DNA from: Halocafeteria seosinensis
Lineage: Eukaryota
Length of the DNA: 64,000 bases
Direction of reading: 5' to 3'
Assembly: GCA_001687465.1 (NCBI GenBank)
Contig: LVLI01000587.1
Location: forward strand, 1-64,000
In this document: positions 1 through 64,000 of the stretch, in pieces
Layout: the number at the start of each line of letters is the position of its first letter
How positions within the stretch are numbered: the first letter of the stretch is position 1
Program-made: the position numbers and the translations under genes
The notes under the pieces: generated by a model
Told to the model about the DNA's origin: nothing
Seen by the model: only the letters and a program-made list of their open reading frames with translations
The model's database searches: none

Positions 1-116
1 GGGCCGCTGGAAGAGTTCAACTACGATATGGTCGACATTGTGCGCAAAGCGCTGAAGTGGCAAGACGACATTCGCGCGCACCGTCCACGAAGGCAGGAGG
101 AATGGGCTTAATCATC

Positions 117-261
117 CCAGGCAACGCAGCAGAAGCATCCCACATCATCAACGCCAAAAACGATCCAACAAGTGGCAGGAGATGAGCAACCAGGCAACGC
201 AGCAGAAGCATCCCACATCATCAACGCCAAAAACAATCCAACAAGTGGCAGGAGATGAGCA
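117..261 (+). repeat. 73-bp tandem duplication (2 copies, 117-188 and 190-261)
   Basis: ccaggcaacgcagcagaagcatccc...ggagatgagca occurs twice with a single substitution. The period is not a multiple of 3, so it frameshifts the retroelement ORF. Confidence 0.95.
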
Positions 262-760
262 GGATCCGCTCGCACTATTGTGTAGTGGGTATTCGCAAGA
301 AGGCCCCGTCATGGCTCGCGAAGAGTGAGAACACGCTACAGGAAACTACCGGACTGCCGGATGCAAACTACGAAGGCTACTGGGACAAACCGGCGCTACA
401 GAATAACCTGAACAAGATGTTGCAGCGAGTAGCCATAAGAACCCTGATAGGGATGCTGAACCCACTGCAGAAAGCGTTGTTGACAGCCTGCCAAGCGGAC
501 GGAGCATTTGCATTGCTCCAAGGAAAGGATTAACACTAACCGACGCGGAGTATACGGTAGCACTGCGCCTGCGCCTACAGCTCCCCGAAACTAACCTGTT
601 TACGGGGCCATCGGGACAATGCTGTGGAGAAGGACCGATCGACGAGATGCTTTACCACGCTTTGGGGTGCGGCAAAGAAGGGAACGCCACGCAAAGGATC
701 CGCCGTCATGACAGGATCGCAGTGGAACTGGAGAACTACATCCGCATAAGTCAAATGACA

Positions 761-784
761 AGAGAGAGAGAGAGAGAGAGAGAG
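761..784 (+). repeat. (AG)12 microsatellite
   Basis: Read directly; it encodes RERERERE in frame within the RLE ORF. Confidence 0.95.
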
Positions 785-1591
785 ATGCTCGTCGATCCTC
801 GAAACGACGGAGAAGCGAGGCCAGTAATGGATCTGGTAGCAAAGGGTCCAACCAGCACAGTTTACTATACTATATGGTATGTCGATGTGACGGTGCCAAA
901 CCCGCTCACGGAAGACAGACTAGCCACGGCAGCAGGAAGGCCCCTCACCATTGCGGCAGAAGCGGAGAAGATGAAGCGGACAAAATACGAACATCTGAGG
1001 GACCGCCACCCGTTCGCGATAGAGGCCACGGGCGGTTTCGGGGAAGACGCCATCAAGTTCCTCAAGAGATTCCCCAGGAAAGCACCTGGTTCCCTGGGAA
1101 ACAAGGGAGATGCAACTTGATGACGGCCAAACTGTCGGTCACGTGATGCGCCACAACGTTTAAGATGTTGGAGCGGTTCCGGGTAGGGTTACTGCGTAGC
1201 GTAGCGGTAGTCTGTAGCATAGACTGATGCAACAGATATTTGGGAAGTGATGATGTGACTGCAAGGTCGGACGCTGCCTAAAGAATAGATTGATTTCTGA
1301 AGGGAACTCGGGATCGGTTGGCAACTTGTTCCTGTTGCAACAGCTTGCACTTGTCTTGGACGGTAGTCTTCATAAAAGTACCTATAACTAATTTAAGAAA
1401 CATTTTTGGATTCCGATTTCTACCAGCTATAAAGACGCAGGTACAACTTCAGTCCACATGAACAGCGGAATGTGTATTAGAGTCATAATTGTGTATTATA
1501 TTGGTTAGAAAATATAGCCGCCTAGGCAACATCACCATGAATTACTCCATCGCAATTTGATGTGTGCATTAGTACTGCTCCTACCGAAAGA

Positions 1592-1678
1592 CGTCTATGC
1601 TACACGCAGTGTGAGGGGCGAACCGTACCCGAAACTGCTCCAACATCTTCGCGTTGTGGCGCATCAACGTGAGTGACA
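1592..1678 (-). repeat. Inverted, diverged copy of the retroelement 3' end (partner ~1133-1225)
   Basis: aaccgtacccgaaactgctccaacatcttcgcgttgtggcgcatcaacgtgagtgaca at 1621-1678 is a near reverse complement of 1133-1190. gtctatgctac..acgcagt matches the reverse complement of 1191-1225. Confidence 0.85.
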
Positions 1679-1719
1679 TCAAAGAGAGCGCCCTCACCAC
1701 CGGTGGAGTAATTCTAAGA

Positions 1720-2400
1720 CATATATAAACAGTGTATTATACTCGATAGTGGATGCATGCATGTAAGGACGTATTTGGATTCCCTCGGGGAATTCCGCTA
1801 ATGCGCTTCGGCGACCGAAGTGTTTTGCGTACAAATTAGTTTACGAAGTCGTGGTAGAAACATGTAATGTCGCTCACTGGCACTAAAGGAATGTATGATC
1901 CCCCGATTTTGGACGCATACATGTAGAAGTGTACTTCGGTTTCCTCAGAGAGTTGCCACCAATGTCGCCACAGTCCGCTTCATCGAGAGAACCGCCGTAG
2001 GTACCCCGTACTACTACGATAGACAGACCCGCTGAAAGTATTTGCAGTCGTTCACTGGCTATCACGGAATGTGCAGTGCCCCAAATTGAATGCCTACATG
2101 GAACTCTTGGGGAATCGACTGTTGTCGCTACAATCCGCTTCAGCGACAGAAGCGTCGTAGATACTCCATACTAGTACGATACAGAAGCGGGGTACAAGTA
2201 CTTACTGTAGTTACCTGGGGACCAAGTAGTGTATATTATCCCCAATGTTGGATGTATGCATGGTAGAAAAGTTCTTCTATTCCGTGGGAGTACGGGCACC
2301 GAAGCGACACAAAATCTTTACATAGAAATTTCGTTACAATGTCACTTAGTTTCGTTTACTGAGGGCTAGAGAGGGTATATTATTCCCACTGTTGGATGCA
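1720..2400 (+). repeat. Diverged tandem array, family A (~160-180 bp units, about 4 copies)
   Basis: Recurring catgtagaa...ttcctc...cacc.atgtcgc.acagtccgcttca.cga...cgtag motifs near 1760, 1920, 2097 and 2260. Confidence 0.75.
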
Positions 2401-2414
2401 TACTTTCCCCTATG

Positions 2415-3360
2415 TAGACATCTCATATTCGGGTTGATACACAGTCACTGATCTTAACTGAGCAACATAAAGTGCTTGCACGGGGACATGGTGTGGTAGA
2501 AATAATCGGTACGTTTGACGCTTCTTTCGCTGAAGCGGACTTTAGCGGCATGTTACGGCATCGGTGGAATCGCTGAGGAACCCGAAGTATTTTCTTACAT
2601 GTAAACATCTTATATTGAAGTAAATACACACTCACTGATCTTAACTGAGCAACATAAAGTGCTTGCACGGGGACATGGTGTGGTAGAAATACTCGGTACG
2701 TTTGACGCTTCTTTCGCTGAAGCGGACTTTAGCGGCATGTTGCGGCATCGGTGGAATCCCTGAGGAACCCGAAGTATTTTCTTACATGTAAACATCTTAT
2801 ATTGAGGTAAATACACACTCACTGATCTTAACTGAGCAACATAAAGTGCTTGCACGGGGACATGGTGTGGTAGAAATAATCGGTACGTTTGACGCTTCTT
2901 TCGCTGAAGCGGACTTTAGCGGGGCATGTTGTGGAATCCCTGAGGAACCCGAAGTATTTTCTTACATGTAAACATCTTATATTGAGGTAAATACACACTC
3001 ACTGATCTTAACTGAGCAACATAAAGTGCTTGCACGGGGACATGGTGTGGTAGAAATAATCGGTACGTTTGGCGCTTCTTTCGCTGAAACGGGTTGTAGC
3101 GGCATCGGTGGAATCCCTGAGGAACCCGAAGTATTTTCTTACATGTAAACGTCTTATATTGAGGTAAATACACACTCACTGATCTTAACTGAGCAACATA
3201 AAGTGCTTGCACGTGGACATGGTGTGGTAGAAATAATCGGTACGTTAGGCGCTTCTATCGCTGAAACGTGTGTGAAGACAAGTGGGACTTTTGGCAATGG
3301 TGTGTGGGTTCGTCGACTCAGTCATGGCTGAAACGGGTTGTAGCGGCATCGGGGGAATTT
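2415..3360 (-). repeat. Homogeneous tandem array, family A in inverted orientation (5 copies; periods 187, 187, 180, 177 bp)
   Basis: cactgatcttaactgagcaacataaagtgcttgcacg starts at 2446, 2633, 2820, 3000 and 3177. Its reverse complement aligns by eye with the diverged flanking units (catgtaagaaaatacttcgggttcctcag...aagtccgcttcagcga). Confidence 0.95.
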
Positions 3361-3414
3361 CCTTAACGCCCGCCAATTTTTAATAAAGTGAATGAGTTAG
3401 CAAAATATAAGCGT

Positions 3415-4215
3415 CGGCACCGGTGTGACTACAGTCCGCTTCCGCTACATAAGAGGCGTAGATACTACATATTATTACGATGCAGAGGCGGGACACAAGG
3501 AATTACTGTCGTTCACGGACTGTATTATCCCCAATGCCTTCATGTAGAAAAGTACGTCGATTTCTCGAGAGAATCGGTACCGATGTCGGTACAGTCCGCT
3601 TCCGCAACAAAAGCGTCGTAGATATCCCGTAGTATTACGAAACGGACTCCCGGTACAAGTACGTACTGTCGTTACTGGCGACCATGGAGTGTACACCATT
3701 CCCAATATTCGATGCATGCATGTAGAAAAGTAAGGGGAGTAGCCACTGATGCCGCTGCAGTCCCCGCTTCAGCGACACACGAGTCGTAGATACTCCGAAC
3801 TACTACGACATAAATTCCCCCTACAAGGGGTTACCGTCGTTCACTGGCGAACACGGGGTGTATATTATTTCAAATGTCGGATGCGTACATGTAGGAAAGT
3901 GCTACGGTTCCTCCGGAGAATCGGCACCGACGCCGCTACAGTTCGCTTCCGCGACAAAAGGTTCGTAGGTACCCGTGGTATTCCGATACAGACTCCCGGT
4001 ACAAGCAATAAGTGCCATTCAACAACTTTGGATGCATGCGTGTAGGAACTCTATTGGGGAATAGCCAACGAAGTGGCTACACTCCGACTTCAGCGACTTT
4101 AACATCGTACATACCCCGTACTATTGCGATACAATCCCGGAACAAGTACCCACTGTCGTTCACTAAAGATACAGAAGTTTGCATTAGTCCCAACAATGCA
4201 TGTATATCATGTTGT
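3415..4215 (+). repeat. Diverged tandem array, family A (~150-180 bp units, about 5 copies)
   Basis: acagtccgcttc.gc.ac...gtcgtagata...tattacga...acaagt...actgtcgttcac...catgtagaaa recurs, with catgtag-like anchors near 3541, 3719, 3888 and 4039. Confidence 0.85.
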
Positions 4216-4283
4216 ACTTAAGCGCTACGGTTGCCTCGTCCAATTGCTGCCCATGTCGTCGATGTAGTCTTCAGCAACGCAGT

Positions 4284-7200
4284 TCAGGATGTGAGATCGA
4301 TCCGGGTACGCTTTCTGGAGGTAACTCTGCTCGATTGGGCGAGTACGCGTTTCCTAGTGGAGGTATCCAAAGCCGAAGCAGAGGCTGCTTTTCTTTTTTC
4401 AGCGTTAATGCTTTCCTGAGACTCTCGAGCAGACTCCATCAATGCCAACTGCTGACTGTAATCTAGTTCATAGTACCACCCATTGAACTTTACTTCCGCA
4501 TTACTGAAGATCGAGCTTGCGGGAATTGTCTCCTTGTCTCCGACGTAATATTGCATGCAGTTAATAGGAGCTGCTCCATTATTAGGAACCTTTTCCAGCC
4601 ACCGGATGAACACCATTCGTCCCTCTGTGGGGGCATTCGGTGTGATTTCCTCTATGAGAATCGCCAGCCAGTATGTAGCGGACATTCTATCCGGTAGGAC
4701 CCCAACGACACAGTTTTTCTCGTATAGAACGTGCCGACGACGGCTCTTCGTTCTAATTAGAGGTACAGTGACACCCTGGGTAAAGCCTTCGTCAGCGGCG
4801 TGGCCTTCCATTCTCTCATTTGCCGTCCGAGCGAAAGACAGCGTGGAAGCGTGTGCAGACAGTAGGTCCATGTTTTCACGGAGTTTACGTAGTTGGCGGA
4901 GCACTAAAACGGATTTCCCGATGGAGGGATCTTGGGAAAGGTTTATAAATATGCTCTCTGTGATGCTGAGTATGCTCGAGAGACGTCTCCCTTGAGAACC
5001 CTCTCCGTCCGCAAGTTGCGGACCTCTATAGTTTGCAATTAGCTGCTGCCAGTCGCTTCGAAAGTTTACCATGCCATCAGTATTCAGCTCAGAGATTGCT
5101 TCTCCAGGGTTCTCTACATCTGTTTGCCGATGCTGTTGCATCTGCTGTACTTGCGGTTTCGTTACTGGTATTTTTTTTTCTTCTTTCCGATGTTTCTGCC
5201 GTCCTGTGAATTTCTTCTTTTCTATTTCTTCGCGCGTAGCTGGCGGAAGAGGATTGTTCTTCAGCTTTGCGAATCTAAGCAATTCGATCTCTTTGACCTT
5301 CTGTAGGAGTTCGGAAAGGTCACCTGATGCTTTCTGCCAGTTAAGGAAAAAACGTTTTAGCTTATTATGCAAAGATTCAGCAATAGCCGTGGTTAAACTA
5401 AAAAACCAATATTGAACATTTTCCGACGGCGACCTACGACGCCGGTACACCCATTTGTCCAACCGGTTAAAGTAATTTTGCTCCAAATATTGTCGGACAT
5501 TCTCCGTAGGACAGAGTTCCCGAATCGTTTGTATAATTTGATCTTCTTCAGTCGGCGTGAGCTCCTTGTCCATCAAAATTCTCAAGTTCTTTATAATTTC
5601 ATCCTTAGTTTCCTTGTTAACCTGTACTGCATTACATAGTATTATCCCCGATGATCCTTAGTTCATCTGGTGTACTGACCCCGCGCTTCGCTGTTATGTT
5701 TCTTCTGAAGGTCCGTAATAAGTGCCAGTGACACAATAGATGCGTGTGCACCGTTGGCCATGCGTTTTGGATCGCTTCTGCATGGCCGCTGCCATCATCT
5801 GTTATAACCACCTCAACGTTGGAATCTCCACACACTGCTGTAATCGCTCTCAGACACAACTGCAACAAATATGCAGTGTATTAGCCAATTTCTGAGGACA
5901 AACCGTGACGCCGCCCACTTACTTCAATACACCTGCTGCTCTCCGACGGAATGACGGCTGTGAAGACGGGCACCCCACGCCTTGCGTGATCTACGCAATG
6001 CACTGTCAACAACATTACATCATATCTCGAAGTATGATGTGTGGCGTCAAACAAGATGCCACGCTTCATATTTTCTTTAAAAAAACTTCTTTTGTTGTGA
6101 ACTCTGTAGAGCGGCAGCCGGTAGGTAAGCAGACCCCAGCGGTATTTTGTGGTTCACTTACCATAAGACAAATAATAGTATCATCATCAGCGATTAGATT
6201 TTCTTGGGTGGAGAGTATCTCGTGGGGATCATCCGCAGCCTGGTTAGGGAGTTTGCGGAAGATGACATCCTCCAGATCCTCCTGGGAGGATGCAACTCTT
6301 AGTATATCCACTATGGTTTTGTTTCGATCGCGCAGATAGTCTTCGATTTGTTTCTGAGGAGAGTCTATGACCATTATTTACTGATCAACTGTCTTACCAG
6401 TGATGTTCCATACCTCTTTTATTTGGAGGACCCACTCCGAGCCTCCCTTCCCGAAGGCATCTATATGCTCGTTCAGCAATTTGCGCTTCACTTGCAAAGG
6501 AGATACACGTTCATCACTCTGGATACCAAATACAAGGCAGGAACAATGCACAGGACAAAGAGAAGTCTGCAGCTCACCTTGACAATCTCATCGATTCTTA
6601 ACTGAGCTGTCATGGGAAGGTACGATTGCTCGTCGTTGCGTTCCTCATGGTTTTGTCCCAACGTTGAGTATACGCGAATGCAGTTGAATCGGACCAAGTC
6701 GATGGACGTTCCTGATGCAGCCATTGTATCAGAGAAGCTAAAATGAATTTACCTGCCACAACTCGCACTTACTAGGGGCTATTTTGTCGACGTACTTCCA
6801 ACATGATACCCCGCTTGTTCCCACACTTGGGTCGACAGAAGCATTTAGTCGGACACGCTTCCCGCATGCCTTTCCCGTACACCCGAGAATAATATTAACC
6901 GCCTTAATATTTCCATCGCAATCCCGCACGGGCTGCAAGAGGGAGGACAAAGACGGTGCACTAGACAAACAGCGACCTAGACATGCATACGTACATTAAT
7001 TTGGCGAGAGCTTAGTTTTCGGTTGTGGTTTAAAGTTTCCCCGTCTATAAATTGCAGGGCATGTTTCCATGCCTCAATTCCTTTAAATAGTCTGGAGCAA
7101 CAGGCAATATAACTGTATTGACGATACATATGCGGCGGGAGAGGATACTTACCGGCTTGGTTTGCCCTGGCTTGTATACCCGTGGACTTTCTTCCTATGT

Positions 7201-7388
7201 TCCTGTAGCTTATCCTTTCGCGAGAACGTGCCTGGACACGTAACACGGCTTCCTTGATACTCGAGCTCCTCATTACATCTGAACGGTCCGTCTGTGGAAC
7301 CGAGCCGATGATCAAGCACTCTGTGCGCGTAAAGTGTGGCAGAAGAAGGGGTTGTATAACCACACCAAGAGCATGATAAATTGCTCAT
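4284..7388 (-). CDS. Multi-exon Mutator-family (MULE) DDE transposase with N-terminal C2H2 zinc fingers; one frameshift at the 6079-6085 homopolymer
   Basis: Exon 1 (7388-7153) has CSWC...H....H and C..(long loop)..CPGTFSRKDKLQEHRKKVH, then a GTAAGT donor. Later exons give LFDATHHTSRYDVMLLT...D...GVPV (D1), VITDD (D2), LLCHWH (CxxH) and YLEQNY...W...TTAIAESLHNKLK (E). The C-terminus has a YWLA...IRWLE barrel-like segment and an NLS-like RKRTR. The junction near 6750-6710 is unresolved. Confidence 0.85.
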
Positions 7389-7690
7389 TGTTTAATACAC
7401 TACGCACGGATAAAAACAAATCCAGACACTGCCACAGGTATCCTAAACAACCCAAACCCTTTTACAGAGGCAGATAAAGAACATGTGACTCCAACAACAC
7501 TCATTTCGAACACCGGCAAGGAGAACATGTGACTCCCTAGAACTCGTCTTGTTCGGCACTCCAGTACTGGAGTCCAGTAGTTCCTACGATGAAGTACTCT
7601 TTGTTACGGATATGAATAAAGGTTGAATCCCCCAGTATATTTTTCTACGGAAGGAATTACATCCTACAGAAACCGAGAAACAAAACAAAA
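7389..7690. promoter_or_regulatory. Putative bidirectional promoter between the transposase and the PC4-like gene
   Basis: About 300 bp separate the divergent ATGs. It contains a 15-bp direct repeat agaacatgtgactcc (7478, 7522) and a perfect 16-bp palindrome ACTCCAGTACTGGAGT (7558-7573). Confidence 0.5.
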
Positions 7691-8237
7691 ATGTCAGTGC
7701 CCACAGAAAATCACATAGATCTAACGCAGGATTCCGGGAGCGAGAGTAGTCCAGAGGACACCCCGGATCGTGATAAAGCACCAGCCAGGAGACGTGCTAA
7801 AGCTACTAAGCGAAGATGTACCTCTCCACTCGAGACGCCGGCAAAGCATGACTACTGCAGCAACGGCGAGTACGACCAGCGCTCAACGGAGGGGTACCAT
7901 GCGTCGGAGAAGCGGTTGGAAGTCTCTCGAAAAACGCGAGCCAACGACATCGTATCATTACGTGTAGTGGCCCGACCACTGCAGAAACCGTACACTGCGA
8001 CAGGAAATGGCCGTTGGACCTTCGCAATACGGGAATTCGTCTCCACCAAGGTACGTCCCCGGCAGTTGTTTGCAGCCCACCAATCCGATCGGAGCATTTT
8101 CCTTGCAGAAGCAGGACGGTACCTTTTCCAAATTTGGTGTCAATCCGAGATTTGGCGCAAATTTCAGAAGGAGCGAAATCGGAGATGTGATAAGCAAATT
8201 GCAGGAACTAGTGCAGTATGCGGACGATAATCCGTAG
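7691..8237 (+). CDS. Two-exon ~162-aa protein, PC4/Sub1-like (putative ssDNA-binding) transposon accessory protein
   Basis: Exons 7691-8050 and 8109-8237 (GTACGT...TTGCAG, phase 0). The N-terminus is Ser/acidic then basic, followed by GRWTFAIREFVSTKKQDGTFSKFGVNPRFGANFRRSEIGDVISKLQEL, which resembles the PC4 pattern (IRE..., G..., P..G, terminal helix). Confidence 0.55.
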
Positions 8238-8579
8238 TTTGTCGTCCTTTGTGGCCATAAACAATCCATCTTAAGCACGAGAGGTCCATCGGGTCCAGCG
8301 CAATTACACAGCATGTTACAAGACACGAGGATGACCGTCCGAATAGTTAGTGTTTAATTCAATTCAAAAGATTCCTTTAGAGTACGACTGCCCCCACCAA
8401 AGAGCTGAATCAACATCGGGAAGCCCTAACCTAAGCCTCGCTAACGCCCGCGAAATTTTAAATTCATTTATAACGCCGCCGTTTCTTCCATTGGCACTGT
8501 TGCTGCCCGCAAAGGCAGAGGAACATCTGATGTAAGGACTAAAAACAATCTAGAATTACCGTATTGTCTTTGTTTACCT

Positions 8580-9745
8580 CAAATTCCCTGCGGAGGCACC
8601 CAAGAAAAAAAAACCGCGTCGCGCTGGTGGCCGGAATTTTCTATTCTCACGCTACCGATATAAATCCTCGCCGGCTCACATATTACGACATGGGCTAACA
8701 ATTCCATCCTTAAAGAAATATAGTGCCCTTTATATCCCTGGAATTCCATCTGGAGGCATCCGAAGGAAGAAATCCATCCCGTTGCGTCGTGTGGCGCCGG
8801 TGGGGGAATTTTCACTTCCCAACCCAGCGATATGAATTCTCGCCGGCTCACGTATTACGACATGGGCTAACGATTCCATCCTTAAAGAACTGTAGTGCCC
8901 TTTATATAACTGGAATTCCATCTGGAGGCATCCAAAGGAAAACGTCCACCCCATCGCGCCGTTTGCCGGAATTTTCTATTCCCGACGCACCAATATGAAT
9001 CCTCGCCGGCTCATATATAACGACATGGCCTACATGGAATCCACCTGGAGGCATCCAAAAAACAAAAACCCCACTGTCGCTTCGCGTGGCATCGGTGAAC
9101 GGAATTTCACTTCCCAACCCAGCGATATGAATCCTCGCCGGCTCACATATTACGACATGGGCTAACATTTCCATCCTTAAAGAACTGTAGTGCCCTTTAT
9201 ATCTCTGGAATTTCACCTGGAGGCATCCAAAGGAAGAAAACCCCACTGTCGCATCGGTGACTGGAATTTCACTTCCCAACCCAGCGATATGAATCCTCGT
9301 CACCTCACATATTACGATACGGGCTAACCATTCCATCCTTAAAGAAATGTAGTGCTCTTTATATCATTCTCCAGTTCCATGGGGAAGCATCCGAAGGAAG
9401 AAATCCCCCCAGTTGCGTCGTGTGGCGTCGGTGGGCGGAATTCCAATGCCCGGTGACCGGAATTCCAATGCCCAACCCAGCGATATGAATCCTCGCCGGC
9501 TCACATATTACGACATGGGCTAACAATTCCATCTTTTAAGTACTGTAGTGCCCTTTATATCCCTGGAATTCCACCTGGAGGCATCCAAGGAAGAAAACCC
9601 CGCTCTGGCGCCGGTAGCGGGAATTTCGGATTCCCACGCTACCGATATGTATACTCGTTCGTTTAAATATCAAAACGTGGGAAAATTATTTCATCCTTAA
9701 GGAACGGTATTTTCCTTTATATGCTTCCAATGCCTACTGGCAAAA
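8580..9745 (+). repeat. Tandem array, family B (about 7 units of ~130-195 bp)
   Basis: cctcgccggctcacatattacgacatgggctaac...ttccatccttaaagaa...gtgccctttatat...ggaattcca.ctggaggcatcc recurs near 8666, 8838, 9001, 9133, 9296, 9491 and 9655. Confidence 0.95.
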
Positions 9746-9769
9746 TGACTATCTTTCCAGAATTGCTAA

Positions 9770-12700
9770 TCACAACGTGCAGAAACATGGGGTAACCGGT
9801 TCTGGTCCTCGCTCACTAAAAACGCGGTAAACACGAATGTTGGCAGACCTCATAAAGAATATAAAACCTCTATCTTCCCACCAGGTGCTCTGATGTGCCA
9901 AGATCAGTTTGACATCGGATTTGAAACGCGGGAACTGGCAGGGGATAAGCATTACCGTCCCATGTTCCGAGTCTACATACTTCATCCAGACCGCAAAGAA
10001 GCAACAACTACCTTGAGATTTACAGATTCGTTCCAATTCGCGGATGAAATACACCCTGCACAGTGTACACATGTGGACAGCGTACATTCAAAACAGCCCC
10101 CCCGGACAACACCTCTGGCCCAGACGATAAAATACTGTATCCATGCACCTGACCTCACGCACTAACTTACATGCTATGCATCTCTTCATGTAGATGTATG
10201 TCCTGAAGGAAATAGGGGCACAATGTCATTATAAAAAGCTTCATACGAGATGTCCTGTCCTCTCCCAGCCTGTGAACCCCTATATTTTTTGTCCCCAGGG
10301 AGCGCCCCCAGACATTTTCCTTTACCCTTTCCACGGCCCCCAGCCTCGGCAATGTGGAAGGTGCTCATAACACTCCCTATACGTCAGAAAACTAAATCAA
10401 CAACTTAGCATCTATCTCGACGAGACTAACTGTCGTACTGCAGCTGCGCGAGATTAAAACCACCAATTCATTGGACAGAATAATCTGATCCACATTCACT
10501 AATCTCCCAGCATGCGACTGCAGCCGGGGTCGCAGCGAGCACATTAAACATGAGACCCGTTTCTGAGGAAATTCCATTCCTTGAAAACATCGAACTACAA
10601 TACATCATGCTTGGTCACATCGAATGCAACAGCGAAACATTTTTAACATTAAGACGGAGGTCCATTTTAATGTTCGCACCCGTTCTCTTCTCCTCACTGC
10701 CAGCGGCATTCTGCAGCGAAATCGATGTGCGGCCTAGGCTTTGGAGAATAGACCAGTGACCTTTCATATCCTGCAAGTACACGCAAACTACAGGTCTGTA
10801 ATTCTGAATGTATCAATTCGAATTTCGACACCAGGGTGGTGGGTGGGGGTACCGGTGGTACGGCTTACCGGGGTGGTGGTGGGGTGAGAGGTGGTGCGGT
10901 ACCCACTGGTGGTAAAGTGTGGTTTACCGGTGGTACCTCCAGCTCCGGACCTACGTGTAGTGCTACTCGAGTAGTGTTACTCGAGGCGACATCTGAACAA
11001 TTAGCGTGTCTTCCGTAGCCTAGCGCTTCCCGAAAGAACGATAACTCTAACGATTTAGCGAGCGGCGCTGTTTGCATCACTAGTTGCTAGCACGGGACTG
11101 GTGGGCAGACCGTCAGCAAGTGCTCACAAGCCATCGTCGGAAAAATCGATGTCCTCTCGCAATAGGCGTAGTACGCAACTGATGCGAGAGGGTGAATTCG
11201 CTTTATGTCATCATTTTTTTCAATACCTAGGTAATCTGTCAAAACATCAGAGAATTTCTTCATGCAACTGGTGTTTGTTTCTACGTATCCTCTTTCCGCC
11301 TTTTGTAGCCTCTTCCTGACCAATCGTGTACCATCACCCCATGCGTTGGACTACTTCCCAGACTTGCAGTGGTACTTCCTCAGCTACTCTGTAGCATTTA
11401 TGAAATACCAGGTATCAGGTTGCGGATCAATGCTCTCTCTCTAATACCCGGAGTCTCTTCACCTTTTCTCACCCCGAGTTGGTCAGCTACCATTCTATCT
11501 TTTTTCGTTATTCGGACTGAATTATTTGAGGCCACGGAAAGCTGAAACGATCGCCACCGTCCTCATCGGAGACTCAACGCGCACGTCAAGAACCGGAAGA
11601 GGGTGCAAGCCAAACATGAGAGCGATAAGAAAAAAGGTATATATATGATGCTTCCTTTTGCAAGAGCATTGGAGGCAACAAGAGCTGCAATAAGAAGCTA
11701 AAGAGAAGCACGCCTGAAAGCAGTAAGACTCTGTAAGAGCCGTACTTTCTGAGCGACGAAACTTCACATTCTTGAAGCACGCGTTAATGCTTGGATGGAA
11801 TGGGAAAGCCAGAGTCTATCAGGTTTTCGTAGACGCCTATCACTCCGTCCTCAATCGGCAACCAAGCTTCCGGGAGATTAATGGAGTCCTGGGATCATCG
11901 ACAAAAGCCCAAGTAGTATCGCCGAACCGGTCCGGTGGTTGTGCATCTGCTGGCCCGTTAAAATGCGAGACCCACAGTCGATTGGCGGCAACGTCGGTTT
12001 CAAAACGCTCAAGTGCGCATGCAAGCATATGCCGCTTCGTAGTTTCGCTTGCGTAACGTCGTCCCGAGTTCACATCGTTGGAGCTCTTCCCATGCTCTAT
12101 CCAGGGGCCGCTGCCGTCTGCTTCTTTTACGTCTCCAAGAATTAAAGTACACTGCCTTACTCAGCTGACTCATCTTACCGGTAAAGCCTCAACTGGAGTA
12201 CTGCCGCCCTCACTCAAAAGACTGACACACGTCTCTCGTCACCGTTGTTCAACCTTCGCTCTTATTCTCTCTTTTAAATAATGAAGAACTACACTGTGGA
12301 ATATCAGCTATCGCGTGATAGTCGCCTGTCTCCTTTCCAACTTCTGTCCCTTTCGTACATTAACCCCGCCAGGAGCTAGAAGAAGCTTGATACCCTAATT
12401 TGATCCCTTGCCCGGTTAGGGGAGCCCCATGAATGCCAGAACTAACTTCCATAACACGACCAGAGGGACCATCTCATAAAACGACATCATCTCGACACAA
12501 TTTGATGCGATCAATGGTCTGTATACAATCGTCGTGCTCCGTAATGCGAGCTCAGAAGTTGCATCACGTTCAGTGTCGGCCTTCATCGGATTAGTCAAAA
12601 TCAGTTCTGTAAGTTTCTTTATTCCTTCTTTTTCGTGCACCCCATCAGTGTGGATCAGCGACAACCTCCAGCAACTGACGCAAGGATCGACTCTGTTGCG

Positions 12701-12864
12701 ATTTGATTCATCTTTCCATGTGTACGCAAGCAAACCACACTCCTCCCCGGGAATTGATTCATGTATATGTACGTATATTCTCGACGAGTACCCTCTTTCT
12801 TTCTGTGTCCCTTCAATTCTCTCTTAGTGTCCGCAAGCAGTGTGTATGTCATCGTGGTTGTCAT
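9770..12864 (-). pseudogene. Decayed multi-exon gene of unknown family
   Basis: A chain of minus-strand ORF pieces (12416-12733, 11840-12073, 11087-11323, 10865-11080, 10167-10352, 9770-10087). Some end at GTAAG donors, and there are in-frame stops between protein-like segments (e.g. ...CPPVPC*QLVMQT...). Confidence 0.35.
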
Positions 12865-12978
12865 GGAATTGAAAGTGGCTTCACTGTGTGGAGCATATAT
12901 TCACCTCAGATTGAGGCAGGAACAGCGGGCCCGTAGCTGCTTAACACGGGCGCATACCGCTCCTCGTTAAGAGGATGC

Positions 12979-13191
12979 GGTCAACTTCCTGGCCGGTGGG
13001 CTATCTGTCACATTTGTGTGTGTGATTGAGGCACTCGAACTTCGTCCACTTATCACTTTCTTTCGCGATCCGTTGCTAACGCTATTATGCTTCAATGCCG
13101 GGGATTAAATACGACTGTGTAGCTTTACTTGTCGAGTCTTGTTGTGGTCAACTTCCCGGCCGGTGGGCTATCTGTCACATTTGTGTGTGTG
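12979..13191 (+). repeat. 46-bp direct repeat, 167-bp spacing
   Basis: ggtcaacttcc(t/c)ggccggtgggctatctgtcacatttgtgtgtgtg at 12979 and 13146. Confidence 0.9.
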
Positions 13192-13401
13192 TTCGTATTG
13201 TCACTGGGCGGAGCAGTGCGCACCTAAATACCAAGTTGCTAGAATAATGAAGACCTTCCGTTGGTTCCTTGCCACAGCGTCGTCAAGGGATGTACCGGCT
13301 TTCATATGAATCACATACAGTTCTCGGTTGACGAGGAAGGCAGCAGCTGCAGGAGATCTAATTTGTGAAAGTCAACGTTCCAAGTTTTTCTGGGTACTAC
13401 C

Positions 13402-13894
13402 GGCACTCTGGTGCGTACACCACGTGGTACACGTTACGGTATGCATTCCCCCAGGAAACATGGTGTTGATGACCGAACCTAACACAGAACAAGTGCTTCT
13501 AGAAAAGGGTTTCTGCTGATGCACGGGTTGCCTAGCCGACATCCGACAGCCAGAGGAAGAAAGAAGTAGGAGCAGTGCAAAAAATTCACCGTCTTTTCTA
13601 AAGATACTGAGCTCAGAACCATGGCATGGCCCACAAAGCAGAAATCGTCTTTGGCGGCCTTGCAAAGGACGCTGATGATGATAGGGGTTGCCTCAACCTT
13701 CATTGCTGTCCGTCCTCGCTTGATCGCTGATTCTGATTCTGATTCTGCTCAGGAACAACGGGACGTCCCCAGTCCCACTCAGCAGCAATGGATACATACT
13801 GTACCAGGAGTATATCCTGCTGGTTCGTCTCAGTGTGGCACTCTGGTGCGTACACGCCATTTATGCATTCCCCCAGGAAACATGGTGTTTATGA
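13402..13894 (+). repeat. Dispersed ~60-70 bp direct repeat
   Basis: ggcactctggtgcgtacac...atgcattcccccaggaaacatggtgtt.atga at 13402-13472 and 13837-13894. Confidence 0.85.
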
Positions 13895-14307
13895 GAGACG
13901 CCAAAATAGCGAATGATCGCCGGAGTGGACGACAGACTTGCCCCAGGTTCCCTAACTATGCTGAGCACATGATACTACTTGACTTGCATGGCTCGGCTTC
14001 CCCCAAGGAGAAGCCAGTGTTTGCTTTATTCAGTTTTCTCATCGCATCATTCCAGGTTTTCTGTTGGATTTGGAAGGTTTTGAATGATAACAGCTTGATA
14101 AATCCTGGAGCGGATTTCTCGCCAGTTACTAGTAACCCTTTGGAAAGGAGTCTTCACTCTTATCCGTTGCAGGGTAAGGGCCACTTCCGGACACTGATTT
14201 CGCCAGTACCACCGAATATAGAGACAAGGAGTTTGGAGTATCATCCATCAAATTTGGAAAAATCACTGGTTTACGCTGTGCAAAGTAGAACACTTAGTAC
14301 ATCACTA

Positions 14308-15858
14308 ACGAAGGCTTTGTTAACGTCATTGTTTTTCGGTTTGATCCTCTCGAGCGAGGGAACGGCAACAGCAACAGACTTACGCCCTGCCATTCTGAAT
14401 GGAACGGAATCCTGCTTTCGCTATAACTGGAACCAAAACCAGTTTGAAATGAATTGTAGTGTGCTGGTGTGGAGTGATCAGGGTTATGCGAACAACGACT
14501 ACATATCGCTGGATGCGAATGAGATCTTTGATGGTGGTCGACAGACCGGGCACATGAATGGAATAACAAATTTCGAAGGACTGTTTAAAATACTAGGAAG
14601 TGTTGCGTCGTTTAATCAAGCTCCCTTGATTCGGAATCTTGATGTTAGGAATGGATCAATTGCAGACTACGGTGGATTCATTGTCCAGCAACGGCAGAAA
14701 TTCTTTATCATAGATTCGTGTAGTTCATCAGGAAATATTACTTCCAAAGGAGGTGGTATATGTGGTTATCTGTGTGGTTCCAATCATGGCCAAATCAAGA
14801 TATCGAAATCGTATTCGACGGGGAGGATACTGGGTGGATCGGCAGGTGGTATTGCAGGATACTATGTTGGACACAATCATGGTATTGTCAATATCACCGA
14901 TTGTTATTCCACGGGGAATATTGAAGGAAAATGGGCAGGTGGTATTTGTGGAAATGCTGCTGGTCATACGAATGGTCAAGTGTATATAGTTCGTTCCTAT
15001 TCTACAGGAGACATCATTTCTAGTGGTCAATTAAGTGGTGGTATTGTGGGCAGCAATGCTGGTCATACCAATGGATTCGTTTATATTAAGGAATGTTATA
15101 GTGAGGGACAAATATCTGCAGCTTATAGTGGAGGAATTAGTGGACGTGATACAGCAGACAATGCGGGGGAAGTACAAATTAAAGATTGTTATACACGAGG
15201 AGAGATTAATAGCATACAAGCAGGGGGTATTACAGGAGCAAAGGCAGGAGGGTTTGGCTCAATGTCTACAGGGAACGTATACATCACAAATACGTATGCA
15301 TCAGGTTAAATCACTGGTCAGAATGCTGGCGGGATTATAGGAAGTATAGTAAATACAGCAAATGGTACTATTGAAGTGAAATATTCGGTATACGATGACA
15401 ACGGAGGAGCAGCGTCGATTGTAGGAGTGGATGATGGAGGCAATCTTGCGGAGACAGGAAATTCAGATAATTTGACATATATACAGGGACAACTGTACCA
15501 ACCGGGAGGATGGTCAGAGGACGTATGGACTCTAGATAGAGGGGGACAAGGTGTCGTTGATGACGGCGAGGAGAATCTGCCGATTCTACGCTTTCAATTA
15601 GCGCCGCCATCCCCTACTCCTTTACCCATGTCCACTCTATCAACGACAACGACAGGGTCGGAATCTAGCTCGGCTTCATCCTCTAGTTTTCCCACTTCTT
15701 CCCCGAGCTTGGCTCCATCTCCACACTCCATGCCGACACCTTTCCTGACAAGTAGCGCTTCTTTAACGGCGAAGCAAGCTCTCAAGATCATTGTGCTACC
15801 TGCTCAGAGACCCAAACGCACGGTAATAAGTTGCGATATTGAGCACCATTGTCGTTGA
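14308..15858 (+). pseudogene. Secreted Gly-rich GLUG-like repeat (beta-solenoid) protein with a Ser/Thr/Pro tail; disabled copy
   Basis: The signal-like KALLTSLFFGLILSSEGTATA follows ACG (14308) instead of ATG. Repeats of (C/S)YS.G.I....GGI.G follow. A single in-frame TAA lies at 15307-15309, after which the same frame continues ITGQNAGGIIGS into ORF 15376-15858. Confidence 0.75.
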
Positions 15859-17048
15859 CTTTCAGTCCGCAGTACTCGCTCTGTCTTAGAGCTAGCGAGA
15901 GCCATGTACTACCGTGTGGTAGCGCCGGCGAATTTTTATTGGGTTTAATAATTCTTGAAATTTATTAATTCGCGGGCGTTAATGTACTAGATACTACCCG
16001 TGGGAAACAAGTCAGTATGACGTTTGTCTTGGTATCAATAGCGACATGAGTGATATTGTTAATTGAATACTTTGTCAACCACATTTCTTCTATGCAGCAC
16101 AGGTCGTCTCCAGTCTGCGACAGAGCCTCAACTGTCAGCTGCTAAGCAATATCAAATACTTGCTCCTGGAGTGTCTAGGCGGCGATCCGTAACACGGTGA
16201 AGATGTGTTTGCCGTTGAACACAATGCCACAAATTTCGTCCCTTCTAACATTTCGCGATACCGTTTACCGCGTGGCGTTGTCTGCTAATCTTGTCACAGA
16301 TTCTTGTGCTCGACGAAATCAGGATGCCTTCTCCGAACTGGACTGATGATCTTCTTCTTAGATATGAATCCACCGTTGGTTCGTGTCGCAATGATGTAAG
16401 GTCTTTGGCTGAGTACCCTCATTATTGTAAACAGCGACACCGTGTCTTCGGTCGGGGCACTGGTAGTTACACAGGTTAGCGAGTACACCTTCTGTGCTAA
16501 GAGTGCTTGTACACGAAGATATTGTGTTTCTTGCTCTCGTACTCTCCAATTTACTCCTATTTCTTCGTCTCGGGAGTCCAGGCATGCAAAATAGCACTAT
16601 ACGCGCAGGTGGATGTGTCCGTTGTCCGTTTAACGGTCCGTGCGTCGGTTAGGTTGGATTCTTCCCTCCACGTGCGTGCGACCGACGGAGGTCGCGTGCC
16701 TGAGAACCCTATCAAAAAACCCTTTTTCTATACAGTGCCCTACCAATTAGCTCAGTGCAAATGAATTGTAAAATATTGAGTACTGTGAGTGTGTAGCGTC
16801 GACATCACGGCGCATGTGCTGTATGCTAGTTGTAGTAGGCATTCCTTGCACCTGTTCGCGGGGATCTCCATTCCATACACACACATTTTCGATCTACGAA
16901 GGGAGCTGAACTGAGCGCCCATTGCTCAGTCCATCCATGGGGAGCATGTCGACAAACATCCCTGTCTTCTCGTTGTAGAAGAGTTCAATCGATTTAACGA
17001 CGGGTAGTTTTCGTAGGGAGAGGCGTTGTTGAAGCGAGTCCAGCCGTG

Positions 17049-20000
17049 ATGAACTCGGACAAGGGAGATAGAGCTCAGCAGAGGAGTTCAAACAAGCCGG
17101 CATTAAGTATCCGGCCCCCTTCATCGACGCCGACGCCGACGTCGTCGGCGTCAACTACGGGACAAAGTGAAGGAGCGGAAGGAGTTGAGGGTTCCGCAGC
17201 AACTGGAACCGAAAGAGAGCACACTTCCGATACACGAGAGAATGGAGATGCCGAGACAGACGGCGCCAGCACCGCATCATCTACCCCTAGTGTGGGCAAC
17301 GGAAATGGATCCCGGGATCAAAGCATTGTGCCCTTGGGAGCTTCGGAAGCGGAAAGTGATACTGAAGGCGGTGTAGATAGAACCGAAGGTTTGTTTCAGC
17401 AGGAATCAAATGAAGCCCGAGATCAGCATCAGCAGCAGGGAAATAATGGGGCAGGAATATCAGGGGCGGTCCAAAATGCATCTGCCTCGAGGTCCCACAT
17501 GGCTCATTTTCAGAGGTCTCAGGAAGAGAGCGTTCCCCAGCTCTATTTGGGCGATGGAAGCACTTTGGGTACAGACTTTGGGAGCGATACACCGTTTGAA
17601 ACAAATGACGAAACCATGGCAGATGGAATCTACATGGGTAACGGGGAAACATTGGGGTATGAAAGTGACGGTGGAAGTTCTAGGTCTGGGAGTAGATCGG
17701 AATCACCGCAAGGGTACACCTTGAACAAGTCCATTGAAAAGCCAAGCCTGGTTGGGCAGAATTGGGCCGAAACTAAGGCCATGTCGGGTATGCGGAAGCA
17801 GGAAAATGTTCGCAAGAGCAGCGATTTTCCCACTTTGCCAACTGGAGAGGTACAGGACGACAGTACTGTCCATAACCTTAGGGATTCCATGTACCAGTCC
17901 CAGGATGACAAACGTGCCTCTCAGAAAATGAATGAAGAAGATGAGGCTGAAGAAATTCCTGTTACGCTTCTTCGAGGCCATAGTTTCCTGAGACAGCAGC
18001 TCTCATCTAGCGATTTCAGCCATTACGAAAATCGAGAAGAATTCATGCATGTGGACTACACTCCAGCTATAAACCTCCGCCCTGTCGACCTTCATACTCC
18101 TCTCCGGACTATTCGAACAGGACGCACTATAAAGCTCAACGTATGCATCACCATGTACAATGAGGATGCAGACGAACTATCCCGCACACTTCGCGGGATT
18201 GCTGGAAACTTAACGCACCTGGAAGCGATAGGTATTCCATGGACTGACGTCCTTGTTTGCATTGTGGTTGATGGGAGACACAAGATGAACAATTTCACCA
18301 AAGAATATTTGAAAGAAATGCATGCCTACGACGAAGATCTTATCATCACAAGGCACAAGGACTGTGACGTGACATGCCACATATTTGAAAAAACTGTTGA
18401 GCTGAAAAAAGATGCGAACCAGCGAGAATATTTCCCTCCGATGCAGCTACTGGTCGGTGTCAAGGAGAAAAATGGTGGCAAGCTCAACTCTCACCTATGG
18501 TTCTTTAGTGGGTTCTCCAAACAGTTGCAGCCTAAGTACTGCCTCTTGGTTGATGTAGGTACGTGGCCAAAACCAAAGTCTATAATGTATTTGGTGAAGG
18601 CCATGGAGGACAATCCGCAATTAGGAGGAGTAACCGGCGAAATCGAAGCCACCGATGCCTCCAAGACGAACATTCTTGAAGCCGCACAATATTTTGAGTA
18701 TCGAGCGGGTCATATTCTGGATAAACCTATGGAAAGTAGCTTTGGGTTTATTTCCGTTCTCCCTGGGGCGTTTTCAGCATTTCGTTGGAAGGCCATTCGT
18801 GGAGAACCCCTTTCGGAGTATTTTAAATTGGAGGAAAATAATCCTTCCAAGCTTGGACCATTTGTTGCAAATATGTATTTGGCAGGTAAGTTGTAATACT
18901 GTTTGTCATCTGATGGTGCTCATTACTTACAAATTTCCTGGGCCTTGTGCCAATACCTACTTGTGGAATATTTACAGAGGACCGGTGAGTAGATCTGGTA
19001 TTCTGGAATCGTGATGGAGCTTTCCATAATATGAATTATTTTGCAGGATCTTATGCTTTGAGATTCTTGCGAAGAAAAATAAGTCGTATACACTTAGATT
19101 TGTTAAAGAATCAGCAGCAGTGACCGACATTCCAACCACGCTCCTTGAACTTACGAAGCAGCGAAGAAGGTGGTTGAACGGTGCATTCTTTGCCCTTCTG
19201 TTTTATATCTTTAAATTTTGGAAACTACTAAGTCGAAGCAGCCACTCTGTCGGACGACGCATTGCATTGATTATCCAGTTTGTTTACTTTCTGTCGCTCT
19301 TATTCTTCAACTGGTTTGGAGTCGTCTTGCTTTACCTCAGTTTCGTGCTAATTGTTACCATTGCGTTTCGCGCTATTGAGGATGATCAGCTTAGGTAGGT
19401 GATTATGGATTACAGGTGTTGCACTTGACAGTGGTTACTCTTTTGTGTGAACGACGCAGGACTGTTTTTAAATTTGCATTTCATGTGAGTTGTTTTCCTC
19501 TGATTCTCTACAAATACGAGTGTATCTACAGGGAAAGGTTGTCTATTGTTCGCGCAGATATTGTATTTGTGTTTGTCAGTAACCCAAATTCTGTTTGGTT
19601 TAGGCTCTAAGGTACAAGACGTTAGGAAGATTTATTTAGTTTCGTCTGGCGCATATGGCTCGCTAGTGGTACTCGCTTTGGGTTTGTCGCTGTGGCACGT
19701 CGCACAAGGAGTTAGTCCCGCTCTCTTGGTAATATCCCTGTCGGGTAAGTCAACTTGCTGTCAGTGTGTATTGCTATGCGTCAACTGGTATGCAATGTTT
19801 CCTGTACCAGGCTTCGGGACGTTCTTCATAGCTGCGTTGCTTTACGGCCGGTTTTTAGGAATGCTGTCAACCTTCCTTCAGGTACGTGATGGGCGTTTTG
19901 TCACAGCTTACATTAGACTCGTCTGGCAATAGGAAGATTTCCGCTCTTTGATTCCCAGTATCTTTTTTTGCTGCCGACTTTTCTTAACATTTTTACCGTA

Positions 20001-23000
20001 TACTCTTTCTGTAACTTGGACGATATTTCTTGGGGTATGTTGCTCTAACAACTGGTGGCCGAAGATGGGTCTTCTTGAGCTTGTCAATTGCAGGAACTAA
20101 AGAGGGAAGCTTACAGACTGCGCTGCAAGTTGCAAAAACAAAAGCCACACAAAAGGATGCCAAGCAATATTTGACCGGTGATCCTGAGCTTTCGGAGGCA
20201 CAAAATGAGGTTCAGGAACGGATTCGCAAATTAGAAGAAGCTGCTCAGCAGGCGACGAAGCAAACGAAGCATGCAGGCAAAATGGGTAGCACTGAAGTAG
20301 GAAATGCCGCTGAAGAAAGAGATCCTACTATCTCAATGCTTCATGCGGCTGAAGAGGCGGAGGAAGACGAATTCATGAGGAAATTAGAAAGGTAAGGAAA
20401 CTGGAAAGCATAAATATTCACATCAGTGTACCTATATAATAGCTCTTGGAAATTCAGACGGAAAGAGAGGCTCAGACGCGAACAAGAGGAGCTCAAGCAA
20501 GCATTCTCGGCGTTTCGGACACGTATACTAAGCTTTTGGGCATTCAGCAATTTGTAAGGATGGAATGAATGTCCTCGTTACTCACCCGAAACTGTTATTC
20601 ACTCCTTGCAGTTCTGTTGCGGGCACTGTACTTGCGTTTGACCTCATCGGAGAATTCGGCTGGTTCATCGCTGGAGCTGTTGTCTTCCAAATGTCATATC
20701 GCCTTATCGGAACGCTTTGGTACCGGTTCGAAGATCCTGCTAAATGGTTGTGGCACCTTCTTTTTAGTTGGTGGTGTGTATGCATTACCTGTCCTTGGGA
20801 GCGAACCCGTATGTTAATGCGCAAGCGGGTACGAGACAGCGGTCGGGTTCCTGCTCAAATGGTTCATCATGTGGGCCGGGTCAAGGGGGAAAACTTGAAG
20901 AAAACTCAGGAGGAGGAAGAAGCTGGAAGTGGCGCTTCAAAGAGTGACGCCAAAGGTGACGAGGAACAAAGTCAAGAGAGCAGTGATAGCGAGGACGATG
21001 AAGAGGAACAGCCTTATAGGAGAGCTAGCTTGGCTGGGTACGCTGGGTATGGAATTGTTCAAGAGAAACCAAGCGTGGACCCGACTACTGGAAGGGTTCG
21101 TCGGCAGTCGCAAATTCTAGGCTGGGATCAAGAGCTAGATGACGATGCTCGAAAAAGCATAACTGGTAAACGGACTAGCATCTTTGATTCCGGAGGGCCT
21201 AGCAGAGAAGGTCGACATTCTAGATTTTCTCTCTCCTTGAAGGCTGCACCCGTTCAGGAAAATCAGCAGAATATCCCCGGTGCCAGACAAGGTGAAACAT
21301 CCTATGAGGAATACGATATTACTGATATTCCAGAAGGGCGCGAGGCGAACAACGAGTCAGAACATCCAAAACATCCTCTGCCGGTCGCCGAGAAGCACAT
21401 CCGTAACGTGCCATCTGGAGGCTATCCCTCAATGTTTTCCACAGCCTCTTGCACCAGTGAGGATTTGGAAGCGTGCTTACAAGAAGGAGAAGCCGTTGCT
21501 TCTAGCATGGCCCGTAAGCTCGGTGGCAAACAAGGTTCGGGCGACGGTGTTGGACAAGAACTCCCAACGTATAAAAGCCTTTCGAACGCCCAACTTCGCA
21601 ATAAACTGAGTGGAGACATGCACCCCTTGTGGCCAACAAAACAGAACAGAGATGGTGAGGCCGGAAAAGGAGAACGCCCCGCCGCTTTCGAAAACTCTAG
21701 CGCCAAGTTTTCTTCTATAGACTTCAGTCAGTTTGGAAACGACCATCGCATCGAGGAGGAACGTGGTTCCTCAAAGTCAGGAAGTTCCAAAGGTGAATCT
21801 CCATCCTCAACTGGTGATACCGATGGGGACGACACAGAGAGCTCGGACGAGTCGTTTCGGCCCATGGCCCAACAGCGGCTGCACAGTTTTTTGCGGAGGC
21901 GATTGAGTTCCTCGGAGTTGAGCTACGATGAAACCGACGACGAGTTTCTTTCTCTGGACTACACTCCTGTTACTGCTCGGCGACCATCTGGTACGTATTT
22001 TCCTGCTGATGTTTGTCACGTCAACAACGCGCTTGTCAAATAAAATGAGTCCTGCAGATATCCCTACTCCGCTTCGTCCCACTCGACTGAGCCGAAACAC
22101 TGAAATTCTGATGTGCCTTACTTTCCATGCTAATCAGAGTGTCGCAAATTTGAAGAAGTAGGTGTTACACGCTTCCCATAGTTACATTATATCGCTTCCT
22201 TTTCCTACGTTGTTCGCTGTTATTTTATCCAGGAGTGTCAATACGGTCGCGGAAAACATTACACGTCTGCAACGAGCGGGAGTTGACTGGAAACACGTTG
22301 TTCTGAATATAATTGTCGACGGACGCGTTGACCTTCCGAAAGAAGCAAAAGAGTACTTAAGAGATACCCTCAAGATTTATGATGAAGACATGCTACTTAT
22401 GGTACATCGCGGCAACGATGTCCTTGCTCATGTGTTTGAACGTAGTACCCGCATAGCACGACATCGGGCAACTGCAGAATACCACGAACCATTACAGCTC
22501 CTGCTTACGGTCAAGGAGCGACCGGGAGGACTACTCAATTCTCATCTTTGGTTTTTCGGTTTCTGCAAGCAAATCAAACCCAAGTATTGTTTCGTGATTG
22601 ACACAGGGACCTATCCGGGATCATATTCCGTGAAAGCATTATATGAAGCGATGGAACTCGATCCCCAGATAGGCGTTGCTAGCGGTGAAGTCAAGCCATA
22701 CAACGCACGACTTTACAGTTTGGTCCAAGCCAGTTCAGTGTTTCAGAACAAACTCAGTCACATTTTGCAAAAGCCAGCGGACTCGTTCTCGGGCTTAGTG
22801 ACACCATTTAGCGGTTTCTACGTAATGTATCGCCTGATTGCTATTGAGGGAGACCCTTTGGACCAGTACTTCCGAGTTGAGGAAGAAGGGCTTAACAACT
22901 TTACGCCATACATGGCCAACATGTATTTGACAGCTGAACGGCTTGTGAATTTTGAGACGGTATTGAAGTTCCACGAGAACTGGACTTCTCGGTATGTTGC

Positions 23001-24988
23001 GGATGCTGAAGCGGAACAAGAAATACCGAGAAGACTAGTTGATCTCATTGCCAGTCAGCGTCGCTTTATGAGTGGATCTATACTAAATTCTATCTATTAT
23101 CTTCAGAATGTGTGGCGGGTTTGGATTGAGTGTTATCACTCTTTTTCGCGGAAGTTTATGTTGACGATCCAAGTCATGATGAACATCCTGTATATCCTGT
23201 TCATTTGGTTTTCTCCTGCTTTTATGTATGTAATATTTTTTTACATATTCAAGACGTCAGTGGCAGGACTAGGATTTGGCACCGACATCATAACGTTTCT
23301 GTTTCACGCCATCTACCTGTCAACGACCGCTCTTCAAATAATTTTCTCCATGTCGTCGAGACCGGAAGACATCGAACGGATCTTCTTCACGTCTACACTG
23401 ATTTACGGTGTGTTTATGTACGTCGCGTTTGGACTCTTTATCCTATCTTCCCTGCGAGGTAGTTTCACGGAACTGTTCATGTATTCCCTGGCGGTGGGGC
23501 TTGGATGCCTAATTTTCGGCGCTTTCCTTCATGGGTCCTTCATTATTATGGTAGTTACTTTCTTGCAGTACACCTTTATGTTGCCGACTTATGTCAACCT
23601 GTTTATGGTGTACTCGTTCTGCAACCTTCACGATGTGGCCCTGAGAATGCAATTCACGGAGGGGTCAATCCAGCTTTTTGCAGCTCAAGCACGAACCGAG
23701 ATGCAGGAAAACAGTAAAAACATCAAAATGTATACCGGCAAGAAGCGCCCTTCAATCATTCTGCAAGAGGCAGAAACTAAGCTGCACCAGCTGCAAAATG
23801 CAAACTGGTTTGAAAACGATAAGCCCGACCGGCCGCCCAACGTGTTGAAAAAGGAAGAAGATAACGAAAGCGTTGGCCCTTCATCGATTGTTCCTAACAC
23901 ATCTACCAATGCCGTGCACGCAAATCCTCAAGCAATTTTGGAAAGAGCTTACCAGGCAGCAGAGATGAAACGAATCGAAGAGCGGGTAAAAGAGTAAGTA
24001 GGTTTGGGTGCTTCTGTTTCCGTTAATTTTATCGCTGGTCTTCTTTTCCCGTTGCAGGTTTCAAGAAAAGATCAAAGATGTAAGGCATATTCCACTTTAA
24101 ATGTCTACCAGACAGGTGCTTGTATATATTGTTGCTTGTCGTACAGGAGAATAAACGACTTCAGTCAATACATGCCTCGTTCCGTACCAGGGTTCTTGGC
24201 ATTTGGCTATTCACCAATTGGTATGTAGGAATTCAGATGTTGGCTAAAGAGTGTTTACGATATTGAACGCGAAATCCGATCTTTGCAGGATGCTCGCAAC
24301 ACTGATCAATGGAACAGACAATATGAGACTGGGGGCAACTACCCTTATCTCGATAATAGTGGTAGTGCTCGTTCTACGCATAATTGGCTCCACGCTTTAC
24401 AAGATTGACGTAGTGACGAGAAACTTGTGGACGTACCTGTTCGCCTGGTGGTGCTGCAGATGCCCTTGGGAAACGCGGAAAGTGCTTTCCTTAAAACGAT
24501 TCCGTCGACAAGTGGACACAGGTCATACACCTCAAATGGAAATTGACACGACGGACATAGATGACGCTGCCAGTGACGATAGTGATAGACAGTACCAGGG
24601 TCATACGTTCTTCTCATTTCGAGGCTACCCCGAAGTTGACACTGAAGATTACCCTGAGGAAGATGATGGCGACATTGAAGAAGGATCTGCCTCCACAACG
24701 GAGCGCTCCACGCAGGACATGCCCACCGAAGGAAACGTAGATGTCCAAGTCGATACTGGAGACCTGTCGGACTTGGTCGATGCTGAAATGCCCCCAACGT
24801 CACCAAGGCGAGGTTCCGCTCCTGGATGGGCAACAGCGAGAGAGGACTACGGACAGGATGAAGATGTCGATAGCGAGAGTACTTATTCAGGTGACTCCAT
24901 TGGGCAATTGCTTGAAGAAGCACAAGAGGTAGTTGATCATGCGACCGAAACGTTAGATGCTCGTCAAGTCTCCAACGACCGGTACTAG
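17049..24988 (+). CDS. Tandem double chitin synthase (GT2, fungal/oomycete division-1 type): active module plus degenerate module, ~2326 aa, 15 exons
   Basis: Exons: 17049-18885, 18978-18984, 19047-19394, 19460-19484, 19558-19744, 19811-19881, 19959-20034, 20094-20391, 20458-20553, 20612-21990, 22058-22157, 22233-23993, 24058-24079, 24147-24220, 24289-24988. All are GT-AG and phase-compatible; the total is 6981 nt. Module 1 has TMYNE, DGR, KEKNGGKLNSH, DVGT, VLPGAFSAFR, LAEDRILC, QRRRW and SWGTK. Confidence 0.88.
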
Positions 24989-25222
24989 CTTATCGTAGCA
25001 CACTAGGGCTACACGGCAAGTCTTCACGGGGAATTAGAGAATGAATAAATCTCTATAGCGCAAACACGTAGTTTACTCCTCGACGTTGACAACTAGTCGG
25101 GAATATTGTAGACTGCAAGCCCACCCTGAATGGACAAAAGCGTTTCAAGACCTACTTAACTCCCGTAAGAATGTGCAAAAAGTTCGAACTTTTTTATCCT
25201 ATATTAGTAAACCATTTCATTC

Positions 25223-26053
25223 CTAGCAGCACGCCAGACAGCAGAAAGTTCTTCCCCTGCTGCCATCCTCCCACGCTCCGTCAGGATCTGCATTTCCAAG
25301 TATGTAGGATCAGAAAGGTGACTATTTTAAGCAAAGGATTAACCTACCATCTCGAATACGATCGAAGTAGTTGATAATTTCGGCTTTCCCACGCTGTACT
25401 TCTTCATTGCCTCCCTCAAGTCCCTGCATGGCAACATCTCGTGGAGTCCGCCCTTCCTGCGCAGGGCCTCCAAGTGAAAAAGGACAAAACACGTAAAAGA
25501 TGAGCACATCCGATCGACTTTAGGTAACTTACATCATCCTTGACTTCTACATCTGAGAGGGCACCATAGTCTTCAATAAACAGTCGAACACATTTCAGAC
25601 TTCCGACTTGGCAGGCCAAATGCAAAGGAGTCATCTTCAGCTGCGCAGGAACGAACGAATCCAAAGTAATGGGAATAACTTATTCCAAGCGCTCATCTCA
25701 AACAAACTTACGATTGTAGTCTTTTGATGCACATCAGCTCCGAATTCACTTTATAATGCCTCAGCGATTTTATCGTAGCCAAACATTGCAGCGGAATGCA
25801 ACGTTGCTTTCCCATCCTGGGAATCGTAGACAGTGAACGATTGATACGCGGTAGAATCCAGCTACCACTGCCTCTTGACAAAAGAAAAGGGACTTACCAA
25901 CCCGAATCGGATTGAATTACATGCTCCATTGGGGTATTTCTTGAGAATCTGCCGAAGTCGTATGACATCAGGTTTTTCCGTTACGACACGCTGGAGGGCA
26001 TCTTGATCCACCTGAGAAATCGAACAAAAATTGACAGCATCCGCATCCGCCAT
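25223..26053 (-). CDS. Small multi-exon ankyrin-repeat protein ending FCCLACC; contains an in-frame TAA (possible pseudogene)
   Basis: Exons encode DGKATLHSAAMFGYDKIAEAL*SEFGADVH, MTPLHLACQVGSLKCVRLFIEDYGA and EGRTPRDVA. The stop is at 25751-25753. The last exon is PDGAWEDGSRGRTFCCLACC*. Confidence 0.7.
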
Positions 26054-27062
26054 TTTCCTCGGATTGCGCAGCGAAAAAAAAAGTGGTATAGCAATAAAGT
26101 TAGCAGGATAACCGGGATTTTGCACGTCAAAAAGTCGCACCGGATACCAGGACCTTTGCGGGATTGCGTTTAGAGCAAACTTGTGCCACTGCCTGCACCA
26201 CTACCGCTGGAAAACCCACTGAAGCAACAATCCTCTTCGTCTGTACGTTCTATAGTTGGTGAATGGGAGCAAGCATCCCCAGTAACCATACTTGTGAAGT
26301 TGCGATCTCTTTCCGCCGGAAAGTTTCCGCTGGGAAGCCCAGTGCCACTGAGTGTGGTAATAGCGGACGGTAATCCGGCGAAAGAAGGATAGCACTTGCT
26401 GAGATCCGCAAGTAAAAATGCGTAGACCATGTTTCGACATTTCTGTGGTTTTTATAGTATGTAGTTGATGAACGAGGATGTATTTCAGAATTCCCTGCAG
26501 AATTCCCGGTATTGCCGATATGAACAAACTAATGAGTTAGCTTAACACGTCGCATGCATGCATATCCATATAGCGTAGATATCAAATCGTATGTGAGTGC
26601 CTGTTCTCTACTGTGGTCTTTCTGAAACAATACCGTCATTGAACTTCCGAATCGCTTCTATACCGTAGACTACAACCACGTACAGTAAGTGCGTGTAGGA
26701 ATTATTTCGCGCGTAATCCGTGCATAATCCAATGACATCAAGCAATGCAATACGAATCCTTTTATCCAAAAAACTTACTTACTTTGTACCCACCGCATCC
26801 ATTCACCGTTGCTTGAAGTTGCCTGGCAATCTCCTTCCGGCCAAAGGAAGTTCCTCGGGGTGGTGTTATTACCTTCACAAACAATTCTGTAAGACAGTGT
26901 AAGAACTTTAGGAATTGTAGGGATCCATAAGCCTTAGAATTCTCTTTTTTTTTTTTTCGCGTTCGGTCGGTGTCGATTCTTTTTTCATATGGATCCGTAA
27001 ATCGCTTAACCTGCGAATGTAGACTGTGAGTGGATGCATGGAGGCGGTGCATCATCATCATC

Positions 27063-30000
27063 ATGGATCAGTACTGCGGCGGAGGAACGCAGTGGCGATA
27101 TATTACAATAGCCCTTCGCAACGCAGCCACGGGCTCCTCAGAGACCAGTACTGAATATTACCGTTACGGAGGGAAGGAATCTGTGGGACATATAGAAGGC
27201 AATGCATTACACCAGCCTCAGGAGAGCGATGGAGACCCAGGGGCTGTCATTGACGCTTGCGCCGGTCTGACATTGATACAAGCCAGTGCCATCGTGCATT
27301 TCTTGTTCATTCTTCAGGTGTTGGTTGCATGGTCTCTGTGGCCGATATGCAAGCGCAAATACTCTGGGGTTGTGTCCTGGTGCTCCTATCGCCGACCCAG
27401 GATGTCAACGCGGCGGGGGTCGTTCGACGACGATGAGGAATACGCACGACTGAAGGAGGAATTACAATCGTCATACAGTCCGCGGGGATCCATTCAGCTC
27501 CATGAACGAGGCACGATCGATTTCGAAGAAGGCAGTGAGGAGGACTCTATCCCACGGCATTTGAGTTACGAATTCCAGGAACCCAACTACACTTCCTCGC
27601 CCCACGAAGGACCGAGAGCGACACTCTCCTCCATCGGAGAAAGCACACACGAGGAAGAGGAAAGTACGGATGAGTATAGCAAAACTGCTAATTCTGTAGA
27701 AAGTCCGGGATTGCGCATACAGCTTCCCGATGCAGCTTCTAGCAAGTCCACGGCGTCGACTGGGTCAGCAAAAGGCAATGTCAAAGTAGATGCAGCTGGG
27801 AACACTGGAGCAAGTGATAGAGCTGGGTTTGTGAGTTTTTTAGCCATGTCATTAGGTTATGGCCTTTGGGCCGTCATCGGCATATTAGGGATGACGACTG
27901 CTAGTAATTCTTCGCTGCAAGGGGAAAGTAAAGGGGTTCACACTGCATCGACAAACCAGGTTCCTTTTCTTATGAGCTACTATGGTACTTCGTTCGGAGG
28001 AGGAATCTTGGGCATATGTGGGCTCATCGTATGTGCGCGCGAAGGGACAACAAAACCTGTTCAGGGGTTCCTCTTCAAGGCAAGTTTCGTCTTGCCATGC
28101 CTGTTTTTCGCAATGTACCTCCATCGGCTAGGTGAATTATCTCATGGTTATACCGTCGCTCAAGGGGGAGTAGTAATAGGCAAGCAAGATACAGAGCACT
28201 CTTGGGCTCTGTCGACAACTTATTGTTTTATTTGCATGGCGCTCTTGGCAACCGAAACCAGTAGATTCATTGGAAAGTCGCGGCAGAACGATCCGCATTG
28301 GACGTACACATATTCGGAATGGATTACCTTTTCCTGGCTGAGCCGCCTTATAAATATAGGTGAACAGCGACAGTTGGAGGAGCGAGATTTAGATCCACTG
28401 CCAGATCCAGAAGCTACAGTGCCGTGCGCCCGCCGCTTCGAGAACGAGGTCTTCAGGTTACGTTCCACTCTCCGTGACAATGCCTCCATTACCCACGTTA
28501 TTTGGAACCTATACTCATGGCCATGGTTGGCTCTCGGTCTCTTGCAGCTCCTTAATGCTGCATCTAGCTTCGCTGGACCACTGCTTATAAAGGAGTTGTT
28601 ACAGTTCCTACAAAGCTATCCGGGAACACCTCTTGAAGGAAAAGGACAAAGCAGTAACGGAAAATGTGCATTCGCTAACGCTAGCAACAGTCCATGGATA
28701 GCACTCATGGTAGGAATCGCGATGTGTCTCAATGCCGTCGTCTCGGCTGTGAGCCAAACTCAGTTCGGATATAATGTTGCTAAGCTTCAGACACGGGTGA
28801 GAGCTGGTCTATTGAATACCATCTTCAAAGTTGGGCTAACTATGTCTCGTTTCGATTGGCATTATCTATCTCGTTTGGAGTCGGTAGATGATGGCTCGTC
28901 ATATTCGAAGCAAGACGAGCATAGTTGCGCACATTGCGGTAGCGTTTCGGGTACATTGGTAAATTTGTTAAGCGTTGATACGCAGAAAGTTCTTACTGCT
29001 CTGTCTTCGCTGCATCAGCTTTGGTCACTCCCCGTGCAAGTTGTCGTGACGTTATATTTACTTTGGCTTCAGGTATCGTGGGCGTTCTTTGCAGGACTAG
29101 GTGTGTTAGTCATCTTCTTACCAATCAATCTTTTTGTAAGTAAGCGCATCGGAGATTTGACTCGGGAAATGATGGAATTCCGGGATGAGCGTCTTAGGGT
29201 ATGCGAAGATGCCCTTAAGAATATGAGCCTGATAAAGATGCAAAGAGTAAGTATAACGCTCTGATACAACAATGAAAGGCGTATCGATCACTGTTCTCTT
29301 GTCCCAAGTTTGCAGTTGGAAGTTCATTTCAATCAGCGTATTAAGGCAATACGTGAACAGGAGGTTTCCAAACTAAAAGCCAGAAAATATTGGGACGCCC
29401 TGTGTGTCTATTTATGGGCAGCTACTCCGGTACTTGTATCCCTTGCAACTTTTGCGTCCGCAGCACTTAGCGGGCACATGCGGACCTACGACGATTCATC
29501 CGCAGACAAAAACCTTACCACTGCCGAGGTTTTTACTTCTCTTTCTTTACTGCAAATGCTGATTGTTCCCATGAATGCGTTTCCATGGGTGATCACTGGA
29601 ATAATGGAAGCTCGAGTCAGCGTCAAGCGCTTCAATCGCATCTTATTTCATGCAAACGTTCTAGATATTCTCTTAGGGGAGTCCAAAGGGCAGTTGTCCC
29701 AGGAACACTTAGTGGTACCCTGGTCCAGCATTGTGTGGCCAAGCGAGGCCGCAACCATACATTCCGATTCAATGGATCACAATCCTAGCTTTGTACTCTC
29801 GATTCCTCAACAGATCACACTCAATACTGGTGAGCTTGTGGTAGTGGTAGGCCGAGTTGGCGCCGGGAAGACTGCTTTTCTGAGAAGCCTTTTCGCGGAT
29901 ATGCTAAAGGCTAACAGCAATGAGAGCTCTTTTGTCTCCTTTGCGAGCTATGCACCTCAGCGTCCATGGATTCGCGAGGACTCTGTCTACAGGAACATAA

Positions 30001-32660
30001 CCTGCTGTGGACCCCATCTGCAGCATGAAGCTAATTACTTTCGAGATGAACGTTATGGGTTTGTCAAATTCTGTACCGCCTTGGAAGAAGACATTGAGGA
30101 AATGCCTTTCCTGGATCGGACCAATGTAGGAGAGAAAGGAAGCACACTATCTGGTGGACAGCAGCAACGCATTGGGATTGCGAGGGCACTATACAGCTCT
30201 TGTTCAGTCCTGATTTTGGACGACCCGCTTTCAGCGCTAGATGCCTTCGTTAAGGCACAGGTGCGAGATCATGCTATTCTAGGAATTGACACCGAGGAGT
30301 TCGCTGGGTTGTCAGCGAACAAAAAAGGCTCTCTGGTCAGAAATCGAACAAGAATCGTTGCAACTCATGAAGAGAGCGTCATTCAGCGCTGTGATAAGAT
30401 TATCGGTCTCGAAAAAGGTACTCTTATCTTCACCGGCACAAGGAAAGATTTCTTTGATGAAATAGAGTCTTCAGATTTGGCATCTCGGCTAGGAATCAAG
30501 TCCGAGAAACTATTCCAACCGGTTACAAAGGAGTTCAGCGGAAAGAGTCCTATCAACGTACGTGACAAAGTTAATGGTGACACCGCCCCCACTTTCCTCG
30601 AAGAGGAGGAAGAAGACGCTGAGGAATTTCGAGAAGCGGGACATATTTCACTGCATGTTCTTGGCGTCTACATACGAGCGATGGGGCGAATAGTAGTTGT
30701 ATCACTTTTATTGTTTTTATTTTTAATGCAAGTCACGCGTAACGGAAGTGATTACTGGTTATCTCAGTGGTCTGACGCGCTTCCATCTGAAACGGACAAT
30801 TCCAACGGCGGATCTGCCCAGCATAGTAACAGACCGTGGGTTCGGCACCAGTGGTCTTCAACACAGTTTCTTCATGTATACATTGCCATTGCAGTATTCA
30901 ATACTGTATTTACAGTTGGTAGATCCTGGCTCTTTGCTTACGGAGGTGTGCAGGGCGCGCAAAAGATGCACAATCAGTTGTTGGAAAGCGTGCTGGTTGC
31001 AAAGATGCAGTTTTTTCAGAAGAATCCCGTGGGACGAATACTCAACAGGTTTAGCAGCGATCAGCTTAATGTGGATGAAACCCTTCCATTCCAGGCGAAC
31101 ATCTTGCTTGCCCAGCTATTTGGCTTACTCGGGACTTGCGCCGTCATTTTGTACGCGTCAACGGGCTGGCTTTTTTTGGCCGTTTTACCAATAGGATTTC
31201 TTTACTGGAGAACTCAAAAGCGATACAGATTCACATCACGTGAATTACGTCGCTTGGAATCCATACTAAGGTCTCCATTGTATTCTCATTTCGGAGACTG
31301 TCTTTCCGAAGAGGGATCGGCTGTGATTCGTGCCGGTGGGCCATCCCAAGTTAACCGAGAAGCTGACAAGCTGTTGGAGCTAATAGATAGAAGTCAGCGA
31401 GCGTGGTTTGCGACAAATGCAGCGGTCCAATGGCTAAGCTTTCGTCTCCAGTGCATTGGGGTACTTGCCATTTCTTTCGTGGCAGGGTTTGCTGTATTTA
31501 GGAGACTATACCGAGTCGATGCTGGGGATGCTGATTCATCCAGCACAAACACGGAGGCAGGGGCAGCAGGTTTGGCTCTTAGTTACGCTCTCCCTATTGT
31601 AGATTCTCTACAGGGGATATTAAACTCGTTTGCTGAAACCGAGAAGGAGATGGTTAGTGTCGAGCGGCAAAGCGAGTACATCAAGGATGCAAAACCTGAA
31701 CAGGACCCTACCGTTCTCTTTGGCCATGAGGATAACCGTTGCTGCGATTGTCACCTCACTATGTCTCCGCGTACGAACAGCCGACGCATGTCCTGGAGTC
31801 AGACGGGAGATAGTCTCGCATCGCCGCTGCTGGAACACGAGGATAATGTTTCGGATAGCTCAGTGAAACGCTCGCTGTTAAGTGTACGTGGGCTGTACGT
31901 GCGATATAAGGATCCAATGGAAACGGAGGTTCGTGGGGTAAAGGGTAATCTTGCGTGGGTACTGAAAGGAATTTCATTCGATGCTGAGCGAGGGGAACAC
32001 ATAGGCATTTGTGGGAGAACGGGTAGTGGTAAGAGTACCATATTTTCGACTTTGTTTCGCCTCGTTGAACACAGCCATGGACATGTATTTATTGAAGGTC
32101 AAGATATTTCAGAACTGTCCTTGTCTTCTCTACGTTCAAAAATATCGATAATCCCCCAAGAGCCGTTGCTCTTTGAAGGAACGGTTGGAGACAATTTAGA
32201 CCCGGAACATTCCTTACCCACAAATGACCTCCAAGTTGCACTCGAAAAATGCAAAATCTTAAAGAACTCCAAAAACGAGGAAGGTATCGGCAAATTCAGC
32301 CTCGACGATTATATAGCGTCTTCTGGGAGCAATTTGAGCATGGGCCTCCGACAACTCATGTGTCTTGCTCGCTGTATCTTGCAACAGCAGAGCTTGGTGT
32401 GCATCGACGAAGCGACAGCCAGCGTGGATAGCCGCACTGCTACGCACATGAATGGCATCATTCGTTCCGTTTTCAAGAAGAGCGGGGCCACTGTTATAGT
32501 AATAGCACACCGCCCAGAGTCCTTATTTCAATGCGACCGTCTTCTGGTTATGGAAGGCGGAAAAATAATTGAAACTGGTGCTCCGGAATCTCTTAGCAGA
32601 GATACGGCCTCCGCCTTCTACCACATGTACGGGCGAAGCCATGGGGTGAGCTCCTCATAA
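27063..32660 (+). CDS. ABC transporter subfamily C (MRP/ABCC10-like), full-size, 2 exons
   Basis: Exons 27063-29246 and 29316-32660. The N-terminus is MDQYCG..W and there is an ITFSWL linker. NBD1 has GRVGAGKT/LSGGQQQR/ILDD; NBD2 has GRTGSGKS/LSMGLRQ/IDEATASVD; NPVGRILNRFSSD is present. Confidence 0.92.
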
Positions 32661-32706
32661 CTATAAATACACACACACACATGGATGAAAAAGAACAATT
32701 GTTCGG

Positions 32707-34488
32707 CTACATGGCGCCTTCCTTTAGCACTCTCCGTATCCGCGCTTGCTTGCCTGAATAAAGATCCAAAGCATATTTGCCTCCCTGCAGATAATGAACA
32801 GGATCTCGTCGACTGGCACTAAGATTGTATACGCACACGAAATGCACGAACCTCTGTCGCAATATGAACATCGGCACCATTCAAGGCAAGTAGAACAATG
32901 GTGTCGTCTGCGCCAGACTCCGCCGCTTTATGCAACGGCGTGACACCAGCCTGCAAACAGAGTATAACGTGCAAACGCAATGACCTCTTCAACCAAAGCA
33001 CAAGGAAACTTACATCAGAAACTACATTAGGATTCGCTCCATGCTCTAGAAGCCGCTTGACCATGTGAGGCTGCTCCATTCCCTGCTTCTTGTTTGCTGC
33101 CACGTGTAAAGCAGTTTCTCCACACTGTAAATTGTAAATGATACGAAGCACCAAGAGCAATTAGCACCCACAACCGCAAAATCGAATACCTTTCGACTTT
33201 ACATACATTCGTTCTAGCATCGATCTCAACACCAGCTCGTATCAGTTCCAATGAAACTTCATTCGCGTCCATGAACGACCTTGCGGCACAATGCAAAAGA
33301 GTCGAGCCATCCTGTATTTGGGCAGTATAGGATGAAGCATGCACTCTATAGAAGATCTCCATGAAGTTGTTAAAGGAACCTACACTTGCACGCACGGCGG
33401 AACTAGCCCCGAGTTGTAGTAGTTCCTTGATGGTGCCCAAGGCACAACCATAGGCGGCTGCATGTAATGGCGTGAAACCAAACTGCAAGTCACGGCAATA
33501 TAGCAACGCGATTTAAGCAAAATACATGTAGAAGAAACGTGGGGCAGTCTAACAAATCAACACCTACAGGATTTCGCATGTTCGGATCGCACTTATGTTT
33601 TGTGATGAACTCCCGTGTTTGCTCCACTTGATTACACATCGCAGCTTCATGCAGAGCCGAGAGTTGCAATTCCTGCAAGAGGTGGAAGATATCAAGTGTA
33701 CTTGTATGCACAGATGTATACACAAGGGGAAATGATACTTACCCCACCAAATTTTTTCATGGGAGCGCCTCTTTCGATTAAGTAGTCCACGATCTCCCGG
33801 TTACCACCGCATGCAGCACATTGTAGTGCCGACTGCCACAGATTTCAAATAAGCACACACAGCACAAAACCATCGCTTTGTTTCTTTCAGGACAATTCGT
33901 GCCATGACCAATAGGACGTACTTCTGACGAGCTACTGCACTCTGGAGGTCCTTGAATGTCGGCGTTGTATTGCTCAATCAGCATTCGGACGACATCGAAG
34001 CGGCCCTGGAGCGAAGCCTCCTCCAGTGGGGACCTTCCATATTCACCCATGATATAGAAAATATCACCCTGTACAAGGCAATTGAATCATACATGTGTGC
34101 GGTGTAACCGTCACGTAAACCATTTCCAACAACTCTTTTATTTTTTTTATTTTTTCTCACGGGGAGGGGCAACCGCACTTACTTTGCTCCTCTGATGAAT
34201 CACGTTGGCGGCTCCGTGGCGGTCAATAAACCTCTTTATCGTCTTCAAATCTGCTCTTTTCTTGGCAATGAGCTCCATTAAGTCCTCCACGCGGTCCTCA
34301 CAGCCAGGGCCATTTTTCTTCGGACAACCATGAGTGTTGTCGGGAGACGATCCTCCATCCACATCCTGAGGCATGGATGGATCTGAGGCGTCTATATGCT
34401 GTTTACAGCTGCATAAAGCTATCAAAGAGGAGGGTTTTTGACCGGAAATCGGCTCCTCTGGCCGCGTTCGACCCTGATTATTGCCCAT
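32707..34488 (-). CDS. Multi-exon ankyrin-repeat protein with a putative N-myristoylation start (MGNNQG)
   Basis: Successive exons read YGRSPLEEAS, LSALHEAAM, GFTPLHAAAYG, GSTLLHCAA, GETALHVAA and GVTPLHKAA, roughly one repeat per exon. The final exon ends KEGAM* at 32707. Confidence 0.85.
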
Positions 34489-34820
34489 TTTAGCTCCTTC
34501 CCGCCGGCCAAACTAACGTAGTCTAGTCTCTGGAACCACGTGCAAGTGATAGAAAGAGGATTTAAGCTGTATAAAGTGCTCAAAATGGAGAGTTTATACG
34601 CAAGAAACCCTCTTCTTCACAAACCGCCAAAGAGAGGAGGTCGATTTCTTGGCTCCATACAATTACGCAAAACACCATCATCCACTAAAAATAGCATACT
34701 CTGATCAAACCACATCTGCACCATGGTAATATATACGCCAGAAACCAAGCAAATCCAAAAAAAAATTCAGCCAACTTCAACTTGCGTCATCCATGGGAGC
34801 AAAGGCCTCCCCTACGGAGT

Positions 34821-35393
34821 CCCCTTGCAGGAAACTACAAAAAAGGTCAGCTGACAAGGGTGAGTCATCTGACGAGTGACTCACTCGTCCAACACTTGCG
34901 ATAGATACTGTACCTTGTGGTGGTGAAAAAAAGTTCGATGAAGATTTTTAACGAGTAAGATGATGAAATTATTCAGGATTGGTTTTGTCTCTGTCGGGCG
35001 GGTTGTCTACGAATAGCAATGAAAATGCTCCATGTAATTCTGCTACAACTTGGGTTTGGGTTTGAATTGTAAATGTGGAAATGCAGTGGAACGGGAACCA
35101 CTGCTGTGCGGCTATCAGAGTTTATTTAGATGTAGGAGCAATTTTAGTGCACACCGGCCTAAGTATGTAGTCAGCGTTGCGTATGACGCCGTCACCGCAC
35201 ATGGTTCTTTCTGTGTGACACCAGAGAGACTGGAACGTCGTACCTACCAAGTCTATACCTGTGTATTGGTATTGCTTCTACCGGAAGTCTATACTACACT
35301 ACTGCTGGTGAGTGGTACCTGTACTACTCCTTGATCATGAGCCAGCCCCCTTGCAGGAAATTGAAAAAGGTCAGCTGACGACTGAGTCATCGG
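34821..35393 (+). repeat. Duplicated ~50-bp motif with palindromic cores in an intergenic region
   Basis: ccccttgcaggaaa....aaaaaggtcagctgac...tgagtcatc.ga at 34821-34872 and 35347-35393; hairpin gacgagtgactcactcgtc at 34871-34889. Confidence 0.75.
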
Positions 35394-37337
35394 ATTCCTG
35401 TGGCCTGTACTTTGAATACACGAAATGAAGGTGCGATATACAAAAGAGTTCCTCACTGAGTAAGATGGTACAGTACAGGAGGAACCAAACTGTTGGAGAA
35501 TCATCTTTTTTCTCGTCCTCTGGTGTTCATGTGCTCCACCGAATGGATTCAACTGCTGGAATTCCAGTTCGAAAATCGAAATGTCGACAATCGCTGCGGC
35601 CAGAATTGTACCACACCCCTCAAAATCTGGGAGCGCGGCCAAACTTGTGTGCAAGCTACTCACTAACCCATCCATCGAAAACAATACGTATCTCGTTCCT
35701 TTTTAAGTAAACAAGTGTGCGGACGTGCGAACGTGCGAACGTGCGGACCTCACATCTTGAGTCAGTCACCGATTCCGGGATTCACCGGTTTGTCACTGTC
35801 GTTAACTATTGAGAAACAACGGACGAGGACGCCTACTGCTCTGAAAGGTCAAAGAGGGACCACAAAACGCCGCCTTGTACAATTTGTATATTCTTAACTC
35901 AAGGTAGCGTTACCGCAGCAAAAGCAAGGTCACCTTCCAAGAGAAGCGATCAACTTACTCAGCTATACGGGGAGTTCTTGGCGAGGGCAGATGTCGTTTC
36001 CGGCCTTCTTGGCTAGGTGGTATACACGGGTTACGCTTTCGGGATTGTTTGAAAGCGTTCTGCCCAGCTACGCGACGAATCACACTCTTGAGATGGTACC
36101 GCTAAAGCTAGCATCGATATTCGATTGCGGAGTCTAAAGAGTACCGATATCACCTTTGTCTAAGTCGCTTATATGCTCGGGAACCACGGGAAGGCCACAA
36201 TGTCACTGAGCTAGGAGCGCGGAGTAGCGAAAACAGGCACCAACTGTTCCAGTAGACAATAACCTGGTATCCTTTATCAGCTGGCCGCTGTTTTGACGAC
36301 CTGTTAAGGTTAGCTGTCGGACACCATACACCAATTGCAACAGGATGTATCAAATAATGAAACTTGTACCGATAAGTGTTCTTCGCTCCAGTTTATCACA
36401 AGCTTTTTAAGGCATCAAGGTTTGCGATACGAGGCAACTTATGGACGGAGATCAGAGATACTGTATATGCAGTTCAACACAACCTGGAAACTTGAAGACG
36501 CTCTCCGCCTTTTGCTTGTGTTCGGGTTCTACAGGGAATCCAGGGATTCAGATTCGCCATTGAAGCTGCCCGAAAGGAGCAACGATCCAATGTCCCACGG
36601 AAATGTGCAAATTTCTAGCGCGAAGGAGGATCCTGCTGAATAAACCTACCATGGTGAGCATCACTCCACGAGCCGACGCTGCCCACGGCGATAAACTGCC
36701 CATGTTGATTTAGCCATGGGACGTAATCCCCGCATAGATGTGGTTTTAAGCTGCATGCACAAGCACGGCTCGGTGGCCCTCCACGGGTCCTCTATCCATG
36801 GAATAGCGATCTCTAACGGGCGGACGATCCGGTCGCGATCGGGGCGACCCGATCGGGTCGGCGGCCGAAATCGGGCAAGTCGCACTCATCATGAACTGGG
36901 ATTCTGTCAGCGTAAGAACAGTTCCGAATCTAGTTAGCATTGTCGGTCTAATTCAGGAAATACTAACGCTCTTACATGGGTCTTTGAGAAATCCGAAATA
37001 CGGAGGCAGAGAAAGGTAACTTTTGAAGACTTGAGCAAGCATCATGTCGAGCATGATGATATGTGTTGTTCTTAGAGAGCACGTATCGCAATCGCTGTTT
37101 GCCCTTGCAGATCTATCCAAAGAAGAGACCTCGAACAAAAGTTTCCCTTGTCACCCACAGACGCATATACGCTGCACCTCATTCAGTCAACGCTACTGCT
37201 TCGAAAACTAAAGGGCCCTTTTCTAAGATTGCGTCCTAACCCAGAACAGTCCGCGCAACGGTATTCTTTGCAAGCGAGAATATCTTGAGAGCTCGAAAAC
37301 CTGTTTCGCTTTTATTGCTCGTATACCAGTGGAAACG

Positions 37338-40300
37338 ATGAGCGATATCGTGCAAGGGAACCCGCTTGCCCATGTGAAAGGAGGAGAATCCAAGTCGCGG
37401 CAGCACAAGAACGGCTCAAGGATGACTTCAGGAACAGATACTATGTCTGTTGAAACAAAAAATCCTTTGCACAATCATAAAGAGCAGACCGAGCGAAACG
37501 TAAATTGTTTGCAATCCTCTACTCCTAGGTCAACCGGTTCCACAAGTAACGGATGTGTAGAAAAGACGAATCCGGTTCACGACGCTCCACAAAATGAAGA
37601 GCAGAAAGCAACTACACCGCGGTCCCGCATGGGAACAACAGACTCGTCTCAGCTTCCTGTACAAGGCGACGAACAGCCAACAACTACTACCGAGAAATCC
37701 CGCTCCTTCCCCACAGATAACGAGAGTGTGAAAACCAACTCGTTTCCCCCCGATGATGAGTTCACTGAGAAGGGGGAAAAACACCCTAGAACGAGTTCTC
37801 AACCTTCCACAAATGCCGAAAGCCCTTCTTCCACAGGCACAAGGAAAGCAGGTCCACGAGACTCACAATTGCGATATCATGCTTTGGAGGTGCGTGCTCC
37901 AAGCGCGTTTCCGGCGGCCCGAGGCTACATCCACGAAGGTCAGTACATTCACCATGCGGCATGTCTGCTGAAGCGTTTAGATGACCTCTTTACATGTGAG
38001 TATTTTTGCAGAATTTGAACGAGAAAAGGATTGGAGAAGTGGAAAGCCTTTAGGGAGCTCTTATGACAAGATGATTGACGATACGATCTTTCGAATACTG
38101 AGAGTGCTATTGCTATCTTCCCTTTGGCTAATTACTCTAGTAGGGCTTACTAGTAGTAAACTCGCTCTCTTTGCTCTTGGAGACAACTATCACCGTATCC
38201 TCTTCCATGAAGATCTTGCTGTTAAACGGGAAGGAGATGAATTGTGTAAACTTCGAGCTGCAAGTCAGTGGGCCCTAGTAGGACCCGCAATACTTCAGTT
38301 GATATTCGCCTCGGTTATGTGGCGTTGCACCCAGTCTCCTCATCGTGAAGAAAAGCGAAAGCAACGCGAAACTCACGAGTGGGCAGTAGCTCATGTTAGG
38401 GAGGAACAAATAAATACTCAAGCGTTATGGTGTGGTAAGCGACAGAAAATCGTGGAATTCAATTCCGCTAGCTTGTGCTAAGCACCATTCTCTTGCAGAT
38501 AGTTTTCGATGGCGTTTTGGCGGCATTCGGAAATGCATTCTTGCAACTTTGGATATTACCCCAGGAGAACTGGCTTTGGGTTTCATTGGGTATGATGTTG
38601 ATCCCCTTTTTCTCCAACGTAACGGGTGCTATATTTCGCCTTTGTGTTTCAAAGAAACACAAATTGTCGAGGACACACAAATCCTCGGTAAGTAGTTCCC
38701 GGAAGAAACGAGAAGCAGGTGATATCGTTTCTGTGTGCTGCCAGACAGCTGCGATAAGTTGCGCAGCTGCAGCGACAGTAGCTGCCAGTAATGGATCCGT
38801 GGATGGTAGATATTTGTTAATTCCTGCTACCCTGTTTGGGGGAATCAGTATTCTGCACACTCGCTGGAGAGATAATCGGAGTCCCCGTGCTGTTCATAAT
38901 GCGATTACCTTGGGCAGCCGTAAGAGAGCGCGATATCGGAGAGCAACTGTCAAGCTCACTGTGGAAGTTCTAATTACAATCCTTATATCAAGTTACGCCA
39001 AGGATCCACCATTCCGTGCAACAATAGCAGGAGGTGGCTGTTCCAGTTGGAGCATGTGGAATTTTCCGTTGCTTGTGCAGAATTCATATATGGTTTTGGC
39101 TGTCATTCACGTGCTCGGCTCCATCGTTGCCATTCAGATGATCAAGTTTGCGTGTGCGATTAAAATGAATCTAGTGGGAGTGGCCCTACCTTTAATACTA
39201 TTTTGGCCTTGTTTGCTGCTTTTTGCTTGGAAGACTGAGAACAGTTTCCAGCAGCCGTTTACTTGGGGTTCCCGCCAGTTCGATGCAGGAAATGAAGCTC
39301 TTGTTATTCTTTCGTTTGTGCTAGCATATATAGGGCATGTATGTATGGGAAAGCGTCATTCCGGTCTTGCGGCAGGTCTCTCGATTTTTTCTTATATTTG
39401 CAGCTCTGGAGGACGAAAGACGTTTGCTATGAAGAAAGTACCGCGGTTTGCCCCGACTGGGAGCTGTGGTACCAACCCGTGTTCAACACGCTCGTACTTG
39501 AAGGAAGCATCCTATATAATCGTGGAGACAAAGAGTCCAAAGAAAGTATGCGTCCTGATTACCAATCGGGGACAGTACCGAGTGCTGCCGGAAAGGACTC
39601 GAAGTCACCCTGTTCGCACAGTTCGCAAGAGGCTTCTCAAGTCGCCAATATTGCTGCATCATCGCTGCTTGTTGAACGACCTCCTCATCGAGTGGTTATG
39701 GCTACATGCATGTGGCATGAAAGTTACGTTGAGATGCAGCAATGGATAACTTCGATCGGAAGAGTTGCCCAGTGCGTAATTGGGAGTGCTAGCAGGTACG
39801 GGCATGTACTCACGTGTCCTTCAAGACACCTTTTAGTTAGCTATTCTATGATAATTCAATTGCAGATTTTACGTGTCGTCTACTGGAATCTACTCACGCG
39901 ACACTTATGAAGCGCACATAGTATTCGATTCGGCATTCGACAAGCGCACCAGTGCTCGCGGCGATCATTCACGCAGGGCAAACGAGCATGTTGAGAATCT
40001 GCTCAACGTTATTTCCAAGAATCTACAGCCGCTTCTCGAAGAGAGTATAAAAGCCTTAAAGGGTCTGTTGAATGAGAACTGGTATTCTCCCAACGATGCC
40101 AATGCTAGAGAAACCTCCGAAAATATTTCTACGAAACTTATTGCCAGCCAGGAGTTGACAGAATATGGCATTCGGCTTCATGCCAACTTGGTACCTGAAG
40201 CAGCTCAGAAGCGTATCGCCAAGCTAGTTGATAGAGCCATTAATCGTAGTAAGAAGCCAGACAGACCCGTCTCTGAAGCTTTGGAGAAGAGCTTACGGAA

Positions 40301-43139
40301 CTTATGCATGGACCTGTATATTCATCTCAAGGTAAGCGTTCTATATATTGACTGAAAAGGCTCCCACCACTGTATCGCTGAGGCCCGCAGGACCCGGTTC
40401 TAACCTTGAATGGAAAAAGAAGAAATCAAATTTTGTACATGAATTACATTTTAGGGGAGTTGGAAGCTCGGAAAGATTCGGCACATGATATTTCTAGAAC
40501 CCTGCTAATGACAACAGATGGAGATACGTCGTTTGAATTCAAGGACGTTGATGCTCTGGTAAATTCCCTTGTACGTGTACTTGCTTTGCTCAGCATGCGG
40601 CATTTCGAGACACGAAAACAAAGCTGCATATATTGGTGTTGAAATGCAGGTACGCGATAAAGAAGCTGGGGGAGCATGCGGACGGATCTTACCCATAGGA
40701 GTCGGCTACATGACTCCGTACCAAAAATTTGAGTATGCATCCGGACACTGGTTTCAGAAAGCAACAGAAGACATCCTAGGAACTGTCCAGTGCTGTCCAG
40801 GCTGTTTTAGTATTTGGCGAATGGATAGAATACAGGATATCCTACAGTATTACTCCTCTGCTAGTCAAACTGGGTCTGAATTTCTGCGGAAAGATCAAGG
40901 AGAAGATCGCTGGATGTGCAGCTTGATGATTCGTCGTGGTTGGTGGCTAAGATACTGTGCGGCAGCCGAAGCATATACTTTCGCTCCTGAAGACTTTGAC
41001 CAATTCTTTGAGCAACGGCGTAGATGGCTCACGTCAACTCTCGCGAATATGTGGGATTTGGTCCTTGTTGGACGTTTTGTCAATTCGTCATATGGTCGTA
41101 ACGGAATGCCTCTTCTGTACAGACTTTATGTTTTGGCATTTTTCGCTCTCGGTCTGTTCATGCCTGCCACAGTAATCCTTCTGACCATCGGAGGTTTGCA
41201 GTTACAAAACGAAAATGACGTGGTGGGGGTTCTAATTGCTGTTGTATTGCCACTGCTTTTTATCGGCCTCCTGATATGGCAAGAGTTCCGTATTCAGAAC
41301 CCTCATATCACGATGTTGTCTCTTGTGTGCTGCTCATGGAGGAGGCTAAATACGCAATCTAATCCCGCACCAGTACCACTGGAAGCGTTCAGAAAGCAGC
41401 AGCTGCGTCTGGCCAAAACCTTAACCATCGTTTACTCTGCATTAATGGTCGCGGTGTTTGTGGGACTAGTTCAGAACGCTATGCACCACCCGTCTAACCC
41501 CGCAAATGTATTCTTTCTTGCTGTGGTTGCGCTTTTCTCGATGACTCTGCTACTCCATCCTCGAGACATCAAGCTTAGCTTGTATGGCTTGGTATATTTT
41601 CTCCTCGTTCCTATGGGATATTTGGTGTTGTATATGTACTCACTCGCTAACATGAACGTGCAAAGCTGGGGCATCCGCGGCGAAGAACCAGAACCTAATA
41701 CGGATACTAGGTATCAACTCGTAGAGGATCCAATTGCAACAGATATACTGCTTCGCAAGGAGATATTGGAAGATACATTAAAAAAGAGTGGACGACTCAA
41801 GTATACACCAGAGGATGTGAACACTACAATAGCAGCATCTCTAGAGAGGTTCTTCCTGCATTTCTATTGGAGAAAGGATAGCACCGAACAGCCAGAGCCC
41901 AAGTCTATAAGTTTCTGGGTCGCAGGCAGCCCCTGGGATCATCCAAAGGTGCGTAAGCTGCAGGAATTGGCAAGAAAACTAAGCACGACTGTCAAGCGAG
42001 ATATCGCCGATCGAAAAGACGCGCCAATTACAGACACATTAAGGGAGTACGAGAAGGAGTTGGACCCTGTGAACAGAGTACCGGAAGAAAACCAGTACTC
42101 TAAATGGAAGCATGTTAACCTTGCGGCAAAACTGGTGGATGCGCGAGTGCGACGGTTCATCAGGGAAGTGAAACAGAATCTGGAAGACTACCCTACGGGA
42201 GTGAAGCGTAAACGAGTAATCGAAACCAACTGTGATGAGTTGAGGCAATGGATTGGCACCGCCAATGAAGCACAGGAACAAGTTTTATTTTACAAGTTTT
42301 TGACAAACGGGGAGGCGACGGGTGATACACAAACGCTTCCTCCTATCGAGAATTACATCGACGACGACTATGACCAAGAGCTGAAGACGTTTAGACACAA
42401 ACTGCAGCTTTTTCGAAACGAGGGGGAAATGAGATTTTCCGGGACTAACTCAGAGTGTATGATATTGGTGAATAAGAGCATATACTACCGTTCTTCCGCG
42501 AACGTATGTAAGGGGATCGTCTGCGATGGCTGGAGACCGCGTGCAATCTTCGTGTTCTCCTGGAACTATTTCTGGTTATTGAAGCAGGTTTTTATACTCC
42601 GACGGGAAGTCTTGGCTAGCCAGCAAGGTTATGGACAAAATATCAAGGACTTTGTACTGCTTTCCTATGGATACAACAGTTGTGACGACTATACTCAGGA
42701 AGAAGATAAATGTTTGCCGAAGACTGCTGAAACTGCAAATCCTGTTCGACGTTTCAAGCAGAAAAATGCATTAACGAAGCCTTCCAAGAGTAAGGAGGCT
42801 ATCAAAAGCGATATTACTAAGGACTTGAATAACCTTCGCAACAAAATCGGTATTGGGCTGTTACTGCTCAATGGCTTCTTCCTTGTTACTATACTTATCA
42901 TAGACCTTGTACCAGAGATTCACGTTCGAGGGTCAAACGCAGCTGGATTTGTTTTTCTGGTGATATGTGCGACAGTTATGCTTGTACAATTGATCTGTAT
43001 GATCGCTCATAGATGGGAAACTTTCCAAATTTTAGCATCTCTTCCGTTGGTGGGAGAGAGAGCTTTGTACAGTAAAATTGTTCAGTTCAATACGGAAAAA
43101 GACTATGGTATAGGAACAAATAAGGAGCATTCCCCATAG
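37338..43139 (+). CDS. Chitin synthase, metazoan/arthropod-like (division-2) type with an N-terminal multi-TM region
   Basis: Motifs ATCMWHES, EAHIVFDSAF, HLKD...GKRRNQILYMNYILG, TDGD, GGACGRILP, QKFEYASGHWFQKATEDILGTVQCCPGCFS, DQGEDRW, QRRRW and SWG across spliced exons. Exon boundaries at 38434-38720 are ambiguous. Confidence 0.9.
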
Positions 43140-43813
43140 TATATGTGTCCAATACCACTTTGCAAGCGCTTAGGCATTACTCAGGTGACTATCTAGGAAC
43201 GCGCACACTAGTTCAGGCGAAATCACCACTTCGACTGAGTACTTGGCTAACAACGAGGGAAACCGGGATCAAAATTGCACACGGTCACGTACAGTAGTAT
43301 ATCGCAAACAGTAATTATGTGACAGAAGGCGCCATACATTCCCCCTTATGTTCCCATTAAATCCATAGAACTACAGAGAATAGCCTGGAACCTGGTTTAT
43401 AGTATATACCCTGTACTGGGGAGTAGCACTTCTCGAATACCAGGTGACACACCGGGTATTTTTTGCTTAAATAACTCCTAATGCTGGATCGACTTCGGGA
43501 AGATTTAACGCTTTGCTGTCCAGTGCCGCACATAGATTAGGACCTACCAGTAGGATTGAGTAGGATCAATACTAATACACTCATTAACTTGGTGATAGCT
43601 CGAATTTGGCAACGTCTTAGCCGTTTTTCCCGACAATCTTTCTGTGCAGATCTGTTACCTTTGGCATTGCAAATTGGCAACGAAGACACACACACACCGT
43701 GACACACGCAAGACAGTGTCTATTTCGACACTGTTTGGCTTGGTTTGTATCGACACGACATTGTTGGAAACTATGGCTAGAGCCTTTTCTTGGCGGCAAA
43801 ACAGACAACAGAC

Positions 43814-46800
43814 ATGCACTCCACATCGACCAAGAGGACTGTGACTGTGACTGTGAACAACCCTTCTATATTCCTGCTCTTCTGGAAGCTGGTATGGCTT
43901 TCAAGACAGTCCTTGTGCTCTGACTTGAGAGAACCCATCATGGATGGATCAATACAGTGCTTCGAATACAATGCTAGGCAAAATGTATTTCAGCAGACTT
44001 GCGATTATGACGTGAAGGAAGGGGACTTCATCTCACTCCAAGCAAACGAAGTTTTTGACGGAAACAATCACGAGATGAATTTGGGAGAAATGACTGACTT
44101 TGAGGGAATGTTCACCACCAACCATAGGACGGTGCTGTCGTTTGAAGACTCTCCTTTGATACGGCATGTGCATATTATAGGAGGTAGCACGAGTGAGAAA
44201 GGAGGATTTATTGTACAAAGCGAACAATACTTCTTCAAGGTGCACAGCTGTAGCTCGTCAGGAACGATTCGAGGTGGCAGTGCTGGTAACAACGTCGGTG
44301 GGGGTGGGATCTGCGGATATTTGTGTGGCGCCGATGGACAATTTGCAATCTCCCATTCTTTCACCTCCGGAGCTATCAGAGGCGAAGGCTCGGGAGGAAT
44401 CGCGGGACAAACTATTGGCGCATTAGAAGGAGTCGTCAATATTAGTGATTGCTATTCTACCGGTGAAATTATGGGAGAGTTTTCTGGAGGAATATGCGCC
44501 TCATTGGCAAGTGGTCTAGATGGTGTAGTCTATATCGAGCGGTCCTATCACACAGGAGGTACTGTTTCTGGTAACCAGGCGGGGGGGATCCTGGGTAACT
44601 CTGGAGCTACATCAGGGGGATTCGTTTATATATCTGAATGCTATACCACCAGCGACATCGTCGGAAAGTTTTCTGGTGGAATTGTTGGAGCGTTTGCAGG
44701 CAGCAAAGGAGGGCGCGTCGAAATTGTTAATTCGTATTGCCAAGGTGACATCACGGGGATCGCCTCAGGAGGAATTTGTGGTTTACATGCAGGCCACGAC
44801 AACGGAACGGTGATCGTTAAAAATTGTTACACAAGTGGGAAAACAGATGGTGCTTCAAGTGGGGCAATAATCGCTTCTATTGGAACCTCTGGAGAGGATG
44901 CCCTACTGATCAGTGTTACACATTCTATGCACGATGCGTCTCCACTTGTGGGACCAAATGCATATTACAAGAAGTTCATTGAGGAAGCAAACAACAACAG
45001 AATTGAAGCCAGTCTACCTGAAGGATGGTCAAGTACTGTATGGCGGATCAACGGCTCACTTCCCAGTTTGCGTTTCCAGGACGATCCCAAGCCTTCTGTC
45101 ACACCTACCTTTACTGCCAAACCAACGCTCAGCTCAAGTAATAGTCCCAGTGGCTCTGCTTCAAAAACATCGACGCCAACATTGAGTAGGACTAGTACCT
45201 CTACCCAAACATCATCGATATCCGCGACGCCAAGCACCACACCCAGCAGCTTACCAACTCACTCAGCAACATCTACCGGCGGTGTAACACTGTCGCTGAC
45301 TCCCAGTAGCAGCTTCTCCGGAACTGCCACAAATACTGCCTCTCCTTCATCGACACGTGCGTCCTCTGCAACAAGAACAGCGACTCCTTCCACAACATCT
45401 TCGTACAGTGCTACTACTACGGGTTCTGTGACACCGAGTAGTACTGTTTCTCCAGTCCGTACACTGCCCTCTGCAACAAGATCAGCGACTCCTTCCACAA
45501 CATCTTCGTACAGTGCTACTGCTACGAGTTCTGTGACACCGAGTAGTACTGTTTCTCCAGTCCGTACACTGCCCTCTGCAACAAGAACAGCGACTCCTTC
45601 CACAACATCTTCGTACAGTGCTACTGCTACGAGTTCTGTGACACCGAGTAGTACTGTTTCTTCAGCCCGTCCACTGTACACTGCAACACGAACAACGACT
45701 CCTTCCACAACATCTTCGTACAGTGCTACTGCTACGAGCTCTGTGACCCCGAGTAATACTGTTTCTCCGTCCCGTACACTGTCCGGTTCCCCAACTCGAA
45801 CGCTCACCGCAGCCGCGACGCCAAGTGGTTCAGCTACTGATTCACCAACAACCGCAACGCCAACTGGTTCAGCTACTGATTCGCCAACAACTGCCTCCAG
45901 TGCTACTGCCACAGCTTCTTTTTCGCCCAGTAACACTTTCTCCTCAACGTCTACTTTTGCTGGTTCCGTTTTCTCTACAGGAACTCCCACTGTAAGTACG
46001 AGACTCAGAGGCTCTCCCACTGCTTTTTCCACAAATTTTCCGGCTATTATCAGCACTTTCCCCCGAATTACCGTATTCACTGGTTCCTCCACGTCCACAA
46101 GGACTTCAACACCTGCTACTTCACCCAGTGGCTCACCTATTGATTCCAGTGTCAGGGCTACAGCTTCTGCAACATTTCGTAGTTCCTTCGTGGCTTCTTC
46201 AACATTTTCTTCCACTCACTGCACTGATTTCTCTACGTCTCAAAGACCGGATACATCAGCTATTGGTCCGAATATCCCCCGTGTTGATTCCAGCGTCGGT
46301 GCTATCGCTTCTGCAACCCGAGACAGCATTTTTATCCTAACATGTACAGTGACTACTTCGACTTCCCCTACACGAATGCGTATTACAAGTACGACATTCA
46401 GTGTTTCTCTTACGGACTCTCCCATATCTTTTTCCAGTGCCACTGTCACAAACTCTCCGGCGCCCTCTGTTATTTACTCCTCAACAAGTTTGCTATCCGA
46501 TTTGCCTGCCTCGATGGCAATTTCCACCTGCAGTACTAACGCAACACTTGGACCATCGCCCACAGTCCCTGCTACGAAATCACTCCGTAAAACGGTTTTA
46601 CGGAGTGAGCACACTGCGATTCGTACCTCCAGCTTAGGGTTCGAGAATCCCACATGGACTGAATCAACTCTCCCTCGGAATGGCACTTCCTCACCCGCAA
46701 AAGTTCGAGCTCCAAACGAAACTCCTTCCAGCTTCGCATGCTGCGCAGGGAGCCCGTCTAAGCCCACATTGACCTTTCAGGTGACAGAAAACTATACAGT

Positions 46801-46909
46801 TGCTCAGGCCGAAACAAAGTTTACGGTGACAGTGTGTCAAAGGGCTGCACTAACTGCTCGCACACGCAGACTCATTTTACCGATTCGCAAGTGTAGATGG
46901 CACAAGTAA
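43814..46909 (+). CDS. Secreted GLUG-like Gly-rich repeat protein with a long mucin-like Ser/Thr stalk
   Basis: A hydrophobic leader is followed by DLRE...CFEYN...C and about 8 (C/S)YS.G.I.G...GGI repeats, then roughly 600 aa that are S/T-rich. Intronless and open; paralog of the 14308 and 47416 copies. Confidence 0.82.
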   Translation: MHSTSTKRTVTVTVNNPSIFLLFWKLVWLSRQSLCSDLREPIMDGSIQCFEYNARQNVFQQTCDYDVKEGDFISLQANEVFDGNNHEMNLGEMTDFEGMFTTNHRTVLSFEDSPLIRHVHIIGGSTSEKGGFIVQSEQYFFKVHSCSSSGTIRGGSAGNNVGGGGICGYLCGADGQFAISHSFTSGAIRGEGSGGIAGQTIGALEGVVNISDCYSTGEIMGEFSGGICASLASGLDGVVYIERSYHTGGTVSGNQAGGILGNSGATSGGFVYISECYTTSDIVGKFSGGIVGAFAGSKGGRVEIVNSYCQGDITGIASGGICGLHAGHDNGTVIVKNCYTSGKTDGASSGAIIASIGTSGEDALLISVTHSMHDASPLVGPNAYYKKFIEEANNNRIEASLPEGWSSTVWRINGSLPSLRFQDDPKPSVTPTFTAKPTLSSSNSPSGSASKTSTPTLSRTSTSTQTSSISATPSTTPSSLPTHSATSTGGVTLSLTPSSSFSGTATNTASPSSTRASSATRTATPSTTSSYSATTTGSVTPSSTVSPVRTLPSATRSATPSTTSSYSATATSSVTPSSTVSPVRTLPSATRTATPSTTSSYSATATSSVTPSSTVSSARPLYTATRTTTPSTTSSYSATATSSVTPSNTVSPSRTLSGSPTRTLTAAATPSGSATDSPTTATPTGSATDSPTTASSATATASFSPSNTFSSTSTFAGSVFSTGTPTVSTRLRGSPTAFSTNFPAIISTFPRITVFTGSSTSTRTSTPATSPSGSPIDSSVRATASATFRSSFVASSTFSSTHCTDFSTSQRPDTSAIGPNIPRVDSSVGAIASATRDSIFILTCTVTTSTSPTRMRITSTTFSVSLTDSPISFSSATVTNSPAPSVIYSSTSLLSDLPASMAISTCSTNATLGPSPTVPATKSLRKTVLRSEHTAIRTSSLGFENPTWTESTLPRNGTSSPAKVRAPNETPSSFACCAGSPSKPTLTFQVTENYTVAQAETKFTVTVCQRAALTARTRRLILPIRKCRWHK
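45363..45782 (+). repeat. Coding tandem repeat, 4 x 105 bp (35 aa SATRTATPSTTSSYSAT.T.SVTPSSTVSPVRTLP)
   Basis: Unit starts at 45363, 45468, 45573 and 45678, nearly identical at the DNA level. Confidence 0.95.
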
Positions 46910-47415
46910 GGTGTCGAAGAAGGTGTTGATAACCGATTGAGCAGAACAACAGGTCAATAACGTACTTACGACGCTCAGATGTGTATGTGCAATACTGTAT
47001 ATGTTGCTCCTAACGGAAGAAATTCCCGGAATCAGCCAACAGCGGAAGTTGCGATGTTCTGAGTACTACCGTTATGCGGAGATCACGAACCTTCTAAACA
47101 TTGAGATTGCATAATAAAAGTTAAGATATGGTGGACAGACGTAAATGAGGCACTGCAGAGATACAGTAGCCTGCCGGAAGGCCCTACTGAGTTTTTGCCG
47201 TTAGGATCTGAACACCGTCACAGCGGTAGCGGTTGAGATTACAGGTTGGGCAGGTGGTGACCACCGGGAGAGATGCAATTAGGGGATCCGTGCTCTGTTG
47301 GCTTAAACTACGAAGTAATTTTCCCCTGCTTATGGCAACAGTTCAGAATACTCATGTTACCTGCTAAATTCTCAGGATGCGGGCCGTCTTGCGGATGCTC
47401 CCCACATGGGCACGC

Positions 47416-49013
47416 ATGGCGAAACCCGTGTCTTCCTGGCTCTGTCTGGTTCTAAGCATTTTGCAATATTCTACCTTGTCTTGTACAGCAGATTTGCGCT
47501 CTTGCATCATTGGGAAAGGAATCATGTTTGAGCTATATCCCGGACGAAAACCTGTTCAAAGTTAACTGTAGTATTTTTGGCATACCACGAACAAGGCTAC
47601 GCTAACTGGGAGTCCGTCTCCCTCGGGCCGAATGAGGCGGCTGCTCCGACAATATCATTGACCTAGATGGTATTTTCAACTTCCAAGGCATCATTCAGAT
47701 AGAAGGAGTTGGATCCTTCGCTGAAGCGCCCATGACCCAAAACGTGTGCGCTAAGAATGGAGCACTTGACTGGAACGCTGGATTCATTGTTCAGCAACGC
47801 GCGCGTTTCTTTAAGGTAGACTCGTGTAGCAGCTCAGGAACTATCGTCTCAGGAAACGGCGGGGGCATTACCGGCCGACAAGTTGGTCGTAAGCATGGTC
47901 GAGTTGAGATCTCAAATTCACATTCCACAGGTGCATAAGGGGCCGAGGAACCGGAGGTGTTACCCGCTACAACCTAGGAGAGGATCACGGAATAGTTCAC
48001 ATCACGAACTGCTATACCACCGGGAACATTGAAGCTCAGGGGGCAGGCGGTATTGTAGGGAATAATGCAGGCTATGATAATGGAGCGGTGCACATTATCC
48101 AATCTTACTCAACCGGAAATATCATAGAAGGTGCTGATTCTAGTGGCGGTATTATAGGCTCTGGTGTCGGAGCTTCAAACGGAATTGTAACTGTAAGAGA
48201 ATGCTATAGTACTGGCAAAATAGCCGCACAAAACAGCGGTTGGAAATATGGTAGTCTGGACAACGACGGGGAGGTGCATATTACAGATAGTTATTCCCGA
48301 GGCAACTTTACTGGTGACAAAGCAGGAGGTATCGGCGGAAATGCAGGTAAAGCAAGCGTATACACCATTAACTCTTATACTGCCGGTGCGGTTACAGGGA
48401 TGGATGCAGGCGAAATCATTGGAAGTATTTCTGGGGATACAAGGAAGATCGTTCACGTGAGGTATTCGGTGCATAATGGTCCACCCTTAGTCGGAGGTGG
48501 GGCGAACAAGCTCTCAAAGTCATCTATGGGGAACTCGGCAAGCTTGGAGAGGATTCGTTACAACTTATATAGCTTCGACGGATTGCAAACGTGGTTGGAG
48601 AGGGTGTGGTCTGGACATGAAGGTGTTGGCGACTCAGCGTTGACGTTGCTGCAATATCAGATATCCCAAGCTCTTCAAACCAACCCTTCGCCCACGAGCA
48701 CAGCAATACCCACCCGACAAAATCAGGCTTTGGAGTCCTCTTCTCCTACGGGGACCCCACTAGATTCCCAAATTGCTTCTACTTCACCATCGTACTCTGC
48801 CCTATGGTCGAGGCTCCTGTGACTGGGTCACCTCCGTTGCAAATGCCGGCGAGTTCTCCCACCACCAATGCGACTGCTACCCCGGAGAAGGAATCAGTAG
48901 AGACAAGAGCTGTCAAAGGGGCTTCTAGACGTGTACATGATGGGCTTTTACTACTTCCGCTGGTATCCTGCAAAGTGGTGTCTTCGCCGCATGCAGACCT
49001 CACTGGCACTTAG
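47416..49013 (+). pseudogene. Frameshifted GLUG-like surface protein paralog
   Basis: Signal MAKPVSSWLCLVLSILQYSTLSCTA then DLRS. Frameshifts near 47520 (ESCLSY...FKVNCS in another frame), at 47935 (HSTG/IRGRGTGG) and in the S/T tail. GFIVQQRARFFKVDSCSSSG matches the paralogs. Confidence 0.82.
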
Positions 49014-50665
49014 CTTGGACGAATTACATTTCTTGACGTGGTAACTTAACTACCACTGGTAAGTCGTGCCGGTAGTTTTTAGTATTTGAAGGCCGTACGT
49101 TTAGCATGGTACACAGCAACACGGCCATCCTAGGAAACAATATTGACCGACGTCGGTTTTGTGTGGTAAGAAGTGCTTTTGAAAACCATATTCTTTGCAT
49201 CCCGTTCCCCACGATCAGCATCCAGTAAGGATAGGGAACATACCCGTGTGCGCGTGATGCCGTATAACTACTTAAGTTGATACCGGTTATGCTGAACTGG
49301 ACTTGCCTAAGCTTTCCCTACGTTTCCACTCATGTATCCCATGGACATCCATACCTGTTGGTATCAAGCCCTAAATTCATACTCATGGACATAGTTGGAG
49401 CTGATGTTCTACTTTGTTTTGGTTTTTTGGGACTCTTGTACCATAGTGGTGCTGCTTGTTTGGGTCAGGTTCTGTGTCCACTTACTCGTCGATTTCGCTT
49501 CGCCAATCTGCCTTGCTGCAAGCAGGAGATTCCAAGTTCGGGCGGCCACTCGTCGACAGCATGCTAACCAGTTACAATAGTATTGTTACCATCGGAGCCT
49601 GTAGCATCACACGTGTTGTGTGTGTGTTGTTACCTTGAGTACTATTATTCATTATTTGCGTATATTTATATTTGCGTTCATCGTTGCGCCTCTGTGCTTG
49701 GCAATTCTCCTGCGTCCGCTGGAGCAAGCACAAGCGGTATTTTTGAAAGCCGCCGCCCCAATTCGTACGACTAGGCAAGCGATCAACAAAGAAGAAGCAG
49801 CCCAATCCCCGACGGCCACCAGACCAGTGACCACGTCAAGTGGAGGTGGCGAATTCCCAGCATTGCGCCAGAGCGGTTCACGTCGAAATGAGAAAGTGGC
49901 GAAAGAGCCTGTGGGTACGTCATTGCAGGGTGCAATAACGAATCTGAAAGCCTCTATTGCCAAGGAGGGCACAGCAGCAACTACTTCATCGTCGACCGTC
50001 AACCGGTTAGTTGACATCTCCCTGGACATACCGAATTCCGTACCAGATGTGAGAAAGCTTCCTCTTCTTGAAAGTGTGGAAACGTGGGCAGGAACAAAGA
50101 ATGTCAAGTTTCAGGTTCGAAATGTGCCTTATTTCATGAGACTTGTTGCTTTCTCCCCTTTTCGGCTCTGCCCGAAATTCACGCCGCTCAGACACTCACC
50201 CCGTATATCAGAGAAAATAGCTGGATATATACCGCTTTTCCTCGTTCCTGATGTCGTCCAACTCTTTACTGAACTAGACGAACGGGCTCATCATTCCTGC
50301 ACTCTCCAATTCAAAGGGGAAAGCAAGGAGCTTGAGAAATACAGTACATGATACTTCGTACAATGCATCTCTATCCATCACTAGTTCAGCACTGCGCCGT
50401 GCAGTTGGTCTCGTAGTTTGTATATGACCACAGCCTCCCGATGAACCAATACCCGGAGTATTTGTCGTACGGTGTGTCTCATAAGTTCTACAGTAGTGGT
50501 GGCCACGTGGCTCAAAAGTGGAGGTCTCCGCTCGAGTCGCAACTTGAGGTTCTAGCAATCAATGCGACGTGTTCTGAGCAAGAATCTCCTCGTGTTTGCA
50601 AACCAAAAGCAATATGAGGTTGTTACCTATTCCCAGATCCATGTGGCCAGGATGGTAAGAAGAAC

Positions 50666-51425
50666 ATGAAGCTGTTATCATGCAACAAAGCCTTGAAGCA
50701 GATTAAGGAGCAGCTCTGGAAGGCTCTCATTACCTACAAAACCCATAGGGAAGCGGTGGTGGAAGATGTGAAAATTGGTGATCTCCATAAAGCCACACTG
50801 CTGGGACTGTTTATCTATCTCCTCTTGTCGATCCTCACAAACCATGCGTACATGCAAAAGGAAGCGCCAGCGGTCTCCATCAATACTTGGAACGCCGCTG
50901 GTGAGACCATGAACCGCCTCGCCGCGTACCGTAACGGCACTTTGGAACCCCCGTGGTACTGTGATAATTCGGAGGCCGATTATGTATACGGGTCGGATTT
51001 TACTTACTTTGACAATCAGTGAGACTTTAATGCGCCGACGGGAGAAATTTACGAGGAAGGGGACTCGTCCATCACGCTTGTCAGCTACTACCAGGATACC
51101 GCATTGGAGCAAGGAGCAACTGGGAAAAATGGTTTCATTCCAGGTACGTTCATTCTTATGCGGTGGTTCCTCAGTGTTGTAGAAGTTGATTGAGGGCTTC
51201 TACGGGAGCAGATACGGAGTTTATAACACTCTTCTTCTCCCATGCGTTCACATCGTCGCTCGGAGTAGAAGGAGCGAACGTCAGAACTACTATTCAATCA
51301 TCCGAAGGAAGTCAAAAAAAATAAAAAATAAGGACATTTCAAGAAGAAGACGTAGTTTCCATCTCAGTTAGCGAGTTGCTTTTATGGTGGGAGTTAACTT
51401 GGACGAGAGACATGTTAACAGTGCA
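50666..51425 (+). pseudogene. Truncated P2X-like receptor pseudogene, inverted duplicate of 52277-53624
   Basis: ITYKTHRE.VVEDVKIG.LHKATLLG is highly similar to the minus-strand gene and shares the intron position after FIP. It has an in-frame TGA at 51020-51022 (TGT Cys in the paralog), a further stop/frameshift near 51320-51385, and no TM2. Confidence 0.85.
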
Positions 51426-52276
51426 CTTGAGATGCTCAACAAGCTCCTCTAATCACGGGTAATTTCCCGTGTGCCATACATATCAACGGATGACAACTCA
51501 GGGCCCAGTTCAGTTGGTCCGAAAGTGTGTAGCTTGTACACGTGTCCAGAAGCGTCGCGTAGGCAAATCCTTTGAAGTTCATTTTCTGCAGTCTAACCTA
51601 CTGTCTATGGAAACTGTGCTTTACCGAACTCGGCGGTGTTAAAACTCGACCTTCAGTTGTGGTGGTTCTTCTTGTACAAGTACCGATCCGCAACCACCAC
51701 GTCCATTGGCTTTTCGAAAAACGTGGGCGTTGTTCACTGTCAAATAGTTAATGGTGATCAGTGGCCGCATCCGGAGTGCGTCCCTGAAACTACAAGGCGA
51801 CAACGACAAGGAGAACAGAAGTAAAGTGAGTCGAGAACGGAAGTTCAATACCACATGGGAATCCCATTTCGAGAAAACTTAACTAGACTTCTTACGTTTC
51901 TCTTATGGATGTTGCTGGAAACATCATCCGCGCTCTCCAAGTTAGTCTCAGATTGTACGTGTCATAAAAGCATCAAAATCAGTTCCACCGATATACTTGT
52001 ACTGAGAAGTCATGGATTAGAAAAGAGAACCATCGCAAATAAACATTGCTTCCTGCCTAACCGGAGACGAAATCATACTTTCTATATCTTAAGTTGTATA
52101 TATATACATATCACAATTAACTATGACTCAAGTTTTCCATATATGTCTAAACTGTTTGCGCATCCTAGCGTGCTATGCGGAGAAGTGGTGCACTGTAGTC
52201 TTTTCCGTTGGTGTTATATAGCTTCGTAATCGCCGGCAAAAGTCCACAATGAAGGGGAAATGCTAAATGCACTACA

Positions 52277-53624
52277 CTAGTCAAAGGCTTCAGTTTTCCG
52301 ATGAGGATGCACAGGGCTCCGGAGATCTCCGTCCTCATGAGGCATTGGTTCTACGAGATGCGTTTTGTTGACATTCTGTAGTTCAATGGATGCGTTCTGG
52401 ATAGTTGCCCACTGGTCAGCATCAAACATTTTCTTTTGGTGAAACTCTTCGAGAATCCACTTTCCGATCATATCTACAATCACTTTCGTCACTCCAAAGA
52501 TGGCAATACCTACAGCAATATTCATTACAGCAGTAAACGCATCCGGCTTCCCAAGATTCCCCGATGGTAGGAAGGCAACGCTAAGAACTTGGACGTATCG
52601 TTGGAATCGCATTAACTCTCCGTTGACCCTCTTCATTTGGATTCTCTGACCTCTGCTGGTCCACACATTTTCGGCTGCACTGACCCTGACCACCAACTCA
52701 GTGGAAAAATCAAAAGGGCGTTCGCTTCGAAAATTCATGTACTCCATTTCTGCACAAACAGAGGTAGGTACATTTTGATCACTCGTTTAGTACGTCGTTC
52801 TGTTCAGCATTCTCTATACTTACCCATCATGATAGAGACTCCTGTCATCCTCCATAGTGGCCACTGCATACCTGCTGAAGGTGGTTGGCCGCCACTTTTT
52901 GGGTGCCGGTCATCGAGGCTAACTCCTGCCATATCAAGCAACTCTCCCATAGAAATGCCAATGGCTTCGTCCTTTGCAAACTTTTTCTGTCGGCTCCCAT
53001 CTTGAGACTGAACCGTAGTAGGTACGTTAGCACCGCCAACTCCTATTGAAGTGGTGAACGCGTGGGAGAAGTACAAGTTAATGAGCTCCGTGTCTGCAGC
53101 AATCACAAACAATCAGTAGAAAGCTTTCAAATCCCCAAGATGGGCAAAACGACGTCGGGCGAGAGCATACCGGGAATGAAAGCATTGACATTATTTCCTT
53201 CTTCCAGAGGCGTATCCTGGTAGTACGTGACAAACGAGACCGAGTTACCACCTTCATTGTACACATCCCCCATGCTGGCGTTAAAGTCACATTGGTTGTC
53301 GAAATAGGTGAATCCGGGTCCGTACACGTATTGAGTGGCAGAGTTATTACAATACCAAGGTGCTGGTTCCGTTCCACTCCGGTAAGCAGCCCAGTTGGCC
53401 AGAGCGTCTCCTGCTCCGTTCCACGAGTTGATTGATACCGCCGGCGGTTCTTTCTTCATGTAAGCATGGCTGGTGATAATGGAAACTAGTAGGTAGATAA
53501 ATACACCCAAGAGAGTAGCTTTATGCAACACTCCGATTTTGACGTCTTCAACGACCACTTGGCGCTCCGTTTTATAGGTGATCAAGATCTTCCATATCTT
53601 GTTTTTCAGCTCATTCAAGGTCAT
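52277..53624 (-). CDS. P2X-like ATP-gated ion channel (protist type), 3 exons
   Basis: Exons 53624-53171, 53093-52824 and 52749-52277. It has an N-terminal YKT.R.V...D.KIG motif, TM1, an ectodomain, G.LGK.D followed by TM2 (AVMNIAVGIAIFGVTKVIVD), and FHQKK in the YxxxK position. Confidence 0.82.
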
Positions 53625-54620
53625 TTTCCCTCGTAATTCTCACGCTTGCAATGAACCTGAATAGGAGCTGTGTGGTACAATATTGAGATGAGACTCCAAT
53701 TGTTCCTGCTGTTCAGGACGTCTCGGGGCCACAGATGCGTGGTTTTATGGTCTTTTGAGCCCAAAGAACCCGGTACACGCTCTTCGGAATATTCCTGTTG
53801 TTGCTTTACCTTTTGTATGCTACGGAACGTCTTGAATGGCGCTAGAAACTCGCTAATAAGACGTAGGGGAGCCCCCAATATACCCTCTGCACACTGTAGT
53901 TCAGCGTTAATTTCGCCCTCAAAGATGGGATCTCTCTCTCTCAACCCGACTTTCTAAGGAGAGTAACGAGTCCGACCGTGTGCAACAGCAACAACACCAA
54001 CATCTTTTGGGAGGTGGGGTATACTATACAACTATGGGTGAAGAAACTGGGAGTGGTGGCCTCAGGTCGCACGACCCAAAGACGCGGAAAACTTCGAAGA
54101 AATCCCGCCTAAGGCCCTGAACCATAAGTTCCAAATAGGTTTGGTAGAATCGACTCAGAATGTGGTCGAAAGGGTTTTTTGAAGGCAGTGGTGGTGGCAA
54201 TCAATTGTTGTCATCCTCATATCTTATCTTCGACGACTACACATACGGATTGATCCCGAACTACCAACAAGTACCAGGTGCAGGCAGGGGATAAAAATGT
54301 ATAGGAGAAAACTTCTGGGAACAAATATCGGAGAGTATCTGCCGTGGAATCGAACCGCGAAACTCCCCTACACTGTACGTAGTTGGAGAGGAGCATGTAC
54401 GCAAAATGTGAGACTAGATCATCTGATGGGGGACAGTGAAAATTTCCCCGTGAAATCCACCAGTATAAAACCCCACCAGAGACCCCGGGCTGAGCCCCGA
54501 CCACACGGCAGGGTTTCCCGCCCCTTAGCCGTTAAATGGGACGGGTCCATACAGGACAGCCTATGTTTTGTTGGTTTAGAGGCATGCGGTACGAGTTCCA
54601 CTCGGGGTGGTGCGTTCAAA

Positions 54621-57287
54621 ATGCCCCAATCGAGCACGCGAAAGCGCTCTGGGAGCGGTAAGAGCGATACGAGTGACAAAGAAAACAAGCAACAGGAGGA
54701 AGGGTCTGCGACCGAAGCTCAGAAATCCCACCATGACAAACCCGAAGCTATACAGAGTGATACAGGCGAAACCACAGAGCAATCAGCAGCCTCAATGGAG
54801 GAGCATGAGCCACCGCAATATACGCCCAAGGAATTGATGGTGTCGGTTGAAGCACAAGATGCTGCGCGCTCAGTGATTGAGACAGTAATTGACGAGGGCG
54901 CCAATCGACTGTATCGTAAATATTTAGATGAACGAGTGATTCCCTACGCGGCTAAGCGCATTTGCGATGATCTATGGAGGGCAATGGATATGGTCATGAT
55001 ACAGCCGGATCCAGGGGAAAATATGTGGTCCATCGAACCACCTTGGAATGCGCCAACGGCATCGCCCATCAAGAGCGCCGAGGAAGATGTTCGAGGCGCC
55101 TCTGCGTCCTCTTCTAAGAGGGATGATACAGACGCAGTAGAACGAACACCTCACGAAGGTGCTTCCGAAAGTCCGCGCCAGGCGGCTCCCGGAGCGACAG
55201 AGGATCAGGAACGACCGGTATCTCACTCGCTCTCGGCGAAGCACAGTTCAACGGAACACTCAAACGCATTGTTGTCACACGGTAACAGGAGTAGGAGTGA
55301 GGAAGAATTTGATCGACAAAGAGCTCTAGAAGAGTTTGAAAAGAACTACCCGGGTCTCAAAGATCAGCCTTCATTAATGGGGACGTGTGAAGAACCTCCC
55401 AAACCGGAGCAGGTAGATACATGGGCAAGGAACGCCATTCCAGTCAAACCAAAGCGTCCTGTAAAGCAGGAACGACGGCTTCCCTCAGGGAAAAGTTCGC
55501 GAACTGCAAAGTCTTTGAGGAGCAGCCGTCGCAGACTTTCAAGTGATAAGGGCTCCAGTAAAGCTTCAAGTGCTCATGGTTCGGAACGCCGAAAAAGCTC
55601 AGAGCAGAAACAAGCATCACAACCCAAGGTCATCGATTTGGACGACCCTGCTTCACAGATAGCAGTAATGGATGAGCTCGCCCGAGTCAGTACCGCTGAT
55701 GCAGAACTTCTGCAGCGTAGGCTCGGAATACCCGACAGGCCCAACACGAACGAAGGCCATCGGAAAGACAGTTCATCTATGAATGAAGACCAGCTGCGTC
55801 TGCGAGAGGCAACTCTTGCTTCGATGCGGAGTAACACAGGAAGACAAAGTGACAGAGACTCTTCAGCAGGAGATAAAACAAGAAGGGGAAGCGGTCGTGT
55901 CGGGAAGAAGAAAGGAGACAAATCCAGTAAAGCGTCCAATGTGCAGCCCAACGCCAGCCGACTTCCTGAAGCCCCATCAAACGCCGACTTCCGTATATCA
56001 CAGGGTACGAAATTAAAGCGGCACTATAAATCCAGCGGCAGCTCCGAGGCTGACAGCCAACCAGATAGAAACAGAGCAGAATCGTCGTACCAATCAGTGA
56101 AAGGGGGCCACGTAGAGTTCGATGTTGGCACTCAGGGATATGAAAAAGGACCGGGGAAGGGTGCTAAGTCCAGAGGAATACTAGAGCAGTACAAGTTGAA
56201 GCAGCAAACTGCAGAGGGACGTAGTAGCGAGCAAGAGTATTATCAGCCGCCGAATCAACCTGTTATGAATCTATCGAAGAGCAGTGTGACCGTTGGTCAG
56301 GGAGTGACCATTCGCGAAGGCAAGAAGACTCGTAGTGGACCTAAACGGAAGAAAACTCAAGCTTCTGCTACAGGAAAACCATCAGCTGATAGTGGTAAAC
56401 ATACGTCCAAAATTTCGTATATCTGCGAAAGGAACCCGGAGTTACGCCAATCTATGAAGGACATGAGGCGAGGTTCGCTGAGAAGAGGAAGTCGTGATGA
56501 TGAGGGTCAAGGGAGTGTCGACTCTGAGACTCATGTTCCCATCTCACAGGAGGATGGGGAACTCGCAATAAATGAGGAACCTTCAGGAGGCCTCAATTCG
56601 TCAACATCTCAACTGGGTGGTGCAGCACAAATAGGACACGAGAGCAGTTACGAGGAGGAGGCGACGCTGCGTAATCCACCGTCTCCCGCTGAACAGGACG
56701 ATGATGGCAATCGCAAAGAAACTGAAGGAGAGCAAGAAGACCATAACGAGCCCCGAGACGCATTTATTGCTGCGGAAGAAAGTTTTGATGAAGAGCATAA
56801 ACACTCACGATCCTGGCACCGGGCGCGTACTGATGGAACTGATTCACATCGACAACGAGAGAGACAGAGCCCAGAGCACGTCCGGGACCGGCATTCCCCC
56901 GGTGCCGAAAGCGACAAATTTATGAGCGAGCAAGTTCATTCGTATGCCAAGGTGCAAAATTCCAAAAGGTCGCTGTTTCAGTACCCTAATGCCTCCAAAT
57001 CTGCTTCTGGGAAGGTAGCAGCCGGTGGATCAAGCGGTTCGTCCACGTTTATGTCTGCTGGAAATATGGCACTCCGTGACTCGCGTTTCTACGGAGGTGA
57101 ATCACATGAGTCTAAAACTAGTATGAGTCATCGAAACGTGTATGGGCTCAGCTGGGAACGTACCAGGCAAAAATCTGGGAAAATGAATATTAACAATGAG
57201 GAAAAAGCATATTCGCTACTGGGATTGTCTCCCTCCCGTCGACGGGGAAGTGGTCCTGAAGCACTTGAGCGATCCAGCCCCCGGTGA
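54621..57287 (+). CDS. Large low-complexity protein with a C2orf81/DUF4639-like motif set
   Basis: LY..YL...VIPYA......L...M.....DPGE..W and EEPP.P..VDTWARNAIPV match my recollection of the C2orf81 conserved block. The remainder is S/R/E-rich and disordered. The start ATG at 54621 is chosen by context; the ORF is open from 54297. Confidence 0.6.
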   Translation: MPQSSTRKRSGSGKSDTSDKENKQQEEGSATEAQKSHHDKPEAIQSDTGETTEQSAASMEEHEPPQYTPKELMVSVEAQDAARSVIETVIDEGANRLYRKYLDERVIPYAAKRICDDLWRAMDMVMIQPDPGENMWSIEPPWNAPTASPIKSAEEDVRGASASSSKRDDTDAVERTPHEGASESPRQAAPGATEDQERPVSHSLSAKHSSTEHSNALLSHGNRSRSEEEFDRQRALEEFEKNYPGLKDQPSLMGTCEEPPKPEQVDTWARNAIPVKPKRPVKQERRLPSGKSSRTAKSLRSSRRRLSSDKGSSKASSAHGSERRKSSEQKQASQPKVIDLDDPASQIAVMDELARVSTADAELLQRRLGIPDRPNTNEGHRKDSSSMNEDQLRLREATLASMRSNTGRQSDRDSSAGDKTRRGSGRVGKKKGDKSSKASNVQPNASRLPEAPSNADFRISQGTKLKRHYKSSGSSEADSQPDRNRAESSYQSVKGGHVEFDVGTQGYEKGPGKGAKSRGILEQYKLKQQTAEGRSSEQEYYQPPNQPVMNLSKSSVTVGQGVTIREGKKTRSGPKRKKTQASATGKPSADSGKHTSKISYICERNPELRQSMKDMRRGSLRRGSRDDEGQGSVDSETHVPISQEDGELAINEEPSGGLNSSTSQLGGAAQIGHESSYEEEATLRNPPSPAEQDDDGNRKETEGEQEDHNEPRDAFIAAEESFDEEHKHSRSWHRARTDGTDSHRQRERQSPEHVRDRHSPGAESDKFMSEQVHSYAKVQNSKRSLFQYPNASKSASGKVAAGGSSGSSTFMSAGNMALRDSRFYGGESHESKTSMSHRNVYGLSWERTRQKSGKMNINNEEKAYSLLGLSPSRRRGSGPEALERSSPR

Positions 57288-58449
57288 AGTACACCGCCAT
57301 GGACTCAAGCAAGGGGAGCTGTCGCTTTAAGATTTGGGCGCTCGTCATGTCCAGTGCCTCCCGTGGACCATGTAAAGACCAATTAATCCCATTATGCGTT
57401 GATGACGTGTTCGGAGCAGTTCATGTGAGAAACACAAGTATATACAGTATGCCCGCTCTGGTAGAGTGCACAGAAGAGTGCGTCTCGCATGCGAGGCTGC
57501 ACCTCCAAGGCGCGAACGCGAGCCTTGAAACTTCTTGTGACACACATTTGGAATGGATTAATACACAACAGTTTACACCATGTAAACACAGAACCATCGT
57601 ACGTTTAGTGGGTTGATTTCATCGGAAGGATCTAGATCCTCTGGATGCAATAGTTTCATGAGCGATAGGATAAATACAATTCTGTAGAAGCCCACCTGAA
57701 TCGTCCTCCCCTTCCAAGTTGGAGCAGGGAATTACCACGTTAACCATTCCAGGAGAACTACCGATGACTGCGAGATGATCGACGGTGGAACATCAGGTCC
57801 AAGCGTCTAAGTGAGAGACTGCAAGCTGAAATCAAATTTATCATTTCGTCTTTTGGAGAAAAAGCCAAGGGCGTACTGTAGCCATCATAGAAAGAGTAGA
57901 GCTCCGCATCTGAAGTTTCTATAAATCGGCGCCTATGAGGATACGATCTGCAGACTGCACTGTCGAGTAGCTTTGAGTGAGCCAGCACGGTAGAGTACGA
58001 ACGGTTCCTGGATTCCTGACATTCGAAGGGTATACTGTATTTTGATACAAATCGCGACACTCACCCGCCGATCTCGAATACGACAAAACGGTCTTTGTAT
58101 TTTTATCCAAAAGTTTGAATACCTGCGTCTCGGTAAATACAGTCTGTTGTATCTATCCATGCCCTCGAAGCAACTTGTCCGTTGAGCAACTTGACCAGTG
58201 CTTTTTTGAATTCCAAACCTTGGAATTTCCAAAGGGCATGCCATGCATGAGTCAATATAACAGGATTGTTTCTCATTCTTTCTCTACCGAGTAGTATATG
58301 AAACAAGACAGGAAAACGTAAACAATACAGCCGTATGCGCCATAGAGCCGAATTCGGAAAGATTGGACCTCTTGCTGAAGTGGTCATTGGATTTGAATCG
58401 GGAAACAACAAAAAGGCTTTTCTTGGGGGCTCCACAGGGGAAAAATACG

Positions 58450-60459
58450 ATGGAGGAAGTCAAGCGTCAATTGATGGATTCCAAGGGTTTATTACAGTCT
58501 ACCTCCCTCTTGTCGTCGACTCTGAGTAGTCAGACAAGCTCTGGGAGCACAGGGGTGACCCCTAGGAACCATTTTATGGGTCGAAAAGAGCAGAAAAAGT
58601 GGGGGAAATCGCTGATTTTGCCCTCCAAAGAGGACATTTTGGGCTTTCTTCGCCATTCTACCACATACAATGACCGTGAAAATTTGTTCCATTTCACGGA
58701 CTACGAGGTCATCAAGTCCATCTGGACGGCCAATCACCGCCTATCCTTGATATCGAGCTTACAGCAGCAAAAACAAGGTGGAAGTGGAGCTGAAGAGATG
58801 CCCTTCCTGGAAGATGTGGTCATTGGTAAGTTCCGCTATATGCATACGCTAATTTTTCAAATTTAGCGTTCGGTACTATTCACGGAATCGAACTTACCCT
58901 TGCCGAACTTTTGGATGGCAGAACTACGGTCTCAGGAGCAAACTGGAAAATTGACATTACGGGAATCAGCTTTGGAAGATCCTAATCATCTAATCCATTT
59001 ACTCCAGGACAATATTCCAAGTTTTTTGGACTATCCGGAATGTTTACCCGATCGCGAGATGCGCAGTCTTTTTATCAACAAGATGAGAAATTGTCACTCA
59101 TGGAATGAACTGCAGGCAGCAGTGGGGACTTTGTTGGAGCAACTCATCCTTCGACAATACTCGATTCATGAAAACCAAAATGCCTCGGCCAAAATGGAAG
59201 AGCTTCTGTTGGAAGAAGAGGAAAATGAAAGCACTAAAAAGAGCACTAGCAAGCAGTCCGGTGCGTCCCGCAGGAAAAAGAAAAACAGCAAGAAGAGCAG
59301 TGCCAGTCAGAAGAGCTCTAACACGCATACTCAACAGATTTCTGGTTCCAGCAGTCCCTCGAGAAAGGGAACATACAAATGCAATGAGGAGGAACACGAA
59401 GATGGTGAGCCAGGCAATTCTACCAAGTCCTATTCACACCAGGAGATTGAGCATGAAGACATGCATGACGAAGGTGAAGACCCGCCTTCTCATAGTAGTT
59501 CTGCCCTCAATACAAGCAGCTCGAGCTCGCCTTTGCGAGATGCATTGTCCAAGCATGACGAACAAACTGCAGAGCAGGACGAGACAGATGGGCCGACACA
59601 AAGTGCGCTAGATACTAGTGCTCCAGACCTCAGACATGATGCGCACAAAAACGGTCGACAGTGCAGCAATCTTGCCGTGGATCCTTCAGCTTCACCAGTC
59701 CTTATCGAAGTTGGAAGAGAATACGGAGGAGCTGGTATTGTCTCTGAGCATGAGGCCGAATCCGCTTCCAGTACGAGTGGCTACAGTCCTAAATGGACAC
59801 GTGTGGTGGAACAACGATGCCATAGACGACGACACCGATACGTCACTGCTCCCCCACATGAGGAGCAAGAAGAGGATGACGACTATCACCACGTGCCTAC
59901 GGCTCCTTTGACCCCAACCACATACATTCGCCGCAACCAGACCACTTCAGCATCTGTGCATGAGGAACAAGAAGGAGAGCATCAGCCGCAGCCGTATGAT
60001 GATGACGAGGACCATGAGTATTATACTGCGTCCAGCCTTCGATCATGCAATAGTTATGACCCGAATGCCGAATCGGAGCGTCATTATCAGGAGCGTGTGC
60101 ATTTCATTCAAATGTACCAGCACTTATTGAATAATTATATCCAACAATCGAGGTGCTATCCACCTCCTCAGATCCAAGCAATGGCGCATGCACAAGCGTA
60201 TGCGCAAGTGTTTGGCGCCACGGATTACTCCAATGCCCCAGCTCAAGTGCTCCCCATGCACATGTATCCTGACCTCATGCTTGCCAAGGGACAAGTGTAT
60301 CCCTCCTCATCGATCAGTGCTCCTCAGCATCAGCATCAGCAGCAGGAGCAAGGGAGAGTGATTTCCGTGTATGGAGAAGACCAGCATAATCATCAACGGC
60401 GTCTTCGAGCCAATGCTGCCGAGTTCGTACCTGGAGTGTCCTCTCAGAAAGACACATAG
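58450..60459 (+). CDS. Two-exon protein with a C-terminal PAM2 (PABP-interacting) motif
   Basis: Exons 58450-58825 and 58922-60459 (phase 1). It has a MEELLLEEE..KK...RRKKK segment and a terminal RLRANAAEFVPG matching the PAM2 consensus LxxxAxEFVP. Confidence 0.7.
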
Positions 60460-60646
60460 TTCATCGTCATCGTCGTATAGACTATAGTACCGCAGCCGAA
60501 GACAATAGACTGTCCATCAACTTGGCTCAGTGTATCTGAGGTCATTTGGTTTGATTTCATTCATTTAAGAGGTAATTTCATTAATTAATTAATTGATTAA
60601 TTATATATCTATCTATAGTGTAGTGTGTGTGTGTGAATAAATAACA

Positions 60647-61648
60647 ATGGATTCCTTGAATAACGTGAATGCGTTGAAGGACCTCTTGGACCAATACCAG
60701 ACCCAAGACACGACAGATACAGGAGCTGCAGGTACGTACAACAAACAGAAAGGAATTAACGGTCACACCACTCGCCAGGAAAAAGATTTTGAGTGGAGAC
60801 AGGAATCGAAAGAACCTTTTCGACACTTGTTCGAATTTGAAATGTGCAGGAAGTGGAGGAGGAGGTTTGCATCCCGGAAATCTGTTCCCTGGGGATGAAA
60901 CTCGGAAGCAGGAGGACTCGTCAGCACAAGGTACGGCTCATCTCGTTGTTCAGACCGCCTGTCGATGTGTAAAATGTGATTGACGAACTGGGAACTGCAG
61001 TGGTGAATGCAAAAACCAAAGTCCTGTCGGGACCAGAATTGGCAGCAAGGAATCAGCAGCAGCACAAAGAAAATGACGCCAACGATGCAAGCGGAAAGAG
61101 ATCAACTGATCCCAAGGATATTTGGGATACCAATGAGGTGCCTGAAAAAGACGCAATCGATGATGAGGAGGATACCACCCGCGAGAGACCCGAGTAAGTC
61201 ACGCGACATGGTTCAAAATGGAGTAAAGTTTTTATCAGTTAGAGTTTCCTGACTTTTTTTGCAGTTATGATATTTTGTATAAACAGGCTGTAACAGCGGA
61301 GGATATGTATCTGGGTATATCAGAGAAAGATCCAGGATCGCATTCGTGTGAACTCATGGTAATCAAAGTGAAAATGCCTGGAGACCGAATGAAAGACATT
61401 GACTTGGATGTGACCGAACAGAGGATCCAAGTGATAAGTCCCAAATAGTAAGCTTTCATGGATATTCTTATTTGGTTATCTCTCAAGCCCCTGCATTGTT
61501 TCAAATTTACTATGCTCCCTACAGCAAACTGAGAACCTACTTGCCCGACCCCGTCAAACACCGCGACGGCAAGGCGAAATGGGACAGCAAAAATTCAACC
61601 CTAGTTGTCACTGTGCCTGTGCATAGAAAAGAGCCTTGGGAAATTTGA
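60647..61648 (+). CDS. DNAAF6: Dynein axonemal assembly factor 6 (PIH1D3/Twister), 5 exons
   Basis: Spliced product: KDIWDTNEV...RERPEYDILYKQAVTAEDMYLGISEKDPGSHSCELMVIKVKMPG..MKDIDLDVTEQRIQVISPKYKLRTYLPDPVKHRDGKAKWDSKNSTLVVTVPV. Confidence 0.9.
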
Positions 61649-62282
61649 GTAGTACCTATGTTGAATGCTTTCGCCGAGGAACTCAAACAACTGACTGCAA
61701 AAACATCAGTGAATTCGAGAAGCGTACACACTTGAAGTGCGCATTGAACCTCTCATTGGCTATTGAACTCAATTAATGGATACGCTGTTGGAGATATCAA
61801 AGGTGAATTCTGCATTTAGTTGACGCTGTAGTACAGGGCGCAAATGCTTCGTGGCGTTGGAGGTGGAACTGAACTCCGCCAGACTGCAACCCCATCGCGC
61901 CCGAATCCATCAGAATTCAACATTGATGACGTAGTTTGCCAACTTTGCCCGCATCAAATGATATACATTTTACATGCTACATTATTCCACACCAGATTCT
62001 GTTTGGGGCCAGCTGCCTGAGGAATCGAACGGAGGGACGATCCCGTCGCAACTTGCGACCTAATCCAAGCGACAGTGCGCTGGCTTCCCCCGAGTTCATA
62101 GCGAAGTGAATTCACCGTCGGATTGTCGAATGTTCGACTATCAGTCTGTGGACCCCTCTGGAGTGTGAATGCCGCATTTTGGGGTGTGTTGCATATTTAT
62201 CCAAACTAGAAGCGTGCAAAGAAAACAGAAAAACTTCCGTTGCGACGTCCTTTCCATCTGGATATCTTGAGTACGCAAGACA

Positions 62283-64000
62283 ATGCATTCGGTGCCCTTA
62301 GTGTCGTACGACCACTCAACTGGGCAGTTCAAAGCCCATGAGGAAGGAATCGAAGTGCTGGAAAAAATCGATGAATTCACCTCCGCTCACACCAGCGGCA
62401 GCTCCCGTGAGTCAATTGGTAAGTCGGTGTCGGAACGAGATGGGTTTGGTTTCCCCTTTGCCTTCCTCGTCATTGTACGGCGCAAATCAGAGGAGGGAAG
62501 GTTATTCAATGGTGCTAAATTGTTTCTAGTAGTTTCGGGAAATACAGTAGTGGTTTGATTTTAAATCAATCACGATTCTTGGAAATGTTATGTTCCAGGG
62601 TTGATAACCGTCGTTGGGCCACCGATGTCGGGTAAGAGCTGGCTGTTGAATGAAGTAGTTAAGGCGTTGAAAAGCCGAAATCTTCCGACTACGCATCTCT
62701 TGGACCATAAGTCTTCCTCCTCGCCAACGTCGGTGCCCGACAGTGGTAGTACCTACGATAACGGATTTCGGTATGGGGATAAAGATGATGATAGAACTCA
62801 GGGTATTCGGATATACGATTCCTGCTTCTGGAATGGAAACCAGCGCCTTCTTTTGCTCGATATGGAAGGAATGAGCCCAAGTAAATCCGATCACCTACCT
62901 GAATCTTTCGCTGCCACTTTGGTTTCTGTAGTCATGGCGGCTACAAGTGTGGTCATATTCAACACTTGTTATTCTGATGAGGAGGATGCCGTTCATAACA
63001 TGGGTTTATTAAGCTATGTCACGTCCGCAATGCGTCTTGAACAAGAAAATCCCGAAGATGCAGAAACATGGAGATCCTGTTTACCAGAAATGCTGTGGAC
63101 TGTACAAAACTATCCTGGAGTCCGAGAATCAGAGGCGGAAGGACCGGTTAATGCGAACGAATACATGGAAGCAATACTTTGTCGCAAGAGTACGTAGTGC
63201 ATAATGTAGTCCTGTATGTAAGTTAGCTTGAAGTTTTATGGTTTCTTTTCACTCCGCTTTTGCTGATGCAGACGGGAAAACTCGACATTCGCGAACCCTC
63301 AACAAAATCCGTAGCGATATCATGGAAGCATTTCCAAGTAGAAATTGTCTCGGCCTGGCGTCAATTAGGCAGAATCACTTAGCGAAAGAAGGCGAGACAG
63401 AAAGCAGCGAGGCGAAGCATATAACGGATCTACTGCTTCAAGACACTCCAGGAAAATCATCCGGAGGAGTTCCTGTCTCGGGTACCGTCTTGGCTAGAGT
63501 GATTGAGGTGGCTGTTGACGCCACCAACAGAGGCACACTTACTTCTATGATTCACGCTTGGGAAACTGGAATGTGGGAAAGTGGTCCCACTTTAGTTCGA
63601 ATAACCACTAACAAGTACACAAAAATGTTAAAAAGGTCAGTTCAGCGTAGATCGAAGAACGAACCGATCGTCTTATCAGCCTGTGGCTTTGATGAACCGG
63701 ACAACGATGACAGCACGGAAATTCCGGTAACAGACCTTCCATGCGATGACGAGTTTTTAAAGCAACAGGAGGAAATGGTCAAAGACACCGCGGTTACATT
63801 CTTTGAAAAACTATCCCCATCAAACATGAAATTGCGCATGTTCCGCCATTATGAGCAACAAATCCGCGACGAAATCGCCAACCAATTCAAAAACATTATA
63901 CGTGAGAATGCCCATGAGAAGTATCAGCATTGCTCTCAAATAGCTGAAGACGTTTGCGTCAATCCTGTTCGAAAGGTTTACAAAGAAGAAAACCGTAGCA
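62283..64000 (+). CDS. Guanylate-binding protein (GBP/atlastin family) GTPase, degenerate motifs, 3'-truncated by the window
   Basis: PLVSYD...FKAHEEGIEVLEKI, ITVVGPPMSGKSWLLN, TQGI, LLLDMEG, VIFN, PEMLWTVQNY, NKIRSDIMEAFPSRNC and VSGTVLARVIEVAVDATNRG. Introns near 62410-62598 and 63190-63271. Confidence 0.8.

What the first reader, a model, noticed from the sequence alone, without database searches (positions are those of the whole stretch)
17049..24988. Single-chain chitin synthase + pseudo-chitin-synthase tandem (covalent enzyme/pseudoenzyme pseudo-dimer)
Seen: the stop-free exon 20612-21990 carries the last TM helices of CHS module 1, a long acidic linker and the start of a second full CHS module, so the two modules are one ~2326-aa ORF. 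Module 2 keeps the fold scaffold (DGR, NSHLWFF, KYCF, LPTYVN..VYSFCNLHDV, FRTR.L..W..N). It has lost most substrate-binding and catalytic motifs: TMYNE to TFHAN, GGKLNSH to GGLLNSH, VLPGAF to TPFSGF, LAEDR to LTAER, QRRRW to SQRRF, SWGTK to ALRMQ. Its frame and splice sites are nonetheless intact. Established: EDR supplies the catalytic base and QRRRW binds product in GT2 chitin synthases, and structurally studied division-1 CHS are homodimers. Inference: an obligate asymmetric dimer in one chain, in which the dead half acts as scaffold, regulator or second translocation channel, so each unit would extrude one chain. I do not recall this architecture being described.
Basis: partly seen in the sequence, partly recalled or inferred. 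Interest (0 to 1): 0.9.

Follow-up and report, generated by a model that had tools for sequence, protein, structure and literature searches.

The report
Chitin synthase fused to dead twin
A protist gene, read as one spliced transcript, joins a chitin synthase with intact catalytic motifs to a second, conserved copy that has lost them and is likely inactive; that copy likely acts as a built-in dimer partner, so each unit would spin one chitin chain instead of two.

Summary
Confirmed and extended. Fifteen exons (17049-24988) give one stop-free 2326-aa protein with two whole division-1 chitin synthase (CHS) modules, 33% identical. A transcriptome protein matches it at 2298 of 2326 residues, and two runs show all 14 splice joints with an unbroken linker. 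Module 1 keeps 12 of 12 catalytic marker residues; module 2 keeps 2, yet folds as a full CHS (pLDDT 88) and is under purifying selection (allelic pN/pS 0.09). New here: a second double CHS paralogue of the same layout (P0233), five more module-2 fragments, and a tree placing tandem duplication and fusion before the paralogues split. Module 2 is most conserved in TM1-TM3, IF3 and TM5, which include the dimer contacts of Phytophthora Chs1. Best reading (0.5): a covalent enzyme/pseudoenzyme pseudo-dimer. Contact between the modules, inactivity and one-chain output are inferred, not shown. No paper search found the architecture; the scan's earlier notes hold nothing like it.

The parts
17049..24988 (+). 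Whole gene, 15 coding exons: 17049-18885, 18978-18984, 19047-19394, 19460-19484, 19558-19744, 19811-19881, 19959-20034, 20094-20391, 20458-20553, 20612-21990, 22058-22157, 22233-23993, 24058-24079, 24147-24220, 24289-24988; 2326 aa
17049..18005 (+). Low-complexity N-terminal region (aa 1-319); most variable part between alleles (12 of 28 amino-acid differences to P0001)
18006..20831 (+). Module 1 (aa 320-1055): division-1 CHS, GT-A domain, IF1-3, TM1-6, all catalytic motifs intact
18978..18984 (+). 7-nt microexon inside the catalytic LAEDR motif of module 1
   Evidence: letters between the joint in X2 and X3, table 5c
19159..19173 (+). QRRRW motif of module 1
20612..21990 (+). Bridging exon 10: end of module 1, linker, start of module 2; covered in all three spliced runs, no joint or loose end inside
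20832..21902 (+). Linker (aa 1056-1412, 357 aa, rich in D/E, S, G, K/R): former C-tail of copy 1 plus N-tail of copy 2; holds motifs (YAGYG..GWD.E, L..CL.EGE.VA) that recur in P0233's linker and tail
21903..24502 (+). Module 2 (aa 1413-2165): full CHS fold with degenerate active site
22120..22134 (+). TFHAN, in place of TMYNE (uridine pocket)
22927..22941 (+). LTAER, in place of LAEDR: Glu to Ala at the PsChs1 E495 position, catalytic Asp to Glu
23053..23067 (+). SQRRF, in place of QRRRW
24503..24988 (+). Acidic C-terminal tail (aa 2166-2326) with a copy of the L..LL.E.. motif of the linker

Best explanation
One transcript encodes a CHS module with intact motifs fused through a 357-aa linker to a conserved, likely inactive CHS module, and the second module likely fills the place of the partner protomer in the usual CHS dimer, so each unit would make and export one chitin chain. 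Steps. (1) Shown: tandem duplication of a whole intron-bearing CHS gene and read-through into one ORF; the fused gene later duplicated (P0001, P0233). (2) Inferred from motifs: module 1 binds UDP-GlcNAc, polymerises and exports chitin; module 2 cannot. (3) Shown: module 2 keeps its fold (predicted model) and is under purifying selection, most strongly in TM1-TM3, IF3 and TM5. (4) Inferred: six TM helices per module put both linker ends in the cytosol, so the linker can span; module 2's TM2, TM2-TM3 loop and long TM5 would swap with module 1 as in the PsChs1 homodimer, giving the enzyme a fixed partner for folding, stability or traffic, and a new conserved outer surface.
For: Single ORF and transcript. 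Loss of catalysis: module 2 keeps 2 of 12 marker residues, P0233 module 2 keeps 5 of 12, while 151 of 178 aligned cores keep all markers present; PsChs1 mutants at the equivalent sites lose activity (E495A about 95%, D496A and W742A all, E432/Y433/P454/R536/W539 greatly; PMC9556331 sections 7-8). Motif positions vary freely among module-2 relatives (DVGT is DTGT, DSGV, NTGT, GPGV, EAGV; W of QRRRW is F, F, N, Q, Q). Maintenance: 6 non-synonymous v 20 synonymous allelic changes, pN/pS 0.094, P 2e-8; AlphaFold2 pLDDT 87.8 with a 63-residue TM5 helix; Foldseek TM 0.68-0.76 to all solved CHS. Where it is conserved: between paralogues module 2 keeps 58 of 93 residues in TM2+TM3+TM5 (module 1: 51 of 97) but 28 of 80 in EDR-IF2 (module 1: 58 of 80; P 3e-6); across four module-2 rows loop+TM2 and TM3 are about twice as conserved, relative to the mean, as in seven active relatives. 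PsChs1 dimer contacts are TM2 and the TM2-TM3 loop against TM5. History: two introns shared by position and phase; module-1 and module-2 clades are sisters (UFBoot 87; SH-aLRT/UFBoot 95/96).
Against: No experiment or model here shows contact between the modules. A 357-aa linker allows pairing between different chains as easily as within one. PsChs1 keeps its activity when dimer formation is impaired, and its protomers are not cooperative, so a partner is not needed for catalysis. PsChs1's dimer also relies on SP and MIT subdomains that the paper finds only in oomycetes. Most module-2-specific invariant residues lie at the TM1 end, outer loop, TM2 and TM3 and differ from active CHS, which fits a new binding partner as well as the old interface. 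Regions were drawn by me after seeing the alignment. Three of five module-2 rows keep the catalytic-base Asp. All transcript evidence is short-read assembly, and the runs are one study.
Confidence: 0.5

Rival explanations
1. Chain-linking scaffold: modules pair between chains (module 1 with module 1, module 2 with module 2, or crosswise with the paralogue P0233 or the free pseudoenzyme P0003), so the dead module strings synthases into rows or patches that set fibril spacing.
For: The linker is long and low in complexity (357 aa). Module 2's TM1-TM3 surface is conserved among module-2 copies and differs from module 1, as a self-pairing surface would. The same transcriptome has two double genes and a free pseudo-CHS. 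CHS oligomers are thought to order fibrils (PMC9556331 discussion).
Against: A tethered partner has a high local concentration, which favours pairing in one chain (inference). No evidence of higher-order assembly was obtained.
Confidence: 0.22
2. Module 2 is a tethered sensor or anchor: it no longer uses the dimer interface but binds a ligand or another protein (nucleotide, nascent chitin, a wall or trafficking protein) and so regulates or places module 1.
For: DGR is invariant and a new invariant patch (29 positions rare in active CHS, mostly TM1 end to TM3) has been fixed.
Against: The uridine pocket (TMYNE), the Lys of GKLN and the channel-entrance residues are variable among module-2 rows, which argues against a kept substrate or product site. 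TM5 and IF3 stay as conserved as in module 1.
Confidence: 0.15
3. Module 2 is still a glycosyltransferase with changed chemistry, for example making a primer or a different glycan.
For: DGR, Arg of EDR and two Arg of the IF2 motif are invariant; the base position is Asp or Glu in all five rows.
Against: The second Asp (DVGT) is D, D, N, G or E; Gln and Trp of QRRRW, the gate Pro and SWG are lost and vary; the EDR-IF2 region is the least conserved part of the GT side between paralogues.
Confidence: 0.08
4. Two neighbouring genes or a decaying duplicate, joined only by assembly or rare read-through.
For: Only short-read contigs were seen; the tool warns that a contig across two genes shows no single transcript.
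Against: No stop ends module 1 before intron 10; the bin holding intron 10 has exactly half the exon depth in all three runs, so no retained-intron contig is seen; a second paralogue has the same fusion with a homologous linker; pN/pS 0.094.
Confidence: 0.05

Closest known systems
Phytophthora sojae Chs1 (PDB 7WJM/7WJN/8K52), division-1 chitin synthase homodimer
   Same: Each module has the GT-A domain, IF1-3, six TM helices and long TM5; module 1 has every motif listed in PMC9556331.
   Different: PsChs1 is a C2 dimer of two active chains, each making a chain. Here two modules sit in one chain and the second has lost the motifs; it has Ala at the E495 position, as in the engineered mutant 7WJN. 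No MIT domain hit in Pfam.
Yeast ScChs1 and Candida CaChs2 (division 1)
   Same: Same fold (TM-score 0.68-0.74); TM5-based homodimers (PMC12653383 passages).
   Different: Single module per chain, both protomers intact.
Cafeteria roenbergensis chitin synthase (P0005; Bicosoecida)
   Same: Best-scoring named relative of module 1 (43%), with long low-complexity tails.
   Different: One intact module only. Its place next to the double genes in the tree is weakly supported (39-59).
EXT1-EXT2 heparan sulfate polymerase
   Same: A glycosyltransferase pair in which one paralogous domain (EXT2 GlcA-T) is inactive yet pairs pseudo-symmetrically with its active twin (bioRxiv 10.1101/2022.06.19.496623 passages).
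   Different: Two chains, Golgi-lumenal, non-processive, unrelated fold family; no membrane channel. An analogy of logic only.
Recombined CHS class with a duplicated QxxxY motif (PMC5122149)
   Same: A described CHS with an internal rearrangement (passage).
   Different: One motif duplicated in a single catalytic unit, not a second whole module.

Membership tests
Division-1 chitin synthase (GT2), module 1 | Pfam Chitin_synth_1 (PF01644) above cut-off | tested here: met
   143 bits v cut-off 25; two stretches in P0001
Division-1 chitin synthase (GT2), module 1 | TMYNE, DGR, K(L)N, DVGT, QxFEY, VLPGA, EDR, QRRRW, SWG motifs | tested here: met
   12 of 12 marker residues; 75 of 76 positions that are 90% conserved in 166 other CHS
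Division-1 chitin synthase (GT2), module 1 | Makes chitin from UDP-GlcNAc | not testable with these tools
   no assay possible
Active chitin synthase, module 2 | Catalytic and product-binding motifs intact | tested here: not met
   2 of 12 marker residues; 46 of 76 conserved positions
CHS fold, module 2 | GT-A domain, three IF helices, six TM helices with long TM5 | tested here: met
   predicted model pLDDT 87.8; Foldseek E 1e-32 to 1e-38 to solved CHS
Pseudoenzyme, module 2 | Kept under purifying selection after loss of catalytic residues | tested here: met
   allelic pN/pS 0.094; 43-59% identical relatives with the same losses
Pseudoenzyme, module 2 | No catalytic activity measured | not testable with these tools
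   inferred from PsChs1 mutants
CHS dimer (PsChs1/ScChs1 type) | TM2 and TM2-TM3 loop of one protomer pack on TM5 of the other | tested here: inconclusive
   these helices are conserved in module 2; contact itself was not observed
Oomycete CHS with MIT/SP subdomains | N-terminal MIT domain | tested here: not met
   no PF04212 hit in P0001 or P0233 at E 0.001

The most novel reading that the evidence does not exclude
A lineage of heterotrophic protists has turned the symmetric CHS dimer into a hard-wired half-active machine, and uses a small family of such fusions plus a free pseudo-synthase to set how many chitin chains leave per unit and how the units are spaced, thereby programming a thinner or differently packed fibril. 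It would be the first pseudoenzyme subunit built into a processive polysaccharide synthase channel complex of the CHS family.
Probability: 0.3. Interest if true: 0.85.

Novelty: new variant of a known kind. Interest (0 to 1): 0.7.

Why it matters
Solved chitin synthases are symmetric dimers, and it is proposed but untested that making two chains side by side drives fibril assembly (PMC9556331, PMC12653383). A natural one-chain, half-active version separates dimer architecture from paired synthesis and gives a direct test: compare the product of this protein with that of a version in which both halves are active modules, or with module 1 alone. It also shows that GT2 synthases can keep dead paralogous subunits, fused or free, which automatic annotation counts as ordinary enzymes, and it points to chitin structures in flagellates not known to have them (noted for Cafeteria in PMC7852580).

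Tried and rejected
Complex prediction of module 1 (aa 538-1028) with module 2 (aa 1634-2140): no answer, score 0.26 against a mark of 0.34, alignments not used, controls not folded; no evidence either way. No whole genome is held for the window. No run is on record as RNA; X2-X4 were read as transcripts only because they skip the introns; X1 spans the window in one piece and may be its source. Contig depth rises toward the 3' end but cannot rank parts of a gene, so it was not used. Searches for genomic loci of module-2 relatives in metagenome contigs found none (77 and 55 pattern matches, 0 confirmed), so fusion in the relatives' DNA was not read; equal contig lengths (P0073 and P0139, 16,476) are only a hint. 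My first argument that low TM4+TM6 conservation (13 of 56 v 35 of 55) proves a dead channel was weakened: TM4 is as variable among active relatives. A notebook entry that lists P0124 and P0136 as degenerate is wrong; they have intact motifs. Long tails of P0005-P0009 and P0013 hold no second module. Paper searches that found no double CHS: 'pseudoenzyme' (1 unrelated paper), 'two chitin synthase domains' (0), and 'two catalytic domains' (15 of 32 listed, titles and abstract starts only, mostly chitinases). Earlier scan notes by sequence, words and place gave nothing related.
Full report
Observation. I rebuilt the gene from the window. Fifteen exons between 17049 and 24988, with 14 GT..AG introns of 58-92 nt, give a stop-free 2326-aa protein. 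It holds two whole chitin synthase (CHS) modules, aa 320-1055 and 1413-2165, 33% identical over 768 columns (E 3e-154), and Pfam Chitin_synth_1 and Chitin_synth_2 each match twice.

One transcript. A search for longer relatives returned P0001, a 2326-aa transcriptome ORF labelled complete; it differs from my model at 28 of 2326 residues, with no gaps. A second allele, P0075, has the same length. Of four runs that hold the DNA (one study, none on record as RNA), X1 spans the region unspliced and may be the window's source, while X2 and X3 show all 14 joints, including the 7-nt microexon inside LAEDR, and X4 shows 6. The bridging exon 20612-21990 is covered in all three, with no joint and no loose end inside it; the bin that is half intron 10 has exactly half the exon depth (13.7 v 27.4, 21.5 v 43.1, 6.8 v 13.6), so no contig retains the intron whose stop could end module 1 alone. 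These are short-read contigs and may come from the same culture as P0001, so they are not independent, and long reads are still wanted.

Module 1 looks active, module 2 not. Against 12 marker residues taken from the motifs in PMC9556331 (sections 6-9 read, plus passages), module 1 keeps 12 and module 2 keeps 2, the Asp of DGR and of DxGT; 151 of 178 aligned cores keep all markers they cover. Of 76 positions that are 90% conserved in 166 other CHS, module 1 keeps 75 and module 2 46. In PsChs1, E495A loses about 95% of activity, D496A and W742A all of it, and E432, Y433, P454, R536 and W539 changes greatly impair it; module 2 differs at every one of these sites, and carries Ala where the engineered mutant 7WJN does. 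Inactivity is an inference from these data.

Module 2 is maintained. Allelic differences listed give 6 non-synonymous and 20 synonymous changes in module 2 (pN/pS 0.094, binomial P 2e-8), against 1 and 15 in module 1 and 7 and 9 in the linker. The tables were cut (40 of 115 rows, 40 of 48), I used 69 distinct exonic rows, and two changes in one codon were counted apart. AlphaFold2 folds module 2 with pLDDT 87.8 and a 63-residue TM5 helix; its best structural matches are all solved CHS (TM 0.68-0.76).

The architecture is old and occurs twice. Searches found module-2-like fragments at 42-59% identity (P0073, P0091, P0092, P0074, P0212), all with degenerate motifs that vary from row to row. The cluster of P0092 holds P0233, a 2177-aa complete ORF with the same accession prefix as P0001. 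It is a second double CHS: module 1 intact and 57% identical to module 1, module 2 degenerate (5 of 12 markers) and 44% identical to module 2. The linkers are homologous (33% over 165 columns), and a linker motif recurs in the tail after module 2, as expected if a whole gene with its tail was duplicated head to tail and read through. Two introns share position and phase between the modules. In trees the module-1 and module-2 clades are each fully supported and are sisters (UFBoot 87 with 35 rows; 95/96 after dropping 8 partial or long-branch rows), with a long branch at the base of module 2. So duplication, fusion and loss of catalysis came before the two paralogues split. Among 232 held proteins with a CHS core, 82 of them 1279 aa or longer, only P0001, P0075 and P0233 are double; P0233 was hidden behind a short representative, so other doubles may have been missed. 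The same transcriptome also holds a free single-module pseudo-CHS, P0003 (5 of 12 markers). The best named relative is a Cafeteria (bicosoecid stramenopile) enzyme, but tree support for that link is weak, so the lineage is only a likely stramenopile flagellate.

How it most likely works. Solved division-1 CHS are homodimers; in PsChs1, TM2 and the TM2-TM3 loop of one protomer pack on the long TM5 of the other, and each protomer makes its own chain without cooperativity (review passages, PMC12653383). The channel is lined by TM1, TM3, TM4 and TM6 with the IF helices (PMC11546553 passages). Between paralogues, module 2 keeps 58 of 93 residues in TM2+TM3+TM5 (module 1: 51 of 97) but only 28 of 80 in the EDR-IF2 region (module 1: 58 of 80). 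Across four module-2 rows, loop+TM2 and TM3 are about twice as conserved relative to the mean as in seven active relatives, TM1 and IF3 1.4 times, EDR-IF2 0.7 times. Twenty-nine positions are invariant in module 2 but rare in active CHS, most from the end of TM1 to TM3. I drew these regions after seeing the data. With six TM helices per module both linker ends are cytosolic, so pairing in one chain is possible. I therefore favour a covalent pseudo-dimer in which module 2 is a structural partner (0.5). Rivals: pairing between chains into arrays (0.22), a tethered sensor or anchor using the new surface (0.15), a changed transferase (0.08), two genes or decay (0.05). A second channel is disfavoured by loss of the entrance residues, although the TM4 argument is weak. 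Against the best reading: contact between modules was not observed, and PsChs1 stays active when its dimer is impaired.

Novelty. Six full-text searches (listings and abstract starts) and passage searches in two CHS surveys (PMC5122149; PMC3942024) found no tandem CHS with a dead second module. The library lacks most subscription papers, and I did not read supplements, where domain tables of such surveys or genome papers could list it. The nearest logic is EXT1-EXT2, with an inactive paralogous domain (passages). In Cafeteria, chitin synthase rises in stationary phase and its role is only speculated on (PMC7852580 passages). I rate it a new variant of a known kind, interest 0.7: the architecture is secure, repeated and selected; the mechanism is inferred.

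Noticed in passing
window about 37230-43139 (+): A second, unrelated chitin synthase with intact motifs (YQKFEYASGHW, CCPGCFS, QGEDRW, QRRRW, SWG), only 24-28% identical to the finding's modules; only Pfam Chitin_synth_2 hits, and the motifs look division-2/animal-like (label recalled).
   Followed up: partly
P0003/P0076 (not in window): Free single-module pseudo-CHS of 1629 aa in the same transcriptome (TVSHE, SPTSG, ADQR, FRRPH); it does not group with module 2, so catalysis was likely lost separately.
   Followed up: partly
P0094 (not in window): Unnamed 1164-aa single-module CHS with partly degenerate motifs (QAGN, GLSGE, TEDE, ARKRY); groups with P0003 at 86, possibly by long branches.
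   Followed up: partly
window 18978-18984: A 7-nt microexon splits the catalytic LAEDR motif; skipping it would shift the frame. No skipped form was listed.
   Followed up: partly
window 13570-15858, 43781-46909, 47908-48822 (+): Three related Gly-rich repeat proteins (GGIxG units) with Ser/Thr-rich tails, likely surface proteins; no Pfam hit for the three ORFs scanned.
   Followed up: no
window 27030-32660 (+): ABC transporter with two membrane and two ATPase domains in two long ORFs separated by an in-frame stop at 29262-29264, probably an intron.
   Followed up: no
window 62565-63197 (+): Guanylate-binding-protein type GTPase domain.
   Followed up: no
window 20730-20810 and 24410-24470: A Cys-rich WWC..CPWE motif follows TM6 in both modules and, in similar form, in P0233 and P0005; possibly a lipidation site (inference).
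   Followed up: no
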